In this document: one piece after another, positions 1-64,000 of the stretch
Position numbering within the stretch: position 1 is the stretch's first letter
How the letters are laid out: every line of letters begins with the position of its first letter
Assembly: GCA_965215265.1 (NCBI GenBank)
Contig: OZ244048.1
Span: forward strand, 2,272,001-2,336,000
From: Candidatus Poribacteria bacterium
GTDB lineage: Bacteria > Poribacteria > WGA-4E > WGA-3G
Direction: 5' to 3'
DNA length: 64,000 nt
Made by a program: the position numbers and the translations under genes
The notes under the pieces: generated by a model
Databases searched by the model: none
The model's input: only the letters and a program-made list of their open reading frames with translations
Told to the model about the DNA's origin: nothing

Positions 1-909
1 TACGCGCCTGTCAATCCCGAGCCATCTGCGCTTGAGATTGTTCGCTGCGATGATCGTTGTAGCACAGCCACAGAACGGGTCTAAGACTAAATCGCCTTCG
101 TTGGACGAGGCTTTGATAATCCGTTCATAGAGTGCCAGCGGTTTTTGGTCGGGTGAACCTTTGCGTTCTGTAGCGGTCGGCGCAATAAAGTTTATGTCAC
201 TCCATACGTCGTGCATCAAAACGCCACCTTTCTGCTTTTCTCTTTTGATATAGTTGCCGTCATCAGCTCTCAGACGAACAAGTCTCCCATCAACCATGCC
301 GCGCACTGTATTTTCGATATATCTCTCATCTGAATATTCCTGCAGCGGTTTTGTGAAGGTATAACTATCTGTTTTTGTATAGTAAAGAATTATGTCATGC
401 ATTTTCTGGAATCTTTTGGAAGCAGCTGTCCATCTCCGATAGTGCCACACGATTTCGTTTCTAAAGTTTTTCTTCCCAAAGATAGCATCGAGACACATTT
501 TGATGTAGTGGCTTGCAGTGGTGTCACAGTGGAGGTATAGACTCCCGGTCGGCTTGAGTATCCGGTGCATTTCAATGAGTCGGACACTGAGGAAGCAGAG
601 GAACGCGGAGGTATCTTGTCCTTGGCACTGTTTCGCGGCATCTATTGCGTGGTATAAAGCCCTATGATTGTCTTGGATTTCTTCGAGCCATTTGGGATGG
701 ACTTCGTTCCATTTCCACTGGTCTGGCAATGTGCCGGTATCGCCCCATTTCCAGTTGTCTACATAGAACCCGGCTGTGCCGGCGCGGTTGCGTTTGATGT
801 TAAAAGGCGCGTCAGTGGCGATGAGGTCTACGGTGTCGCTGTTCATTCCGCGTAGCACAGGGAGGTTATCCATTTCGTATAAGGCGTTATCCGGATAGTT
901 TTGGTGCAT
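1..909 (-). CDS. Site-specific DNA methyltransferase (N6A/N4C, beta class), runs off the window start
   Basis: Manual translation from ATG 909: MHQNYPDNALYEMDNLPVLRGMNSDTVDLIATDAPFN...RILKPTGSLYLHCD...FRNEIVWHY...DVW...DQKPLALYERIIKASSNEGDLVLDPFCGCATT. Motif IV precedes motif I. Absent from the ORF track because no stop lies in the window. Confidence 0.9.
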   Translation of the reverse strand, partial: MHQNYPDNALYEMDNLPVLRGMNSDTVDLIATDAPFNIKRNRAGTAGFYVDNWKWGDTGTLPDQWKWNEVHPKWLEEIQDNHRALYHAIDAAKQCQGQDTSAFLCFLSVRLIEMHRILKPTGSLYLHCDTTASHYIKMCLDAIFGKKNFRNEIVWHYRRWTAASKRFQKMHDIILYYTKTDSYTFTKPLQEYSDERYIENTVRGMVDGRLVRLRADDGNYIKREKQKGGVLMHDVWSDINFIAPTATERKGSPDQKPLALYERIIKASSNEGDLVLDPFCGCATTIIAANNLKRRWLGIDRRV

Positions 910-1092
910 TGGAGTGCTCCTTTAAGAAAAAAGTCGGTTTCCGTCTCTTACTCTAAAAAAACATGAGATTTATATCAATAAAAAATATTGCGCGTGGTAT
1001 AGAAGAGCGCGGACGGAGGGGATGGGTTTGGCGCATCGTCTATGGCGGCGTAGTCACATAGGTGGGTAGGATTATACCACGTAAGGGATTCA

Positions 1093-1191
1093 GTTTCGAT
1101 TCCAAATTGGTGCGATTAAAACAACTGTTGTTTATTTCTTTATTGATTGTATTTCAGTATTGTCTTGATTCCAAATTGGGGCGATTAGAAG
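1093..1191 (-). CRISPR. Orphan mini-CRISPR: two 30-bp repeats and one 39-bp spacer
   Basis: GTTTCGATTCCAAATTGGTGCGATTAAAAC (1093-1122) and GTCTTGATTCCAAATTGGGGCGATTAGAAG (1162-1191), 5 mismatches. On the minus strand the better copy ends in GAAAC, as in type I-B/III repeats. No cas genes in the window. Confidence 0.7.
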
Positions 1192-1218
1192 TAAAACCTG
1201 CTTCGAAACCGAATTTAA

Positions 1219-1326
1219 ATGGGACCACATTTTGATGCGTCAGTCAAGAAAAAATATAAATTGTCTGCAGCATCAATCAATTCTATCCGTATATGATACC
1301 ATATTTTGATGCGTCAGTCAAGAAAA
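1219..1326 (-). promoter_or_regulatory. Duplicated sigma70-like promoter pointing into the mini-CRISPR
   Basis: 28-bp direct repeat at 1225-1252 and 1299-1326. Minus strand reads TTGACT-N17-TATCAT (1321-1293); the second copy has a degenerate -10 (TCCCAT). Confidence 0.55.
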
Positions 1327-1643
1327 GTGAATTCGCTGCGGCACCATCCATTTTCTGCCAAGACGCGAGGTTTGCAAAGTTTGCTGTTTCTCTTCGACGG
1401 TTTCTGACGGTTTCATACCTTCTACAATCATCACACCTCATTCTGTTTAGGAGTGCTGCATCTGAGAGACCTCCGCTGCTATTTTCGACAATATCTTAAT
1501 TACAAAGGAATACCGAAATTAGAAAACAGAAAAATCTTGCTTTTATTTGGCTAGTATGCTACTATTTTAAGAATGGATTGCAACAGCGTTGTCGCATCCA
1601 CGTAAAAAAAACAATTTCCATAATCTAAAAAGGAGAAATTAAA

Positions 1644-2399
1644 ATGAAAATCTTGACATTAATTGGCGGATTTTCGATACTGCTGATGATTGTTATTCTG
1701 GGTACGACAGCTGAGGAGCCGAGCTTAGTAGCATACTATCCGTTTGATGGAAATGAACAAGATGCATCTGGGAACGGCAACCAGGGTGAGATTAATGGGG
1801 GCTCTAAGTGGGTCAGAGGCAAATTTGGGGAAGCCATCCACCTGGAGCCAGCGGCCTTTATTGAGATGCAGGCAAACGATTCGCTACACGGGGACCTTTT
1901 CAAAGCGGATCCTTTTACAATTTCCGCATGGATCCAACCCAACTTTGAAGGTTCTACCTGGGAACATATCTGGCGCAGTTTGCCAAGCGATGCCGGACAC
2001 AATACTCTATTCCTCAACAAAGACCAAGGACTCATCTCTTGGAGGGGACAGGTTGGGGGATGGACAATCCTTTGTCAAACTGATCCCGGGATTATTGAAG
2101 CAGATGAATGGACACACGTGGTCGTCCTCGGTGACAGCGACAAATTTAAAATTTATGTCAACGGTGAGAAGGTCGGTGAAACTGATTTTCAGGAAACACG
2201 CGGCGGCAACGTGACTTACCGGCTCGGCGGTTCTGGCGGTGAGACTTTTGCCGGTGCAATCGACGAGGCTGCAATCTTCTCGCGCGCATTGGACGAAAAT
2301 GAAATCAACCTTTTAAATAATGGCATAGAGGTTTTTCTGCCAGTTGAACCACATCAAAAACTCGCAACCAAATGGGGACACCTAAAACAATTAAATTAG
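1644..2399 (+). CDS. Secreted LamG/concanavalin-like domain protein with C-terminal VEPxxKLATKWGxLK motif
   Basis: Signal peptide; LVAYYPFDGN..DASGNG, FTISAWI, WTHVV, YVNG, IDEAAIFSRAL motifs; SD AAGGAG. Confidence 0.9.
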   Translation: MKILTLIGGFSILLMIVILGTTAEEPSLVAYYPFDGNEQDASGNGNQGEINGGSKWVRGKFGEAIHLEPAAFIEMQANDSLHGDLFKADPFTISAWIQPNFEGSTWEHIWRSLPSDAGHNTLFLNKDQGLISWRGQVGGWTILCQTDPGIIEADEWTHVVVLGDSDKFKIYVNGEKVGETDFQETRGGNVTYRLGGSGGETFAGAIDEAAIFSRALDENEINLLNNGIEVFLPVEPHQKLATKWGHLKQLN

Positions 2400-2924
2400 G
2401 AGATACCGGAACTTAAAAAAACAACGTGCGGCTGCATTACTACAACCGGAGGTGCTAATAATACAGAGATTCAATCTGTTTAGTTATCCACTGCAGCTGT
2501 GCACACAACCCTGCATTCAAATCCGCTAAACCGTCACCTTTTGCACATGCGAAACTTCGCACCCCTCCGGATAGACATGAATCAGTAAGAGAACATAACG
2601 AATGAAGAAGTAGTCGTGATGCCGGTACGGTTTAAGGCAGCGCCATGCCCATAGCGGATGAGCAGTCCCTTGCCTCCAGCATCAGGTACATCAAGGGCGG
2701 AGGATGCGTTGCCGACGATACACTGCTTTGTATGCGCGTGCCAAATACACAACCGGTGCATACAAAAAGGAGAGCTCAAGCTGGCAGTAGTGCAATAGCC
2801 GTCTCGATTTTCACTTCATTGGACGAGCCAAACCGTGTTGCACTGCATAGCCTGGGCACGGAGCTGGTGTGCTATAGACTCGGGGCCACGCATAATTCGC
2901 ATGCGGAACGTATAGAACTCCTCT

Positions 2925-3347
2925 TCACTGCTCAGGACTGAGCCACAGGTGTTGTTGAAGTTTGAGCGTCGTCTGTTGCCCTGCGGTTTCGAGCGTCATC
3001 TGTTTGTTTTGAATGTCAACGACTTTTGCACCGTCGAGCTCATCTCCAACCTTTACGGTTATGATGTCGCCGGTGCCTATCTGTATCCACGCCGTGCCAC
3101 CGGCTGAAGCCGAGTCAGCCGTGACCGTGGCGATGAGCCGCACGCGCAACCGGTTTTTGACCGGGAGACTCCCGAGCGGCTAGAACAGATTGTTTTCTAC
3201 CAGTGTGCGGTAAAAGTCAGATTGCTGGAACTCCTGCAGCGTCTCGGTGCGAGGGTATGACACCGGGCGAGTTGGACGCTTCGCAGGCGGCGGTTGCTGC
3301 TCGGTAGGCGGTGTAGGGGGAAGTGAGGATAGGTGCAAACTTGTCAC
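2925..3347 (-). pseudogene. Degraded lineage-specific (GspC/PilP-like C-terminal) protein gene with an in-frame TAG
   Basis: Frame reads ...PPTPPTEQQPPP...DFYRTLVENNLF*PLG...RLIATV...AWIQ...VKVGDELDGAKVVDIQNKQMTLE. TAG at 3182-3180; N-terminus is out of frame. Confidence 0.55.
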
Positions 3348-3511
3348 GTATCAAAATTGGTTACTGGAGGAACTATAGCTGTTAGGGAGAGGGCACGGTC
3401 ATGACGTTTACAGATGAAAAATGGTATGCAGCTGGCCCTCACAACGTGATTTTATAACCGACAAAACTGGCGTTGACAGCATATTTTCTCCTGTCTGCCT
3501 TTTGTGGGCAG

Positions 3512-4588
3512 CTAAGTGCTTGCCAAGCATCCGCAATACGCACAAGTCGTGAGGTTGTTCTTGAAAGTCTCGTGCTCCGGTTGTAAATAGGTTTCGTAGT
3601 TCGTCACACAGTTGGGATTTGGGCAAGGCTTGTCCGCGGGAACAAGTTCTCGCTGTGGTGGCTGTGTCAAGATGAGCTGCTCTAATCCGAGGAGACTTGA
3701 GATGAGTGCCATGCGGATTGGCACTGCATTCGCCGATTGTTCAAAGTATGCTGCGCGCGGGTCATCGTCCAATTCGTAAGAAAGTTCATTGACGCGAGGC
3801 AGCGGGTGCATAATCATCGCGTCCGGTTTCGCGTGTTTCATCACCGCTGCGTTCAGTAGATAACTACCGCGGACCTCCTCTACATCCACGTTCGGTGGGA
3901 GGCGCTCTTCCTGAAGTCTATTGACGTAGATGACATCTAATGAATCAATAATCTGTCGAATCTGTTCCACCTCTATTGGCTGCTGCGCGTGGCAGTTGGC
4001 CAATCGTTCCAATACCCATGTTGGCATTTGCAGTCCACTCGGTCCAATGTGAACCAACTTTCCGCCAAATCTTGCGACGGCGAGTGCAAACGAATGCGCG
4101 GCTCTCCCGTAGCGCAGATCTCCACAGATACCTACTGTCAGTCCGTCAATCTTCTGTTTTCGCCGGATGATGGTATAGAGGTCGGTGAGTGCCTGGGTGG
4201 GATGCGCGTGGCTCCCATCTCCACCGTTGATGATAGGTATTTTTGCATAACGTGCCATGACACGTGCTGCGCCTGCCCAATTGTGCCTAACGACAATCAG
4301 GTCTGCGTAGTTCGTTACCATTCGTGCCGTATCGGCGAGCGTCTCGCCTTTCGTTGCAGAGGTACCGCTCGGATCTGCGAAGCCGAGCGTCCCGCCGTTG
4401 AGACGTTCCATAGCGCTTTCAAAGGAGAGCCGGGTGCGGGTACTCGGTTCATAGAACAAGGTCGCCAGCAATTTGCTCCGGCAGATGCCTGCCCACGTCT
4501 CTAGTTGCGCCTGCATTCCTGCAGCCAACCGAAACAACTGTTCAATCTCAAAATTTGATACATCATCAAGGGTTATCAAATGTCTCAT
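3512..4588 (-). CDS. pyrB: Aspartate carbamoyltransferase catalytic subunit with C-terminal PyrI-like Zn-binding domain
   Basis: FYEPSTRTRLSFE, HPTQALTDL, GDLRYGR, MHPLPRVNE; tail CPNPNC...CAYC. Confidence 0.95.
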   Translation of the reverse strand: MRHLITLDDVSNFEIEQLFRLAAGMQAQLETWAGICRSKLLATLFYEPSTRTRLSFESAMERLNGGTLGFADPSGTSATKGETLADTARMVTNYADLIVVRHNWAGAARVMARYAKIPIINGGDGSHAHPTQALTDLYTIIRRKQKIDGLTVGICGDLRYGRAAHSFALAVARFGGKLVHIGPSGLQMPTWVLERLANCHAQQPIEVEQIRQIIDSLDVIYVNRLQEERLPPNVDVEEVRGSYLLNAAVMKHAKPDAMIMHPLPRVNELSYELDDDPRAAYFEQSANAVPIRMALISSLLGLEQLILTQPPQRELVPADKPCPNPNCVTNYETYLQPEHETFKNNLTTCAYCGCLAST

Positions 4589-4597
4589 TCAATGTTC

Positions 4598-4762
4598 CTA
4601 TTTGCTGAGGTTCGGCATGAAATTTTTTAGGCAGTGTGAACGAACAGCAGCGATGTGCAACTGTTCAAGGTCTTGGATATCGTCAATCTTCTCAAGTATC
4701 GGCTGCTGGGTTTCAAGATTTTCGATTCTGACGTGAAATAGTGTTAACTTTTTTACTGTCAT
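4598..4762 (-). CDS. Small 54-aa protein resembling the C-terminal helical domain of Rpn-family proteins
   Basis: MTVKKLTLFHVRIENLETQQPILEKIDDIQDLEQLHIAAVRSHCLKNFMPNLSK; fills the pyrD-pyrB gap, with its ATG 1 nt after the pyrD stop. Confidence 0.4.
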   Translation of the reverse strand: MTVKKLTLFHVRIENLETQQPILEKIDDIQDLEQLHIAAVRSHCLKNFMPNLSK

Positions 4763-4763
4763 T

Positions 4764-5693
4764 TTAGGATGCCAGTTTCAAGCTGCCTATTAATTCTTTA
4801 AGCGATGCCATCCGAGCATTTTGAAGATAAGCCGGGATGCCAGTGACAATTTCCATAGCTGCCCTGGGATTCACGAAATTGGCTGTTCCGACAGCGACTG
4901 CGGAGGCACCGGCGATGAAAAATTCCACGGCATCGGTCGTGTTCATAATGCCGCCCATCCCGACGATCGGAATTGTGACGTGCTTGTAAACTTCCCACAC
5001 CAATCGCAATGCGACCGGCTTTATGGCGGGGCCGGAGAGCCCACCTGTCACGTTTGCGAGCTGCGGCGTGCGTGTCTCTGCATCAATTGCCATACCGAGG
5101 AGAGTATTAATCGCTGAAAGCGCGTCTGCCCCGGCATCTTCAGCCGCCTTTGCGATAACAGTAATATCGGTTACATTCGGTGACAACTTGACTAGTAACG
5201 GCAGCCGCGTCTCTGCACGAACCGCGCTGATAAGTTGATGTGCCAGTTCAGCATCCACGCCAAAACTCATCCCGCCACAATCGAGATTTGGGCAAGAGAT
5301 ATTCAGTTCTACTCCGGCAATACCGACTGCACGATTAAGTTTTTCTATCACCGTCAGATATTCAGCCACGGTTTTGCCGCAGACGTTCACAATCACGGGA
5401 ACATCAAAATCGCGGAGGTAGGGCAGCTTCTCGGAAATAAATCCATCTACACCGACATTTTGGAGCCCGATAGCGTTTAGCATGCCGGAAGAAGTTTCCA
5501 TAATCCGCTGCATCGGATTGCCCGGCCACGGTGTGCTTGTAATCCCTTTAACAACGATGGCACCGAGTTGATTTAGATCCACGAAGTCGGCGTATTCACT
5601 GCCATAACCGAACGTCCCGGATGCCGTCATCACAGGGTTCCGCATGTGAATACCGCCGATATTCACCTTGAGTGACGGAGCATTGCTGTCCAT
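4764..5693 (-). CDS. pyrD: Dihydroorotate dehydrogenase B, catalytic subunit
   Basis: NPVMTASGTFGYG, GMLNAIGLQN, ELNISCPN, VKLSPNVTDI, GGLSGPAIKP. Start placed at MDSNAP, just downstream of TTGACA-N17-TATTAT. Confidence 0.95.
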   Translation of the reverse strand: MDSNAPSLKVNIGGIHMRNPVMTASGTFGYGSEYADFVDLNQLGAIVVKGITSTPWPGNPMQRIMETSSGMLNAIGLQNVGVDGFISEKLPYLRDFDVPVIVNVCGKTVAEYLTVIEKLNRAVGIAGVELNISCPNLDCGGMSFGVDAELAHQLISAVRAETRLPLLVKLSPNVTDITVIAKAAEDAGADALSAINTLLGMAIDAETRTPQLANVTGGLSGPAIKPVALRLVWEVYKHVTIPIVGMGGIMNTTDAVEFFIAGASAVAVGTANFVNPRAAMEIVTGIPAYLQNARMASLKELIGSLKLAS

Positions 5694-5953
5694 ACCTAAA
5701 ATAATACCTGATCTGTCTGGGAATGTCAAGAAAAAGGTTAAAGTACAAGCAATAGCGATCCGGCGCTTACTCCGACAGCCAGTCTCCACTCTTCAATCCG
5801 TCTTGCACAAGAAGATAAATCCAACCTGTCCACTCGGTGACAACCCAATAGAGTGTTCTCATACCGTGGCGTATAGATTCCCGCAACTCTCTGTCTCATA
5901 TCCTTTGATGGTATCCTCTTTCTTCACCTTGCTATATTCCACATATTTTTAAT

Positions 5954-6102
5954 TTGACAAACACTTCTTCGTAGGGTATAATTTAAATGAAATAACCTTT
6001 TGTGAAGAGAGCAAAAGTGTTCTTTAAAAGTGAAAGAATGAACGGACGTGTCCGTTGGCAGTTTGTGAATGCACTTGATTTTTTGGAAAGTGACTCACAA
6101 AC
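5954..6102 (+). promoter_or_regulatory. rrn-type promoter + boxA + leader (diverged copy A)
   Basis: TTGACA(5954)-N17-TATAAT(5977), AATAACCTTT, TGTTCTTTAAAA (6018-6029), TGAACGGACGTG, TTGTGAATGCACTT; collinear with 28188-28330. Confidence 0.7.
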
Positions 6103-6248
6103 ACGATTTCCTTTTCTTGAACACCTGTGTGCACGTCTTACGAATTGGCAAAAAAGGTTGAAAACGTAGTCTGTTAGGAAACTTAGTCCGAACTATAAAG
6201 TAAAGTTTATACCCTAACGGGATAAAGAATAACAAGGAGTTAGATAAT

Positions 6249-8129
6249 ATGAAGAGAAGAATGCACCCCCCCCTATATATATTAAGTATTTTAGTTTTAT
6301 TATTCATTGCTGTGCTCTGCATGCCGTCCCACGTACAGGCAGCAGCAGCAGATCAGGATCGCCCGACAATAGCAGCAGATGGATATGAGATAGTTGAGAA
6401 CCCCACTAACCCCGCGGGGCATGCTCTTTATACGCATGTTCGCCAAGGGGCTTTTGAAGCTATGCCAATAGGTTGGGGAGATGTAAGGGCTACCCTCTTG
6501 CCAGGTCGTTGGGGACTCGCTGAGAACAGAGAGCGGGCACAGGCCACATTGGCAGGGCTTGTAAATGCGGAGACCGGTTATACTACTGCTAACGAGGTAG
6601 CTTGGGATGACGCTAGAATGGCTCGACAGTACGGGCCAGGTGATACGATTAAAATTCGCGTGAAGTTCACCAGACCGGTGATAATCCGTCAGGACACGAA
6701 ATTAAACCTAAAGGTGGACCGTGATGTATACATGGACATAGACACAGCGGTGCATGATGAATCCACAGTCGCTCTCGCTTCTGATCCTAACAATCTGGGA
6801 GCTGTATTTATACGGAGCGTCAATGAAAGCGGTAATATTGTTACTGGCAATGCAGCGGATAACGTTTATGTCACCTTTGAATACACGGTACAAGAGGGTG
6901 ACATCAGGGTACAAGGTATAGAGATGTTTGCCTGGGATCGCCCTTTTTTTCGCGACGATGATGGAGATGGTATGTACCATCGTCAAAATGAGAAGCAGAG
7001 CGATACTTTCAATTTGATTCATTCGGCAGCAAATAACGACCATATCTATGTGGGTTTGAACCAGGACCTCGTAAGGGGCACAAAAGCTACCGGTGTTCCC
7101 GATACCGGTACCGCCCCCAATGGAAACTATTTCGGTGCTTTCGTGTGGCCTACCTCTCCTGAGGTTGGCACTGGATTTACCTACTTGGGTCACTCGCTTC
7201 CGAATGGACGCCTTGATCCAGCTGAGACGGATCCTAATCTTTATGCGGTAGATACGTTGCGAGCCGACACGGTCGTCACCCACATCGTTGACGGCATCGG
7301 TGCAAGATACGCACCGCTCAGCACAGCTCATCCAACAATTGGCGATCCCGTAGCGGAGCAAACCGGTGCGTTTGATATAGAAATCAAGTTTGCTAATTAT
7401 CATACGGCAGAAATCTATGCGGAACAACCACGGAGCAATACCTTTGGTGCGGCTGAGATTCTTCTCGACGGTGAAGGCGTGGAACGCGCCGATTGGACGA
7501 TCACCGATGCGGCATTTTATGGCTTGGATGCTGTTGACCCCGGTACTTATAACGCTGAGACTCAAGAGATCCAGGAGAGTGATGATCCTTTTGACGGTGA
7601 GATAAAACACAGTACGCACTATGCTGTCTATCGTGCGACGATTACCCCGCCTGATAATTTTGATGGGGATGTAGCGATATCGATTGCTGAAAACGCTATT
7701 ACAGATCTTGCCGGTAACACGAGCAAGGCATCCGGGAATACGCTGACGGTGCCTGTAAATACAGTCGTCGAGGTGAACATTCCGGATGAGACGCTCCGTG
7801 CGGAAATAGAGGAGACACTCAGCATCGCCGCGGGGACGGCTGTGACCTCGGTAGATATGCTAGGCTTGACAAGCCTAGATTTAGGTGGCTCAGACATTAG
7901 CGATCTGACTGGACTTGAATACGCCACCAACTTGGAAGAGTTGGATCTCAGTGATACACAAGTAGAGGATATTTCAGCCCTAGCAAGCCTCACGAGTTTG
8001 CTAGAGCTGTCTCTCTCGGGAACGCCAATAGAGGATGAGGATATCTCGCATCTGTCAGGCCTTATCAACTTGAAAGTGCTGGATCTCAGTGATACGGAAG
8101 TGTCGGATATCACGCCGCTGTCACAATAA
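6249..8129 (+). CDS. Secreted protein with Ig-like regions and internalin-type LRRs; apparently truncated by an internal deletion
   Basis: Signal peptide; YGPGDTIKIRVKF; ITDLAGN; IPDETLRAEIEETL; LTSLDL..SDISDLTGLEYATNLEELDL repeats. Ends mid-LRR; a QRWATLK motif follows out of frame at about 8133-8175. Confidence 0.8.
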   Translation: MKRRMHPPLYILSILVLLFIAVLCMPSHVQAAAADQDRPTIAADGYEIVENPTNPAGHALYTHVRQGAFEAMPIGWGDVRATLLPGRWGLAENRERAQATLAGLVNAETGYTTANEVAWDDARMARQYGPGDTIKIRVKFTRPVIIRQDTKLNLKVDRDVYMDIDTAVHDESTVALASDPNNLGAVFIRSVNESGNIVTGNAADNVYVTFEYTVQEGDIRVQGIEMFAWDRPFFRDDDGDGMYHRQNEKQSDTFNLIHSAANNDHIYVGLNQDLVRGTKATGVPDTGTAPNGNYFGAFVWPTSPEVGTGFTYLGHSLPNGRLDPAETDPNLYAVDTLRADTVVTHIVDGIGARYAPLSTAHPTIGDPVAEQTGAFDIEIKFANYHTAEIYAEQPRSNTFGAAEILLDGEGVERADWTITDAAFYGLDAVDPGTYNAETQEIQESDDPFDGEIKHSTHYAVYRATITPPDNFDGDVAISIAENAITDLAGNTSKASGNTLTVPVNTVVEVNIPDETLRAEIEETLSIAAGTAVTSVDMLGLTSLDLGGSDISDLTGLEYATNLEELDLSDTQVEDISALASLTSLLELSLSGTPIEDEDISHLSGLINLKVLDLSDTEVSDITPLSQ

Positions 8130-8190
8130 TTAACAACGGTGGGCGACGCTTAAGGCACAAGAGTCACCTCAGTGAGATGTAAACTAACCT

Positions 8191-8236
8191 AACCAGGGGC
8201 AGCCACCCTCACATGGCTGCCCCTGGTTTTTTTTTT
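8191..8236 (+). terminator. Intrinsic terminator
   Basis: ACCAGGGGCAGCCA...TGGCTGCCCCTGGT followed by a T-run; related copies at 9932-9974 and 11235-11272. Confidence 0.85.
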
Positions 8237-8288
8237 GTTTTCAGAGAAGCACCGAGGCCGCCCTGCGAGGCAAAACGTGAAGGTTGCC

Positions 8289-8318
8289 TTGACAAAATAA
8301 TAGGGAGGCTGCTATACT
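8289..8318 (+). promoter_or_regulatory. sigma70 promoter of Rpn-like gene 1
   Basis: TTGACA-N18-TATACT; identical copy at 10027-10056. Confidence 0.75.
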
Positions 8319-8351
8319 TTATTATGAGAAGTGAAGCGCCTAAGCAGATAG

Positions 8352-9671
8352 ATGAGGCAAACTACCGCACCAGAGACATCCAAACAAACACAAAGCAAAC
8401 GGCAGTTTTGGGACCCTTTCTTCAAAGAGTTCCTCGCGCTGCTGTTCTCTGACCTGGGTGCCTCTATCCAGACAGAGATAGAAGTGAACCGGTTGCCGCA
8501 GCGTATAGATGCACTCGCTCTCCTCGAAAGCGCCGCAGCCCGCGCGAGAGTGCGTGCGAATCCGCTGCTCTCTTACTTACGCACGCATAATCTGTTCGAA
8601 TTCAAAGGGCAGAACGACCCGTTGAATGAATCGGCGTATCACCGGATTTGTATGCGTGCGCGTGGTTATTTGGCAGATAAGCAGGTGCCTGCAACCGAGT
8701 TAACCCTGACGATAGTGTCGTCTCGGAAGCCGCGGGCACTGCTCTCCCGTCCGCCTTTTGGGGAGCCGTGGGAGCCATTGGCGGCAGGGCATTATCGGTT
8801 GATGGATGGCGTGCCGGTGCATCTGTTGGTTTGTAATGAAGTGGAGTTGGTTGAGCCGAATTATTGGTTGCTGCTGTTTGCGTCGTCGCGGAAACAGTTT
8901 CGTGCGTTCCTGCGGCGTGTGATAACAGAAGAGAATAAGTTATATTTTGACTCCGCGTTGTATTTGCAGCCGGAAGTCACGGAGGAGGTTTGTGAAATGG
9001 AAGGACATCAAGATTTCTTTCAGAGTCGTCTTCGCGAAGTTGCGACGACTTTGGGTCCGAAGCTGCTGTCGGCGCTGACATCGGAGGAGCGTGCGGACAT
9101 GCTGTCCCGCTTGAGTCCTCAAGACCGGGCGGATCTGCTCGCACGGCTGCCCGCTGAAGACCGGGCGGACATGTTAGCAAGGCTATCTGCGGCAGAACGT
9201 GCGGATATGTTGGCGAGTTTACCCGCGGCAGAACGTGCGGATATGTTGGCGAGTCTACCCGCGGCAGAACGTGCGGATATGTTGGCGAGTTTACCCGCGG
9301 CAGAGCGTGCGGATATGTTGGCGAGTTTACCGGTTGCGGAGCGTGCGGATATGTTGGCGAGTTTACCCGCGGCAGAACGTGCGGATATGTTGGCGAGTTT
9401 ACCCGCGGCAGAACGTGCGGATATGTTGGCGAGTCTACCCGCGGCAGAACGTGCGGATATGTTAGCACGGCTGCCCGCTGAAGCCCGCACGGACATGCTG
9501 GTCCGCTTGAGCCCTCAAGAACGGGCCGATATGTTAGCACGCCTGAGTCCCGATGAGCGCGTCAAAGGACTCAGCCCCGATGAGCGGTTAGCCGGACTTC
9601 ATTTATCTCCGGCGGTGCGTGCCGAACTCGTGCGGCAGCTGGAGACAGCTGACAATGGGACTGACACGTAA
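8352..9671 (+). CDS. Rpn-like PD-(D/E)XK nuclease/putative transposase with a 12-aa tandem-repeat C-terminal domain
   Basis: WDPFFKEFL N-terminus, RID and NLFEFKG catalytic-type residues, 13 x ERADMLAxLPAA-type units. Confidence 0.75.
   Translation: MRQTTAPETSKQTQSKRQFWDPFFKEFLALLFSDLGASIQTEIEVNRLPQRIDALALLESAAARARVRANPLLSYLRTHNLFEFKGQNDPLNESAYHRICMRARGYLADKQVPATELTLTIVSSRKPRALLSRPPFGEPWEPLAAGHYRLMDGVPVHLLVCNEVELVEPNYWLLLFASSRKQFRAFLRRVITEENKLYFDSALYLQPEVTEEVCEMEGHQDFFQSRLREVATTLGPKLLSALTSEERADMLSRLSPQDRADLLARLPAEDRADMLARLSAAERADMLASLPAAERADMLASLPAAERADMLASLPAAERADMLASLPVAERADMLASLPAAERADMLASLPAAERADMLASLPAAERADMLARLPAEARTDMLVRLSPQERADMLARLSPDERVKGLSPDERLAGLHLSPAVRAELVRQLETADNGTDT
8997..9671 (+). 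CDS. Predicted internally initiated small protein (RpnS-like antitoxin candidate)
   Basis: GGAGGAGG at 8981-8988, 8 nt before in-frame ATG 8997 (codon 216). Confidence 0.55.
   Translation: MEGHQDFFQSRLREVATTLGPKLLSALTSEERADMLSRLSPQDRADLLARLPAEDRADMLARLSAAERADMLASLPAAERADMLASLPAAERADMLASLPAAERADMLASLPVAERADMLASLPAAERADMLASLPAAERADMLASLPAAERADMLARLPAEARTDMLVRLSPQERADMLARLSPDERVKGLSPDERLAGLHLSPAVRAELVRQLETADNGTDT
9087..9554 (+). repeat. 36-bp coding tandem repeat, 13 units
   Basis: GAACGTGCGGATATGTTGGCGAGTTTACCCGCGGCA-type unit. Confidence 0.95.
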
Positions 9672-9820
9672 CATCACGGAGAGCCACCGTCCCGTGATAC
9701 TCGAATGCGGCAAGGATGACAAAACCGTCATCAGTTGAACAACCGGATCTGAGTTCAACAACGCAGGACCCAACAGCCGCCGTGGCGATGCTCGGAAACG
9801 CCGGGGGGGCTGCAGATGCC

Positions 9821-9974
9821 GCAGACAACGCGGTTGATCGGACATCTGAGTGCAGACGGAAAACTTACCGAACGGTGGGCGACGCTCAAATCGGAAGAGT
9901 AAACCCACTGACATTTAGTCTAACTCACCTCACCAGGGGCAGCAACCTTCGAGGAGCTGCCCCCTGGTTTTTTT
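9821..9974 (+). repeat. ~145-bp direct repeat (copy at 11121-11272) flanking Rpn-like gene 2; holds an orphan 3' gene end (ADGKLTERWATLKSEE*) and a terminator
   Basis: GCAGACAACGCGGTTGATCGGACATCTGAGTGCAGACGGAAAACTTACCGAACGGTGGGCGAC... nearly identical in both places. Confidence 0.9.
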
Positions 9975-10089
9975 GTTTTCAGAGAAGCACCGAGGCCGCC
10001 TTGAGAAGCGAAATCTGGAGACGGCCTTGACAAAATAATAGGGAGGCTGCTATACTTTATTATGAGAAGTGGAGCGCCTAAGCAGATAG

Positions 10090-11121
10090 ATGCGGCAAAC
10101 GACAGCATCGGATACATCTAAAGAAACACAAAGGAAACGGAAACTCTGGGACCCTTTCTTCAAAGAGTTCCTCGCCCTGCCCTTCTCTGGGCTGGGTGCC
10201 TCTATCCAGACAGAGATAGAAGTGAACCGGTTGCCGCAGCGTATAGATGCACTCGCTCTCCTCGACAGTGCCGCAGCCCGCGCGAGAGTGCGTGCCAACC
10301 CGCTGCTCTCTTACTTACGCACGTATAATCTGTTCGAGTTCAAAGGGCAGAACGACCCGTTGAATGCCTCTGCGTATCACCGGATTTGCATGCGTGCGCG
10401 TGGTTATCTGGCAGATAAGCAGGTGCCTGCAACCGAGTTAACCCTGACGATAGTGTCGTCTCGGAAGCCGCGGGTGCTGCTATCCCGTCCGCCTTTTGAG
10501 GAGCCGTGGGAGCCATTGGCGGCGGGGCATTATCGGGTGATGGATGGCGTGCCGGTGCATCTATTGGTTTGTAATGAAGTGGAGTTGGTTGAGCCGAATT
10601 ATTGGTTGCTGCTGTTTGCGTCGTCGCGGAAACAGTTTCGTGCGTTCCTGCGGCGTGTGATAACAGAAGAGAATAAGTTATATTTTGACTCCGCGTTGTA
10701 TTTGCAGCCGGAAGTCACGGAGGAGGTTTGTGAAATGGAAGGACATCAAGATTTCTTTCAGAGTCGTCTTCGCGAAGTTGCGACGACTTTAGGTCCGAAG
10801 CTGCTGTCTGCGCTGACTACGTCGGATAAGCTGTCTCTGTTGAATGCGATGCCCGCGGCAGAGCGTGCGGATATGTTGGCGAGTCTACCGGTTGCAGAGC
10901 GTGCGGATATGTTGGCGAGTCTACCGGTTGCAGAGCGTGCGGATATGTTGGCGAGTCTACCGGTTGCAGAGCGTGCGGATATGTTAGCACGCCTGAGTCC
11001 CGATGAGCGCGTCAAGGCATTTCAGAGTTTGTCGCCGGCGGAGATTCAGAATTTATCTCCGGCGGTGCGCGCAGAGCTCGTCCGGCAGCTGGAGGCAGCT
11101 GACAACCACACCGACACGTAG
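10090..11121 (+). CDS. Rpn-like PD-(D/E)XK nuclease paralog 2 (4 clean repeat units)
   Basis: N-terminal ~240 aa nearly identical to 8352-9671; internal GGAGGAGG and ATG at 10735; 36-bp repeats at 10861-11004. Confidence 0.75.
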   Translation: MRQTTASDTSKETQRKRKLWDPFFKEFLALPFSGLGASIQTEIEVNRLPQRIDALALLDSAAARARVRANPLLSYLRTYNLFEFKGQNDPLNASAYHRICMRARGYLADKQVPATELTLTIVSSRKPRVLLSRPPFEEPWEPLAAGHYRVMDGVPVHLLVCNEVELVEPNYWLLLFASSRKQFRAFLRRVITEENKLYFDSALYLQPEVTEEVCEMEGHQDFFQSRLREVATTLGPKLLSALTTSDKLSLLNAMPAAERADMLASLPVAERADMLASLPVAERADMLASLPVAERADMLARLSPDERVKAFQSLSPAEIQNLSPAVRAELVRQLEAADNHTDT

Positions 11122-11272
11122 CAGACAACGCGGTTGATCGGACATCTGAGTGCAGACGGAAAACTTACCGAACGGTGGGCGACACTCAAATCGGAAGAGT
11201 AAACCCACTGACATTTAGTCTAACTCACCTCACCAGGGGCAGCAACCTTCGGGGAGCTGCCCCTATTTTTTT
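11121..11272 (+). repeat. Second copy of the direct repeat with terminator
   Basis: Matches 9821-9965 with few substitutions. Confidence 0.9.
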
Positions 11273-11810
11273 ATGATTGACTCACGGATTTCGGGGGTTG
11301 AGCGGGGATGCGGATGTGTTTTTTTTCATTTGCATGCACTGAGGCGATAACGTCACGGATATCTGCTGCGCTTTCCCGTTGATATGCGAGGCAGATTGCG
11401 TGCGTTGTTGCCTGCGCACCTTTGATTCCTTCAGGATGATTATGGGTGATGGCAGTCACTTTATGAGCGGCTTTAAGGGCTGCATCTAAGTTTTCGCGGT
11501 TCAGAAAGGCTGCAGGTGAAACCCGCATCGCTGCCCCATTGCCATAACTGTTGTAGGGTTGCGGTTCTTCAGAATAAATCCAACGCCGAAATTTCCCGCC
11601 GTAGCCGTGGTGCGGATATCGCCGGCACCATTTTTGCATCGTCTCCGCCGGTGGGCGATTATGCAGTAGCATCTCCGCCACGGCTGCGGTACAAACAGAA
11701 TCGTCTGTCAAACGGCAAAATGTCCCGAAAAACGGAAAATCTTTGGTTTTAATCTGGTATCGTCTTCTTTCGTACATGGAGCCTACAATACCGCCAATAA
11801 TCGTGCCTAA
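11271..11810 (-). pseudogene. ADP-ribosylglycohydrolase family, truncated
   Basis: LGTIIGGIVGSMYE preceded by an in-frame TGA (start lost); TDDSVCT, SYGNGAAMRVSP, THNHPEG motifs; C-terminal part missing. Confidence 0.7.
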
Positions 11811-11988
11811 TCAGTTTCACACGCAGGCGGGTCAAGCCAGTCTCTATCTGAGTGTTTTAGGAAGGGAGGGGGTTGCACATTCCCCCTTGATTCAAGCACC
11901 TGAACGCTTCAGCATACAAAAAGCCTCTGGCGAGATGGGCACAGAAACACCATCGTAAAGCACGCCTGAACGCTTCAGGAGCCAAAAA

Positions 11989-13896
11989 TCACCAACTCAG
12001 ATAAACCACACGAAACTCAAAGATTAAGCCGACAATACTAATCACGGATGCGACAATCACATCGCCGATGACGAGCCCGATGAAGAACGGAATGGCGCGT
12101 CGATACAACCGCACGCCGCCCGTGGAGAGGAGGATGCGCTTGATCGTCCAACTGATGAGTAACGGGAACCAAAGTCCGGTAAATGTCCACCAACTTGAGA
12201 CGACGTATCCAACCGGGTGCAAGGGCCATTGAATAAATCGCCAGCGCAACAGTAGGAGGCTCACAGCGAAAACAAATCCACCTGCGGTATAGAACAGACC
12301 ACTGATGCTTGTTTCACTAGGGTTATAGAGCCATCCGGCGAGTCGATTAAAAGCTGCGCGTGCATACCACGAGCGTGCTTGTTCTAAGCCAACTTGATAG
12401 GAGAGATGCAAATGTCCCCAGGCAGCGGACAGCGCGCCTATGAAAATTGCGATGGCTAATACCGCCAGCAGATGTGTCGTATTAAAGCGTGTCTGATGCG
12501 CGAGTTTGAGTGCCTCCAATTGATGCGGCATCGGATGCGCCCGGTAAGAGAGGTGGTTCAGCCAGAAAAAGAGGGACATCACCGAAAGATTTCGATTCCC
12601 GATGCGGCGCGTGCCGAATGCATCCGTCAAAAGCAAGTCGGGGCCAGCATTGTAAAGGTCGTGCGCCGGGGGTCCCAATTCGGCACGAATCCGGGTGACC
12701 GTCATGGACATCGCAAAGTACAGGGCGAAAAATAGGAATGCAAACCAGACAGACATGCCTGCCCTGACGCAGAAACCCAAAATTAAGAGAAATCCGAGTA
12801 GTACGCCGACCGCCGCGGTTTTATACCGTAAAGCCTCGTCACTATCATCTGCCGCAGTTTTGCTGCGGAACACCGCCCGGAAGACTACGCGGATATAAGC
12901 ACGTGCCATCCACACCGTCCAGAGGAACAACCCGAGCCAAACGCCTCGGATTTGTGCCATTTCACGCGGGAATCCGATTGCACTTCTCCATCCGAAACTC
13001 TCGCCAACAATCCGTTGAAAGTGCCAAAAGAGATGAAAGAACCAGCATGAAAACCCAAGATCAAGCGGTATCAGGAAACCGACACCGATGGCAAACGGAA
13101 AAAAACTGATGCGGAAGCCGGGGTTGTTCATCGCGCTCCACGGTTTTTCGGCGAGACGGAAACTGTGGTAGAGCGGAATTGCTGGAAAAACCGGATTGAT
13201 CTGGTGTAAACTATAGAGAAGGTTCAACACAGCAGCGATGCTTAATCCGACTGCCATCATCCGACGGTTAAAAAAGATGCGCACCCCTTGCGTGATTTCA
13301 TAAGGGAGCTGTGCAATCGGGTAGGTGAGCCGTTCATGCTCCTGCCACTGCTTGCGTAAAAGCACATTGAGGCAGAGCATTGTGATACCGATGACGAGGC
13401 AGAACCCTATCCATATCAGTGTCGGCATCAGCCATGTCTGGATGTGGAGCGGGAGATAAAAGGTGGATTCACCCTCATAGAAGCCTCGTAGTACCTCCGG
13501 TTTACTGACAATCAGCCATGGTGGAAGATGCTGATGGAACAGCTGTGCCCATTCGTTTTCCGCGGTGGCATACCAAAAACCGTTCCCTAACAACGGAATC
13601 AGCACTTGTAGCATGTCGCGTCCGGCGAAAACAGACGCTTGACACAGCATAGCATAGATAGTGAGCAATTCAGTTTGTGTCAATGCTAAACTCGGGCGAA
13701 ACCGACGCAGCATGGTACTCAGTGCAATGAGCACCAGCAGTGTAAATAAAACATTGAACAGTAACGCTAAACTGGTAGGACGGTTGGAATCCCAAATGTA
13801 ACTTAGATGCAGAATCCAGTAACTATTAAAAGGGATAAGGACGGTGCCGATCAGTGTTGCACGTAGGGTGATAGGGCACCGCGGAATTGATTTCAT
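11989..13896 (-). CDS. Large integral membrane protein (DUF6785/DUF6784-like, peptide-transporter-like)
   Basis: Many TM segments; LRKQWQEHERLTYPIAQLP, TRIRAELG, WPLHPVGY, PFFIGLVIGD motifs. Confidence 0.8.
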   Translation of the reverse strand: MKSIPRCPITLRATLIGTVLIPFNSYWILHLSYIWDSNRPTSLALLFNVLFTLLVLIALSTMLRRFRPSLALTQTELLTIYAMLCQASVFAGRDMLQVLIPLLGNGFWYATAENEWAQLFHQHLPPWLIVSKPEVLRGFYEGESTFYLPLHIQTWLMPTLIWIGFCLVIGITMLCLNVLLRKQWQEHERLTYPIAQLPYEITQGVRIFFNRRMMAVGLSIAAVLNLLYSLHQINPVFPAIPLYHSFRLAEKPWSAMNNPGFRISFFPFAIGVGFLIPLDLGFSCWFFHLFWHFQRIVGESFGWRSAIGFPREMAQIRGVWLGLFLWTVWMARAYIRVVFRAVFRSKTAADDSDEALRYKTAAVGVLLGFLLILGFCVRAGMSVWFAFLFFALYFAMSMTVTRIRAELGPPAHDLYNAGPDLLLTDAFGTRRIGNRNLSVMSLFFWLNHLSYRAHPMPHQLEALKLAHQTRFNTTHLLAVLAIAIFIGALSAAWGHLHLSYQVGLEQARSWYARAAFNRLAGWLYNPSETSISGLFYTAGGFVFAVSLLLLRWRFIQWPLHPVGYVVSSWWTFTGLWFPLLISWTIKRILLSTGGVRLYRRAIPFFIGLVIGDVIVASVISIVGLIFEFRVVYLSW

Positions 13897-13909
13897 AAAA
13901 GGAAAAGAT

Positions 13910-14131
13910 ATGGTAGCCGTCGTATTCGGTTTTGTTGTATTGATTATTATAGGTGGCGGTATGCTGCTTGCGCGTTTGGTAACCTATGCAAAATCCAAAA
14001 ATTCTTGGATATGGGGTGCATTTCTTCTCATCCTACTCATCTGCGTTCCGATTTTTCTCTTAGGTATCGGCGCGTTGCTTCTGATGTGGTTGCTTAATCC
14101 ACCCAGTGGCTTCGGACCTTTTGGAAATTAA
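13910..14131 (+). CDS. Small two-TM hypothetical membrane protein
   Basis: MVAVVFGFVVLIIIGGG...; two hydrophobic stretches; starts only 13 nt from the divergent gene. Confidence 0.4.
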   Translation: MVAVVFGFVVLIIIGGGMLLARLVTYAKSKNSWIWGAFLLILLICVPIFLLGIGALLLMWLLNPPSGFGPFGN

Positions 14132-14221
14132 CAAGGCGCATGCTATATCCTCCGCGAAAAGCCGGGGTGTGAGTGCCTTCTGAGCGTTCTCGTAGATTGC
14201 ATGTTGAAACGAGAAAAGGTC

Positions 14222-14920
14222 TTAGTATGGGGCCGGTTCATCTGTTGTAGCTGTTGGTTGCGCGGGCGTGCCCTTGCCGGCGATGCGGAGAAACCATACG
14301 GTTAGCCCAACTGCGATGACAATCCAAATAATGCCCCAGATGAGGGTGTCGATGCCTGTGATTTCAGAAAGCATCCGTGCATCCGAACGGAGATGTGTCC
14401 GATCTAATACATCGCTCTTTATGTCCAGAATCGCATAGAGACAACTCGTTACACCTATTATGCGTAATATCCAGTCGTTGATAGATTCCGGAAGAAATAG
14501 CCCAATTGCGATCAGCACTGTTCCGGAACCGACTCCAAAAACGTAAGTAAACGCTCCCTCACCCAAACCGATCGAGATAATCACCATCCCGACACCGATA
14601 AGTACGCTAATCGCCTTGTCAAGACGTGTTCTTGCTGCTAAAACTAGAATGAGTCCCCCGCAGATGAGGCTGCCCAAGTACCCGGCACTCAACGTCCAAA
14701 AACGAGAACCGCCTTGTGTGAGGGCGTGCCCGCCTTGTTGTGTACTAACCTGAATTTCGATAATCCTGCCGCCTGTTACAATTGCGGCAAGCCCATGGCT
14801 GACCTCGTGCATAAACACAACAAAAATTTTAAGTGGGTACATAAAAGGAGTGCTCCACAATAGTCCAATGCCGATAAAAATTAAAAAGAGGGCAATATAA
14901 CGTTTAAAAAAGATTAACAT
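14222..14920 (-). CDS. M50-family membrane metallopeptidase
   Basis: HEVSH zinc motif, SAGYLG, SDARML; TM-rich. Confidence 0.85.
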   Translation of the reverse strand: MLIFFKRYIALFLIFIGIGLLWSTPFMYPLKIFVVFMHEVSHGLAAIVTGGRIIEIQVSTQQGGHALTQGGSRFWTLSAGYLGSLICGGLILVLAARTRLDKAISVLIGVGMVIISIGLGEGAFTYVFGVGSGTVLIAIGLFLPESINDWILRIIGVTSCLYAILDIKSDVLDRTHLRSDARMLSEITGIDTLIWGIIWIVIAVGLTVWFLRIAGKGTPAQPTATTDEPAPY

Positions 14921-15084
14921 AATTTCTCTTGAGTCTATCGGTAAGGCGAAGTCGATAGTATAGCGTGCAGTCGCCTTCAGCAAAATTTCACTTGCATCTT
15001 AATTCGGGAATCTGTTATAGTATACTATATCATTGGATCAATTAGCAAATTAAAAAAAACCGTATCGCTTTAATCGACAAAAAC

Positions 15085-16158
15085 ATGAACACGTTCGGAC
15101 ACCTTTTTCGGATAACGACCTGGGGCGAATCGCATGGTGGTGCGGTTGGTGTAGTCGTTGATGGCTGTCCCCCGCAGCTTGCGGTGGACATTTCGGCAAT
15201 ACAATTTGAATTGAATCGGCGGAAGCCTGGCCAGAGTCATCTCACCACGCCGCGCCAAGAGGGCGATGTGGTTGAGATTCTGTCGGGTGTGTTTGAAGGG
15301 AAAACGCTGGGCACGCCTATCTCAATGTTGGTATGGAATAAGAACGCACGGCCGTCCGAATACGAACACCTGAGAAACGTATACCGTCCGTCGCACGCAG
15401 ATTTTACGTATCAGCAGAAATACGGTATTCGGAATTGGCAGGGCGGTGGCAGGGCGAGCGCACGCGAGACCATCGGACGCGTTGCTGCAGGGGCGATTGC
15501 AAAACAGTTCTTACGGGAGCAGTGTGGTATAGAGATTCTCGCCTATGTCAAACAGATTCATACACTGATAGCAGACGTTGACAAGAACGCTGTGACGCTT
15601 GAGCAGATCGAAAGCAGTCCGGTGCGATGCCCTGATACGCGGATGAGTTCAAAGATGGCGGAACGTATCGATCAGGCGCGTCGAGACAGGGACTCACTCG
15701 GCGGTGTGATTGAGTCTGTCACACGCAACGTTCCGGTTGGACTCGGCGAACCGGTCTTTGACAAACTGAAGGCAGATTTGGCAAAAGGGATGATGTCCCT
15801 TCCTGCAACGATGGGATTTCAAATCGGCTCCGGGTTTGATGGTGTTACAATGAGCGGTGCTGAACACAACGATGCGTTTTACCGAGAGGATGGCCGTATC
15901 CGCACACGCACGAATAATTCTGGCGGGACACAAGGGGGCATTTCAAACGGCGAGAATATCGTGTTTCAGGTTGCGTTCAAGCCGACTGCCACGATCGGGA
16001 AAGAACAAGAGACGGTCGATGTTGACGGGAATCCGGTGACGTTAGCGGCGAGTGGGCGGCATGACCCGTGTGTGTTAGTCCGGGCACCTGCCATTGTAGA
16101 GGCAATGGCGGCACTGGTCCTAACCGACCATCTCCTTCGCCAGCGGGCGAAGACGTAG
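15085..16158 (+). CDS. aroC: Chorismate synthase
   Basis: [31 protein letters not shown]. Confidence 0.98.
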
Positions 16159-16489
16159 CTAGACCTATTTTTGTGGTATCCAACTCTGGGATTGGACACC
16201 TGCTTGCATACACAGAGAAAACCGGTGGCTCAATTATGACAATTTACTTCCTCGTGTTGCCGGAGACGACAACAGCTGCGGAAGCGACCTGTGACGAAAC
16301 CGCATACGCCGCTTGAAAATTTGATGACAACGCACGTTTATACGGTTCGGCGTAGATCCGGCTGTCGCGACGGGTCCCTTCGTTACGACGGCGATTGATG
16401 TGCCCGGAATTTTCTGTTCGCAAATTTATTACTTGTTTGACGGTTTTTGTGTGATGGAATTGAGCGGCTTGGGAGGCACGGACAGCTGA

Positions 16490-17473
16490 ATGGCGAGAAC
16501 TTGGAAAATTGAAGCCACGACTTCAGACAAAACGTTTGAAAGCTACGCGCACCGGATCATCGGAGAACAATTCCGCGAGATGATGTTGCATCAAGCCGGT
16601 GCGAAAGTGGGTGCAGATATTGTATATGTGCATGATATGCGGGTGGCCTCCCGTAGATTGCGCGAGGCAATGGACAATTTCGCCTACTGTTTGCCAAAGA
16701 AGCCTTTCAAAGCGTACTACAAGCAGGTAAAGGCGATCACCCGGACGCTCGGGGCTGTTCGTGACCTGGATGTGCTTATTACGCGATTTGAAAAAGCGTT
16801 ACCGGTGCTCTCTAACGTAGAACAGTGTGATGTGCGAGAGTTAATCGCGCATCTCGAACAAAAACGAGAAGTAGCCCGCAAACCGATGTCCGCGTTGTTT
16901 GCCAAACTCGCGGAAGCGGATTTTGAAAAAAAGTTTTTGAGTAGTTTGGCTGCGATTCCTCACGTCAATCCTCATCTAGATGCCGACTCAGAATCGCGCA
17001 AGCCGTCCGAGGCAAAAGCGTGGCGTGAGAACCTTCTTGCCCATGCATGTAGAATTCTCCCTGGCAAAGTTGAGGACGTTTACGTCTGGGAACCTTTTAT
17101 TTATGATGCTTCACGGGGCGAAGAACTCCACAAGATGCGGATTTCAATCAAGCGGCTCCGATATTGTATGGAGTTTTTTGCCAAAATCTATGAGTCTGCA
17201 GAATTTGTCGCAGTTGTTATTGGGTTGCAGCGGCAACTCGGTAGTCTTCACGACTGCGATGTTGTTCTAGACCTCTTAACCGATTACCAAAAAACGCGTT
17301 CGCCTTTTCCACTGCCGGGCATTGCGACGCTCCTTGAACGGACCTGCGCAATGCGGGAAGCGGACTATGAAACCTTTTTGAAAAAATGGCAGCAGCTAGC
17401 AGCAACACAGTTTAAACAGAAATTATTAGCGACGTTTATCTCTAATACCTCACAGAAGGAGGAGGAATCTTAA
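16490..17473 (+). CDS. Tandem CHAD-domain protein
   Basis: VHDMRVASRRLR..LGAVRDLDV and LHKMRISIKRLRY..LGSLHDCDV. Confidence 0.85.
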   Translation: MARTWKIEATTSDKTFESYAHRIIGEQFREMMLHQAGAKVGADIVYVHDMRVASRRLREAMDNFAYCLPKKPFKAYYKQVKAITRTLGAVRDLDVLITRFEKALPVLSNVEQCDVRELIAHLEQKREVARKPMSALFAKLAEADFEKKFLSSLAAIPHVNPHLDADSESRKPSEAKAWRENLLAHACRILPGKVEDVYVWEPFIYDASRGEELHKMRISIKRLRYCMEFFAKIYESAEFVAVVIGLQRQLGSLHDCDVVLDLLTDYQKTRSPFPLPGIATLLERTCAMREADYETFLKKWQQLAATQFKQKLLATFISNTSQKEEES

Positions 17474-18459
17474 TGGACGGTAACGTGATCGGCGTAGATA
17501 TGGGCGGTACGAAGATTATCGCCTCCGTGGTGAATACAGAAGGCAGACTCTTAGGGAGTGCTAAAATCCCGACGAAAGCCGACAAAGGTACGGAGGTAGT
17601 GCTGGCTCGAATTGCGCAATGTATCCAAAAGGCAGTTGACAAATCCGGGGTTGAGCGTGAATCCATTCAGGCAGTCGGAATTGGTGCGCCGGGCCCACTC
17701 GATCCGGAGACAGGCGTTGTGGTTTTCGCGCCAAACCTCGGATGGACAGACGTTCCACTCAAAACCGAACTTGAAACCCGCGTCCGCATTCCGACCTTCG
17801 TAGACAATGATGTGAACGTTGGCACGCTTGGCGAACACACGTTTGGCGCGGGCAAAGGCATCTCAAATCTCGTTGGGATTTTTGTGGGAACTGGTATCGG
17901 CGGTGGTATCATCATGAATGGGGAGCTCTTTCATGGTGCCAGCAAGACAGCAGGTGAAATCGGGCACATCATTGTCAAAGCCGGCGGTCCGCGGTGTGGA
18001 TGCGGTACGAAAGGTTGCCTAGAAGCACTCGCCAGTCGCACTGCGATAACGAGGCAACTTCAAAAAGCGATCGTGAAGAAGGGAAAAAAAAGTGTACTAT
18101 CAGAACTTACGAATGGGGATCTGAAGCTAATTCGGAGCGGTATCTTAGCGAAAGCGCTGCGCCGCAACGATAAATTAACCGTGAAAGTCTTTAAAAAGGC
18201 GACGAAATATCTCGGAATTGGCATTGCATCTATTGCAAACTTTTTAAATCCGGAGATGATAGTACTCGGCGGCGGTGTTGTTGAGGCACTTGATGAGACA
18301 TTTCTCACGAATATCCAGAAGATTGCAGAGGACTATGCACTGCCGACTACCTTAAGCGGTGTCCAGATAGTCAGAGCTAAACTTGGGGACGATGCGGGCA
18401 TCCTGGGTGCAGCTGCTTTGGCACGGCAACGGCTCAATGCAATCCATAGCACCAATTAG
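17473..18459 (+). CDS. ROK-family sugar kinase (glucokinase-like)
   Basis: GVDMGGT, DNDVN, GTGIGGG, GEIGH, CGCGxxGCLEA. Confidence 0.9.
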   Translation: MDGNVIGVDMGGTKIIASVVNTEGRLLGSAKIPTKADKGTEVVLARIAQCIQKAVDKSGVERESIQAVGIGAPGPLDPETGVVVFAPNLGWTDVPLKTELETRVRIPTFVDNDVNVGTLGEHTFGAGKGISNLVGIFVGTGIGGGIIMNGELFHGASKTAGEIGHIIVKAGGPRCGCGTKGCLEALASRTAITRQLQKAIVKKGKKSVLSELTNGDLKLIRSGILAKALRRNDKLTVKVFKKATKYLGIGIASIANFLNPEMIVLGGGVVEALDETFLTNIQKIAEDYALPTTLSGVQIVRAKLGDDAGILGAAALARQRLNAIHSTN

Positions 18460-18483
18460 ATAGAGGCCAAAAGCACAAATATT

Positions 18484-19830
18484 ATGAATAAGCCAAATAT
18501 AGTCTACATTCATTCTCACGATACAGGACGGTATGTGCAACCGTACGGGCACGCAATTCCGACACCGAATATCCAGAAGCTAGCCGAAGAGGGTGTTCTG
18601 TTTCGCAACGCCTTCTGTGCGAATCCGACCTGCTCACCTTCGCGTGCAGCTTTGCTGACAGGACAATGGGCGCATAGCTGCGGCATGGGCGGACTCGCCA
18701 ACCGTGGCTGGAACCTGCCGGTGCCTGAACATCTTATACCACATACCCTGAATCGTGCCGGTTATGTTACCGCCCTAGCAGGTTTCCAACATGTGGTTCA
18801 GAAGAGAGATGTAAAGGCGACAGGGTACCAGCGGATTTTACCTGAAGAGAATCAGCACGCGGGTGCAGAGGAACGGGCACGCGCATTTATTGCAGAAAAA
18901 CCTGATGCGCCTTTTTTCCTTGATGTCGGTTTTGGCGAAACGCACCGCCGCCAGAAACGGTTCGATCCGCCGCCAGAAGGCGAACCGGAAACCGACTCGC
19001 GTTACGTCAAGCCACCTGCACCATTCCCGGATACGCCTGTCACCCGACAAGATATGGCGGAATATATAGATGCAGCGCGCACCCTTGATCGGAAAATGGG
19101 AGTGGTGTTTGATGCCTTAACTGAAAATGGACTGGCTGAGAATACACTCGTTATCTGCACTACTGACCACGGGCTCGCTTTCCCACGCATGAAGTGTAAC
19201 CTCACCGATCACGGTATCGGTGTGATGCTAATAGTACGAGGCCCAGGCGGTTTTGAGGGCGGACAAGTACTTGATGGATTGGTGAGCCAAATTGACCTGT
19301 TTCCGACTATCTGTGAATTGGCAAACATTGAACCGCAGCCGTGGTTACAAGGTACTTCTATCCTCCGCTTAGTTCGAGGAGAAGCAGACGACATTCGTGA
19401 TGAAATTTTTGCGGAAGTCAATTATCACTGCTGTTATGAACCGCAACGCGCCATCCGAACCAAAAGATGGAAATATATACGCCGCTATGATGATGCAAAG
19501 CAGTGGGCAATGCCGAACTGTGATGACAGTATTAGTAAAACATTGATGCTTGAGCACGGCTGGCGCGGGCAACCGGTTGAAACGGAGCGGTTATACGATC
19601 TTGTATTCGATCCGTCGGAGGCACATAATCTCGCGGGACAGCACAACTATGCAGATATCCTATTAGAGATGCGAAGCCGTCTGGAGCAGTGGCGCGAAGC
19701 GACAGCCGATACGGTTACGGAAAACCGAATTATGCAGCCACCGGAAACGGCGGTGCTTAACAATCCGTTGCATGAATCGCCAAACCACCCACATTATCCA
19801 GCGGTAGATGTTCTGTATCCAACTAAATAA
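18484..19830 (+). CDS. Sulfatase (sulfamidase-like)
   Basis: CSPSRAALLTG formylglycine motif, TTDHG, LYDLxxDPxE. Confidence 0.92.
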   Translation: MNKPNIVYIHSHDTGRYVQPYGHAIPTPNIQKLAEEGVLFRNAFCANPTCSPSRAALLTGQWAHSCGMGGLANRGWNLPVPEHLIPHTLNRAGYVTALAGFQHVVQKRDVKATGYQRILPEENQHAGAEERARAFIAEKPDAPFFLDVGFGETHRRQKRFDPPPEGEPETDSRYVKPPAPFPDTPVTRQDMAEYIDAARTLDRKMGVVFDALTENGLAENTLVICTTDHGLAFPRMKCNLTDHGIGVMLIVRGPGGFEGGQVLDGLVSQIDLFPTICELANIEPQPWLQGTSILRLVRGEADDIRDEIFAEVNYHCCYEPQRAIRTKRWKYIRRYDDAKQWAMPNCDDSISKTLMLEHGWRGQPVETERLYDLVFDPSEAHNLAGQHNYADILLEMRSRLEQWREATADTVTENRIMQPPETAVLNNPLHESPNHPHYPAVDVLYPTK

Positions 19831-19861
19831 GGTGTAGATGAACGAATTTTCATCATGCACT

Positions 19862-19940
19862 TGAATGGGAGCGAGCCCCAGAGCGCGGTTCGGATTCTAT
19901 TGCCCTCATGCCGCCTTCGGAGCTGCGAGCTCCCATAGCA
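19862..19940. repeat. REP/REPIN-like inverted pair
   Basis: ATGGGAGCGAGC...GCGAGCTCCCAT inverted ends, resembling GT[A/G]GGAGCGAGC REP sequences. Confidence 0.45.
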
Positions 19941-20001
19941 TTACCGAATCGTCTAAAACATGGCTCTCGGCTGCTTCCTCCATGATTACAAGGCACGACA
20001 G

Positions 20002-20046
20002 TAAAACCGGCCGATACTCTCTACAAGAGGTGACGGCCGGTTTTAT
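20002..20046. terminator. Bidirectional terminator-like hairpin
   Basis: TAAAACCGGCCG...CGGCCGGTTTTA between convergent units. Confidence 0.6.
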
Positions 20047-20118
20047 TGGATGGGTTGAAAGACCCATCTCATAGATACAAAAACTGCGTTATCCCAAAAT
20101 ACCTACCAAAACGGCGGG

Positions 20119-20355
20119 CTATTCAAACCCACTAACTTTCGCGGCTTCAGGCACATGCGTCGGAAGCTCCTTCTTCGCTAAGGTGTCACTTGGCACATAA
20201 CCCGAGTAATCCGAAATCGAGCCGTGTGTCAACGCATACCCCACCACGTTCGTCATGAAACGATATACACCCGGCGAATAGTGGACACTCCGCGTCGGAA
20301 GACTCACAGACTCCATCGCGCACATATAGTCACGCCGCACAACGGTAACCGACAA
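20119..20355 (-). pseudogene. C-terminal gene fragment (DUF4159-like)
   Basis: YMCAME...SPGVYRFMTNVVGYALTHG; no plausible N-terminus or SD. Confidence 0.35.
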
Positions 20356-20370
20356 CTTTTCACCAGTGAA

Positions 20371-20734
20371 TTACCCGATATCGGTGCGGAAGAAAGAAAG
20401 GAACGTGCCAACGAACAACACCAGCAAAAACAGAATCAACAGCAGCACGGCTACAATAAAAGCATTGAAATCCACACGGAAGTGGTGGCAATTTTCAAAT
20501 TTCGGCACCGCATCAAAATGCACATCTTTTTGTGAGGTGCCCTCCGGGATACCCACGGGATGCGGACTCTCCGGAAATGAGAAACCGCAGAAACTCCTTC
20601 GCATATTGCCGTCTCTGAGAAAGGAAGTCTAAATGGGGCGGGAACCTGGTGCCAGCGAGCCCTTCAATCGCATACCGCACAGGGGCTGCTGGCGACATGC
20701 GGGTAAGCGAGCACGACAGTTGGAACTGACGCAT
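20371..20734 (-). pseudogene. Frameshifted C-terminal fragment of an ABC-2/DUF3526-type permease
   Basis: LTRMSPAAPVRYAIEGLAGT..HLDF in one frame continues as PESPH..FDAVPKF..LLLILFLLVLFVGTFLSFFRTD in another. Confidence 0.5.
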
Positions 20735-21157
20735 CTCTGTAGAATTAATTGATTGACTTTTTAGGCAAAAATAGGTATAATTCGCACAATCTGTCCGGTC
20801 TGCCCGGGAAATACGCTTTTAGGTCAATTGCAACTTTTTCTTCACATATTGTTTCAATTTTGCTATTTTTAACGATGTCAAAGAGAAAAATACACATGCA
20901 GGGGCTCAATGCGGACGCATTTTACGACGTTGTCCTGCTCCAAAAGTTGAACCGGCAAGCAAACTCGCTACAACCTGGGGTAGATTAAAAGATAGACTCC
21001 AATAGCGGTTTTCGCCTAAAATCCTGGGTTTATCCATATTCCTTTATGGGCGAGGTAACCCGTCCATACAATACCGCATATCCAATTACCCCGATTCATC
21101 GTACTTCGGCAGATGTTCGCATCAGCGCCATTACCCTAACAAATAAAGGAAACATAT

Positions 21158-22192
21158 ATGCAAGCAGCCACTGCTTTGAAACCGTTCCGTGTCGGGTTTC
21201 TGAACGTAGCATCCTACTCACACATGCCGCTCTGGGCACCACATATCAATCCGAGGATACATGAGAAAGATACACCTTTCACAGGAATGCGAATCACCCA
21301 CTGTTGGGATATTGAATATGAGAAAGCGAAAGCCATCGCTGAAGAGTACGGATGCACAGCTGTCAAAAATTTTGACGACATGTTAGGCAAAGTCGACGGA
21401 ATCATTTCGGGTGGATACTATAACCACCCGTGGAACCACATCCTCCATGAGCCCTATCTCGAGGCCGGTTTACCCAATTTGATTAACAGACCTTTCACCA
21501 ATTCTCTTGCCAAAGCCGAGAAAATTATCGGTATCGCGGAGAAGCACGGCGCGAACATCTTGGTGCCATCAAGTCACGAACACAACGATGCCATCGCACG
21601 CGCTAAAGCATGGGCAAGCGACAAATCACTCATCTGCTATACCGCAACCAATTCGTTCGACGACTACCCGACACACGGTATCCATGGACTCTATATGGTA
21701 TGCAAAGCAATCGCCGAGGTCGGAAATCCGATTGTCTCTGTCGCATATCAAGCAGATAGTTGGTATAGTCCGCCCGGTGTGATGACTTTGGAGCACGTTG
21801 ATGATGCCGGTCGGCAGTTCTACGGAACACTTCATCAGGTCAGCGGTTCGTGGGGAACCGTTCAGATTCACACATCTGAAGCGTACGGGGGTGAGAATTT
21901 TAACATCTACACGGGCACCGGCTACCCCTACGATAAGACAGAAATCTGGATGCCGACGGTCTGGGCGTTCCAAAACATGGCATTGCACAACGAAATGCCA
22001 CAGACGTTTGAGCAAATTCTTCAGAAGACTCACGTCTTCCTCGCCGGCTGGAAATCGATTTTGGAAAACCATGGCAAGCCTGTTAAACTAACAGACATCC
22101 CGGAAGAGTGGGAAGCTCCTGCCGAACTACCAAATCATCCGGACCACGATACGGTGTCACTATTTGAAAAAAGATTTGGGTCAGTTTCATAA
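21158..22192 (+). CDS. Gfo/Idh/MocA-like oxidoreductase
   Basis: RVGFL..SH, ITHCWD, DDMLGKVDG, YLEAGLPNLINRPF, YPTHGIH. Confidence 0.75.
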   Translation: MQAATALKPFRVGFLNVASYSHMPLWAPHINPRIHEKDTPFTGMRITHCWDIEYEKAKAIAEEYGCTAVKNFDDMLGKVDGIISGGYYNHPWNHILHEPYLEAGLPNLINRPFTNSLAKAEKIIGIAEKHGANILVPSSHEHNDAIARAKAWASDKSLICYTATNSFDDYPTHGIHGLYMVCKAIAEVGNPIVSVAYQADSWYSPPGVMTLEHVDDAGRQFYGTLHQVSGSWGTVQIHTSEAYGGENFNIYTGTGYPYDKTEIWMPTVWAFQNMALHNEMPQTFEQILQKTHVFLAGWKSILENHGKPVKLTDIPEEWEAPAELPNHPDHDTVSLFEKRFGSVS

Positions 22193-22328
22193 GAGGCGCT
22201 ACCGTGATAAAAAAACTTGCATATTTTTGCATATTTGCTATAATAGTATTTAGAGACGTAAGCCTTTTTGATTATTGACTTACAATGCTCCAGTGGAGCA
22301 GAATACCTATAGCAATGGAGAACCGGTT

Positions 22329-23204
22329 ATGCAAGCATTCGAGTATGTTGCCGCAAGAACGGTAACTGAAGCTGTGGCGCTACTTGGCCAAAAAGGACAA
22401 AACGCACGAATTTTAGCCGGCGGAACAGACCTCATCGTGCAGGTCCGGGAAGCCGGGCGGGCCGTTGATTGGATGGTTGACATTAAAGCCATTCCCGAAG
22501 TTAACGTCCTTACCTACGAACCTGAAACAGGACTAACGCTTGGTGCAGCAGTACCCTGTTATCAAATCTACGCCGTTGATGAGATTTGCAATGCCTATCC
22601 CGGCCTAATCGATGCCACAAAGATTATCGGGGGTACAGCAATTCAAGGACGCGCCTGCGTCGGGGGCAACTTGTGTAATGCCTCCCCGGCTGGCGATAGC
22701 ATCCCACCTCTAATTGTACTCAATACAACGTGTATCATTGCAGGTCCAAACGGTGAACGAGAAGTCCCTGTCGAGCAGTTTTGTACCGCCCCTGGGCAGA
22801 CAGTGCTTGAAAAAGACGAGCTGTTAGTCAGTCTCAAGATTCCTGCTCCTCCAAACAATTCAAGTTCTTACTATCTCCGCTTCATTCCGAGAAATGAAAT
22901 GGATATCGCGGTTGTTGGAGTAGGTGCATCCGTCACACTCGACGGTGCCAAAAAGCAGTTCGTTTCCGCACGTATCGCTCTCGCCGCTGTTGCCCCGACT
23001 CCCCTCTTTGCTGAAGAAGCCAGCGCGCTGCTCGCTGGGAGAGAAGTCTCTGATGAAGCAATTGACGACGCAGCAGCAGCAGCGCAAGCCATCGCTCGTC
23101 CCATCAGCGATATGCGTGGAACAGCCGAACAGAGAACACATCTCGTCGGAGTCCTCACCCGGCGTGCCTTAAAAGGTGCAATTCAGAGAGTGTTAGATGC
23201 CTAA
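22329..23204 (+). CDS. Xanthine dehydrogenase/CoxM-family FAD-binding subunit
   Basis: ILAGGTDL, GGNLCNASPAGD, PISDMRGT. Confidence 0.92.
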   Translation: MQAFEYVAARTVTEAVALLGQKGQNARILAGGTDLIVQVREAGRAVDWMVDIKAIPEVNVLTYEPETGLTLGAAVPCYQIYAVDEICNAYPGLIDATKIIGGTAIQGRACVGGNLCNASPAGDSIPPLIVLNTTCIIAGPNGEREVPVEQFCTAPGQTVLEKDELLVSLKIPAPPNNSSSYYLRFIPRNEMDIAVVGVGASVTLDGAKKQFVSARIALAAVAPTPLFAEEASALLAGREVSDEAIDDAAAAAQAIARPISDMRGTAEQRTHLVGVLTRRALKGAIQRVLDA

Positions 23205-23335
23205 CCATTCGCATTTTGTGCCGACAATATAGGATAGCACGCATTAACGGATTTTAGTATGATGCCTTAATTAGTGGCCATCTCGTTTTAACATACGTAC
23301 TTTAGATATAGCCATAAAATAAAGGAGCTCTTAAT

Positions 23336-23806
23336 ATGGCGAAAAAAAACCACGTTCAAACTACAATCAATGGAGAAAGCGTTGAATTCCTCTGTGAATC
23401 CCGCCAAAGTCTATTGGAAGTGCTGAGAGACGAACTACATCTCACGGGCGCAAAAGAGGGATGCAACAACGGCAATTGTGGCGCGTGCAGCGTCATCTTA
23501 GAGGGGCGGCTCGTCAATTCATGCCTTGTACTCGGTGTCGAAACCGAAGGCAAAAACGTAGAAACTGTCGAGGGGCTCGCATCGCCCGAGAAATTGCACC
23601 CAATCCAGGATGCGTTCCTCGAAAATGCAGCTCTGCAGTGCGGTATCTGCACCCCTGGCTTCATTATGAGCGCAAAGGCCCTCTTGGATAACAACCCGCA
23701 TCCGACTGAACACGAAGTCCGATACTGGTTAGCAGGCAATCTGTGTCGATGCACCGGTTACGATAAAATCGTCCGTGCAGTGCTTGACGCAGCAAAAGCT
23801 AGGTAG
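23336..23806 (+). CDS. CoxS-family (2Fe-2S) subunit
   Basis: GCNNGNCGAC, QCGICTPG, GNLCRCTGY. Confidence 0.95.
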   Translation: MAKKNHVQTTINGESVEFLCESRQSLLEVLRDELHLTGAKEGCNNGNCGACSVILEGRLVNSCLVLGVETEGKNVETVEGLASPEKLHPIQDAFLENAALQCGICTPGFIMSAKALLDNNPHPTEHEVRYWLAGNLCRCTGYDKIVRAVLDAAKAR

Positions 23807-23893
23807 TACTATCTTGTCAACACCAGTACGCGTGCTGGATGCGCGCCATCATTTATGAGGATAATCCTTTTCTTAACCGGAGGTTAATTCGCA

Positions 23894-26149
23894 ATGCCCG
23901 AAAAGAAAGAATATAAAGTTATCGGAACCCGGCCGATTCGCCATGACGGCGTTGACAAGGTCACCGGTCGGGCGCTCTACGGCGCCGATTTTCACCTCAC
24001 TGGACTTCTGCACGGCAGAGTCCTTCGCAGCCCACATGCCCATGCACGAATTGTATCTATCGATACCAGCCGGGCCGAAGCATACCCGGGGGTCAAAGGT
24101 GTGGTTACAGCAAATGATCTGCCTACTGCAGCAGACAAAGTCGCAGACCTGGGTGAAGGTGCTGTCAATCTCAAATATCTCTGTGATAATATACTCGCCA
24201 GCGATAAAGCGCTATACAAAGGACACGCTATCGCGGCTGTTGCAGCAACCAGTCCACACATCGCAGAAGAAGCATGTGCACTCATTGACGTTGAATACGA
24301 AGTCCTGTCGCCTGTCCTTGAAGTCCGGGCGGCCATGGAACCCCAGGCCCCGCTTCTACACGAAAATCTCAAGACCAGTTCTATGGGCGAAACCGCCGAG
24401 GCACCGAGCAACGTTGCAAGCCATCTCCAGCACAAAAAAGGAGATATTGAAAAAGGGTTCACCGAAGCCGATGTAGTCATTGAACGTGAATTCGTCACCG
24501 GCACCGTGCATCAAGGCTATATTGAACCACATAACGCAACCGCGCTCTATAACCAGGACGGTCAGCTCACCGTCTGGTGTAGTACACAAGGTGCTTTTAC
24601 CGTCCGTGAACAACTTGCCGAAATTCTCCAATATCCCATCTCCAAGATTAAGGTTGTACCCATGGAGATTGGCGGCGGTTTTGGCGGGAAAATTAACGTC
24701 TACGTTAAACCGATTGCCGCTCTCCTCGCGAAGAAAACAGGCAAACCGGTTAAGGTACTCATGAGTCGCACGGAGGTCTTCGAAGGCACGGGTCCAACCC
24801 CTGCCTCTTACATTCGCGTCAAGATGGGAGTCACCAAGGCCGGCAAAATAACTGCAGCACAGACACACCTCGCGTTTGAGGCAGGTGCCTATCCCGGCTC
24901 ACCTGTCGGTGCCGGTGCTATGTGCATCTTCGCCCCCTACAACATTGAGAACGTTCTCATTGACGGATACGATGTAGTCGTTAACAAACCGAAAACCGCC
25001 CCGTACCGTGCACCTGGCGCTACCAATGCTGCGTTCGGTTCAGAGACTGTCATCGATGAGCTCGCCGAAAAAATCGGCATTGATGCTTTAGAAATCCGTC
25101 TCCGCAACGGTGCTAAAGAGGGAGATCATCGGGCAGATGGACCTGTTTTTCCACGTATCGGCTTCATTGAAACCCTCGAAGCGGTAAAGCAGCATCCGCA
25201 CTACACAGCACCTAACGGAAAGAAACATCATGGACGCGGTATCGCCTCCGGATTCTGGTTCAACGTCGGTTTGCAATCCAGCGTCACAATCAGCGTCAAC
25301 CCCGACGGCACGATTAACCTGGTCGAAGGTTCAACCGACATCGGTGGGACACGCGCCTCTATCGCCATGCAAGCCGCAGAAGTCCTCGGTATCTCCGCGG
25401 AATCTGTCAACCCGACTGTTGTCGATACCAATGCTATCGGTTACACGGCTGTCACCGGCGGTAGCCGCACGACCTTTGCCACCGGCTATGCTGCTTATGA
25501 AGCAGCGCAAGATGTCAAAAGACAGATGATTGCACGTGCAGCCAAATTATGGGATGTCGCCGAAGAAAACGTGCAGTTTGCAGACGGCGAATTCTCATCC
25601 ATCAACGGCAAGGAAGAACAGATTAGTTTCAGGGATCTCGCCGCAAGACTCGGTGAAACGGGCGGGCCGGTTACCAGCAGTGCAGCTGTGAATCCTGCAG
25701 GAGTCGGCGGTGCCTTCGCAACCCACATTGTCGATGTTGAAGTAGACGAAGAAACCGGAAAGGTCGAGATTCTACGTTACACAGCAACACAAGACGCGGG
25801 AAAAGCCATCCATCCGAGCTACGTCGAGGGCCAAATACAAGGTGGTGTCGTCCAAGGCATCGGGTGGGCATTAAACGAGGAATACATCTATAATGCCAAA
25901 GGCGAGATGACCAACGCCAGCTTCCTCGATTACCGAATGCCGACGTGCTTAGATCTGCCCATGATAGACACGGTTATCGTTGAAGTCCCGAATCCCGGGC
26001 ATCCGTACGGGGTCCGTGGTGTCGGCGAAGTTCCCATCGTTCCACCACCGGCAGCCATCGCCAACGCTATTTATGACGCTATCGGTATCCGCATGACAGA
26101 ACTCCCGATGTCACCCGACAGACTTCTGAAAGCGATGGGCAAGATCTAA
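23894..26149 (+). CDS. Xanthine dehydrogenase/CoxL-family molybdopterin-binding subunit
   Basis: KVTGRALY, LRSPHAHA, GGGFGGK, YRAPG, GSRTT, EGQIQGG, GVGE. Confidence 0.95.
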   Translation: MPEKKEYKVIGTRPIRHDGVDKVTGRALYGADFHLTGLLHGRVLRSPHAHARIVSIDTSRAEAYPGVKGVVTANDLPTAADKVADLGEGAVNLKYLCDNILASDKALYKGHAIAAVAATSPHIAEEACALIDVEYEVLSPVLEVRAAMEPQAPLLHENLKTSSMGETAEAPSNVASHLQHKKGDIEKGFTEADVVIEREFVTGTVHQGYIEPHNATALYNQDGQLTVWCSTQGAFTVREQLAEILQYPISKIKVVPMEIGGGFGGKINVYVKPIAALLAKKTGKPVKVLMSRTEVFEGTGPTPASYIRVKMGVTKAGKITAAQTHLAFEAGAYPGSPVGAGAMCIFAPYNIENVLIDGYDVVVNKPKTAPYRAPGATNAAFGSETVIDELAEKIGIDALEIRLRNGAKEGDHRADGPVFPRIGFIETLEAVKQHPHYTAPNGKKHHGRGIASGFWFNVGLQSSVTISVNPDGTINLVEGSTDIGGTRASIAMQAAEVLGISAESVNPTVVDTNAIGYTAVTGGSRTTFATGYAAYEAAQDVKRQMIARAAKLWDVAEENVQFADGEFSSINGKEEQISFRDLAARLGETGGPVTSSAAVNPAGVGGAFATHIVDVEVDEETGKVEILRYTATQDAGKAIHPSYVEGQIQGGVVQGIGWALNEEYIYNAKGEMTNASFLDYRMPTCLDLPMIDTVIVEVPNPGHPYGVRGVGEVPIVPPPAAIANAIYDAIGIRMTELPMSPDRLLKAMGKI

Positions 26150-26220
26150 ATCACGCACTCAGTTGGGCGAGGTATCAGCCTCGCCCTTTTCGCAAAAAAA
26201 ATGCGCTTTAAGGAACCACA

Positions 26221-26502
26221 ATGCCAATTGTAACCATTCCAGCCCTCATGCGCAATCTCACCAACGGGAAAGACAACGTCACCATTCCCGGTAGCACCCT
26301 CCGCGAAATCATCGATAACTTAGAGACTCGCTACCCCGGCATACAAGCACGATTGTGCGAACAAGGGCGCATCAAACCCGGTATTGCTGTCTACGTCAAC
26401 GGCATCCTGACACGGGAAGGAATGCGCGAACGCGTCGACACAGACGCGGAGATCCATTTCCTCCCAGCAATCAGCGGCGGTACCACTAAATTCACAGACT
26501 AA
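26221..26502 (+). CDS. MoaD/ThiS-family sulfur carrier with a 6-aa extension after GG
   Basis: TLREIIDNLETRYPG, VYVNG, IHFLPAISGG-TTKFTD. Confidence 0.85.
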   Translation: MPIVTIPALMRNLTNGKDNVTIPGSTLREIIDNLETRYPGIQARLCEQGRIKPGIAVYVNGILTREGMRERVDTDAEIHFLPAISGGTTKFTD

Positions 26503-26672
26503 ACAATTTTTTTTACTGAAAATCTACGCACAACGCCTATGTACCTCGCGAAAAAAGGAGACACTCATGAACAAAAGCAACAATCCGGATTCAATTATAG
26601 AATCAGGACCTCCATAACCTCGGTGCTGTATATGATAGCACACATTACTTCATGACACGGTTCATTTTTAAC

Positions 26673-26740
26673 GTGACAAACGCATTTTCATAGGGTATAA
26701 TTACAATAACCTTTTACAAAAAAGGCGAAAGTGTTCTTTT
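26673..26740 (+). promoter_or_regulatory. rrn-type promoter + hairpin + boxA (copy B, ends right after boxA)
   Basis: GTGACA-N17-TATAAT-TACAATAACCTTTTACAAAAAAGGCGAAAGTGTTCTTT, nearly identical to 28188-28254. Confidence 0.75.
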
Positions 26741-26943
26741 AGCATTGCCACCGTAGTTACAACTCGCAGAGGGACTGCTATATAATGGGTATAACAGCAT
26801 TGGTTTTCTATCCTATCACAAATATAGGTATGGAAGAAAACCCGTGCGGTATATAAAAGCGGAACGTTTCCCGTTGTCGCATAAAACATCACTGTTTTCT
26901 GGGACTTTTAAGCTAGCACCTCACAACGGATCCAGAACGTGAA

Positions 26944-27240
26944 TTGCCTGACGCTGCTGAGGATACCTATCCACCTCGAGACTGGTACAAAACAGAAGAT
27001 ATAGAGGTGCGCGCCGAGTATTTTTACGCCCAACTCCTCAAGCAATTTGGAGACATTCCAGAAGTTCATACTGTTGGCGAATACAATTTAAACGTTGCAA
27101 AAGGTGTGCCGCAAACGCTTCGTCAAATGGAAGACTACCTTGAAGCAAACTATCATTTCTTTCGGAATGATAAAAATAAAAAAGCCCTCGAAGAATTCTA
27201 TAAGCTAAAAGCATTAGGTGCAACAATGGGTGCTAAATAA
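26944..27240 (+). pseudogene. 5'-truncated paralog of the downstream lipoprotein family
   Basis: YFYAQLLKQFGDIPEVH shared with 27251-28039; no signal peptide or SD. Confidence 0.55.
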
Positions 27241-27250
27241 GGAGGACTTC

Positions 27251-28039
27251 ATGAAAACGCTCAACTTTTTCGGTATCTCTATTTCTTTTATATTCGTTTC
27301 TATCTTCTGCTTAGCTGCTTTTTGCGGATGTGGCGACACGGGAGATGAGTCCGGGCATTCAAGCGTGAGCCTTGTCTCGGGAGATGAGCCCGGGCCCGGG
27401 TGGTATTCAGGAGTGAACCTTGTCTCGGAAGATGCGCCCGGGCAGCCAAAAGAGTCCCCTCTCTCAGAAAAATTCAAATGGCCCGCCGGCACCACCGGTG
27501 AGCTGTGGGAGCTCACAGATGCAGATGTTGCCGAACTGTTAGCGATAACCCCACCTCCAGATTGGCCCCAGACAGCGGACCGCGAGTTGTATAACAGATA
27601 TTATTTTGCCCAACTCCTCAAGCAGTTTGGAGACATTCCCGAGGTGCGCTACGTTATAGCGTTTCTGCGAAAACCAGGAAAAAATGTCACGATCAAGCAA
27701 GCCGTCGCTTATTCTGAAGCCATATACCGTCTCTTCCCGAATCAAGTCAACCTAGAAGCACTGTTAGAAATCTCATCGGCTCTTTCTCCGCCACAGAGGG
27801 ATGCATGGACATGGATGAAGGAAGATCCGGAAGGATACCTGGAACACATAAAAGAAGTATGGCTTATACATCACGGGGATATTCCCGAGATTCACACCTA
27901 TGTGCATCTTCAACTCAAAAGATTGTTAGGCAAACACCTAACAGATGCAGAGCGTCGGGCAAAGAATGCGGCCGCCTTACATCTTCAGAAACTTAATGAC
28001 CAACTTAGGGATGAACGCGATAATGATAATGATGACTAG
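27251..28039 (+). CDS. Lineage-specific lipoprotein with two GDIPE helical modules
   Basis: SD AAGGAGG; hydrophobic signal ending AFCGC; FGDIPEVR and HGDIPEIH. Confidence 0.75.
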   Translation: MKTLNFFGISISFIFVSIFCLAAFCGCGDTGDESGHSSVSLVSGDEPGPGWYSGVNLVSEDAPGQPKESPLSEKFKWPAGTTGELWELTDADVAELLAITPPPDWPQTADRELYNRYYFAQLLKQFGDIPEVRYVIAFLRKPGKNVTIKQAVAYSEAIYRLFPNQVNLEALLEISSALSPPQRDAWTWMKEDPEGYLEHIKEVWLIHHGDIPEIHTYVHLQLKRLLGKHLTDAERRAKNAAALHLQKLNDQLRDERDNDNDD

Positions 28040-28187
28040 ACCTCGTGATGCTTTTTATCCTCGTTGTGAGCCAAGGTGGCTCACTTCGGCTGATGACTCC
28101 TGCCAGCCAATTTACCAAAAGTCAAGGGTAAAAGAATGACAAAAAACAGCACTTTTTTCCCAAAAATCGTCATTTTTTTTGATTAAC

Positions 28188-28339
28188 GTGACAAACGCGT
28201 TTTCAGATGGTATAATTACAATAACCTTTTACAAAAAAGGTGAAAGTGTTCTTTGAAAATTAAAGAGTGAACGTGACGTGCCAATTTACAGCTTGTGAAT
28301 GCACTTCACTTTCAATCAAGTGAAGGTGCCTTTCAATGC
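28188..28339 (+). promoter_or_regulatory. rrn promoter and leader (copy C): -35/-10, boxB-like hairpin, boxA, boxC-like, stem
   Basis: GTGACA(28188)-N17-TATAAT(28211); CCTTTT-ACAA-AAAAGG hairpin; TGTTCTTTGAAAA (28247-28259); TTGTGAATGCAC; directly followed by 16S 5' sequence. Confidence 0.85.
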
Positions 28340-28441
28340 TTTATGGAGCGTATGATACCGGCTCAAGACGAACGCTGGCGGCGTGGATGAGGCATGCAAG
28401 CCGAACGAGAAACCGGGCTTCAGTCCGGTGGAAAGTGGCGG
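28340..28441 (+). rRNA. Decayed 5' fragment (~100 nt) of 16S rRNA (pseudogene)
   Basis: TTTATGGAGCGTATGATACCGGCTCAAGACGAACGCTGGCGGCGTGGATGAGGCATGCAAGCCGAACGAG...ACCGGGC-TTCA-GTCCGGT...AGTGGCGG. Stops before the conserved ACGGGTGAGTAA. Confidence 0.9.
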
Positions 28442-28518
28442 TATTGCGTGCGGCGGGTTACACGTTTTCGGAGATAGGAACAAGTCCGCAATCCCCGAAA
28501 AATAAAGTAGAAAAATCT

Positions 28519-28731
28519 ATGAATCCTATGAATCGAAATATAAGCCACGGCGTGGTAGCACTTCTCATTGTCTGCTTCTTGGGTACATCACTTATGATGA
28601 TAGCCCCTGTCGAAGATACGGACGCATGGCCATACCACGCTTGTTGCGATTGGGAAACTGACTAGTTTGTCAACGGTAGTATTATTGAAGTCTATTGGCA
28701 TTGTGACAACTACTTCCACGGGCACGTGTGA
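28519..28731 (+). pseudogene. Small secreted Cys/His/Trp-rich peptide gene with an in-frame TAG
   Basis: MNPMNRNISHGVVALLIVCFLGTSLMMIAPVEDTDA-WPYHACCDWETD*FVNGSIIEVYWHCDNYFHGHV*; TAG at 28663-28665; hairpin at 28762-28800. Confidence 0.6.
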
Positions 28732-28817
28732 TCCTGCGGTTTTACGTGTCCCTGAAAACGTGAAAGGGCAATCCCTGGCAGAGGTCTGCGATTGCCCTTC
28801 AACTTAGGAGAAAAAGA

Positions 28818-29720
28818 ATGAAAAATGTGATGTTTGGCAGTCTCTGCTTGTTAATCTTATGTAAGTTCTCTGTCCATACCTTTAGCGATGCTGAGAACGC
28901 CCCTCGGCTGACGAACGATCGTTCTTCTCAAAAAGGTTCCCGTCCCTCCCCGCCGCCTCTGGAAGCAATGAGTGACGTGCTTTGGGAGGCATCGCTTGTA
29001 ACGTTTCAGGAGCTCCTCAAGACAGACCCGGAATCTGCACGTGCAGAACTCCAGAACGTCAGCAAAAAACTCTTCAACGGGCATCTGCTCACCGAAGAAT
29101 GGGTGCCGCTCTACTTCCGCATCCGCCACAAAGGTACTGAACATCTCTCAGATGTAAAACGCTTGACGGAATTGGAAATCCGGATGCTTACTGCCATTGC
29201 TATGGAAACAGGAGATTTCCAAAAGTATGCCCTCCAGCTGCAGCGCCTCCAAGAAGCCTATCAAAAGTATGAAGACAGGGAAAAAGTGCAGGAAAACAAC
29301 AACCCCGGACATACCCATGGACATAGCCACGGGCTGCCCCCCAAAACCGGAAACGCTTCACGCGGCACGGAGAGCAACGCAGCAGTCGACGAGCGTGATA
29401 TAGAAGCCGTACGCGTAGAATACCTCTCACGCTTTAAAGCAGAGTTCAACGATCACCCGCTCACCGAAAAAATGGTGGATACTACACTCGCACTCGCGGT
29501 AAAGAAAAAGCCAGAGCTGATCGAACTGACAGCGTTACAAATTCAGATTATGAAGGAGGTAGATGCCGAAAAGTATAAGGAAGAAATTCAGAATGCTGAA
29601 GCGGGGTTAAGAAAACTCCAGAATATAAGGGATTTGCTTGAAAAGCAAGGCTCGCTTGAGACTGAGACAGTCAATTTCAAATTTGACATTAACAAACAGT
29701 TGTCAAGATTGAAAAAGTAA
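28818..29720 (+). CDS. Secreted helical hypothetical protein with a duplicated domain
   Basis: SD AGGAG; signal peptide; FNGHLLTEEW..LTELEIRML and FNDHPLTEKM..LTALQIQIM modules; HTHGHSH linker. Confidence 0.75.
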   Translation: MKNVMFGSLCLLILCKFSVHTFSDAENAPRLTNDRSSQKGSRPSPPPLEAMSDVLWEASLVTFQELLKTDPESARAELQNVSKKLFNGHLLTEEWVPLYFRIRHKGTEHLSDVKRLTELEIRMLTAIAMETGDFQKYALQLQRLQEAYQKYEDREKVQENNNPGHTHGHSHGLPPKTGNASRGTESNAAVDERDIEAVRVEYLSRFKAEFNDHPLTEKMVDTTLALAVKKKPELIELTALQIQIMKEVDAEKYKEEIQNAEAGLRKLQNIRDLLEKQGSLETETVNFKFDINKQLSRLKK

Positions 29721-29888
29721 GCAAGGTGCAGGCGAGAAAGGAAGAGGGAGAGAGAAGGTAGATTATCGTTACCTAAAGGTGACGATAACTTCGTTACTCT
29801 CCCTACCTTACCTATAGGTGACGTAGACTACCGGGGATGCCTGCTTGGAAACAGATGCCGATCATTCTTTGTAAAGGAAAGAAATTGT

Positions 29889-30638
29889 ATGAAAGAACAA
29901 ATAGGAGCAGCCATTGGACTCATAGTCTTCATCTGTGTCGGTTTTTGGGTTTACACGCAGTGGGACCTTAAACGTTTTAAAGAATTGCTGCCCACTCCCC
30001 CCGTGCAGACAGAAACGCGCGAGATAGCCCCTGCACAACAAGCACTCACACCACATGTGCCAACGGAAACCACAGCGCCTGCTAAAACCGCATCCCCGAT
30101 GTGCGACACCGAAGTCGAAACCCGAGAGCACATCGCCGCGCAACCCCCTGAAATTGTGCCTGTTGCGGATGGCACCACAGCGGATGTGGCCCTTGACAGT
30201 TTCTTGGACCTATTTTTTGAAGAAACTCAGTCGGATGCAATCACGTCTGGAGACTTCTCGGATGTTTCCCAGGAAGCCCCCTACGACCAAGCCCTGGTGG
30301 AAAAAGGTTTCGAGGATTACAACGCCTCTCTCGCATTCAATCCTGAATACGCCTACCAACGACTTGATGATGCACTCCGCGAGCAATATGGAGACGACTC
30401 TGATGTTGACATCATTGTTGAGACTGTCCGACGCAGCAATGAGGGGCCCATTACAATCGACGATGCGATTCACCACACAGAGGCAATGATAAGACTTGTG
30501 TCGAAAATCTGTCCCCCTGAAGCCGTCGCAGTGATTGCCGACAATCTGGAATACCTCAGAGAATCTAAACAATTGGCACTTGAAGCTGGAGAGGATACCG
30601 TCCACCTTTTTAACTTTCGTTTTCATGTCGGAGAATAA
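29889..30638 (+). CDS. Membrane-anchored hypothetical protein
   Basis: N-terminal TM, Pro/Thr linker, QYGDDSDVD module. Confidence 0.7.
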   Translation: MKEQIGAAIGLIVFICVGFWVYTQWDLKRFKELLPTPPVQTETREIAPAQQALTPHVPTETTAPAKTASPMCDTEVETREHIAAQPPEIVPVADGTTADVALDSFLDLFFEETQSDAITSGDFSDVSQEAPYDQALVEKGFEDYNASLAFNPEYAYQRLDDALREQYGDDSDVDIIVETVRRSNEGPITIDDAIHHTEAMIRLVSKICPPEAVAVIADNLEYLRESKQLALEAGEDTVHLFNFRFHVGE

Positions 30639-30641
30639 ACC

Positions 30642-31034
30642 ATGAAGTCATTCTTTTATAGCGTCTGTATTATCAGTGCTGTCACAGGTTTCGCTTTTTA
30701 TTGAGGAAAAGGACCCGCAGCCCATCCCAAAACATTACTTGCCGAACGGCATCACGTACAGAAAGAACCTGCAGCAACAGGAATAGAATCCGTACACTCC
30801 ACCGAAACCTCACTCCTAGAGGAAGAGAAAAAAGGCTGTGGGTGCTGTCGTTCTGCATTGGAAAAGGTGAGACAGAAACGCAAGGCACTAGAGATGTGGG
30901 CACGGGAGATGATCGACACGCACGGTTATGAAGAAGGCATGCAGCACGTCACAGCCAAATCCCCGACGTTGGCGAAACGGGTACGGTGCCTCCTTGAAAA
31001 AGAGAAAAAGAGCCGAATCCCTAAGCTTTACTGA
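30642..31034 (+). pseudogene. Secreted hypothetical protein (CGCC motif) interrupted by TGA at codon 21
   Basis: MKSFFYSVCIISAVTGFAFY*GKGP...KKGCGCCRSALEKVRQKRK...LY*; TGA at 30702-30704. Confidence 0.6.
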
Positions 31035-32061
31035 TGGAAGGTTTTCTTTCCATTTACATGATTGGCTGTGGTGGTGATAGCGATGATGGTGAGGGAGAAG
31101 TTCAAGATGCAGCGTTCGTCAGTGCAGCACCAGGCAGTAGCGACCTTGCAGCAAATGCGAGTATTACGGTTACCTTTGACAACGATCCGGGTGCTGTAAC
31201 TGCCAGTGCTGGTGACGTTTCAGGTGCAGAGAAAAGCAGGACAATTTCCAGTCCCTTTACCCTTGGGACACTTGCTCTCGTACACTCTTGGGAAAATGGC
31301 GGAAGCCATACGCTTTTTGTATATCTCCGTACCATCAACGCTTAGGTATTGACAGCTCGTGTGTAAATCTCGTCGGAGGCTCCTGATGTATTGACTCCAA
31401 GAATTACAACATCACAGCACCGGATACTGCTCCTTCCACCGTCACGGACGGTTCCGTTAAAGACGGTGATAAGGTCCATCCTGAGGCGATTAACAGTGAC
31501 GCTAAGATCGAGATTACCTTTCGCGAAGATGTAACCGGTTACATCGCCTTGCAGACTGAAGGCGGCGACGATGTCGGCTGGCTTGGCAAGGTTAAAGGCA
31601 ATAAAGCAACGCTGTACCTGGTGAAACGCCAAAAACTGGACTATAACGTTCCCTATATCATTGTTGGCGAAGTTACTGACGCAGCAGGCAACGCAACCGA
31701 GGTTAACACAGTGTTTAGCACCGCTGTTAAAACCGTCGTTCCTATTGAAATCACGGATGCAACTTTTGATAACATTGTGTTGAATTCTGAGTTTCCTATC
31801 GTAGTTGAATTTTGCGGAGTGTGGTGCCCGTTCTGCCGGCAGATGGGGCCAATTGTCCGCGAAGTTGCATCGGAGCACAGAAAGACATTCGCCATTGCAA
31901 AGTTGGATATTGATTCTAACCAGCAAATTACCAGAAAATATCAGGTGCGTGGAGTGCCAGCGTATATTGTGTTCCAAGATGGTGAAATTGTTGGGCGTAT
32001 TGGGGGAGCACTGCCGAAAGTCAGTTTCGTCCGGGAGGTCCTCCGCTTGATTAGCAATTGA
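31034..32061 (+). pseudogene. Ig-like lipoprotein-thioredoxin fusion disrupted by an 86-bp repeat insertion
   Basis: IGCGG lipobox-like; ITVTFD; removing 31315-31400 restores H-T-L-N-Y-N-I-T-A-P-D in frame with DAAGN and the thioredoxin WCPFC..VRGVP domain. Confidence 0.75.
31315..31400 (-). mobile_element. Single arm of the palindromic repeat family inserted into a CDS
   Basis: TTTTGTATATCTCCGTACCATCAACGCTTAGGTATTGACAGCTCGTGTGTAAATCTCGTCGGAGG matches copies at 52187-52245 and 58484-58680. Confidence 0.8.
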
Positions 32062-32154
32062 GGTTTTCTTCCGTTTTTGTAAGCCTGAGGTGCAGAAAGC
32101 CGACCTGCAAACCGAGGCAAAGTCCTGAGTTTAGACTAAACCTGGGGTGATAAC

Positions 32155-33264
32155 ATGGATAAAAAATATCGCATTCAGAACGTCGATAGCATACCGAGTC
32201 CTTCACTTGTTGTCTATTTAGCCGAGGTTAAGCAGAACATAGAACGGGCGATTGCCCTCGTTAATGGAAATTTAGAGAAACTACGTCCGCACGTGAAGAC
32301 ACATAAAACTGCGGAAATCGTTGCGATGGAACGCGAAACAGGCATTCTCAAGCACAAATGCTCCACCTTGCGTGAAGCCGAAATGTTGGCGGAAGTCGGC
32401 ATAAAAGATATTCTCATCGCGTATCAGATACTCGGACCCAATATCGACCTGCTTATCTCTCTACTGCGTGCATTTCCACATGTAGACTTCAAGGTTCTTG
32501 TTGACCACCGCGATGGCGTAGAGGCGCTCGCCGCTGCGATGACGCACCATCATCTCAACATCAAGGTCATGCTCGATATAGATGTAGGAATGCATCGAAC
32601 GGGCATTGCCGTGGGCGATGCTGCCGTGGAACTGTATGCACATATTGACGGTGCGGCCGGCTTACATCCGTGGGGCTTGCACATTTACGACGGACATATA
32701 CACGATAAAGATGTAGCCGCGCGTAGGCGTTCCTGCGACTACAGTCTTGCACAGGTTGAGGAGATGCGTTATAAACTGAGACGTAAAGGCCTTGCCGTGC
32801 CAGTCGTGGTGATGGGTGGTACCCCGACCTTCCCAATCTATGCAAAAACCCCGGGCGTGGAGGCATCCCCCGGCACGTTCGTCTTCCATGACTATGGGTA
32901 CGCCCACCGTTACCCAGATCTCGGTTTTACGCCGGCGGCGGTGCTCTTAAGTCGTGTTATTAGCAAGCCTACTGCGAATCGCTTTACCTTAGATTTAGGC
33001 CATAAAGCGATCGCTGCAGATCCGGATGGCGTTCGCGGGATTGTCTTAAACGTTGACGGTGCGGAGGTTGACAAACAGCATGAAGAACATTGGGCGGTTA
33101 ACATTCCGGATGGGACTGCCGTTAAACTTGGGCAGGCGGTTTATGTCTGCCCGACGCATATCTGCCCTTCAGTGGCACTGCATCCGTACTACTATGTAGT
33201 AGATGCAGATGGATATTGCAGAGAAACATGGGAGGTAACTGCACGAAATCGGAGTCTGTTTTAG
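32155..33264 (+). CDS. D-TA/DSD1-family PLP-dependent enzyme
   Basis: LRPHVKTHK, DIDVGMHRTG, YDGH, GGTPT, DLGHKA, EEHW, PTHICP. Confidence 0.9.
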   Translation: MDKKYRIQNVDSIPSPSLVVYLAEVKQNIERAIALVNGNLEKLRPHVKTHKTAEIVAMERETGILKHKCSTLREAEMLAEVGIKDILIAYQILGPNIDLLISLLRAFPHVDFKVLVDHRDGVEALAAAMTHHHLNIKVMLDIDVGMHRTGIAVGDAAVELYAHIDGAAGLHPWGLHIYDGHIHDKDVAARRRSCDYSLAQVEEMRYKLRRKGLAVPVVVMGGTPTFPIYAKTPGVEASPGTFVFHDYGYAHRYPDLGFTPAAVLLSRVISKPTANRFTLDLGHKAIAADPDGVRGIVLNVDGAEVDKQHEEHWAVNIPDGTAVKLGQAVYVCPTHICPSVALHPYYYVVDADGYCRETWEVTARNRSLF

Positions 33265-33304
33265 ACACGTTGGTGCAGTGGTATTTCTCTTTTTAGCAAT
33301 AGAG

Positions 33305-33550
33305 TTATTGCAGTTTACCGTCAATCCACAGTTCGTATGCGTAATCCCAAGTTCGATGGAAAATCCGGACGATACAAGGGAGCCCATCAAGTTTGAAGCG
33401 GTGCTCTAGCCCTATGTCAAATAATCTGTATTGCCTTTCATAGATTAATTCTTCGTCAACCCAGATATATGTCGTCCCAGAGAATTGTGAATATTTAACC
33501 CGAACAGTATGAGATTTTGGGGTTTCTACCATTCATTCACGAGTCATCAT
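33305..33550 (-). CDS. Small FAIM1-like beta protein; in-frame TGA at codon 6 followed directly by ATG
   Basis: SD GGAG, then MMTRE*MVETPKSHTVRVKYSQFSGTTYIWVDEE...YAYELWIDGK. Confidence 0.55.
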
Positions 33551-33570
33551 TAACTCCAATCTTATCTTAT

Positions 33571-34650
33571 CTAATCGAAAAGATTTTCGCTATTTTCTTG
33601 ATGTAGTTTCTGAATTGCATCGACCAATTTTTCAGGTCCAAATCGCACGACATCCGTTGCTGGTAGTCCCGTCTCCGCTTCGGCCGCGTGAATCGCGTTG
33701 CGAGCGTCTTCTTCTGTTAAATCGAAGCAATTCAATGCCAACGCGATGACTTTGGCAGGTTTAATCGGTTCCGTCAGAATCTCGTACTGTGCAATCATTT
33801 CCCTCAACGAAGGTAAAGGCACTGTATAGCGCGCCACGGTATCGCGCGAGGGCTGATGACAAAATATCATTGCATCCGGCATGCTACCGTGGAGAAGACT
33901 TAACGTCACCCCAGAGTAGCCTGGATGGACAAGTGAACCTTGCCCCTCAACCAATAGCACGTCACGGTTTTTCGCACCTTCAAGTACAATCTGCTCTGCG
34001 GCCCCGGCTGTGAAGTCAGAGACGACAGCATCAATTGCGATGCCCCAGCCCCATACCATAATGCCGTTCTGCCCGGTTGGACAAAACTCGGCATTGAGCC
34101 CGCGTGCTCGCGCCGCATTGGTTATTTCTATGCCGGATAACATTTTACCGACACGGCAGTCTGATCCGACGGTTAAGATAACGGTTGCACGGACTTCCGC
34201 TGCTTGACATGTTGCTACATGCAAATCCAGCGGGGGTTTCCGTGCATCCCATAACGTGACTGCGTGTTTTTTCGCCAGCGTTGCGAATTCGTCATCCTCG
34301 CTCAGAAAGTGATGGAGCCCACTCATGACATGCAGCCCCTGTCCGATAGCCTGCTTGAGAGTTGCTCGCCACGGTTGTGGTAACTCACCGCCGGGTGGTG
34401 CGATTCCGATAGCCAGCATCGTCGGTTGAAAACGTATCGCCTCAGTGAGGCGACTGACGATTGGAATCCCTTTCCCAATCCCAATAACCTCACTGACCTC
34501 TTTCCCTGCCTGTGTACTATCAATCACTGCTACAACATTTTCAGGGAGGTAGCGCACGAGGACCGTTGCTGTTTTTGATTCAAGCACTCCGAAGTAGCCT
34601 TCGGCCAGAATCGCGATTCTCTCTGATTTAGGGTTTAATTGCTGTTTCAT
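33571..34650 (-). CDS. DUF1611-family P-loop protein
   Basis: IGIAPPGG, GLH, TVGSDCRVGKM, TGQNGI, VEGQGSLVHPGY. Confidence 0.88.
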   Translation of the reverse strand: MKQQLNPKSERIAILAEGYFGVLESKTATVLVRYLPENVVAVIDSTQAGKEVSEVIGIGKGIPIVSRLTEAIRFQPTMLAIGIAPPGGELPQPWRATLKQAIGQGLHVMSGLHHFLSEDDEFATLAKKHAVTLWDARKPPLDLHVATCQAAEVRATVILTVGSDCRVGKMLSGIEITNAARARGLNAEFCPTGQNGIMVWGWGIAIDAVVSDFTAGAAEQIVLEGAKNRDVLLVEGQGSLVHPGYSGVTLSLLHGSMPDAMIFCHQPSRDTVARYTVPLPSLREMIAQYEILTEPIKPAKVIALALNCFDLTEEDARNAIHAAEAETGLPATDVVRFGPEKLVDAIQKLHQENSENLFD

Positions 34651-34844
34651 TTTTTGTCGATTCAAAGGTTACAGTCTATTCAGCGTTAGCATACGTTTGC
34701 GCATCTTGTCAGTGGGTTTCTCGTTTTTCACCTTTGTTAACAGATTACCAAGCATCCAAATCCAGGTCAAGGAATATCATAAAGTTCAGAAAAAAACAGG
34801 CTTCCTCCTTTTAGTTTTGGAGCGTCGAGTACCGTCCAAGTTTA

Positions 34845-35732
34845 TCAGCGTTGTGGCAAAAATTGGCGAAGGTAGCTGCCTCCGAGGGCAAAACCTTCTA
34901 GTCCTGGTATACCGCGGTCTTCGTTTTCAACACATAGCACATAGTCGTAGCCCGCTTCGAGTAACGCGCCGATGATAGTGCCCCAATTTAACTGCCCACG
35001 TCCTGGCACGCGATATTGCCACCACCAATTGCCGATAATGCCTTGTCGGAAGCGCATCTGTGGACTAATTTCACAATCTTTGACATCCGCATAATACCAT
35101 TTGCCGTTGAACATGCGGATGGCATCTTCAGCAGGTAAAATACCCAGCCATAGCCAATGCGACGGATCACATGATAACCCGAGTGCGTCAGATGCTGCTG
35201 CATCAAGTATCCGTTCCCACATCTCCGGATTACAAGCGATATTTCCCATGCGTACGGCACAATCCAAAGCGAGCCGGATGCCTTTCTCTTCAGCAAACCG
35301 GAGTACAGGATGCCACATTTCCGTGAATCTCTGGACCAGTTCAATCGATCTGTCGCCCGGGTTGCCTGGTTCCGAAGAAAATTGTCCGTAGAAATGCCAA
35401 CTCACAGGACTGCCAGCATACGTGACCAAAACTGGAACCTTGAGGAGATGTGTCGCCTCAATAGCCTTTAACAGTTGGTTGCGGGCAGACTCCCGTTTTT
35501 CGGCATCATCGTCTAGTAGATTACAATGTGCTGTTAAAGCGGCCAGATAAATGCCGTTCGCGGAGAGGATTTCGTTGACATTTTCACCGCCGGATTGTAT
35601 AATAGTATTTGGTTCAACGATACCTGTGGCATTGAGTCGAATTGCGTTAAAACCGTGCGCTTTTGCCCACTGTGCACATTCTTCAAGGCTCCATGTATCA
35701 TCTCCGATACTCGTGCTGAAACTGATATCCAT
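34845..35732 (-). CDS. Sugar phosphate isomerase/epimerase (AP-endonuclease-2 TIM barrel)
   Basis: DPSHWLW, DVKD, RVPGRGQLNW, GYDYVLCVENED. Confidence 0.85.
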   Translation of the reverse strand: MDISFSTSIGDDTWSLEECAQWAKAHGFNAIRLNATGIVEPNTIIQSGGENVNEILSANGIYLAALTAHCNLLDDDAEKRESARNQLLKAIEATHLLKVPVLVTYAGSPVSWHFYGQFSSEPGNPGDRSIELVQRFTEMWHPVLRFAEEKGIRLALDCAVRMGNIACNPEMWERILDAAASDALGLSCDPSHWLWLGILPAEDAIRMFNGKWYYADVKDCEISPQMRFRQGIIGNWWWQYRVPGRGQLNWGTIIGALLEAGYDYVLCVENEDRGIPGLEGFALGGSYLRQFLPQR

Positions 35733-35775
35733 AAGTTTTACTCCTCAAAAAACTGTGAGACGAGCTAAGTCTATT

Positions 35776-36459
35776 ATGCAAATTATTTGTGAAGCACCAC
35801 ACAATGAAAGGGTGCTTAACCTCTATCATCGACTCCGAGAGCAACATGGGCCGCAAACCTGGTGGCCTGCCGATACTCCGTTTGAGGTCTGCCTCGGTTC
35901 TATTTTAACACAAGCGACGGCGTGGCGCAACGTAGTCAAAGCGATTGACAATCTCAAATCTGCTGATGCGTTTACTCCGCGACAGCTCTTCTACGTTGGC
36001 CAATCAGAGTTAGAGAAACTCTTGCGCCCGTCACGGTATTACCGCGCCAAAGCGAAGAAGGTACGGGCATTTGTTGAGCATATCACGAAGCGGCCTATGC
36101 ATGTAATGTTTGCCCAACCGGTGCCGGTGCTGCGGCAGGAATTGCTGTCTATCTACGGTGTGGGTCCCGAGACAGCCGATTCGATTATTCTATACGCCGC
36201 GAGAAAACCGAGTTTTGTCGTTGATACCTATACTTATAGGCTCCTCTCGCGATTGGGCTGGATTGAGGGCAACTTCCACTATGCGAAACTCCGCGCCCTC
36301 TTTATGGAGAATCTACCGCACGATGTCGGTTTATTTAACGAATATCACGCGCTCATCGTTCGGCATGGTGCAAGAGTATGCCAGAAAACGCCAAAATGTC
36401 AAGCATGTAATTTTCAAACAAGGTGTACCTATTTTTCCGTTTTGGAGGAGAAAGTTTGA
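35776..36459 (+). CDS. Endonuclease III-like HhH-GPD DNA glycosylase
   Basis: WWPADTPFEV, ILTQ, GVGPETADSI, VVDTY, C-x6-C-x2-C-x5-C FeS motif. Confidence 0.88.
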   Translation: MQIICEAPHNERVLNLYHRLREQHGPQTWWPADTPFEVCLGSILTQATAWRNVVKAIDNLKSADAFTPRQLFYVGQSELEKLLRPSRYYRAKAKKVRAFVEHITKRPMHVMFAQPVPVLRQELLSIYGVGPETADSIILYAARKPSFVVDTYTYRLLSRLGWIEGNFHYAKLRALFMENLPHDVGLFNEYHALIVRHGARVCQKTPKCQACNFQTRCTYFSVLEEKV

Positions 36460-36720
36460 GAATCTTCCGTGCAATACGTCAAGGATTTTGTTTGGACTCA
36501 CTCGATTTTCTCACAGAACACGGCATTACAGACATGCCATTTGTCTATGTCCTTTGAGCGCTTTTCCACGGTACTGCGAGCCGAGCATCCTGCGTGGGAT
36601 AGGTTATCTTGGACAAGACGCAGATGTACGAAAAAGCAGGTGGACGGTTTGAGACACGCCGCTTGATTTACCGCACTACCTGCAATGAATGTCTCTACTG
36701 GCCCGAGGTCGCGCGCGATG

Positions 36721-38391
36721 TCAGTTCTCCTTCACAACAAGAATCTGATTGGTTTTAATGTTTTGCCAGGTTTCACTTTGCCCGCAAGGCCACCTAACTG
36801 TTAGCGTATTAACCGACTCTGCATCGCCCAATCCAAAGTGCAAGCGCAAATCGTTCTGACTCAGGTATCCCGAACCGCTTTTGACTTCTCGGATTTGTGT
36901 CAAGTTGCCGTTACTAACCGTCACTCGTGCACCAATTGCGCTTCGGTTGCAATGGTTTCCCACTAATTGAATCTGCAACCACCGCTGGATATTGCCTGTA
37001 GTGTTCCGTAACAAAGTTGATGTCTTGTTCAGATTTGAGACGACAACGTCGATGTCACCATCGTTATCAATATCGCCGAAAGCCGCCCCGCGACTGCTAT
37101 AAACATTCTGTTCGACAGGCGTTATAGCCTGGAAATTGAGCCCCCGGTTGTTCAAAAACAGTTGATTGGGCTGGGCATACGTGCCGATAGGATGGATTTC
37201 CGCAACGTTGTCGTCAAGATGGCCGTTAGCAATAAAGACATCCAACCAGCCATCGTTATCAAAATCTATGAAATCAACACCCCATGCTAAATATCGGAGA
37301 CTCTTCTCACCGATTCCTTTTTGAAAGCTAACCTCTGTGAAAAATCCGTTTTGCGTATTGTGATAAAGGCTGTTCGTCTGCTCCTGAAAGTTAGTGATAA
37401 CGATGTCCAGATTGCCGTCGTTGTCAAAATCCCCCAAGTTTGCGCCCATGCCGCTGTAGGCACGCCCTTCTTCGCTAAGCGCAACGCCTGCGAAGAGTGC
37501 ATCTTCAGTGAAAGTGCCGTCGCCGTTGTTCCAATAGAGGAAATTCGGTGTCGTATCGTTTGCAACGAAGATATCAACAGTACCATCGGAATTAATATCG
37601 CCGCAGACAACCCCTAACCCTTTTCCCGGGGACAGAGCGATGCCTGCGTTTGCGGTAACATCCGTGAACGTGCCATTGCCGTTATTGCGGTAGAGGATAT
37701 CCGCTGCGCTTGGGAGTACCTCCGGTGTGCAATAGGTAGGGATGCCTCGTCGGCTGCAATGCGGATTTGCCTCGAACGTAAATTGAACGTAGTTGACGAC
37801 GTAGAGGTCCAGAAAACCGTCAGCATCATAATCGATAAAAGCACAACCTGTGCTAAGCTGCCCCTTTCCTCCAACGTCTGCGTCCTCTGTTACATCCGTG
37901 AACGTACCATCACCGTTATTTCGATAGAGAACATTGGTACCGTAGTTAGTTACATAAAGGTCTGTGAACCCGTCGTTGTTGTAGTCGCCGACGCAGCAGC
38001 CGAATCCGTATCGAGTATCCCCCACGTTGGCTTTATGTGTCACATCGCTCAGCTCGAGGGGGGCGTGTGAGTTTCGCGTGTTTTGCCGACTATCGTTGCG
38101 ATACAGGAGATTTGTGGCTAAAACGGGTGGTTTTTCTATTTCGCTTGGAGTTAAGTCAGTTCCATTGACAAAATAGATATCCAAATCGGCATCGTTGTCA
38201 AAATCAAAGAGGGCAACACCACTTCCAAGCGGTTCAATAAAATACTTTTTCCCAATTGCACCGTTTGTATGGCGAAATTCGAAGCTGCCCGGTTCTGCTA
38301 TGAGAGCAACACGTTTTTGTGCTACCGCTTCAAGTAAAAAGAGAGATATCAGAGCCAGGATTGTGAACAACATAAATTTTTTGTATCGCAT
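36721..38391 (-). CDS. CRTAC1-family protein (FG-GAP/VCBS repeats + ASPIC/UnbV)
   Basis: Repeated DxDNDG, NxLYRNNGDGTFTDVT; SAIGARV..GSGYLSQ..LHFGLG. Confidence 0.92.
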   Translation of the reverse strand: MRYKKFMLFTILALISLFLLEAVAQKRVALIAEPGSFEFRHTNGAIGKKYFIEPLGSGVALFDFDNDADLDIYFVNGTDLTPSEIEKPPVLATNLLYRNDSRQNTRNSHAPLELSDVTHKANVGDTRYGFGCCVGDYNNDGFTDLYVTNYGTNVLYRNNGDGTFTDVTEDADVGGKGQLSTGCAFIDYDADGFLDLYVVNYVQFTFEANPHCSRRGIPTYCTPEVLPSAADILYRNNGNGTFTDVTANAGIALSPGKGLGVVCGDINSDGTVDIFVANDTTPNFLYWNNGDGTFTEDALFAGVALSEEGRAYSGMGANLGDFDNDGNLDIVITNFQEQTNSLYHNTQNGFFTEVSFQKGIGEKSLRYLAWGVDFIDFDNDGWLDVFIANGHLDDNVAEIHPIGTYAQPNQLFLNNRGLNFQAITPVEQNVYSSRGAAFGDIDNDGDIDVVVSNLNKTSTLLRNTTGNIQRWLQIQLVGNHCNRSAIGARVTVSNGNLTQIREVKSGSGYLSQNDLRLHFGLGDAESVNTLTVRWPCGQSETWQNIKTNQILVVKEN

Positions 38392-38592
38392 TGCATGTAG
38401 ATATGCTATAATAAACATAATCAGAAATTTATCGCATAGACTGGAAACAGAGCATTCTAAGGTTTTGATTATCCCGGTCAGCAGTTCTCCTTAGGCATCC
38501 TGTTTTCAAGTCCATCATGAGATTTTAGAGGATATGACAATCCTTTTTTTAGCATGAACTAACTGTCTATTTGTGCATAAGGAGATTCTCTT

Positions 38593-39561
38593 ATGGCTAA
38601 AAATCTACGATTTGGCGTTATCGGTTTAGGTATGGGCATGAACCGTTCTGGCATGATTCACCAGACCGATGGAGCCGAATTAGTTGCTGTTGCCGATCTT
38701 GTAGAGGAGCGGCGTAAGACAGCAGAAGAACGTTTTGGTTGCGCGAGCCACGGTGACGCAGTTGAAATGCTCGAGCGGGACGATATCGACGTAGCGATGA
38801 TTATGACACCCAGTGGTCTCCATGGCAAGTTTGGGATGGACGCGGCGGCCCGTGGCAAACACGTTATCACCACTAAACCGATGGATGTCAGCGTTGAAAA
38901 CTGTGATGCACTTATAAAAACTTGTGAAGACAACGATGTGAAGCTGCTGGTGGACTTCGGTGAAAGGTACGGCAAACACAATCGTCGCATCCAAACAGCA
39001 CTTCAAGAGGGGGCAATCGGCAGACCCTTGCTGTGTGAACTCCGTATGAAATGGAAACGTCCAGACAGTTACTACGTGGGGTGGCACGGCACGTGGAAAC
39101 TTGATGGCGGTGGCTCGATTATGAACCAGGGCGTACATTACATTGATTTGATGCTCTGGTTTATGGGTCCTGTCAAACGCGTTATCGGTGCACACTTCGG
39201 TGTCTACGACCACGAAAATTGCGAAACAGAGGATATGACTTCCGCGATCCTCGAATTTGAGAACGGTGCACTTGGCCATGTTCTCACAACCACAACGTTC
39301 CCTGGGAGCAGTGTATCGATGATTCACATCCACGGCGAAAAAGGCATCGTTGGTCTTGGGCCGGAGATGTGGGATTTCGTTGATGGCGACGAACCCGACA
39401 TTACGCTTCCGCCTTATCCGAATAACGTCATAGAGGATGCCATCCGGGTCATCAATGACGGTGCTTCACCGGCAGTAGACGGCTATGAGGGCAGACGTTC
39501 TGTCGAGTTGAACATGGCAATCTACGAATGCGCGAGAAGCGGCAAGGCGATTAGTTTATAA
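38593..39561 (+). CDS. Gfo/Idh/MocA oxidoreductase
   Basis: GVIGLGMG, TPSGLH, GKHVITTKP, GGGSIMNQGVHYID. Confidence 0.92.
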   Translation: MAKNLRFGVIGLGMGMNRSGMIHQTDGAELVAVADLVEERRKTAEERFGCASHGDAVEMLERDDIDVAMIMTPSGLHGKFGMDAAARGKHVITTKPMDVSVENCDALIKTCEDNDVKLLVDFGERYGKHNRRIQTALQEGAIGRPLLCELRMKWKRPDSYYVGWHGTWKLDGGGSIMNQGVHYIDLMLWFMGPVKRVIGAHFGVYDHENCETEDMTSAILEFENGALGHVLTTTTFPGSSVSMIHIHGEKGIVGLGPEMWDFVDGDEPDITLPPYPNNVIEDAIRVINDGASPAVDGYEGRRSVELNMAIYECARSGKAISL

Positions 39562-39669
39562 TCAGTTCTTCCGGTTTTATTTTCCTATAAAAAGTTGCAA
39601 AGCCGGTAAAACATATCCACAGTGTCTAAAGTTGCAAAGCGTAGATCTCTTTGAAACTTTAGGCACTTT

Positions 39670-42357
39670 TTAGCCATTCTCAGCCTTCGCCTTCAAATCG
39701 TAGAGGATATTTACGGCATCTAGGGGTGTTACATGTGCCAGTTCTAAGTTTCGGATTTCTTCTATGAGCGGGTGCGTTTTCGGCGTGAAAAGTGCCATCT
39801 GCAGCGAGTCGTTCTGGATGGTTTTTCTTGAAAGTCGTCGGCGAGGCTGCGGTAATTTCGGCTGTGCTTTAGACGGTTGCGCGGTTGTACCATCGGCATC
39901 AACACTAATATTGTGTTGTTCAAGTACTTCTAGAACCTGTTGTGCGCGTGAGATGACAGTTTGAGGCAAGCCAGCCAACCGAGCAACATGGATGCCGTAG
40001 CTCTGGTCTGCGCCGCCTGCGACGACTTTTCGCAGGAACGTTACTTTTTCGCCATCCTCATGGACAGCGACGTTATAATTCTTGGCCCGTTTATATTTAC
40101 TCGCCAATTCAACAAGTTCGTGGTAGTGGGTAGCGAAGAGCGTCTTCGCGCCCATCCGCTTTTCATCGAGAAGGTATTCTGAAACAGCCCATGCGATACT
40201 GAGGCCATCAAAGGTGCTGGTGCCGCGTCCAACCTCGTCCAAGATGACGAGGCTTTTGCGGCTGGCGTTATTGAGAATATTGGCAGTTTCGTTCATTTCG
40301 ACGAGGAATGTGCTCTGCCCCATCACAAGGTTATCGGATGCGCCGACGCGTGTGAAAATTCTGTCTACAAGTCCGATTTTCGCGGCGGATGCTGGTACGA
40401 AACAACCTACTTGTGCCATTAGAACGATGAGAGCTGTCTGCCGTAAATAGGTGCTTTTCCCACTCATGTTTGGTCCGGTGATAATATGCAGTTGTTCATC
40501 ATCACAGTTGAGTTGTGTATCGTTTGGAACGAATCCTTCTTGCGTAAACAGTTGTTCGACGACTGGATGCCGCCCCTCACGGATAATAATCTCATCGCTA
40601 TCATCCACGGTCGGTTTAACGTAGTTATATTTGGAGGCGACATAGGCAAAATTGGCGATAACATCAATTGTCGCGATCGCCGCTGAGTTCTCTTGGATAG
40701 TTTTCGTATACTGAGCTACCTCCTCCCGGATTTGACAGAAGAGTTCGTATTCTAAAGACTCGATCCGGTCTTCGGCGTTGAGAACCATAGCTTCCTTCTC
40801 TTTGAGTTCAGGTGTAATGAAACGTTCGGAGTTTCGCAGGGTTTGCTTCCGGATATAGTGCTCAGGTACCAGGTGCAAGTTCGGCTTGGTTACGTCAATA
40901 TAGTATCCGAAGACCTGGTTAAACCCAATTTTCAGTGAAGGGATGCCGCTCTGCTTTCGCTCTATCTCTTGTAATTCCGCCATCCACGCCTTGCCTTGTC
41001 CGACAATTTTCCGGAGTTCATCCAGTTCCTCATTATAGCCGTCGCGAATCACGCCCCCTTCGCGAATCGTTACCGGTGGCGTTGGATGGATGCCCCGTTC
41101 AATCAATTCGACAAGTTCTGTCAACGGATTCAGAGTCGCATTTTGAGAAACTAATACTGCTGATTCGCAGTTTTTAAGTTGCTGCTTGACAGCGGGTATT
41201 AAAAGGAGGGAATCCTTGAGTGAATGCAGGTCGCGCCCGTTTATCGACCCGAGGCTAATGCGCGTGATCAGGCGTTCCATATCGTACATCTGTTCAAGTG
41301 CATCACGCAATTCTTCCTGAAGGTTAATCTGCGTTTTGAGTTCTTCTACAGCGCTGAGTCGTTCCTCGATCTCTTTTGAGGAAAGCAAGGGTTGCAGCAG
41401 GTATTGCCGGATTTTTCTGCCGCCCATGGAGGTCACCGTCTGGTCAAGGACTTCAAGCAAAGTGCCTTTTGATGAACCGTCGCGAATGGAGGCTATCAAT
41501 TCAAGATTGCGTTGCGTATCAGCATCCAGTACCATAAAATCGGAGAGTGAATAGGTATGGAGAACGAGTATATGTGCTACTTCTTGTTTTTGGGTTTCGT
41601 GTAGGTAATAGATAAGGGCACCGGCGGCACAAATGGCGGCGGGGAGGTGCTCGCATCCGAAACCATCCAGCGAAATAGTTCGAAAATGTTGTAGGAGTTC
41701 GGTACGTGCAGTATCCAATTCAAAACGCCAGTCTGGTAAAAAATTGACCGTTGCTCTCAAGTCGGTTTTAACCCGATCGAGCAGTTCATCATCGTCAAAG
41801 GTTTCTGAGAAGAGGCATTCCTTGGGGAAGAAGCGGTATATCTCCGCCCAGAGTTTTGCAGTATCCGTGACTTCGGTCACCCAAAATTCGCCGGTAGAGA
41901 GGTCTGCAGCAGCGAATCCGTAACTGGTTTTGCGCTGGTAAATTGAGATGAGATAGTTGTTGGATTTTTGCTCAAGTACCCTCGGATCCGTGACTGTGCC
42001 GGGCGTAACAATCCGAACAACATCGCGTTTCACCAAGCGGTTTTCCTCCCGTGCTTGCTTCGCATCTTCCGTCTGCTCCAAAATCGCTACTTTGTACCCA
42101 GCTTTGACGAGTTTGTAAAGGTAGGAATCCAGCGCGTGGTGCGGTATTCCAGCCATCGGGGGTGAGGGTTCTTTCTGGTTTTTATGGCTTCTTGCTGTTA
42201 AGGTAATTTCGAGCAGCTTTGAGATTAATTCCGCATCTTCAAAAAAGGCTTCATAGAAATCACCCACTCGACAGAGAAGGATAGTATCTTTATGCTGTTT
42301 TTTGGTCTGTTTATAGAGTTCTATTAATGAAGTTTCTGACTGTCTCAAACGTGGCAT
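39670..42357 (-). CDS. mutS: DNA mismatch repair protein MutS
   Basis: VGDFYE, GRHPVVE, TGPNMSGKSTY, DEVGRGTST, SYGIHVA. Confidence 0.98.
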   Translation of the reverse strand: MPRLRQSETSLIELYKQTKKQHKDTILLCRVGDFYEAFFEDAELISKLLEITLTARSHKNQKEPSPPMAGIPHHALDSYLYKLVKAGYKVAILEQTEDAKQAREENRLVKRDVVRIVTPGTVTDPRVLEQKSNNYLISIYQRKTSYGFAAADLSTGEFWVTEVTDTAKLWAEIYRFFPKECLFSETFDDDELLDRVKTDLRATVNFLPDWRFELDTARTELLQHFRTISLDGFGCEHLPAAICAAGALIYYLHETQKQEVAHILVLHTYSLSDFMVLDADTQRNLELIASIRDGSSKGTLLEVLDQTVTSMGGRKIRQYLLQPLLSSKEIEERLSAVEELKTQINLQEELRDALEQMYDMERLITRISLGSINGRDLHSLKDSLLLIPAVKQQLKNCESAVLVSQNATLNPLTELVELIERGIHPTPPVTIREGGVIRDGYNEELDELRKIVGQGKAWMAELQEIERKQSGIPSLKIGFNQVFGYYIDVTKPNLHLVPEHYIRKQTLRNSERFITPELKEKEAMVLNAEDRIESLEYELFCQIREEVAQYTKTIQENSAAIATIDVIANFAYVASKYNYVKPTVDDSDEIIIREGRHPVVEQLFTQEGFVPNDTQLNCDDEQLHIITGPNMSGKSTYLRQTALIVLMAQVGCFVPASAAKIGLVDRIFTRVGASDNLVMGQSTFLVEMNETANILNNASRKSLVILDEVGRGTSTFDGLSIAWAVSEYLLDEKRMGAKTLFATHYHELVELASKYKRAKNYNVAVHEDGEKVTFLRKVVAGGADQSYGIHVARLAGLPQTVISRAQQVLEVLEQHNISVDADGTTAQPSKAQPKLPQPRRRLSRKTIQNDSLQMALFTPKTHPLIEEIRNLELAHVTPLDAVNILYDLKAKAENG

Positions 42358-42818
42358 ACTGCTCTCCTTGCTGATTACGTAGCCTACACTTGCAAGACCT
42401 GTAGGAGTCATCCTTCGATTGCTGTGCGCTACATGTGTTAGTCAGTTTTACGAAAACTTGATTTTAATACCATACCACAGTTTTATTTTTTTTTCAACCT
42501 TTTTTACGATATTTACCATCATTCACGGATAAGTAAAACGTTTTTTAGGGTGATAGTTCTTCGTAGAATGAATTAAATTATTCCAAGGAAAGACAGAGAC
42601 AGGTAAAGGTACTTTTGAACATCAAAGGACACCCACAATACGTTAGACAAAAAACTTGACAATTAGAGCGCCAATCTATATCATGATAGAAATTTATTTT
42701 TAAGGATGTGAAGCGGTGAGTTGGCATTCTCTTATCGTAGTTTTACGTTTGCGTGATGGTGAAGAATATCCCAACCAAATAACGTTCTATAAAAAACAGA
42801 CTGAATAGGAGGCACAAC

Positions 42819-43832
42819 ATCCAAAAAAAGGGACTCCAGGGGATAGCCCAAATTATCGTACCGACAGCCCTGGCAATCGTTATTAGTTACTTCCTGCTAA
42901 AAGAAATTGAGCTTCAAGAGATACCAAAAACGCTCAGCCGTTTATCGATTAAGGCGATGCTCATCGGTTTCGGATGTTATTGCCTGCTTGTGTGGAGCAA
43001 AACGCTGCGGTTCCGCGAGTTATTGAGTTTGGCGATCCGGGTGCATCAACTCTTTCCTATACTCGCCTTGCACACCTTTTGGGGGAATCTTTTGCCGATG
43101 CGCACTGGTGATGTCTCTTATGTTTACCTGATGCAAAGGCGGCAGCAGGTGGAGGCAACACAGGGGATTGCATCCCTTCTGGTTGCAAGCGTTATAGATT
43201 TGGTACTGTTAATCAGTTTGATGGTTAGTACTGCTTGGCTGCTGCGTCCAAAACTGAGTGGCCGGTTTTCATGGGCTTTTCTGTACCTGATGCCCCTATT
43301 AATGGGAGTCTGCTTGGTGGTGGTGCTACTCTTCGCGTGTCTTGCGCCAAACTTCTGTAGTGCGATTGCGAATAAGGGTGCCGCAGTACTATTACGTGTG
43401 AGTTCTCGGTTTCCAAGTCCGGTGCCGAGCTTGCTCTGCTGGGCAATCAATAAGGGCCTGGAGGTCATCCAAGAATTTACGGTGGTACGATTCAATGCCC
43501 GTTTCCTGAGGGTTTGGGGATATTCGGTCGTCTGCCTTGCAATTCGTTTCGGGTTTCAATGCTATCTTGTTGCGGAGATGGGTGTCAATATCCCGTTAAC
43601 AGAGGTATTATTTGCCCTCGCGTTTACAAACGGTTTTAACCTATTGCCGATCCAAACTGTTGGGAATTTTGGGACAACGGAATTTCCATTTACCTTTTTG
43701 CTGTCGCATTTCGGCATACCAAAAGAGATAGGCACCGTCACAGGATTTAGTTTGCACATTATAATACTGCTATACTGCTTACCTTTAGGCGCGTATGGAT
43801 TCTTATCATCAATCCGTAGAAGAGGTAGGTAG
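42819..43832 (+). CDS. Lysylphosphatidylglycerol synthase TM/flippase-like protein; probable ATC start
   Basis: NLLPMRTGD, LPIQTVGNFGTTE; frame open 46 codons upstream of ATG 42957, to an ATC preceded by AGGAGG. Confidence 0.75.
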   Translation: MQKKGLQGIAQIIVPTALAIVISYFLLKEIELQEIPKTLSRLSIKAMLIGFGCYCLLVWSKTLRFRELLSLAIRVHQLFPILALHTFWGNLLPMRTGDVSYVYLMQRRQQVEATQGIASLLVASVIDLVLLISLMVSTAWLLRPKLSGRFSWAFLYLMPLLMGVCLVVVLLFACLAPNFCSAIANKGAAVLLRVSSRFPSPVPSLLCWAINKGLEVIQEFTVVRFNARFLRVWGYSVVCLAIRFGFQCYLVAEMGVNIPLTEVLFALAFTNGFNLLPIQTVGNFGTTEFPFTFLLSHFGIPKEIGTVTGFSLHIIILLYCLPLGAYGFLSSIRRRGR

Positions 43833-43881
43833 CGGTTCATCGGTTAGAAGGTTTTGGCATAAACAACTCAGGAGAAATCAG

Positions 43882-44712
43882 ATGGCAATTATCGACCCGC
43901 ACGTTCACGTATGGAAGAACGACCCGCGGTTTCCGTGGGCCCCTGAGACAACACATCCGCCGTCTGAAGATGCGACAGCGGAAATGTTACTGGAATTGAT
44001 GGCAGAAAATGGGGTTGAAAAAACAGTACTTGTCCAGGTTATCCACTACCGCTGGGATAACAGTTATGCGGCAGATGCCTTAAAGAGATATCCGACTCAA
44101 TTCATGGGAGTCTGCCGGGTTAATCCGGAAGATCCGGAGGCACCCGACCATCTTAGCCGATGGACTGAAGAGGAGCGGTTCCATGGGGTTCGGCTGAGTC
44201 CTTCTGTCAATGCTGCCGGGGATTGGTTTACAGGTCCCTTCATGCCTCCTATCTTTAGTCGTGCGGAGGCACTCGGTGTACCGCTGCTGATGCTAACAGG
44301 TCCAGAGCGATTGGTGGATCTGGTCCCACTTTTGGAACAGCACCCGGACTTGGATGTTGTGATAGATCACATGGCAGATTGTTCACCAGAAGCACCTGAA
44401 AAATTGGAATTGCTACTGAATCTCGCCCGGTTTCCGAGAGTTTATGTCAAAATCAGTCATACCTGGTCGATTTCCAAAATGGGATATCCTTGGACAGATA
44501 CACACGAACAGGTAAAAAAAGTTTACCATACATTTGGTGGCAGGCGGCTAATGTGGGGTACAGATTGGCCTGTTTGTCTGAGCAGGGCAAGTTATTCGCA
44601 AACATTGGCTGTTGTGCGTAACGAGATGGACTTCTTCACGCCTGAAGACCGGGAATGGGTTTTAGGGAAGACAGCACTGCAGCTATGGAAGTTTGATAAA
44701 TTCGAAAAATAG
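43882..44712 (+). CDS. Amidohydrolase family 2 protein
   Basis: IIDPHVHVW, VIDHM, YVKIS, LMWGTDWP. Confidence 0.9.
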   Translation: MAIIDPHVHVWKNDPRFPWAPETTHPPSEDATAEMLLELMAENGVEKTVLVQVIHYRWDNSYAADALKRYPTQFMGVCRVNPEDPEAPDHLSRWTEEERFHGVRLSPSVNAAGDWFTGPFMPPIFSRAEALGVPLLMLTGPERLVDLVPLLEQHPDLDVVIDHMADCSPEAPEKLELLLNLARFPRVYVKISHTWSISKMGYPWTDTHEQVKKVYHTFGGRRLMWGTDWPVCLSRASYSQTLAVVRNEMDFFTPEDREWVLGKTALQLWKFDKFEK

Positions 44713-44792
44713 AAATCACCGGCATCTTGCAAAATTCTACTAATTTGTGTTAACATAGAATTATTCAGATAACTCTATTACGATGAGAGGCA

Positions 44793-45155
44793 ATGACTAT
44801 GCCGTTTTGTCCTGAATGCAGCACAGAACACACGGTAGAAACGCCAATATGTCCGGATTGTCAGGTAGAACTTGTTCCAGCTGTAGCACCCACGCAACTG
44901 CCCGAGGCTATCGATTGGTATGCGATTGAATCCGTCCCGAACGAAGTCGCAGGGAATATCTTGAAAAGTGTTTTGGAGACTGAGGGCATTGATGTGTATT
45001 TGCGATGCAACGAAATGCCTGCTTATGGCGGTGCCATCATGGGCAACGTCGGAAAATCCGAATGGGGTGATATTCTTGTACCGGTTGCATCCATCTCGCG
45101 CGCCCGGGCATGCCTTAAGAACTATTTTGACTCTCTCTTAGAAGTTCGAGAATGA
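44793..45155 (+). CDS. Zn-ribbon + DUF2007-like protein
   Basis: FCPEC..CPDC, ILKSVLETEGI. Confidence 0.75.
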   Translation: MTMPFCPECSTEHTVETPICPDCQVELVPAVAPTQLPEAIDWYAIESVPNEVAGNILKSVLETEGIDVYLRCNEMPAYGGAIMGNVGKSEWGDILVPVASISRARACLKNYFDSLLEVRE

Positions 45156-46330
45156 AAGCACGTATGCAGAGACTCCTTTTTACCCTAATTTTAATCCTTT
45201 TTCTCGCAAACGCCCCGGTTTTCGGGGAAAGTTACCGCATCCGGGAAGGTGATACACTTATTATCGCCATCATCGGCCAACCGGAGTATACGCAAACGGT
45301 GCAAGTGCGAGAAGACGGCATGATGAGTTACTTTGGAGGTGACTTGCACGTTGCCGGTAAAACCGCCGATACAGTGAACCAATACATTCGAGACTTTCTA
45401 GTGAAGCATGAGCTCGTCAGGAATCCTGTCATCATGGTTTCACCGGTGCCACAAGAGAATGGCATTTTCGTTGGCGGTGCGGTTACAACACCAGGTCGTT
45501 ACGTTATCTCACCTAATGCAAATATCGGCTTGTACCGGGCGATTGCACTTGCAGGAGGTATGGCGGAAAATGCTGATGTCCAACAGGTACAACTCATTCG
45601 TGCAAAAGGTAAAGAATCAGAGGCAGTTGTTGAAACCTACGAGCTCTCTATAAACCGACCGTACCGGAACATAAGCGTTAATGTGGCCGATCTGGTGTAC
45701 GTGATGCCGATGAGCGTGGTTGAGGTGCAAGGGGAAATAAAAGTGCCGGGGAAGCTGTTTATCCGTGGTAAAATCGGCGTTGCTGAAGCATTAGCGAAAG
45801 CAGGCGGATTGACAGAGGAAGCAGACCTCACAGCACTTGTCAAAGTTAGCAGAGACGGCAATCTTTCTGAATTCAGTCTACCGGAACAGTTTTGGAAACC
45901 TACGGGAACACCGAAGAATTTGAATGCCGTGCCGCCTCCTTCGTTATCCGATGGTGATGTGCTGTTTGTACCAAACGCATTCAAGGTAACGCCTATCTAC
46001 ATCATCGGCTATGTCCAGACTCCCGGTGCGCAACGCGTGCGCGGTCCGGTAACCCTGGCGCAAGCTATTGCACTCGCCGGTGGGTTCGAAGATCTGGCAA
46101 ATAAGGAAAACGTCATTATTCATCGTCGTGACGGTAGCAGTATCGAACATCCATTTGTTTTTAATTATAAGGGAGCTGGAAGCAACACACGTGAAGACTT
46201 GGTATTGTTATATCCTGGGGATATTTTGGAGGTAGACAAGCGGTTTCAGGTGAACTGGGGGCTGGTGAGTACCGTCACTTCTACAGCGCTTGGGATAATC
46301 AGTTTTATCATCGCATTTACCGGAAATTAG
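45152..46330 (+). CDS. Polysaccharide export (Wza-like) protein with SLBB domains
   Basis: YRIREGDTL, VREDG, three VxGxVxxPG..AIALAGG units. Confidence 0.88.
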   Translation: MKARMQRLLFTLILILFLANAPVFGESYRIREGDTLIIAIIGQPEYTQTVQVREDGMMSYFGGDLHVAGKTADTVNQYIRDFLVKHELVRNPVIMVSPVPQENGIFVGGAVTTPGRYVISPNANIGLYRAIALAGGMAENADVQQVQLIRAKGKESEAVVETYELSINRPYRNISVNVADLVYVMPMSVVEVQGEIKVPGKLFIRGKIGVAEALAKAGGLTEEADLTALVKVSRDGNLSEFSLPEQFWKPTGTPKNLNAVPPPSLSDGDVLFVPNAFKVTPIYIIGYVQTPGAQRVRGPVTLAQAIALAGGFEDLANKENVIIHRRDGSSIEHPFVFNYKGAGSNTREDLVLLYPGDILEVDKRFQVNWGLVSTVTSTALGIISFIIAFTGN

Positions 46331-46405
46331 AATGTTTTCACAAAGTTTTACACACTGACGAAAATATATCCGCCTTCGAAGATTCAACTTAAGCGGAGAC
46401 ACTTT

Positions 46406-47338
46406 ATGAACAAATTCTTCATCCCATCTATCATCATAACGTTTATTCTGGTTGGGCTGCCCGCTGCGGCACAGAATACTGATATCCATGAAAATGCGGG
46501 TACCCGCGCAATGACGTTCCTAAAAATCGGTGTCGGCGCGAAGGCAATCGGCATGGGCGAGTCCCATGTTGCCGCTGCAGACGATCTCTATGCATCTTAT
46601 TGGAACCCGGCTGGGCTCTCACAGTTACAACAGCCACAACTCGCCCTGATGCATAATGAATGGTTCGCTGGCATTAACCACGAATTTGTTGGCTTTGCGC
46701 TCCCGATTCGTGATATAGGGACGATCGGGGCTTCTGCGAATTTCTTGTCGTACGGTGAATTGCAAGGGCGAGACCGGGACGGCAATGAGACGACCCTCTT
46801 CCGTCCTTACGATCTGGCACTCATCTTCTCGTATGCCCGGGCTTTCGGAGCGTCGCTGGCGTTTGGTGCAAACGCAAAATTCTTGCGCGAACAAATTGCT
46901 GATACAAGTGGCAGCGGTATCGCCTTCGATTTTGGGGGATTGTACAGGTTCATAGAACTTCCACTCTCGCTTGGGTTCAACGCACAGCATGCGGGACCTC
47001 GCGTGCAGTTTATAGAGGAGGCTTTCGGTCTTCCGTTTACTTTCAGGCTGGGTGCGGCTTACCGTGCATGGGGCGATTCTCTCATCCTAACTATGGATGC
47101 CATTCGTCCTTCCGACAACGATATTGCTGTCGGAGTTGGTGCAGGCTATACGATAGCTAACATTTTGCAGCTTCGCACTGGTTATAAATACAAACTGGGC
47201 GGTAACGATTTAGGTGCGACTTTTGGACTCGCTGGTGGTTTTGGGCTTACGCTTGGGCAATTCCAAATTGATTACGCGCTTGTACCGTTTGGGGTGTTGG
47301 GATTGACGCATCGGTTTTCGCTTGTTGCCAATTTTTAA
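46406..47338 (+). CDS. PorV/PorQ-family outer-membrane protein
   Basis: FLKIGVGAKAIGMG, YWNPAGL, terminal THRFSL..F. Confidence 0.85.
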   Translation: MNKFFIPSIIITFILVGLPAAAQNTDIHENAGTRAMTFLKIGVGAKAIGMGESHVAAADDLYASYWNPAGLSQLQQPQLALMHNEWFAGINHEFVGFALPIRDIGTIGASANFLSYGELQGRDRDGNETTLFRPYDLALIFSYARAFGASLAFGANAKFLREQIADTSGSGIAFDFGGLYRFIELPLSLGFNAQHAGPRVQFIEEAFGLPFTFRLGAAYRAWGDSLILTMDAIRPSDNDIAVGVGAGYTIANILQLRTGYKYKLGGNDLGATFGLAGGFGLTLGQFQIDYALVPFGVLGLTHRFSLVANF

Positions 47339-47366
47339 GGGATTTTAAGGGGCTGTAAGTTTTTCT

Positions 47367-48068
47367 TTAACCACGCTCCTTACTCAGTTTGCTATGATAG
47401 TTTATAGCAGCGTCGATAAACGCCTCAAATAACTTCCGTGCATGTTCACGAAGGGCTGGGACTTTCAGCATCCGTTCCGGGTGGTATTGCACGCCGAGAG
47501 CGAAACGTTTTGAAGGCATTTCGATCGCTTCTATCACTCCATCTTCTGTGTACGCTGTAACAACGAACCCATCTGCAGCTTTGTCCACTGCCTGATGATG
47601 CGCGGAATTCACTTCTGAGACGCACTCGCCGGTGAGTTGGCTGAGCAGGCTCTCTTTCACAATCTCAATTTTATGTCGAGAGTCGTTGTAGTCTTCGTCT
47701 CTTGTATGACGTAAGGTTTCTCCTGGAATCAGCGAGATATCTTGATAGAGGTTTTCCCCCATTGCTACGTTCATTACTTGGATGCCGCGGCAGATGCCAA
47801 AAATAGGTATGTCGGCTTCAAGTACCTGTTGGCACAACGGGAGCTCGAGCTTATCGCGTCTTTTATTAACATATATAATACTTTCATGGCAGGCTTGGTC
47901 GTAATAGCATGGGTGGATATCGCCACCTCCAGTTAAAAGCAGACCATCAAATTTTGGAGGTTTTTCATCAGGACCCAAAAGAATTGGTTCCCCGCCGTAC
48001 AGTTCAATTGCACGAGTATAATTGCTAACTTCACTCACGCCCTTTGTAATACAGATAACTGGTTTCAT
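47367..48068 (-). CDS. Peptidase C26 / gamma-glutamyl-GABA hydrolase family
   Basis: LLLTGGGD, GICRGIQ, VNSAHHQ, GVQYHPE. Confidence 0.92.
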   Translation of the reverse strand: MKPVICITKGVSEVSNYTRAIELYGGEPILLGPDEKPPKFDGLLLTGGGDIHPCYYDQACHESIIYVNKRRDKLELPLCQQVLEADIPIFGICRGIQVMNVAMGENLYQDISLIPGETLRHTRDEDYNDSRHKIEIVKESLLSQLTGECVSEVNSAHHQAVDKAADGFVVTAYTEDGVIEAIEMPSKRFALGVQYHPERMLKVPALREHARKLFEAFIDAAINYHSKLSKERG

Positions 48069-48231
48069 TTTTATTTTAAAGGCTCCTTTCTGTCATGTCT
48101 GTTATTTATAAATTATACCTTTTTTCCCATCAATTTGCAAATCGAGTCCGTAATTAGTTTATCTGATGAATGCTGATTCAGAAAATGAAATTAAATTGCA
48201 TTAACAGCCAACTGTATGGTATAATTAACCT

Positions 48232-49014
48232 ATGGCATTCAGGTTAGAAGAAATTTCCGGAGCAGAACTATCTATCAGAGAGAATAGCACGCCAATCCTT
48301 ACCTATTGCTATGGCGATTCTGCAGAACCGCCATATTTTCATCCGATTTATGCCCCGGGTGGACAGCAGACGACCGGGGCAGCGGAGGTAAAACAACGGG
48401 AATCGAAAGGACTATATTTCACTTGTGGGACTGTTCATGGCAAAAATGAGCAGAATGCACACATGTCCCGGAAGATGCAGAATGTCATCTCCACGGTGGA
48501 AATCGTAAAATTTGAGTTAACGACAAGGTGGAACGTTCCAGACCTGATGTTTATGGAACAGTGCCACGTGACAGTTTATCCTTGCGAAATAGATGTACAA
48601 GTGCTCGATCTGGAAATCAAACTCCACGCACCGACAGTCACTCTGGCTTTTGAAGACAATACCGGGCTCGGTTACAACGCCGCTGAGATGGAATATCGGA
48701 AAGCAGTAGATGCCAACGGCCGTATCGGTGAGTCAGAAGTGAGCGGACAATTCTCAGCATGGGGCACGCTCAGCGGTATTGCTGCCAATAAACCTATCGG
48801 GGTTGGAATTTTACCGCATCCGGACAATGGGCAGACACGGTTTGAAGCGCAGGATGCATCGCTCGGATTTCTGAAGGCGTGCCCTGAACCTTTCAGGTTG
48901 GAAGTAGGCGGTACACGCGCGCTAAGGTACCGTGTACTTATCTACGTTGGCGACCTTTTTACTGTAGATGTTGCCAATTATTATGATGCCTATTGCGATC
49001 GCGCCTTGCACTGA
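48232..49014 (+). CDS. PmoA-family (DUF6807-like) hypothetical protein
   Basis: PYFHPIYAPGG, NGRIGE, HPDN, LRYRVLIY. Confidence 0.6.
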   Translation: MAFRLEEISGAELSIRENSTPILTYCYGDSAEPPYFHPIYAPGGQQTTGAAEVKQRESKGLYFTCGTVHGKNEQNAHMSRKMQNVISTVEIVKFELTTRWNVPDLMFMEQCHVTVYPCEIDVQVLDLEIKLHAPTVTLAFEDNTGLGYNAAEMEYRKAVDANGRIGESEVSGQFSAWGTLSGIAANKPIGVGILPHPDNGQTRFEAQDASLGFLKACPEPFRLEVGGTRALRYRVLIYVGDLFTVDVANYYDAYCDRALH

Positions 49015-49023
49015 GGGATAACC

Positions 49024-50460
49024 ATGAGCAAAAATACCACCATAACACTCCCGTTAACAATTCGTACCGGACAGACGCATGTGAAAGATGATCTGGTACG
49101 AGAACAAACGGGGCAGCAACAAAATGCTGAAGCGGGTGGACGTAAGGTTTACATAGAAACCTATGGCTGTCAGATGAACGTCAGCGACAGCGAACTGATG
49201 GCGGGTATCCTAAACCAAAGTGGCCACCAGACGGTCTCAACCCTTGATGATGCAGATGTTGTTCTGGTGAATACTTGTGCAATCCGGGAGAACGCTGAAA
49301 CAAAGGTGATAAACCGGTTAAAGCAGTTAAGCCACCGGAAACGCCGGTACCCTGAATTTGTTATCGGTGTATGTGGTTGTATGGCGCAACACCTACGCGA
49401 ACGGCTCGTGGCAGCAGCCCCATACGTCGATCTGGTGATGGGTCCCGATGCGTATAGACATTTGCCTCTGGCATTGAACTCCGTGACAAAGCGCGACCCG
49501 TTTATCAGTCTACAGCTGGACAAAAGAGAGGCTTATAGCGATATCACGCCCATCCGAAAAGAGGGGATTCGTGCCTGGCTTACCATTCAGCGTGGCTGTG
49601 ATAAAATGTGCACTTTCTGCATCGTGCCGTTCGTGCGCGGCAGAGAACGGAGCCTGCCCCTCAAACGCATCGTGGAAGATGTAGAGAAACTCGTTGACCA
49701 AGGGTTTAAGGAAGTTGTGCTATTGGGTCAGACTGTGAATTCCTATCGCGATAGAGGTGCCGACTTTGGCGAGCTGCTCTACGTTGTAGGCAATGTGAAA
49801 GGTGTAGAACGGGTACGGTTCACCTCGCCGCATCCGGCAGATGCTACGGACAGTATGATTGACGCGATGGCGAGTTGTCCTACCGTCTGTAAACACCTGC
49901 ATCTGCCGTTGCAATCCGGTGCAACCACTGTCTTGGAACGGATGCGCCGTACCTACACAGCGGAGGAATATGGAACGCTTGTTGCGCGTTTGCGCGAACG
50001 CATCCCTAATATTGCCCTGACGACAGATATTATAGTCGGCTTCTCTGGTGAAACGGAAGAAGAATTTATGCAGACCTACGAACTCATGGCAGATATTCGC
50101 TACGATTCGGCGTTTATGTTCAAATACTCTGACCGGACGGGTACGCTTGCTCACAAAGCATTCCCAGACGATGTACCCGCAACTGAAAAAGGGAGACGTT
50201 TAACGGCGATAATTGAACTCCAAGAGCAGATCTCTGCTGAAATCAACCGTAGTGCTATCGGAAAATCGTACACCGTGCTTATTGAAGGTGCATCAAAACG
50301 AAACGTTGATAACTACCACGGGAAGACGGACGGCTTCAAAACAACTGTCTTTCCGAAAGAAGACAGCAAAATAGGCGAATTCGTTGATGTTTGCATTGAG
50401 AATGCGACGGCGCATACCTTACTCGGGCGAATCGTTTTTTCGTCTAGTGCAGCCCAATAA
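49024..50460 (+). CDS. miaB: tRNA methylthiotransferase MiaB
   Basis: TYGCQMN, NTCAIRE, GCDKMCTFCIVP, TRAM domain; last residues FSSSAAQ* come from a repeat arm. Confidence 0.96.
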   Translation: MSKNTTITLPLTIRTGQTHVKDDLVREQTGQQQNAEAGGRKVYIETYGCQMNVSDSELMAGILNQSGHQTVSTLDDADVVLVNTCAIRENAETKVINRLKQLSHRKRRYPEFVIGVCGCMAQHLRERLVAAAPYVDLVMGPDAYRHLPLALNSVTKRDPFISLQLDKREAYSDITPIRKEGIRAWLTIQRGCDKMCTFCIVPFVRGRERSLPLKRIVEDVEKLVDQGFKEVVLLGQTVNSYRDRGADFGELLYVVGNVKGVERVRFTSPHPADATDSMIDAMASCPTVCKHLHLPLQSGATTVLERMRRTYTAEEYGTLVARLRERIPNIALTTDIIVGFSGETEEEFMQTYELMADIRYDSAFMFKYSDRTGTLAHKAFPDDVPATEKGRRLTAIIELQEQISAEINRSAIGKSYTVLIEGASKRNVDNYHGKTDGFKTTVFPKEDSKIGEFVDVCIENATAHTLLGRIVFSSSAAQ

Positions 50461-51030
50461 AGGTTTATGCTATGTTAAAGCCCTTACAAATCTCGTCAGA
50501 GCCGTCTGATTTCTACGAATCATAACATCAGAACTTGACGACACCGCTAAAGAGTGCAGGCTCGGAAATAAGTCTGATTTCTACGAATCATAACATCAGA
50601 ACCCTCCGACGAGATTTACACACGAGTACCCACGACATAAGCGTTGATGGTACGGAAATATACAAAAACACAAATCTCGTCAGAGCCGTCTTAGGTTTAG
50701 AATCTAAACATCTTTTCGTCTAGTGCAGTCCAATAAAGGCTTTTTCGGCTACCGGGGCCCAACAATGATTAATGTTTTGATAACCTTAGCATAAATCTCG
50801 CTAGTGGCAGGATAGGTATCTTTCTCTGTCCATGAGAGAAGATTACCTTTTACTCGCCACCCATTGGGAAAACCGAACTTGCCAACCCATTGGGAAAACC
50901 GAACCCCGCCACCTGCCACCCACTGGGAGCCGTTTATGTTTAGATTTTAAAGACATTACCTAGAGCGTCTCCGACGAGATTTACATCGGAGCGTAAAAAC
51001 ATAACCTTTGATGGTACGGAGATATACGAA
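50435..51030. repeat. Composite cluster of palindromic-family arms and REP-like modules
   Basis: Arms at about 50435-50500(-), 50605-50667(+), 50712-50800(-), 50968-51030(+). Confidence 0.85.
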
Positions 51031-51034
51031 AGAT

Positions 51035-51814
51035 ATGCAAAAACTGAGCATCAAGAGTAGACATGAAATTGAGAAGATGCGGCAGAGCGGCAAAGCTGCT
51101 GCCAGTGTACTGCACCAAATTGCGAGAGCAATTCGACCGGGTGTTTCCACTGCAGAATTGGAGTCGGTAGCACAAGAAGCAACTGCTGAAGTCAATGCTG
51201 CCCCATCCTTTCTGGGTTATAAGATAGATGGGCATCCTCCGTATCCTGCCCGGATTTGTGTATCTGTTAACGACGTGGTCATCCACGGCATTCCGAGCAA
51301 AACTGAGAAACTCAGAGAGGGCGATATTATCGGAGTAGACACGGCAGTGAAACGGGGTGGATTCCACGGAGATAATGCCTTCACGTTTCCTGTCGGGGAA
51401 ATTTCTGCGGAGGTACAGAGGTTACTTGATGTCACGAAAAAGTCGCTTTACGCTGCAATTGCGGAAGCCAAGCCGGGGAATCGCATCGGTGATATCGCCT
51501 TCCAATTGCAATCTGTCGCGGAGGATGCAGGGTATTCCGTGATTCAAGCGTTTGCTGGCCACGGCATTGGGCGGCACATGCACGAAAAACCCGAAGTACC
51601 TTGCTTCGGTATACCCGGGATAGGTGAACGTTTGAGAGCGGGCATGGTGCTTGCCGTTGAAGCGATGGTGAATGCCGGCACTTCCGATGTGCAAATAGGG
51701 CAAGATGGGTGGACAATCGTTACTGCAGATGGTAGTCTCTCCGCCTTCTATGAGCATACGGTCGCCGTACTTTCGGACGGTCCCGAAATTCTAACTGGCA
51801 GCCCGATTTGGTGA
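51035..51814 (+). CDS. map: Methionine aminopeptidase type I
   Basis: CVSVNDVVIHGIP, GDII..D, GHGIG..HE.P, EAMVN, EHTV. Confidence 0.96.
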   Translation: MQKLSIKSRHEIEKMRQSGKAAASVLHQIARAIRPGVSTAELESVAQEATAEVNAAPSFLGYKIDGHPPYPARICVSVNDVVIHGIPSKTEKLREGDIIGVDTAVKRGGFHGDNAFTFPVGEISAEVQRLLDVTKKSLYAAIAEAKPGNRIGDIAFQLQSVAEDAGYSVIQAFAGHGIGRHMHEKPEVPCFGIPGIGERLRAGMVLAVEAMVNAGTSDVQIGQDGWTIVTADGSLSAFYEHTVAVLSDGPEILTGSPIW

Positions 51815-51817
51815 TCT

Positions 51818-52245
51818 TTTGTCTTTTTGTCTACTGCAGCCCAACAAAGGCTTTTTTCGTCTACCGGAGCCCAACAATGATTAATGTTTTGATTTTTCGT
51901 CCAGTTCAGCACGTCAACCTGCGATGTTTTGATAACCTTAGCACAAAACTCGCCAGTGGCAGGATAGGTATGGCAGGATAGGTATTCTTTATCTCTCCTT
52001 TCAGGAGAGATAAGATTCCCTTTTACCTGCCACCCACTGGGACAAGAAAACCGAACCCCGCCACCTGCCATCTATAGACCTGCTTAGGTATCGTCTTTAA
52101 AGTCAAAACCTAAGGAATCTCAGACGAGATTTACACGGTAATAAACATAACATCAGGCGTTATCGGGCTTAAATATACAAAAAAACGAGATTTTCACACG
52201 AGCCATCAATACCTAAGCGTTGATGGTCCGGAGATATATAAAAGA
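51818..52245. repeat. Composite repeat cluster with tandem arms
   Basis: Two tandem arms at 52120-52245 with ~61-bp period; ends immediately before the ccmC ATG. Confidence 0.85.
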
Positions 52246-52914
52246 ATGAAAATTATAGCGATTCTGACAACCCTTCTCCTCTTCATCTCACTCTATCTCA
52301 TCTTCGCGTATGCGCCGGTCGAACGGACGATGCTGGAAGTACAGAAGATTTTCTACTTCCACGTATCCGCGGCCCTCACCGTTTTCCTTGCGTTTGGCGT
52401 GAATTTTGTGCTGAGCATCAAGTACCTCATTAAACGTAAAATAACCGATGATCTGTTAGCCAGCGCGGCGGCTGAACTCGGCTTGTTATTCTGCACAATT
52501 GCGTTACTCTCAGGTCCGATTTGGGCCCGGTATGCCTGGAACACTTGGTGGAATTGGGAACCGAGGCTGACCAGCACGCTCATTCTCTGGCTGATGTACG
52601 TCGGATATTTTATCCTACGAACCGGCTTATCGGGAGACAAACGGAGGCTATATTCTGCTGTGCTCGGTGTGATTGCCTACCTTGACGTGCCTATCGTCTA
52701 TTATGCTGTCGATATATGGCACGGTGGATTACATCCAGACCGCGGCACAAAATGGAACCTGGAACAGGCGATGCAATGGACGTGGATGATGTCTCTCGCG
52801 GCGTTCATCATGCTCTTCTGCTTCTTGCTTATTCTACGGTATCAGAGTAAAAAGAATGAAGCACGTTATGATATTCTTAGACAACATTACTTAGAGGGGG
52901 AGGGAGCGGTCTGA
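52246..52914 (+). CDS. ccmC: Cytochrome c biogenesis heme exporter CcmC
   Basis: IFYFHV, GPIWARYAWNTWWNWEPRLT, LHP. Confidence 0.92.
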   Translation: MKIIAILTTLLLFISLYLIFAYAPVERTMLEVQKIFYFHVSAALTVFLAFGVNFVLSIKYLIKRKITDDLLASAAAELGLLFCTIALLSGPIWARYAWNTWWNWEPRLTSTLILWLMYVGYFILRTGLSGDKRRLYSAVLGVIAYLDVPIVYYAVDIWHGGLHPDRGTKWNLEQAMQWTWMMSLAAFIMLFCFLLILRYQSKKNEARYDILRQHYLEGEGAV

Positions 52915-52924
52915 ACGGTGCATC

Positions 52925-53050
52925 GCTTTTTCGTATACTGCAGCACCTAGAAACCCTCCGACGAGATTTGTACAAGGCTTATCAAAACATCGCAGGTTGA
53001 CGTGCTGAAATATACAAAAAGTTAACGTGCTGAAATATACAAAAATAGGT
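52925..53050. repeat. Repeat arm(s) between ccmC and the ccmD-like gene
   Basis: CTCCGACGAGATTT-N41-TATACAAAAA at 52957-53020, then a duplicated GTGCTGAAATATACAAAAA. Confidence 0.8.
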
Positions 53051-53059
53051 ATTTTATCT

Positions 53060-53413
53060 ATGCGAATTCTCATCTTAGCTAGTTTTTTGATTAGTTTTAG
53101 TCTCTTCTTAACAACCCAAATTCCGGTAACCTTAACAGCAGATGAAATCTCACAGTCCGTGTCCGATGCAATTGCAGAAACACAAGTTAATGTGGATGAA
53201 GATGAAGTGGAACGGGCAGTGCAACTGTCGGTTACCAAACTGGAACAAGCACAACGCAAGCGCTTGAAATACCTTGCCGGTGCCTACTTCGTGATATGGT
53301 TGGTATTTATGCTCTATGTGTTGAAGTTGGCACAGCAGCATAACACCTTGGACAAACGTTTGGCGCAATTAGAACAAGGGTTAGCGTGGGACGAAAAAGC
53401 AGACACGCTATAG
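53060..53413 (+). CDS. ccmD: CcmD-family protein with N-terminal extension
   Basis: YLAGAYFVIWLVFMLYV TM followed by coiled coil; downstream of ccmC. Confidence 0.65.
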   Translation: MRILILASFLISFSLFLTTQIPVTLTADEISQSVSDAIAETQVNVDEDEVERAVQLSVTKLEQAQRKRLKYLAGAYFVIWLVFMLYVLKLAQQHNTLDKRLAQLEQGLAWDEKADTL

Positions 53414-53456
53414 GGTGTCGATCTTCCGTAAAGTACAAGCGGTGATGCGATTGCAT

Positions 53457-53927
53457 ATGAAAACCTCTCGGTTCAGAACGCAACAGACAATTCAGAAACC
53501 GATTGAAACTGTGTTTGCGTTCTTCTCTGATGCACATAATCTATCCGTACTGACACCTCCGTGGCTGCGGTTCGAAGTACTCACGCCGGCCCCGATAGAG
53601 ATGAAAGTTGGTACTCGGATTAATTATAGACTGAAACTACACGGTATCCGGATACGCTGGCAGAGCGAGATAACGGTATGGGAGCCCCCGGGTGTTTTCG
53701 CTGATGAACAACGTCGCGGTCCCTATCGTCTCTGGCGGCATACGCACACTTTTGCCGAAACATCAGACGGGACCGTCGTAGCGGATGATGTCGAATATGC
53801 CGTGTGGGGACATTCCTTTGTTAATGCGTTGTTCGTGCAGCGGGATATAGAGAAAATCTTCGAGTACCGCACGAAGCAGCTAGAGCGAATCTTCCAAGAA
53901 CCGCGTAACCCTGCAAACGTCATCTAA
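53457..53927 (+). CDS. SRPBCC-family protein
   Basis: VFAFFSDAHNL..LTPPW, WQSEIT, DEQRRGPY..WRHTH, IFEYR. Confidence 0.88.
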   Translation: MKTSRFRTQQTIQKPIETVFAFFSDAHNLSVLTPPWLRFEVLTPAPIEMKVGTRINYRLKLHGIRIRWQSEITVWEPPGVFADEQRRGPYRLWRHTHTFAETSDGTVVADDVEYAVWGHSFVNALFVQRDIEKIFEYRTKQLERIFQEPRNPANVI

Positions 53928-54606
53928 TGTGCTGCAGTAGACGAAAAAACGGCATTTCCCGATAAAAACGTAATCGTTCATAGTAGTATATGACGCGTTC
54001 GACGTAGGCAATCGTCTCATGGAAGCCGTCGAAATAGCCGTGCGGTGGTTTAGCTTGCGCTTTCCACACGTTTTGATGGAGCAGGACATCTTTCTTAGTC
54101 AATCGCGGTAGCGTAGCTCTGACAATAGCCCATGTGTGCGGATCTGCACCTTGGTGGCGGACAAGCGTTTGTGCGTCGCGAAGATGCCCAATCCCGCCGT
54201 TGTAGCTGGCTAAGGCAAGTTTGAGTCTATCTTCGTGTGGGCTGTTCGGAAAAGCATCATACAACGTCCGTAGATATCGGGTTGCACCTTCAACATTCTG
54301 TTCGGCATCAAATGGGTTGCGGACACCGAGTTCTTCGGCCGTCGTTGGCATGAGCTGGGTTAACCCTTGCGCCCCAATTGAACTGATAGCGTGTTCGTTA
54401 AAGCCGGATTCTTGAATGATAAGTGCACAGAGCAGCCGCCAATCTAATTGCTGCCTCGTGGCATATTTCTGGAGAAGTGGACGGTAGTGGAGAATTTTGG
54501 GCATCAGTGCAAGCAACCGAATATCTTGTGGACTCTCAATCAATAGATAGGACAGCACAATTAATATGAGGGTTGCGAGAATCAAAATTAGTGTGCGTTT
54601 GTGCAT
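53920..54606 (-). CDS. Lytic transglycosylase (SLT/MltF-like)
   Basis: QESGF, GAQGLTQLMPTTA, ALASYNGG, ETIAYV. Confidence 0.9.
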   Translation of the reverse strand: MHKRTLILILATLILIVLSYLLIESPQDIRLLALMPKILHYRPLLQKYATRQQLDWRLLCALIIQESGFNEHAISSIGAQGLTQLMPTTAEELGVRNPFDAEQNVEGATRYLRTLYDAFPNSPHEDRLKLALASYNGGIGHLRDAQTLVRHQGADPHTWAIVRATLPRLTKKDVLLHQNVWKAQAKPPHGYFDGFHETIAYVERVIYYYERLRFYREMPFFRLLQHIR

Positions 54607-54633
54607 TTTGTGTTTTTGTCTATTTCCGTACCA

Positions 54634-56301
54634 TCAACGCTTATGTCGTGGGTACTCGTGTGTAAATCTCATTTTTTTATACAAAAAGCTGATGTAAAGT
54701 GCGAGATGGTACTCGGTGTGTGTTTTGTCTAGGTGATGTCCCCGGTTTCGGATAGTCTGCCATGCATAGCGGAGGCTGGCATTCCACGATGCCAAGGGAC
54801 GATAAGAGATGGTCCCGCCGATTCGGGTGATATATTCGACAACGCCAGTGGGGAATGGGAGAGCTTTGAAGTCTTCGCCATAAAACCGGTCTGCTACGGT
54901 GGCTTCGCCGTTTCGGGTTAGGTTGGCTGTGAGGGCGGTCTTAGTATCTGGTGTCCATTGGTAAGAGAGAGAGAGGTTGAAAGTGTCGGCATCTGTTCCG
55001 ATGGGATGTCCGATGATGTGTCCGAAGTGCGTGAATTGATTTTCCGGGACAAGGTGTGTATAAGCCCATCGATTGACGCGGGCGTATTCTGTGTGAATGC
55101 CGAGTTGTCGTCGGAGTTTGTCGGGGTACCACGTCACGCCACAGAGCCATGCGACAGCGTGCGGGTCGTTTGCCCCGGGTACGTATTGTAAATCGTCAAT
55201 GAGCCACTCGGCATAGAGGCGCAAGCCGTCAACGGGACGGACAGCGACATCCAAAGCGAACATGACATTATCGTCGGCCTTGGCATTATATTGCAACGCA
55301 TAGTAAAAGGTGACGGGATTTGCATATTTGAAATCGAGTGTTTGTGCATCGCCGCCGTAGAGTACCCATTCACTGAGCCCGATGTTAAGCCGGTCGAAGT
55401 GTTGGTACTCAAGCCGATGTGCACTCAGATAGCGTTTGGCGAGGTAACGGGTATTACCGTCATCGTACCAGGTAGCATCGAGTTGTGTAGTGAAGGCGGT
55501 GGCTTTGAACCTGCCGAATGTGCCGGTGAGACGTAGCATGTCAAACGGTGGGGAATTATCGGAAATTCCGACGGAATATTGTGGTGTCGCGCCCCAAAAA
55601 ATTGCATCTCTGCCTACCAATAGTCTGAGTCGCTCATTGTATGTAGCCAGCTGCAAATAGCCGCTTTTGACGTTTCCGGTATATCCGCCCCGCCAGGGTT
55701 CCAAACGTTGTTCGGCGGTTTTGCCTTTAGCAAGCGTGGTAACATCTTGCCGGTGAAAATCTTCAAAATTTTGGAATTCACACTCGGTGTAAATTGTTAG
55801 GTTTCGGTATTGAAAGTGAAAAGCGCCCTCAAGTGCTGGGGCGATTTTTTCTTGCGTGGCACGTAGTTGAGGGAGCACGGCGAGTTCGACGTTTTCACTG
55901 CCAAACATCGGAACCCTCCGACGAGATGTACACAGTGATTCACAATGTGTCAGGGGGTGTAGGGCTCCAGTATCCGAAAATCGGTGTGCGAGTTCTGTGT
56001 GAAACTCGCGTTTTAACTTTTCAAGGAGCTTCCTATCGATCTCGGAAAGTGAGCCGGTGTGTGCACGACTCCGTTTCTCAGCATGTTGGATGATGCGTAC
56101 AATCTCTGTGCGTGAGTATGGGGCGGTGTGTCGATGGAACCCTCCTGTGATGCCATCAGTTTCCAATTTTGCGAGTGCTTCACCGACCCAACCATCAAAG
56201 TTAAGCGGTGGATGGGGGGCAGCGTGCAGAGCGGTGAGATAGCAGAGGAGGATCACGGTGGCTGTGCCAAAGATATCTAGCGCTTGTCGTTTTTTTTGCA
56301 C
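54634..56301 (-). CDS. Capsule assembly Wzi-family outer-membrane protein
   Basis: PYSR, VGRD..WG, ISDNSPPFD, SAHRLE, YAEWLIDD, GHPIG; GTG start with GGAGG SD; C-terminus RFTHEYPRHKR* is repeat-derived. Confidence 0.8.
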   Translation of the reverse strand: MQKKRQALDIFGTATVILLCYLTALHAAPHPPLNFDGWVGEALAKLETDGITGGFHRHTAPYSRTEIVRIIQHAEKRSRAHTGSLSEIDRKLLEKLKREFHTELAHRFSDTGALHPLTHCESLCTSRRRVPMFGSENVELAVLPQLRATQEKIAPALEGAFHFQYRNLTIYTECEFQNFEDFHRQDVTTLAKGKTAEQRLEPWRGGYTGNVKSGYLQLATYNERLRLLVGRDAIFWGATPQYSVGISDNSPPFDMLRLTGTFGRFKATAFTTQLDATWYDDGNTRYLAKRYLSAHRLEYQHFDRLNIGLSEWVLYGGDAQTLDFKYANPVTFYYALQYNAKADDNVMFALDVAVRPVDGLRLYAEWLIDDLQYVPGANDPHAVAWLCGVTWYPDKLRRQLGIHTEYARVNRWAYTHLVPENQFTHFGHIIGHPIGTDADTFNLSLSYQWTPDTKTALTANLTRNGEATVADRFYGEDFKALPFPTGVVEYITRIGGTISYRPLASWNASLRYAWQTIRNRGHHLDKTHTEYHLALYISFLYKKMRFTHEYPRHKR

Positions 56302-58391
56302 GTGTGTGCCTCCAATTTTTTGACGGTTTGATCTATTTTTCGGAATTGCCATGTCCAGCGTGTGTTGTAAAGGAATTGCCGCAAATCGAAGCGGTTATCG
56401 TCGGGGGAATAGGCTTCTGCATGATAAGCCGGGGTTAGTGTTGTCATTTTGTGTCGATTCATCGCATAATATTTGAAGAAGTGTTTGACCTTTGCGGCAA
56501 CTTCCTGGGGTGGGAGGTGGTGCCACTCGTCTCTTAATTTTTCAAACATGCTGACGGGACCGCATCGCTGCATTTTTCGGAGTTGTCCGAACCGGCTGAG
56601 TTCAGCATAAGTCATGCCCATATCTTCTTCATCGTTTTGTGTGTATGTTTGAGTTATCGGTTCAAGTTCTGCAGTTGGGGTGGCTTTAACAATGTCGGAT
56701 AGAGCGGTATAACCAAAGCGTTGCTGTGCCCAACTGAGAAATCGGCGCAGGTCTCGCTTACTAATACCGCCAATGGGGTTGATATCGCCACTGCTACAAT
56801 CGTACTTTGTGAGGTAACCGCGGAGAGCCTCATCGACGTTGCCGGTGCCCAGGACGAGGAGCGTGCCTGGGCGTTTTCGTATCCAGGGCATCATTTGCGC
56901 GAGTAGATAACTGATGACCATTCGTAAGCGCGCTTGTATGTTTTGAAGTGCAAGGTTCTCGGTGAAAGAGCCTCCCTCCACTTTGAAACGCGGTTTTTTG
57001 TTTGTAATGTGCGTGAAGAGTGCCTCTAATGCGCTTACGAGGGGGTCCATGTTGATGTCCAAGTGCTTCGCGCCGAGCTGTTCAGCGAGCTGTTTTGCAC
57101 GTTTCTGTGTCTCGCGCGAACTATTTTGTGTGCCGATGTAACAAGTATAGAGCAGACGCTGGGCAAGGACGCTCGGGTTTTCGAATATCACAAAAGTCTC
57201 GTCGCCAACAAGCCATCTTTTGACATCATCTCTGGTAGTGGTATTTCCGTCCCGAATGGCTTGTGAGACGAGATGGCACATAGAACCGACAAGTGTTGCG
57301 ACAGCACCGCTGTCAGCTCCCCCAGAGAGCGGTATAAAATATCCTTCGGCACCGGAACGGCGGAGGTAATCCCAGAGCCAGCAAGCAGGACCGAGGGCGA
57401 TCTCTTCCTCAGGGGTATGGGCGGTCGGTTGCTGATGCGGTGTTGTTGAAAGCGTGCTGACTTCGTGTGATGCAAATTCAAAGTCGGCGATGTTAATTTG
57501 TGGGAGTGGTGCTGTTTGGCTTGCTTGTAGGGTGCGACTCGCTTTCGCTGCACGGTAGGAACGGACATCGTTAAGGTTGACGGTAGCGGTGATAACTTCC
57601 ACCTCGTTGAGTGAGAATTGTGATGCTTGCGCGAGGAGTTCACCGTTTTGTGCGATTAACGCGGAGCCATCAAAATAGAGCCGTCCGCCATCACATCCTT
57701 GTTGATTGGCGTATAGATACACACCGCCATTTTTTGCAGTTGCGTTCCGGATGAGGGCGATGCGGGTATCGAGTTTACGCAGCTCATGATGTGAGCCGGA
57801 GCCGTTACCGATAATTTCGACACCGGCGTTCCCTAAGTGAGTATGCGGACTTATGGGTGCAAACAATTCCTCGCAGGATTCTGATGCCAAAAGCGTGTCG
57901 CTGAGGGCAATAGTGGCGAGTCCGATAGGCACTGTGTGTTGCCCGGTGAGGCGTGCGATGTCGTCCGGAAGAGTGAACGGTTGGGTGGTCCATCCGTGTT
58001 GCCACGCAGCAAACCAGCGCGGTTCGCGGTAATTTCCGTCTCCGGCAAGCACGAGTTTCGGACGGATGAGCCGAAGTTTGCCGTTTAGGACGAAGACGCG
58101 ACAGTTGTATCGGACATTTTTGTGTAGGATGGGCATCCCGATGTCACAGAGGATGTCTGCAGTGTATCCGCCTTTGAGGATTTCGGCGAGTGCCTCCCAG
58201 CTGTGGATGAGTGTATCATGTTCGAGAAAATGGTCCTCGCAGGAGTAGCCTGTGATTTCAAGTTCAGGTCCCAACCGATATCGCGCACCGCGCGCTTTCG
58301 CGATTTTTATGGAGTCAATGATACGTGCTGTGTTGCCTTCAAAGTCGAGACTCCATTGATTGAGATTACAGGTTGCAAGTGTCACTTTCAT
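56277..58391 (-). CDS. nadE: Glutamine-dependent NAD+ synthetase, eukaryote-type (Qns1/NADSYN1-like)
   Basis: TLATCNLNQWSLDFEGN, GPELEITGY, SGGADS, YLTKYDCSSGDINPIG, HKMTTLTPAYHAEAYSPDDNRFDLR. Confidence 0.93.
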   Translation of the reverse strand: MKVTLATCNLNQWSLDFEGNTARIIDSIKIAKARGARYRLGPELEITGYSCEDHFLEHDTLIHSWEALAEILKGGYTADILCDIGMPILHKNVRYNCRVFVLNGKLRLIRPKLVLAGDGNYREPRWFAAWQHGWTTQPFTLPDDIARLTGQHTVPIGLATIALSDTLLASESCEELFAPISPHTHLGNAGVEIIGNGSGSHHELRKLDTRIALIRNATAKNGGVYLYANQQGCDGGRLYFDGSALIAQNGELLAQASQFSLNEVEVITATVNLNDVRSYRAAKASRTLQASQTAPLPQINIADFEFASHEVSTLSTTPHQQPTAHTPEEEIALGPACWLWDYLRRSGAEGYFIPLSGGADSGAVATLVGSMCHLVSQAIRDGNTTTRDDVKRWLVGDETFVIFENPSVLAQRLLYTCYIGTQNSSRETQKRAKQLAEQLGAKHLDINMDPLVSALEALFTHITNKKPRFKVEGGSFTENLALQNIQARLRMVISYLLAQMMPWIRKRPGTLLVLGTGNVDEALRGYLTKYDCSSGDINPIGGISKRDLRRFLSWAQQRFGYTALSDIVKATPTAELEPITQTYTQNDEEDMGMTYAELSRFGQLRKMQRCGPVSMFEKLRDEWHHLPPQEVAAKVKHFFKYYAMNRHKMTTLTPAYHAEAYSPDDNRFDLRQFLYNTRWTWQFRKIDQTVKKLEAHTCKKNDKR

Positions 58392-58955
58392 TTTTTTTGT
58401 ATCTCTCCGTTAAGAATTGTCCCTGCCAGCGGGGCGAATTCTTCCATCAACGCTTAGGTATTGATGACTCGTGTGTAGATATTGTTTTTCGTATCTCTCC
58501 GTACCGTCAACGCTTAGGTATTGATGGCTCGTGTGTAGATATTGTCGGAGGTGCCTTAGGTTTAGTCTTTTAAATCAGAACATATTTGTATATTTCAGCC
58601 CGATACCGCTCTATGTTATGATTTTTCGTATCTCTCCGTACCATCAACGCTTAGGTATTGATGGCTCGTGTGTAGATCTCGTTTTTTTGTATCTCTCCGT
58701 ACCATCAAGGATTATGTATTGTTAATGCCTATGTACATCTCGTCTGAGATTCCTTAGGTTTTGACTTTAAAGACGATACCTAGAGCGGCTCAGGCGAGAT
58801 TTATAAGGGTTTTAACATTGCATCCGCCTTGATTGCGCTCTTGTAGACAAAAAAACGAGATTTGTGCTTAGGTTATCAAAACATAGATTGTTGACGTACT
58901 GAACTGGACGAAAAATCAAAATATAGACCTTTGTTGTGGTGCATTGGACGAAAAT
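58392..58955. repeat. Largest cluster of the palindromic family, including a complete element (58682-58855)
   Basis: Left arm 58682-58748, centre ATTCCTTAGGTTTTGACTTTAAAGACGATACCTAGAGCGG, right arm 58789-58855; further arms on both sides. Confidence 0.9.
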
Positions 58956-60262
58956 TAGGTTTTTTGTTTTTTTTTGCGTGCTGCGGGAAACAAGATGTTG
59001 TTCAAAATGAGGCGATAGCCGGGCGAATGTTTGTGCAAATCGAGGTTCGTGGGGATTTTGCCTTCTCCGACTAAGTGGCGATAGTCCTCCGGGTCGTGTC
59101 CGCCGAGGAAAGTAAAGGTGCCTTTGCCTAATTTTCCGTGTATATATTTTGCGTAGTTGGTGCCTTCAATCTGCCCTAAAATGGTGACGGAACCCCGGAG
59201 CAAATCCATATTAAAAGATGTGGTCTGCCCAAGGAAACCGGGTACCACATTCACATGATTTTGCGTGAGCATAGTAGGTATTGGATGGTGTTTTGCGGCA
59301 AATTCAAAAAGTGCGAAGTCTTCAACCCCGCTCTGTGCATCTCTATCAGGCTCAGGATTGTCTATATCTGAGAATTCGTATCGGTATGGATTTGTGTAGA
59401 GCGTAAAATTCTCAAAAGCCAAGGTGCGCTGTGCTTTGAAATTCTGTGCGAGCCGTGTTTGGAAATCGCCATCAATCGGTGTTCCATCAAGTTCAGGTGC
59501 GACGATGTCAATCATTCCGCCGCGTGTTGCTAATGCAATATCCAAGGTTTCCGGTGCGGAGCACATTGCGAAAACAAAGCCGCCGTTAGCGATGTAGTCC
59601 GCTATCATCAATGCGGTTTGTCCTTTGTATTTCGGGACACTTGAAAAGCCAGCCTCTGCAGCGGCTTTTTCAAAGAGGTGCATCCGTTGCTGATACCAGA
59701 CCTGCCTAGAAAAGGAGGCATGAAACTTTCCGTGCTGTCCAGTGAAGTCTTCGTGGTGCAGATGCAACCAGTCGTAACCTTGCGTCTGTAGTACGCCGCT
59801 CTGTACTTCTTTGTCCCAGAGTTCGTCGTAGGGGATCTGTGCGTAATCGAGTGCGAGCTTAACTGCGTCGTCCCACGGGTCACGGTATGGCGACTTCTCT
59901 GCAGGGGCGTATACTGCGATTTTGGGTGCTTTCTCTAAGCGGATCTCGTCCATATTATTGGCCTGTAGGACGGTTTCTTGGATACGGTTGTAGTCCGCGA
60001 TGCTCATCGGCTCAAAAAGGACACCCATGAAGGCTGCACGGGTTCGTACATCTTGGGAGTCCGGCAGCACGAAGGCACCGCCTCGGTAGTTCAACCACCA
60101 ATAGCATCTATATTCGCGTGGTGGGGCTAACGCCCAGTATGTCAAGCCGTAGGCTTTGAGATGATTGGTTTGCCCGTTTTGTTCCATTGGGACTAAAAGC
60201 CACTGTGCAACGGCTGGGACGCTGCAAATGGAAAGATAGAGGACGATGATGAGTTTTTTCAT
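58955..60262 (-). CDS. Conserved secreted hypothetical protein (Bacteroidetes-type family often labelled 'asparagine synthetase B')
   Basis: LLVPME..NHLKAYG, LNYRGG, PWDDAV, DWLHLHHEDFTGQ, FAMCSA, GHDPEDY, SPGYRLILNNILFPAA. Confidence 0.8.
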   Translation of the reverse strand: MKKLIIVLYLSICSVPAVAQWLLVPMEQNGQTNHLKAYGLTYWALAPPREYRCYWWLNYRGGAFVLPDSQDVRTRAAFMGVLFEPMSIADYNRIQETVLQANNMDEIRLEKAPKIAVYAPAEKSPYRDPWDDAVKLALDYAQIPYDELWDKEVQSGVLQTQGYDWLHLHHEDFTGQHGKFHASFSRQVWYQQRMHLFEKAAAEAGFSSVPKYKGQTALMIADYIANGGFVFAMCSAPETLDIALATRGGMIDIVAPELDGTPIDGDFQTRLAQNFKAQRTLAFENFTLYTNPYRYEFSDIDNPEPDRDAQSGVEDFALFEFAAKHHPIPTMLTQNHVNVVPGFLGQTTSFNMDLLRGSVTILGQIEGTNYAKYIHGKLGKGTFTFLGGHDPEDYRHLVGEGKIPTNLDLHKHSPGYRLILNNILFPAARKKKQKT

Positions 60263-60502
60263 TTTTTTGTATATCTCCGTACCGTAAAGGTTTAGGTTGT
60301 GGTTAATCCAATGTTGGCAGGTAAGGTATGGCAGGGTTCGGTTTTCTTGCCATGAGACAAAGAATACCTTATCCCTGCCCCCTATAGGTTCTTGTCTCTC
60401 CTGCAAGGAGAGTGGCGAGATTTGTACAGGATTTTTCATAGCAATCGCCTTTGTTGTCCTGCAGTAGACGAAAAACTTTATTGTCCTGCAGTAGACGAAA
60501 TT
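60263..60502. repeat. Repeat cluster (arm and REP-like modules)
   Basis: GGCGAGATTT-N41-TAGACGAAAA at about 60414-60476; duplicated TTGTCCTGCAGTAGACGAAA supplies the upstream gene's stop. Confidence 0.8.
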
Positions 60503-63354
60503 GCCGGTGCCTGCCCGAATACAATCTGTCCGTTGTGCATTAATGGGGTTTCACTGGTGCCGGGGTTCTGGATATCCACGGACCAGAGTTGTCCGTTGTT
60601 TTCATAAAGTATCCAACGGCCGGCAGGCGGCATCCACACTGGATGTCTGCCGCCGTACTGGGTTAACTGCTGTTCGGTTCGGATGCCTGTGTCTGAATAC
60701 ATAACAAGCCAAATCTGTGATGGTTCTTCTTCAACCGTTCGCGTGAAGGCGAGTTGATTCGGATTTGCCGGAGACCAGGCAGGTTCTGCATCCTGGGCAG
60801 GGGAGATAACAATCGGTTCGATACGCTTTGTCAAACTGTCGAAGGCGTAGATATTCCGTTTTGCAGTGGTATCTGGGTTTTCAATTGTGCCTTCTGTGAC
60901 ATAGGCCAGTAGGCTACCGTCGCGGTTCCATGCAGGGTTGAAACTTTGCAGTGCGGTTGAAGGCACGGTGAAGGTTTGATTGCTGGGAAGGTGTTGAATC
61001 ACAATCAACCGTCGGTTGGTTGGCCCGGTTTGTGTATAGGCGACATAGTTTGCATCCGGTGAGATAGCGGCATCACGTGCAAGATGGCGTGCGTCCAGTA
61101 GTATGCGGCCGTCGGGTGAAACAGAGTCGTGAAGGATGAGATTGCCGTCGATATCTTCATAGAGCAGCGTCCCATCAGCAGCGACAGTTGGATTGGTGCC
61201 GGCGGCGATAGCAGTGATGCCTGTGTCAGCAGTGAGACTCCATAGGACACCGTCATAACCGAAATAGGTAAAGATGCCGTCTGTTCTTAAGAAATCCTCC
61301 GGTGTGCTGTTTAGCGGAGCGTTGCCGCCATCAATGGTGTGCAAATCCGGTGGTTTTTCGATTTGTGCGGTTTCGGCTTTTTGTATACTAGAGCCCCACA
61401 ACGCCCTAGGTTGTGTCAATGACTGTGAAAATCTCGCCTGAGATTTTCTAGGTTTTGCATCCGAAAGGGCTGCTGCGGAGGGCTGAAACTGCTCGGCATC
61501 AATAAATTCCCATCCGGCACCTGTCGTCCGCCATCGAAACCCGAGTCCTTTTGTCCAATACTTCCATTCTTCGTTCCGCTGTCCATTGCGGTTAATAGTG
61601 AAAACATCCTCGGGTTCTCCGTATCGCCGTCGAATTTCCCAGCGTCCGCCATCCATAATTTCTGTCAGTGTGCCGGCTTCATCAATATAGGTTGCGAACA
61701 TTTCTATATCAATATGCGAAGTGGTGTGCCCGGGTAAGACAGTGACAGCAATAGGCTCACCGCGCACCGGGAAACGTGTGCCATAAAGTCCTACGTTGTC
61801 TGTGAGCCCTGTGGTACCGTCGTTATTCTGGTCAAGTACTGCCATGGCGTAGTAACGTCCAGGCAGCACGTGTATGTGGTAACGCCCGTGCTCGCTGAGT
61901 GTAATAGGGATGGGGAGGGGTGATTGGAAGTCAGGCGTGTAAGAGAGACTGATAATTCCTTGCGTGCGTGCTACGGGTTTCCCATCGGCGAGGAGTCTTC
62001 CGGAGATGCTGCCGTGTTCAATGTGTGTTTCAATGCCGGGTGGTGCGGGGCGGAGTTGGCCATCAGCATCATAGCGTGCAGTGATAAGGATATCAACCGT
62101 GCGATCGTCCGTGCTTTTGGATTCAGTCAGAACAAACGGGGTTGGCGGGTGCATGCTCATATCTAAGGTCCCATATCCGCCGACACCATCACCTTCGCTG
62201 TATCTGCCATTTTTATCGGCATCGAGATTGGCGATGAAGTAATACTCGCCGGGTGGTAAGGCAAGCTGGAACGTTCCGCTCGGATGCGTCTCTGCACTTG
62301 CGAGGGGTGTGACTAAAGTCGGTTGAGCGTAAACTTCAACGCGTGCTGTGATATCAGTGCTGTCGGTAGGCATCGGAGATACTGTACCGGTAAGTGCAAC
62401 CCGTGTCTGGTTTTGTCTATTTGTATCTGATGGATACGTGTGAGTGATGGCGATGTCCACATTTTGGGTGAACCGGTTCTCTGCAATGAGGATAGGCTGC
62501 GGTTTGTTATGTGCGTTTTTCAAAAAGGGTTTTCTTGCCGTGCTAGTTGAAGTCCTACCGTTGCGGCTGTGAGGTGTATCAATGCCGTAGAAACCGAACG
62601 CATCGCCAGCATCGAGCTTATTGGTGTGGTTGTTGTCGATAATAGCCATCAGGTAATATTTTCCGGGTGGTAAGTTAAGGGTCCATTCGCCGGAGTCTGA
62701 GACGCGCGTCATAGCGGCACGGTATTTCCACGTAATATCCGTATATGCAAGAACGAGGGCTTGTGCACCGTCATGGACGCGTCTCTGAACGCGGAGATGC
62801 CCGTGGCAGCCACTAGTAACTTTACGCAGTTCACTCTGAAACTGTTGAAATTCGCTATTTTGGTATTCGGAAATCGAGACAATTTTAAGTTCACCGTTGA
62901 CCTCACCGGCACGTGCAGTAATAGGTATCTCTAATCCACCGATGCGTTCTCCGTCGCGTATTTCGAGGAGTTGCTGCTTTTGGGCGGTAGAAACCCAATT
63001 AGTAATTCCGTAGATACCGAGCCCATCTCCGGTATCAAAATGTCCTGACCGGTCGACATCAACGTACGCAACGAGATAGTAGCGGCCTGGAGCAACACGG
63101 AGTAGGAATTTACCGGCTTCTTGTTGTGGAATACCACTGACGTAAAGTTCCGTTAGCGCCTCATCCCGATAGACGGAGACGTTTGTGTTTGAGAGATCTT
63201 GCCCTTCCCAGATTACTGTTCCTTCAAGTGTTGCTGTCATCTGTTTTCCTACCTGGGTGTCTATCAAGGGTTTCGGCGAAGCTTCTTGTGATAGTGCAGC
63301 ACGCATATAGGAGCTAAGGGACATCATTAACAGAACCAGCAGCAATCGTTTCAT
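60478..63354 (-). CDS. Large secreted multidomain protein: four Dx[DN]xxG beta-sandwich modules + TolB/PD40 propeller
   Basis: Signal peptide; PGxYYxxAxxDxxxxG four times; AISPD, PAWNRDG, PAWSP, PVW. Confidence 0.8.
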   Translation of the reverse strand: MKRLLLVLLMMSLSSYMRAALSQEASPKPLIDTQVGKQMTATLEGTVIWEGQDLSNTNVSVYRDEALTELYVSGIPQQEAGKFLLRVAPGRYYLVAYVDVDRSGHFDTGDGLGIYGITNWVSTAQKQQLLEIRDGERIGGLEIPITARAGEVNGELKIVSISEYQNSEFQQFQSELRKVTSGCHGHLRVQRRVHDGAQALVLAYTDITWKYRAAMTRVSDSGEWTLNLPPGKYYLMAIIDNNHTNKLDAGDAFGFYGIDTPHSRNGRTSTSTARKPFLKNAHNKPQPILIAENRFTQNVDIAITHTYPSDTNRQNQTRVALTGTVSPMPTDSTDITARVEVYAQPTLVTPLASAETHPSGTFQLALPPGEYYFIANLDADKNGRYSEGDGVGGYGTLDMSMHPPTPFVLTESKSTDDRTVDILITARYDADGQLRPAPPGIETHIEHGSISGRLLADGKPVARTQGIISLSYTPDFQSPLPIPITLSEHGRYHIHVLPGRYYAMAVLDQNNDGTTGLTDNVGLYGTRFPVRGEPIAVTVLPGHTTSHIDIEMFATYIDEAGTLTEIMDGGRWEIRRRYGEPEDVFTINRNGQRNEEWKYWTKGLGFRWRTTGAGWEFIDAEQFQPSAAALSDAKPRKSQARFSQSLTQPRALWGSSIQKAETAQIEKPPDLHTIDGGNAPLNSTPEDFLRTDGIFTYFGYDGVLWSLTADTGITAIAAGTNPTVAADGTLLYEDIDGNLILHDSVSPDGRILLDARHLARDAAISPDANYVAYTQTGPTNRRLIVIQHLPSNQTFTVPSTALQSFNPAWNRDGSLLAYVTEGTIENPDTTAKRNIYAFDSLTKRIEPIVISPAQDAEPAWSPANPNQLAFTRTVEEEPSQIWLVMYSDTGIRTEQQLTQYGGRHPVWMPPAGRWILYENNGQLWSVDIQNPGTSETPLMHNGQIVFGQAPAISSTAGQ

Positions 63355-63711
63355 GCTTTACTTCTCCATTCTATTTTTTGAAACTTAGGGGGTCCAAAGT
63401 TTATTTTTTTATGATAACACATGCGTGAATAATTTTCAAGGAAAGATAAATAGTGCTCACTTACCCCCAATTTTTGTAGCAGGCTTGTGAGAAACGGGTT
63501 CAGGAGATATAGGTTGGGGGGTTGACTGATAGGGTTTCTCACACGGCTACCCTTCCATCGCCCCCACCCGCAACTCACAAAAAAAGTGCCGCTAAATCAG
63601 ACTCCCATACATTTTTCTTACAATTTTTTTTCAAATATGATATATTAATGTGAACATCATAAAAATCTGCCTGACAATGTTGCAAACCTGCTTATCAGAG
63701 GAGACAACCGC

Positions 63712-63780
63712 ATGCACAATAAACTCACAAAGCCCAGCCTCGTCCCTCAACCGCATGGCCCCAGAGGAGCAAACGCATGA
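63712..63780 (+). CDS. 22-aa upstream ORF overlapping the next start (ATGA)
   Basis: SD GAGGAG; MHNKLTKPSLVPQPHGPRGANA*. Confidence 0.3.
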   Translation: MHNKLTKPSLVPQPHGPRGANA

Positions 63781-64000
63781 ACAAAGAACACATCAGAGAG
63801 GCTCTCGCTGCAATATGCACTGGCCCCTTTTTACAAACCGCGAAAAACCTGCTCGCCACGCTCGGCTACCGCAGCGATTTGACAGAAGCATTCTCTGGAA
63901 CAGCCGGCGACTTTATAGAGACTTTCCCCGCATTCAACCCGAACACCCAAACGGAACAAGCCCTCCGAAACCACGCAGCCTCGATACACTTCATCTTCCA
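63777..64000 (+). CDS. N-terminus of a large protein, probably a type IIG/Eco57I-like restriction-modification enzyme (partial)
   Basis: SD GAGGAG; MNKEHIREALAAI...NLLATLGYRSD...IHFIF; open to the window end; family assignment from recollection only. Confidence 0.45.
   Translation, partial: MNKEHIREALAAICTGPFLQTAKNLLATLGYRSDLTEAFSGTAGDFIETFPAFNPNTQTEQALRNHAASIHFIF

Follow-up and report, generated by a model that had tools for sequence, protein, structure and literature searches.

In the genome of a sponge symbiont, Candidatus Poribacteria bacterium (GCA_965215265.1, contig OZ244048.1; genome label G000), a stretch resembling the beginning of an rRNA (rrn) operon runs into protein-coding genes, raising the question of whether it is an assembly error, a relic of operon rearrangement or an rRNA-type promoter and leader that now serves protein genes. 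The locus was analyzed within a window of 64,000 nt (positions 2,272,001-2,336,000 of the contig, forward strand), whose numbering is used below except where G000 is named; its features are listed in Table 1. Alignment of the region (hereafter, the stub) to the single rrn operon of G000 by blastn gave 92.4% identity over 316 nt with E = 2e-128, a value which places the likeness far beyond chance. Positions 28137-28440 were 92-94% identical to the promoter, the boxB/boxA/boxC leader and nt 1-102 of the sole 16S gene of G000, with homology starting at ~28128-28137 and stopping sharply at 28440/28441. The sequence-only reading had described a promoter, boxB-like hairpin, boxA, boxC-like element and ~100 nt of 16S that end abruptly, and all of these were found where it had placed them, in a leader that is homologous to that of the true operon. 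Its view of the stub as an old, decayed copy did not hold, as identity to the true operon was 97% in the 16S part (99/102) and ~92% in the leader, with ~20 differing positions and one 3-nt indel in the alignment. Of four 16S sites that it considered abnormal, three are indeed specific to the stub, namely GAGCGT (GAGAGT in the true 16S), CTCAAG (CTCAGG) and the loop TTCA (TTCG), but GCCGAACG is the normal sequence in the true 16S of G000 and in all other Poribacteria 16S genes compared. No Rfam family, RF00177 (SSU) included, reached its gathering score in the window, and at E <= 10 the matches between 27900 and 28900 (rpsL_ricks, two miRNA families, SurC and Fluoride) were noise far below gathering scores, with no SSU among them. 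As a consequence, the 16S identity of the stub rests on alignment to the 16S of G000 itself, which scores 1535 bits with RF00177 and is the only 16S that Rfam finds in that genome. The stub contains 16S nt 1-102 only, and has neither a full-length 16S nor a trailer that pairs with the leader. It is a paralogue of the 5' portion of the rrn operon, truncated, and occupies a site where relatives have a full 16S.

Table 1. Positions in the window of the stub, its flanking genes and two related promoter-leader copies
Feature	Position	Strand	Evidence
Subfamily-A cassette: promoter, boxB, boxA, boxC, leader-trailer hairpin, no 16S	5939..6135	+	nhmmer
Synteny anchor: 751-aa aldehyde oxidase / xanthine dehydrogenase-family molybdopterin-binding subunit	23894..26149	+	Pfam MoCoBD_1 (6e-70), MoCoBD_2, Ald_Xan_dh_C
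Synteny anchor: 93-aa ThiS/MoaD-family protein	26221..26502	+	Pfam ThiS, 2e-9
Type II copy: GTGACA-N17-TATAAT, boxB hairpin, GTTCTTTTA, no boxC	26661..26777	+	nhmmer, G000 2298661-2298777
A/T-rich upstream region	28137..28187	+	Homologous to region upstream of true rrn promoter (alignment)
Sigma-70-type promoter GTGACA-N17-TATAAT, TG before -10	28188..28216	+	11/12 consensus (promoter scan)
boxB-like hairpin ACCUUUU / loop ACAA / AAAAGGU	28224..28241	+	MFE fold
boxA TGTTCTTTGAAAA	28247..28259	+	GTTCTTTGAAA core identical in true rrn and 30 other Poribacteria rrn leaders
boxC-like TTGTGAATGCAC (28293-28304), then leader hairpin	28293..28329	+	Alignments, fold
16S nt 1-102, including helix-6 hairpin	28339..28440	+	99/102 vs own 16S
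Junction filler: 38-46-nt piece, C-terminal helix-turn-helix region of ECF-sigma-like gene family	28441..28478	+	blastn, Pfam
48-aa ORF, hydrophobic N-terminal half, gene status uncertain	28519..28665	+	Open reading frame
300-aa protein, signal-peptide-like N-terminus, first solid gene	28818..29720	+	AGGAG 8 nt before ATG
249-aa protein, N-terminal membrane anchor	29889..30638	+	Open reading frame

If the stub were an assembly artefact, the end of an rRNA contig would have been collapsed onto, or chimerically joined to, an unrelated region. The short-read contigs of all four runs do break at ~28145-28434, and rRNA operons and repeats are classic sites of misjoining, but the contig is closed, forming a 4.83 Mb chromosome free of N, and the ~20 differences and 3-nt indel show that stub and true operon are not the same DNA. 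In addition, a contig from a separate study (X5, record 14) covers 28225-30152 with 0 differences, spanning 28440/28441, and another (X7, record 31) extends 22 nt beyond the junction. Since an independent contig bridges the junction the stub is no chimera, which agrees with the earlier judgment that a misassembly was not involved, and we regard an artefact as extremely improbable. Large insertions in rRNA genes occur in some bacteria, and on that precedent the stub could be the first portion of a functional 16S that is split by a very large insertion, with the remainder further on. This was ruled out by whole-genome blastn with the full operon, in which the only 16S or 23S sequences to be found were the intact operon, 260 kb from the stub and in the opposite orientation, and a 27-nt 16S fragment (G000 4489018-4488966); together with the single 16S identified by Rfam, this leaves a split gene with a negligible probability. 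What adjoins the 16S part at the junction is a piece with 92-97% matches at G000 2878258, 3555461 and 1072427, all inside ORFs, and the source family of this filler was assigned to Pfam Sigma70_ECF at 25.1 bits (cut-off 21.1). The filler overlaps the end of the 16S part by ~8 similar bases.

The position of the stub is informative as to its origin. Of 68 Poribacteria-like loci, 39 had a co-directional leader and 16S downstream of an orthologous Mo-oxidoreductase, with ~0.4-4.8 kb between oxidoreductase and 16S, whereas none of 12 other loci did, and in the sister genome, G001, orthologues of both the oxidoreductase and the ThiS-like protein (the latter at 78% identity) precede the rrn cluster. 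Given that a full leader and 16S stand behind the same gene in so many loci, the stub is at the ancestral 16S site, and both its homology and the conserved order of flanking genes are those of an rRNA relic at its ancestral locus. It follows that the first explanation for the stub is a scar of rrn rearrangement and not, as had been proposed, the recruitment of a cassette by this operon. Duplicated rrn 5' ends are abundant in the genus, and recombination among them could have yielded the stub by one of two routes: the operon would have been duplicated and the ancestral copy then truncated in place, or an older truncated cassette would have swapped flanks with the ancestral operon. At the junction the 16S body has been replaced, at nt 102/103, by the ~40-nt ECF-sigma-like piece, unique sequence and genes for secreted or membrane-anchored proteins. 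Inverting G000 2039312-2300440 back would give the ancestral gene order, and the path of rearrangement may have been an inversion between inverted stubs, or excision and later reintegration. In G000, no clear orthologue was present for most genes in the rrn cluster of G001.

A relic need not be inert, and the question becomes whether the stub is a neutral scar, that is, debris of rrn rearrangement whose promoter may fire without being under selection while the downstream genes use promoters of their own. We consider this rather unlikely, though several observations are in its favor. The junction, sigma-gene fragment included, is pieced together from unrelated fragments, as a scar would be, and this argues against activity; the 27-nt fragment at G000 4489018-4488966 would likewise be debris of this type. 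Further support comes from substitutions in the stub itself. At positions where other rrn leaders are invariant, as judged against 26 leaders in one alignment set and 31 other rows in another, the stub has derived changes in the -35 element (T>G), at GAAAG>GAAAA and TAAATAG>TAAAGAG, which adjoin boxA, and at three sites in the 16S. The change in the -35 element is taken as derived because the true rrn and the other aligned rrn leaders have TTGACA, and the last base of boxA is A in the stub and G in 31 other aligned rows. From the alignments, these changes at invariant leader positions look like relaxed constraint, and TAAATAG>TAAAGAG permits a weak predicted hairpin (-3.4 kcal/mol) that would occlude boxA.

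On the other side, the promoter hexamers, their spacing, the boxB stem and the boxA core are intact, which is not what neutral debris would lead one to expect. The promoter is homologous to that of the rrn operon of G000, with the -35 GTGACA at 28188-28193, the -10 TATAAT at 28211-28216 and a predicted start near 28223, and the boxA matches that of the same operon, with a hairpin before it and a boxC after it. The 7-bp boxB stem (28224-28230 with 28235-28241) is well maintained across 32 leaders, in which 98.7% of 224 cells pair and 2 compensatory pairs occur, compared to 46-69% in slid controls. The boxC CTTGTGAATG is present in the stub, CTTGTGA(A/G)TG being conserved across rrn leaders. Genes for NusB (G000 29276-29650) and Rho (G000 2059887-2060129) are present in the genome.

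Consistent with the earlier claim of a fusion to secreted-protein genes, the stub is followed by co-directional genes whose products have signal-peptide-like or membrane-anchor-like N-termini. The 48-aa ORF just downstream is of doubtful gene status; tblastn detected no relative of it in G000 or in any fetched locus, and it had no Pfam match and no Shine-Dalgarno-like sequence upstream. Between boxA and this first possible ORF (28519) there are ~270 nt, and between boxA and the first solid gene (28818), which starts ~600 nt past the predicted transcription start, 560 nt. The boxA is thus located, in the sense orientation, in the 5' untranslated region of protein genes, with co-directional ORFs at 28519, 28818 and 29889 and no terminator-like site between, and a scan of the + strand from 28216 to 28818 identified no intrinsic-terminator-like site. 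The absence of a terminator-like site between stub and genes weighs against a neutral scar, whereas a weak promoter-like site (9/12) at 28658-28685, ahead of the 300-aa gene, is in keeping with one. A paralogue of the 300-aa protein (58% identical) is encoded at G000 2958545-2959354, and this operon, at 2.959 Mb, also has an rrn-class promoter; that such promoters occur at both paralogous operons counts against debris. Homologues of the 300-aa protein were found in 9 of 21 genomes, and a distant one in G001 is located downstream of a truncated P-leader-16S(1-415) copy. In three other genera in which positions were compared by hand (G002, G004 and G012), the gene is not an rrn neighbor and its homologues are not near an rrn leader, and a simple in-place deletion from an ancestral arrangement of 16S then 300-aa gene is not supported. 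The 300-aa protein had no Pfam match and no usable Atlas match, and the 249-aa protein had no Pfam match and Atlas matches only at or below 0.78. By eye, the N-terminal region of the 249-aa protein resembles a paralogue family that is found beside rrn leaders both here and in other genera.

The stub is not the only such sequence in the genome, as an nhmmer profile search identified 31 promoter/leader copies in G000, of which 14 besides the real operon are complete, with promoter, boxA and boxC. A hydrophobic N-terminus was counted in the next ORF for 21 of 30 non-rrn copies versus 998 of 3188 control ORFs, a crude heuristic applied to mechanical ORF calls. One of these copies, designated type II, has a promoter that matches 11/12 consensus positions, is 94% identical to 28183-28254 and precedes genes for 98-aa and 273-aa "FGDIPEV" paralogues; no Pfam family was found for these two products or for those of 48, 300 and 249 aa. 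Another is the subfamily-A cassette at 5939..6135, 166 nt ahead of a gene for a 626-aa leucine-rich-repeat protein (6249-8129; Pfam LRR_4, 1e-15). Subfamily A has 12 copies in G000 that are 84-100% alike, and was absent from the 20 other genomes searched. Based on that likeness and that absence, we count its 12 copies as one recruitment with recent expansion of a gene family, not as 12 independent events. The tail of subfamily A aligns with the rrn spacer 65-99 nt past the end of 16S (27/35 identical; score 30 versus 14.5 +/- 2.2, with 0 of 500 shuffles as high), and by this alignment it is a 16S-less mini-operon in which the leader is joined directly to the post-16S spacer. The next gene begins 163-340 nt beyond 11 of the 12 and 1197 nt beyond the remaining one, and related copies at a fixed, short distance before secreted-protein genes are evidence against a neutral scar. 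Promoter-only matches ("Type III"; E = 1e-10 to 1e-12 with an iterated profile) were not counted as firm homologues, as what they have in common may be no more than constraints on promoter and UP element, and not descent.

Searches of relatives with their own leaders gave 26 matches in G001, the sister species, where many are 16S stubs as the sequence-only reading had thought worth looking for in related genomes, and 4 and 2 matches, respectively, in G004 and G016, which belong to two other genera. On these counts, the expansion of leader copies is genus-specific. The truncated rrn copies of G001 end at 16S nt 49, 148, 167, 167, 185 and 415, and fragments with such varied truncation points suggest a mutational process and not design, which again favors a scar. 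In G001 a stretch of ~17 kb with protein genes separates 16S from 23S, and the 23S has a separate rrn promoter copy immediately in front of tRNA-Ile.

An additional possibility is that the leader and 16S stub are themselves the product, a small non-coding RNA that would mimic the start of pre-16S and titrate Nus factors, ribosomal proteins that bind early or processing nucleases. The predicted 5' RNA of the stub (-98.1 kcal/mol) is more stable than shuffled sequences (z = -3.3, 0 of 100 as stable), several truncated copies in the two species keep the first 100-185 nt of 16S, and an A>C change (CGT for the true AGT) and the GTGACA -35 element are common to the stub and two truncated G001 copies, with GAGCGT in both the stub and G001_1688k and GCGCGT in G001_3452k. 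Nevertheless, any sequence derived from rRNA is expected to be highly structured, truncation points vary between copies, the stub is followed by neither a terminator nor a conserved 3' end and there was no match to a known RNA family in Rfam, making an RNA product very unlikely.

The idea of co-option gains indirect support from the family described above, because its rrn promoter/leader copies sit ahead of secreted-protein genes, and from its elements and setting a role of the stub as a Nus-type expression cassette is plausible. The elements boxB, boxA and boxC occur in nascent pre-rRNA, according to PMC10250234, and the NusB-NusE heterodimer is described in PMC3177189 as recognizing 8 nt of BoxA. 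In an active stub, the promoter would still fire near 28223, the nascent boxA would recruit NusB/NusE, with NusA, NusG and other factors, onto RNA polymerase, and the modified polymerase would cross the untranslated 300-600 nt without Rho-dependent termination and enter the 300-aa and 249-aa genes. The stub would then belong to a genus-specific family of rrn-derived promoter-leaders that head secreted-protein genes. Taken together, the identity of the stub, its ancestral position, its origin and active Nus-type read-through make up an account that we judge to be fairly probable, whereas its identity and ancestral position taken by themselves are held with high confidence. We propose more tentatively, as a possibility with somewhat less than even prospects, that the rrn promoter and its Nus-dependent leader are a portable cassette, either with a 16S stub or with 16S removed between the leader-trailer strands, that heads families of secreted, host-facing proteins including the leucine-rich-repeat protein, and that the same duplication may have unlinked 16S and 23S.

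The rrn antitermination leader is best studied in E. coli, and its factors include NusB, NusE, NusA, NusG, SuhB and S4. The stub is like an rrn leader in having a strong sigma-70 promoter, the same order of elements after it and the boxA core of its own rrn, and differs in that 102 nt of 16S and then protein genes follow, in having no trailer partner for a leader-trailer helix and in the two substitutions at invariant positions flanking boxA. A boxA upstream of CRISPR arrays reportedly prevents Rho termination, in work attributed to Stringer and colleagues in 2020. That system and the stub would have in common that an rrn-type boxA is put to new use in protecting a long transcript that is not translated, but the CRISPR case involves boxA only, whereas here a whole promoter-leader with 16S or trailer pieces is found and the targets are protein-coding. 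Truncated rRNA gene remnants (pseudogenes) left by operon loss are a general phenomenon, for which our literature search retrieved no paper. The stub resembles such remnants as a 5' 16S piece at the syntenic position of the lost gene, and is unlike them in keeping a complete promoter and leader, in being co-directional with genes and in belonging to a family of ~30 members.

In many species Nus factors have roles outside rRNA, on suhB and further predicted targets, and in passages of that study a suhB-type boxA lies within ~50 nt of the start codon, represses translation and promotes Rho termination (Baniulyte et al. 2017, PMC5725501); Poribacteria do not feature in those passages. Compared to the suhB-type targets as these passages describe them, the stub is similar in having its boxA in the 5' untranslated region of a protein-coding unit. 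It is different in that the whole rrn promoter-leader is copied, boxA is ~270/560 nt upstream and the expected effect is anti-termination. The split of 16S and 23S by protein genes in G001 is like the unlinked rRNA operons of Brewer et al. (10.1101/705046), in the searched text of which the terms Poribacteria, leader, antitermination and RNase III did not occur and the sole passage on a promoter is unrelated. To the portion of that work covered by the term search, our proposal would add promoter-leader duplication as the means by which unlinking comes about, as well as the spread of the promoter-leader to protein genes.

Our literature searches yielded no comparable set of protein genes, and, if the cassettes are active, this set would be, to our knowledge, the largest natural one in which protein-coding genes are governed by an rrn promoter together with its complete antitermination leader. 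Nus/boxA control would then extend well past rRNA, suhB and CRISPR arrays, and a concrete mechanism would be at hand by which sponge symbionts express eukaryote-like proteins at high, growth-coupled levels. Were the cassette indeed portable, the output of symbiosis factors would be tied to the growth-rate control and Rho-resistance of ribosome synthesis. With active cassettes, promoter-leader duplication would also offer a stepwise route to fragmented, "unlinked" rRNA operons. On a practical note, stubs of this type can be a starting point for misassembly and can produce spurious calls of partial 16S genes in metagenome bins.

Poribacteria are a phylum of sponge symbionts, and the chromosome of the genome under study (G000) is closed (4.83 Mb, 48% G+C, zero N). 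It carries a single 16S gene (2037862-2039412) and a single 23S gene (2034133-2037109), both on the minus strand and separated by a spacer of 753 nt with tRNA-Ile and tRNA-Ala. When the stub was aligned to this intact operon, a check suggested by the sequence-only reading, it proved to be homologous (92.4% identity over 316 nt, E = 2e-128). The alignment spans ~28128-28137 to 28440, comprising the region upstream of the 16S and its first 102 nt, and the homology breaks off between 28440 and 28441. The promoter, boxB-like hairpin, boxA, boxC-like element and 16S-derived stretch described in that reading were all present where it had placed them, as was the abrupt end. The 16S part is identical to the true 16S at 99/102 positions, and the 102-nt piece received no call from Rfam. 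Among four 16S sites that had been considered abnormal, GAGCGT, CTCAAG and the TTCA loop are indeed specific to the stub, whereas GCCGAACG is normal for the lineage.

Features at and upstream of the stub (window positions) and a second 16S-containing relic (chromosome position)
Feature	Position	Strand	Remarks
Aldehyde-oxidase/xanthine-dehydrogenase-family gene	23894-26149		upstream of stub
ThiS-family gene	26221-26502		upstream of stub
Stub promoter GTGACA-N17-TATAAT	28188-28216	+	11/12 consensus positions, TG before -10
Stub boxB-like hairpin	28224-28241	+	7-bp
Stub boxA TGTTCTTTGAAAA	28247-28259	+	
Stub boxC-like TTGTGAATGCAC	28293-28304	+	
Tiny rrn relic	G000 4489018-4488966	minus	53 nt; last ~25 nt of leader + 16S nt 1-27

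The earlier view that the locus is not a misassembly was borne out, given that the stub is distinct in sequence from the true operon (~20 differing positions and a 3-nt indel) and that an independent contig crosses the junction. Logan contigs of four runs, each from a different study, were compared with window 26000-31000, using a bridging criterion of 31 nt. Record 14 of run X5 (1928 nt) covers 28225-30152 with zero differences and bridges the junction, and this run comes from another study than the runs in which most sampled words occurred. Record 31 of run X7 (28272-28462) extends only 22 nt beyond the junction, which is below the criterion, and for X2 and X6 the contigs break within repeats. 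An assembly artefact was ruled out by the differences, the indel and the bridging contig. Past the junction, the filler at 28441-28478 (plus ~8 similar bases overlapping the 16S end) matches three places in G000 at 92-97%. All three fall where ORFs of an ECF-sigma-like family (Pfam Sigma70_ECF, 25.1 bits; cut-off 21.1) encode their C-terminal helix-turn-helix. The junction is thus a patchwork in which filler DNA plus unrelated sequence took the place of the 16S body, a result typical of illegitimate recombination.

The stub starts 2.0 kb downstream of the oxidoreductase and ThiS-family genes, and the closest relatives of the 751-aa oxidoreductase (86-92% amino-acid identity) are all from Candidatus Poribacteria metagenome-assembled genomes, on which basis the organism is taken to be a poribacterium. 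A co-directional 16S was identified 0.4-4.8 kb downstream of the oxidoreductase gene in at least 39 of 68 Poribacteria-like loci, a lower bound in that several matchless loci end at contig borders, and in 30 of the 39 the match starts in the leader; no 16S occupied this place in the 12 loci from other phyla. In a sister species of the same genus (G001; closed, 4.0 Mb), orthologous oxidoreductase and ThiS-like genes (92% and 78% identity) lead into a mosaic cluster of 35 kb (L029-L030, 3428-3468 kb) containing two full 16S genes 6.4 kb apart, with the 23S ~17 kb further on at the far end, behind its own rrn promoter copy and tRNA-Ile. The cluster also includes at least five partial promoter/leader/16S copies, two promoter-to-tRNA-Ile joins and many protein-coding genes with hydrophobic N-termini. 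Based on the synteny in the 39 loci and in G001, the stub is what is left of a 16S transcription unit in its former position, with the intact operon of G000 now elsewhere. The original interpretation, co-option of an rrn expression cassette, was supported in part, with the single locus being a rearrangement relic. Small membrane proteins are encoded after each full 16S of the G001 cluster.

Immediately before the intact G000 operon come a 351-aa gene and fragments with homology to a 577-aa ORF of G001; in G001 itself, that ORF and the homologue of the 351-aa gene immediately precede a truncated leader copy (3460112). The stub and the intact operon have opposite orientations, and un-inverting G000 2039312-2300440 results in the order oxidoreductase, ThiS-like, promoter, 16S, 23S. 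This geometry fits a move of the operon in which the ancestral operon recombined with an older truncated cassette; duplication with subsequent in-place truncation, or excision of a circle and its reintegration, would lead to the identical end state.

Across 32 leaders, 98.7% of 224 cells in the boxB stem pair, versus 46-69% in slid controls, and two pairs are changed on both sides (A-U to G-C; C-G to U-A). The stub has kept the boxA core, with the derived changes GAAAG>GAAAA and TAAATAG>TAAAGAG in the block TTGTTCTTTGAAAGTTAAATAGTGAACGTGACGTGCC, which is near-invariant among true leaders; beyond that block its derived changes are a T>G in the -35 and three in the 16S part. The T>G in TAAATAG is present in 13/14 complete non-rrn G000 copies and in zero true leaders, and it allows a weak predicted hairpin over boxA (-3.4 kcal/mol, window 28249-28267) that is absent from the true leader. 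Shared descent, relaxed constraint or tuning may underlie it. Common to the stub and two truncated copies of G001 are an A>C change in the 16S (AGT to CGT; context GAGCGT in G001_1688k and GCGCGT in G001_3452k) and the GTGACA -35, which hints that a truncated lineage may be older than the species split and partly homogenised with each genome's own operon.

Two co-directional genes lie 3' of the stub, encoding proteins of 300 aa (28818-29720, AGGAG before the ATG) and 249 aa (29889-30638). The promoter and leader motifs of the stub are intact, no terminator-like site was found on the plus strand between 28216 and 28818, and genes for NusB and Rho are present in G000. We propose that transcription would start near 28223, that boxA would load NusB/NusE onto the polymerase, and that the modified, Rho-resistant polymerase could then cross the long untranslated stretch into both genes. 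The stub is probably an active, used cassette, although a 9/12 promoter-like site (28658-28685) could serve the 300-aa gene alone, and a 48-aa ORF (28519-28665) without relatives or a ribosome-binding site also speaks against use. A neutral scar is the less likely alternative, and the small remaining probability is shared by a stand-alone RNA, an artefact and an interrupted gene. A paralogue operon in G000 at 2.959 Mb has a promoter of the rrn-copy class (TTAACA-N17-TATAAT) ~100 nt ahead, and in G001 a protein distantly homologous to the 300-aa one (26-31% identity) is encoded in the co-directional gene string behind a copy truncated at 16S nt 415.

With the true leader as its single query sequence, nhmmer identified 23 places in G000, and two profile iterations brought these to 28 and then 31. 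Besides the operon, 14 copies have promoter, boxA and boxC (the stub, 2786132 and 12 copies of subfamily A), three type II copies, including window 26661-26777, have promoter, hairpin and GTTCTTTTA without boxC, and ~8 are promoter only, their homology being unproven. Only the stub and the 53-nt relic contain 16S sequence. All non-rrn copies face co-directional ORFs, and by a crude test (a 15-residue uncharged hydrophobic window in the first 70 residues) the next ORF has a hydrophobic N-terminus in 21/30 of them versus 998/3188 control ORFs (>= 200 aa); 7/30 lack one, partly from mechanical start calls, and 2/30 have no qualifying ORF. Of interest, beyond the single locus, is this wider pattern of rrn-derived cassettes, mini-operons without 16S among them, placed before secreted-protein genes in one poribacterial genus.

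The 12 copies of subfamily A are 84-100% alike over 191 nt and occur only in G000 among 21 genomes searched. Their tail after boxC aligns with the rrn spacer 65-99 nt past the 16S 3' end, just before tRNA-Ile (27/35 identical; local score 30 versus 14.5 +/- 2.2, with 0/500 mononucleotide shuffles as high). Since the boxC strand GUUUGUGA pairs in a local hairpin with the spacer-like trailer piece UCACAAAC, the cassette looks like an rrn operon minus its 16S, cut out between the strands of the leader-trailer helix. A large ORF follows at 163-340 nt in 11/12 copies; in the twelfth (3214757), the first such ORF begins at 1197 nt. Leucine-rich repeats (LRR_4, 1e-15) are encoded by the window's ORF (6249-8129), and the remaining ORFs look, as judged by eye only, like this one or like two further N-terminal types. 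The copies are recent duplicates, which argues for one recruitment followed by gene-family expansion. At least seven of these ORFs are followed by a gene of 330-450 aa starting MRQTTAPETSK. In the window copy (8352-9671), Pfam recognises MgtE_N repeats (4e-25) in the C-terminal half and nothing in the first ~230 residues. The leader, the large secreted-protein gene and the MRQTTAPETSK gene may be duplicated together as one block.

Searches with each genome's own leader gave 26 matches in G001, four in G004 (itself and three 45-72-nt promoter pieces) and two in G016. With the stub as query, 28/31 relatives' genomes matched, at 23 places in G000, 15 in G001 and 0-2, at the own operon, in all others, and on these counts the promoter-leader expansion is genus-specific. 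Leaders not continuing into a full 16S, which the sequence-only reading had suggested seeking in relatives, were found as many truncated copies in G001. These end at 16S nt 49, 148, 167, 167, 185 and 415, and such differing end points, with no fixed junction, favour a recurrent mutational process.

BoxA-dependent control is established for CRISPR arrays as well as for rRNA. Published work describes the role of boxA through NusB/NusE (PMC3177189, PMC10250234), BoxA control outside rRNA, with suhB as an established target and further genes as predicted ones (PMC5725501), and unlinked rRNA genes as widespread (10.1101/705046); in the text of the last, the words Poribacteria, leader, antitermination and RNase III do not occur, and its one 'promoter' passage is unrelated. 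A search of literature outside subscription journals and supplements returned no rrn promoter-leader copies ahead of Poribacteria protein genes. On this basis we regard the stub as the remnant of an element already known, and the family as a new form of a known type of control.

Several additional observations were made. In the G000 rrn spacer (2037296-2037605, tRNA-Ile to tRNA-Ala), a 174-nt stretch repeats at 136-nt offsets (98% alike), implying ~3 tandem units, each with a promoter-like TTGACA-N17-TATACT, and a second boxA-like GTTCTTTGACAA lies 3' of tRNA-Ala and 5' of the 23S. The 53-nt relic is followed by a degenerate rrn promoter spacer copy and then by a membrane-anchored protein gene, whose family also occurs immediately behind 16S in another genus (L065) and in G001. 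A segmentally duplicated gene pair (98 or 215 aa, plus 273 aa) with a '...QLLKQFGDIPEV...' motif is present at window 26944-28039 and at G000 2629-2631, 2696-2699 and 2911-2914 kb, each pair behind a type II rrn-like promoter/leader; Pfam has no family for the 98-aa and 273-aa proteins of the window, and window 28000-28145 is 100% identical to G000 2630875-2631020. Finally, an ~85-nt element at window 31314-31400 has 75-99% matches at hundreds of places in G000, often in tandem at ~87-nt spacing (4413272, 4413359, 4413446, 4413533), and may encode a ~29-residue repeat or else be a dispersed repeat.

Follow-up and report, generated by a model that had tools for sequence, protein, structure and literature searches.

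A family of small mobile DNA repeats is present in Poribacteria, a major sponge-symbiont phylum, and its copies were analysed in a 64,000-nt window of contig OZ244048.1, which named homologues likewise assign to Candidatus Poribacteria. The full unit of approximately 165-175 nt has two arms of about 84 nt each, one stop-facing and one start-facing, with a variable centre between them, and single arms, shortened arms and stacks all occur. The two arms are predicted to be the two sides of one long, bulge-free hairpin, paired in register. There is roughly an even chance that the family represents a non-autonomous MITE/REPIN-like mobile hairpin element that a trans-acting enzyme moves in single-stranded form and whose orientation is filtered by selection. 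It alters housekeeping proteins (MiaB, Map, SucD, TrpE and the TlyA family) at the translation start, the C-terminus and internal loops, and a search of the open-access literature found no description of it.

Detection and anatomy of the repeat arms

An initial annotation, made by eye, had proposed nine arms with divergent 41-nt cores between 50435 and 61457. The pattern CGAGATTT-N(38-44)-TAKACRAAAA gave eight exact matches in the window and none in 100 shuffles (0 expected), with a gap of 41 nt in all eight; seven of the nine arms are among them, and the eighth match (31314-31372) lies beyond the annotated interval. The remaining two arms, end variants at 52186+ and 58856+, were recovered by a weight matrix scan, in which 22 matches scored above 8 and 18 (strong arms) above 25, 13 of these 18 being seeds on which the matrix was trained, against a best score of 9.9 in 20 shuffles. 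An extra copy with a 40-nt core, also annotated initially, was confirmed by both matrix and alignment (50975). Shortened units of 25-40 nt are frequent in the scan, and units of 25-61 nt have the outer A-run in common and vary at the inner end. Homology reaches 25 nt further inward than the arm first described (11 arms, 84 columns, a single 1-nt gap); under permissive scoring the best global alignment is gapped in 31 of 136 arm pairs, which qualifies the fixed length. Core identity among copies ranges from 29 to 100% (median 49%), the six bases initially listed as fixed (C14, A15, C19, T28, G33, C36) correspond to alignment columns 22, 23, 27, 36, 41 and 44, and the inner box contains a small palindrome, CTC-N4-GAG. 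The outward-facing arm pair around a TTTAAA centre and the tandem stacking, with a period of 60-61 nt, are likewise present in the sequence, the stacked units being copies of the terminal arms. The elements are arranged along the window as follows.

31314..31401, minus strand: isolated arm between reading frames 31034-31315 and 31402-32061, outside the initially annotated interval
50437..50668, minus strand: element 3' of miaB; stop-facing arm 50437-50495 providing the final codons and stop of miaB, internally duplicated centre, plus arm 50610-50668
50672..51032, minus strand: element 5' of map; inner-box fragment, stop-facing units of 29 and 59 nt spanning 50713-50800, then a second hairpin module (50800-50925) and, terminating 2 nt before the map ATG (51035), a start-facing arm with a 40-nt core
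51824..52244, minus strand: element between map and ccmC; stop-facing units of 30+40+59 nt followed by a second hairpin module, a centre with TTTAAA and a pair of start-facing arms stopping 1 nt short of the ccmC ATG (52246)
52927..53045, minus strand: short element between ccmC and a ccmD-family gene; shortened left end, plus arm 52962-53020, 25-nt end unit
53918..53947, plus strand: half arm providing the final codons and stop of a lytic transglycosylase gene
54613..54687, minus strand: arm 5' of the transglycosylase ATG with an adjoining short palindrome built from two fused outer boxes; lengthens the C-terminus of a Wzi-family protein by ~14 residues
55897..55980, plus strand: single in-frame arm in the Wzi-family gene 54634-56352 (28 residues, antisense)
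58394..58569, minus strand: additional start-facing arms plus an end fragment bearing GGAGA just 5' of the nadE ATG (58391)
58583..58954, plus strand: symmetric stack in which each side of the centre has units of 61, 61 and 40 nt, with a 372-nt rod predicted; right end adjoins the stop of ORF 58955-60262
58684..58853, plus strand: complete element; start-facing minus arm 58684-58742, 52-nt TTTAAA centre, stop-facing plus arm 58795-58853
60264..60501, plus strand: element separating ORF 60478-63354 from ORF 58955-60262; incomplete start-facing arm 1 nt from the ATG, second hairpin module, stop-facing arm, 27-nt unit providing the upstream stop
61378..61461, minus strand: single in-frame arm in a 958-aa protein (~26 residues, sense, in a variable linker)

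Homologues occur in another Poribacteria genome, OY282383.1 (best E 3.6e-10; 30 of 65 model matches in five loci at E up to 0.01), where the cores measure 43 and 47 nt, so that the 41-nt core is lineage-specific. Core length falls into discrete classes and does not vary freely, an outcome that the initial annotation had named as counting against it. A genome scan gave at least 12 loci; those listed include five in OY282383.1, one candidate in another Poribacteria genome (L011), which has a 39-nt gap and was missed by the arm model, and six in other taxa, which look like chance, two of them with weak model matches (L012, E 0.003; L005, E 0.06). Phage and plasmid collections searched with 58682-58914 gave no match, and no curated RNA family (Rfam 15, gathering score) matched the window.

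It had also been suggested that the repeats form a protein-binding array with strict geometry. The scattered invariant bases at fixed spacing and the inner-box palindrome would suit a host protein-binding array with helical geometry, which is nevertheless very improbable: the steps between core lengths of 41, 43 and 47 nt are non-helical, column conservation has no peak at a 10-11-nt period, and lineage-specific insertions lie within coding regions. Helical phasing of the fixed bases is ruled out by the same missing peak. A CRISPR-like array and a diversity-generating retroelement were ruled out by inspection, the cores being related subfamilies and the variable columns not being limited to A.

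Predicted folding of paired arms and its strand polarity

The initial annotation placed the constraint at the nucleic-acid level, which is supported, and the constraint most likely consists in one-strand pairing between arms, which that annotation had not seen. The complete element 58684-58853 is predicted to form a single rod on the plus strand, which runs antisense to the genes flanking it, with an RNA folding energy of -61.9 kcal/mol (z -7.1) versus -43 (z -3.1) on the minus strand; as DNA the fold is weaker (z -4.0). For the stack 58583-58954, z reaches -13.6 on the plus and -5.4 on the minus strand (12 shuffles each). The rod is in general predicted to be more stable on the strand antisense to neighbouring genes, as in 58684-58853, 50437-50668 and 52927-53020, whereas in the elements with large centres (50713-51032, 51824-52244) energy favours the antisense strand and z-score the sense strand. 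A hairpin within each arm is ruled out, as single arms have a mean z of -0.3 to -1.0 and no consensus fold. The consensus rod contains 45 pairs across five elements with different centres; its foot is formed by the terminal boxes TTTTYGT and ACRAAAA, and its arms are equal in length and paired without bulges, the 50975 copy alone having a 1-nt offset. The 7-bp terminal box is followed by a mismatched stretch, with column 52 mismatched in all five pairs. Partner arms agree at 27-38 of 59 positions plus the outer box, and arms are approximately 50-65% identical to each other.

The differences between partner arms are mostly G-T-pairable on the gene-antisense strand (46 versus 11, in five of five pairs), which likely explains how fixed length coexists with variable sequence. 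A label permutation across 15 intergenic arms gave p 0.00025. The G-T direction follows gene direction and, at 50-53 kb, opposes the local host skew; replication skew as sole cause is rejected on this misfit, as host genes there are oppositely skewed, and it may contribute at 58-60 kb. A one-strand mutation bias, acting without selection on structure, could give the same pattern. Covariation, a check proposed in the initial annotation, yielded no significant partner-specific signal in an unbiased test (p 0.11); compensated pairs numbered 7 versus 3.1 in shuffles, with the structure fitted to the same five sequences, and the five partner pairs are not independent because of their common ancestry. 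The strand rule holds less well in OY282383.1 (p 0.028 in one subfamily, p 0.45 in the other), and among three bounded elements one agrees in G-T direction (5:1), one is even (3:3) and one is contrary. Most arms in that genome are single, without a partner fold, and one element has near-perfect 42-nt ends. Since the one-strand G-T bias predicts the substrate strand, the mobiliser can be sought directly.

Insertion at gene starts, gene ends and within proteins

Copies are located at gene starts, at gene ends and within proteins, and comparison with orthologous sequences indicates that the arms are inserted DNA. A segment of the Wzi-family protein measures 53 aa here versus 25 aa in 62 of 120 proteins (a 28-residue in-frame insert), and a SucD segment in the genome with the 43- and 47-nt cores measures 52 aa versus 30 aa in 97 of 120 (a 22-residue insert). 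Arm peptides were present in nine of ten profile matches, one of them within a TlyA-family protein. An origin as a protein repeat is ruled out despite one protein-like frame: in line with the initial annotation, codon periodicity lacks significance in all three arm sets (p 0.13 for the whole arm, 0.26 for the core), core lengths in different genomes are 2 nt apart, and a profile search returned only arm translations and one chance match.

The type of arm end tracks gene direction (12 of 14 versus 4 of 16, p 0.0013). The start-facing arm carries GGAGA, a putative ribosome-binding-like site, and the stop-facing arm can bring a stop codon; such copies will confuse start-codon prediction and give rise to spurious short ORFs. 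At 50-61.5 kb an arm end lies at seven of nine gene junctions, versus none of 40 elsewhere, and the adjacency of ccmC and ccmD is retained across an element. The isolated arm at 31314-31401 may be a frameshifting insertion of ~86 nt that splits one gene. The reading frame 31402-32061 has a thioredoxin domain, and no intact homologue joining the two pieces was seen. A search of the ESM Atlas with the 31.4-kb piece gave a weak lead.

The distribution at gene junctions and the polarity of the fold bear on the idea that the rods are single-strand, structure-specific recombination sites of an undescribed system, with attC-like logic, another terminal box and G-T pairs setting strand choice. A putative tyrosine recombinase would act on their folded antisense strand, and a gene lying between two sites could then be excised and reinserted together with the ribosome-binding site and stop that belong to it. 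If so, chromosomal genes would be bracketed by a portable ribosome-binding site and stop, and Poribacteria could reshuffle housekeeping genes as cassettes. As in attC (PMC5027507), low sequence conservation is combined with a conserved fold, the bottom strand folds better, and sites lie between a stop and the next start; the terminal box followed by mismatches also agrees. However, attC, in the part of its description drawn on here, has RYYYAAC/GTTRRRY consensus boxes with an AAC triplet and two or three extrahelical bases (PMC5027507), whereas the rods have another terminal box, no AAC triplet and no extrahelical bases, and exceed 141 nt. Moreover, the window ORFs include no integron integrase and the window no cassette array, housekeeping genes being present instead; the operon neighbours ccmC-ccmD, scpA-scpB and xseA-dxs-tlyA remain together, and arms are found inside genes. 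The family resembles attC in layout and fails its defining features, and recombination of this kind is improbable.

Mobilisation and comparison with known systems

No cognate transposase had been noted initially, and none of the 51 window ORFs belongs to a transposase, recombinase or reverse transcriptase family; an NCBIfam rescan of 20 window ranges revealed no mobiliser, nor did the 89 ORFs of six Poribacteria loci contain a mobilising enzyme (184 kb in all with the window). No autonomous IS with matching ends was seen in the window or the six loci. Flanking direct repeats were not in excess in 20 single arms (p 0.43), in a test blind to a 2-bp duplication.

A less probable reading, though still a serious one, is a classical MITE whose terminal inverted repeats are long and diverged and which a DDE transposase encoded elsewhere would move as double-stranded DNA; in this case the fixed bases would be transposase contacts and the G-T bias would stem from one master copy or from mutation bias. 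Inverted ends around variable content, both in the window and in the three bounded OY282383.1 elements, fit it, as do the strong predicted stem-loop, a listed MITE trait, and the BOX-like modular stacking; bacterial MITEs and pneumococcal BOX are also described as non-coding, with inverted ends and gene-end fusion (PMC3184786, PMC3049150, in the sections consulted). Terminal inverted repeats around a non-coding core, as in MITEs, were found here. In contrast, target duplication was not detected, arms only 50-65% identical are unlike the ends in those accounts, and single arms insert alone, which is unexpected for a two-ended cut-and-paste unit. BOX consists of end modules A and C with a tandem internal B, whereas here the stacked units copy the end arms. 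The inverted arms, the modular stacking and the insertions absent from orthologues support the kind of element initially proposed, MITE/BOX-like, with neither a target duplication nor a transposase found in the sequences examined.

Retroposition, whereby a reverse transcriptase acting in trans would copy an antisense RNA rod into A-rich sites, is unlikely. It would account for the intact A-ended outer ends and truncated inner ends of the 25-61-nt units, for the stronger fold as RNA and for the often A-rich left junctions in OY282383.1; yet the A-runs are short, no target duplication signal was found in 20 single arms and no reverse transcriptase in the loci examined, and the same box ends both arms, which a one-directional copy leaves unexplained.

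Under the favoured reading of a hairpin moved as a single strand, length would be fixed because the two arms must remain in register, and bases would drift at positions tolerant of G-T pairing or symmetric mismatch. An enzyme encoded elsewhere, most likely an HUH Y1 transposase of the TnpA-REP/IS200 kind, would cut and rejoin the element while it is folded as a single strand, and no target duplication would result. Orientation would be filtered by selection, because one arm brings GGAGA, the other can bring a stop, and the mRNA strand carries the weaker hairpin.

Similar insertions are known from RPE (Rickettsia), BRE (Betaproteobacteria) and REP2 (Neisseria), which share in-frame protein insertion and 5'/3' gene extensions, with tandem copies of ~75-90 nt in BRE and a ribosome-binding site before a start in REP2 (PMC3184786, PMC3110155); the portions of these descriptions compared mention no polar rod of two arms in which one arm type faces starts and the other stops, the comparison being by description only.

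REPIN/BIME elements with RAYT (TnpA-REP) share, according to the parts of the sources used, inverted halves, a single-strand hairpin, a variable interior in discrete length classes, tandem or nested clusters, short palindromic remnants and an enzyme in trans, the last presumed for the present family (PMC3337134, PMC3116915, PMC6006769). The inverted doublet forming a long predicted hairpin with a variable spacer was found here. The arms differ in lacking a short GC-rich palindrome with a GTAG/GTGG foot and in being ~84 nt long and A/T-ended, and no RAYT gene, flanked by the repeat or otherwise, was seen in the 184 kb examined. Canonical REP substrates carry a GTAG foot; a scan for GTAG-footed hairpins gave three weak sites, none in arms. 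In OY282383.1, GTAG-type REPs are present as separate inserts inside arms.

Repeat arms at gene boundaries

The repeat pattern proposed in the initial annotation was borne out by eight exact matches, each with a gap of 41 nt, against none across 100 shuffles, and codon periodicity in the arms is, as had been claimed, not significant. A weight matrix built from 13 seed arms gave 22 matches in the window, 18 of them scoring >25 (top shuffled score 9.9). An ungapped alignment of 18 arms spans 59 columns, with core identities of 29-100% (median 49%); for the 11 arms that retain the inner part, the alignment extends to 84 columns and needs a single 1-nt gap. Named homologues place the source in Candidatus Poribacteria. 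The family is real and its general kind already known; an Rfam search gave no match, and the family appears undescribed as far as searched, no earlier description having been found in the open-access literature; supplementary repeat catalogues, ISfinder or subscription papers could contain one.

Within 50-61.5 kb, an arm end lies at 7 of 9 gene junctions, versus 0 of 40 in the rest of the window. An outer arm end precedes the ATG by 1-6 nt in map, ccmC, the transglycosylase gene, nadE and ORF 58955-60262, in most cases with GGAGA or GGAAA immediately upstream, and by 14 nt in ccmD. On the opposite side, outer ends adjoin or run into the termini of miaB, map, ccmC, the transglycosylase gene, a Wzi-family gene and two unnamed ORFs, furnishing the stop codon in several cases. 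Arm end type tracks gene direction, since T occupies alignment column 52 in 12 of 14 ends along transcription versus 4 of 16 against it (p 0.0013, one end recorded 1 base off being scored as contrary).

Separately, four minus-strand genes at 54634-63354, coinciding with the densest repeat cluster, display a GC skew at fourfold sites that is unusually strong (-0.33 to -0.54, sense strand). Plus-strand genes at 21158-30638 are skewed oppositely to most other plus-strand genes of the window, a sign that this block may have been inverted or relocated.

Predicted folding and strand bias

No single arm folds, and the predicted structure belongs to paired arms. On the plus strand, element 58684-58853 reaches -61.9 kcal/mol (z -7.1), compared with -43 kcal/mol (z -3.1) on the minus strand; folded as DNA, it gives z -4.0, the stronger RNA fold counting for the rival explanation of a retroposed RNA. 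The stack at 58583-58954, with units of 61+61+40 nt on each side, is predicted to form a single rod, and this symmetric stacking was observed a single time. A 45-pair consensus is common to five elements with different centres. The positive covariation count uses a structure fitted to those five sequences themselves, and partner-specific pairing over all core columns is not significant (p 0.11).

Among five partner pairs, which are related by ancestry, 46 transitions allow G-T pairing on the antisense strand of the flanking genes, versus 11 in the reverse direction; permuting labels across 15 intergenic arms gives p 0.00025. This polar G-T rod is the unusual trait of the family. In agreement with gene direction, the bias favours the minus strand at 50-53 kb and the plus strand at 58-60 kb, whereas host fourfold sites are G+T-rich on the plus strand in both blocks, so replication skew by itself does not account for it. 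One-strand mutation bias could produce the same pattern. In two large-centre elements the z-score favours the sense strand. On OY282383.1, another Poribacteria chromosome, the strand rule gives p 0.028 in one subfamily and p 0.45 in the other, and one of three bounded elements runs contrary to it.

A second hairpin module forms the centre of three elements:
50800-50925, second hairpin module
51955-52075, second hairpin module
60320-60415, second hairpin module
It folds well alone (RNA z -1.9 to -6.2), and parts of it resemble the 47-nt core and palindrome module of OY282383.1. Of the 41 core positions, 37 pair between the ccmC-flanking arms 51894-51952 and 52962-53020, more than either arm achieves with its adjacent partner. 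Together with the left/right mosaic make-up of some arms, this points to conversion between copies.

Insertion into genes and occurrence on a second chromosome

The arm at 55897-55980 lies in a protein segment of 53 residues, versus 25 residues in 62 of 120 proteins and at most 42 in all others. Alignment with the closest homologue leaves a 26-residue gap at the arm at 61378, but the linker concerned is variable in any case. In SucD of OY282383.1 a segment spans 52 residues, against 30 in 97 of 120 homologues, and that chromosome also has in-frame arms within TrpE, a TlyA-family gene and one unnamed ORF. A translated-arm profile found 10 proteins, nine of them arm translations, including a TlyA-family insert and short ORFs reading left arm, 11-codon centre and right arm. 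The arm at 31.3 kb, which lies between two reading frames, is a putative frameshifting insertion. The insertions speak against one rival, the protein-binding array raised initially. At the same SucD loop, 23 of 120 homologues (P0241-P0360) have various inserts, 7-34 residues long, and it is likely a hot spot for repeat insertion.

A genome scan for the pattern gave at least 12 loci, five from OY282383.1, where the window-trained model has 30 matches at E <=0.01 (best 3.6e-10). Of its 39 inner boxes, 16 have a 43-nt core and eight a 47-nt core, one is more widely spaced, and 14 lack an end within range; of 11 in the window, nine have a 41-nt core, one 40 nt and one no end. OY282383.1 arms are mostly single, in mosaics with GTAG-type REPs and another palindrome.

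Two OY282383.1 scan loci (L009 467-9648 and L004 4458-6987) may hint at repeat-linked rearrangement: pgk stands apart from gap-tpi-secG, and sucD, panB and hisI lie among unrelated genes, each arm-bracketed. L004 also has, at 15653-19709, a leucine-rich-repeat gene lying between two Uma2 endonuclease-family genes that are nearly identical. In scan locus L012, 10001-10069 is a chance match in a coding region reading SDEIY, the inner-box letters in one frame, which presumably resembles an aminotransferase motif.

Mobilisation and known systems

The family, its insertion, the predicted rod, the polarity to genes and, for the window, the strand bias are established. In-register pairing would account for the fixed arm length, and the element may be moved in folded, single-stranded form by an enzyme acting in trans, with orientation afterwards filtered by selection. 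As claimed initially, no cognate transposase was found in the window: 51 ORFs and 20 rescanned ranges contain no mobile-element protein family, and no mobiliser was found among 89 ORFs of six loci. The strongest candidate would be an HUH Y1 transposase, given that enzymes of this type use hairpins of single-stranded DNA as substrates (PMC6006769) and that no target duplication signal was found at single arms (n=20). Among the rivals, a MITE moved by a DDE enzyme has two traits in common with the repeat (PMC3184786, PMC3049150).

An attC-like site is a further rival: strand polarity is common to both (PMC5027507), but the repeat fails its core-box and extrahelical-base tests. REPINs (PMC3337134, PMC3116915) are closest in working, yet the repeat is not classed with them because it lacks the REP foot. 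In-frame insertion and gene-end fusion are features that it has in common with RPE, BRE and REP2 (PMC3110155), RPE and REP2 being compared through a review's account only.

Other repeats also occur in the window. Duplicated genes at 8230-11280 carry 36-nt tandem repeats and MgtE_N-like matches, with common upstream and terminator-like segments. A promoter-like segment, carrying a TTGACA-like box and a TATAAT box, recurs at 5945-5988, 26664-26746 and 28179-28261, upstream of unrelated ORFs.
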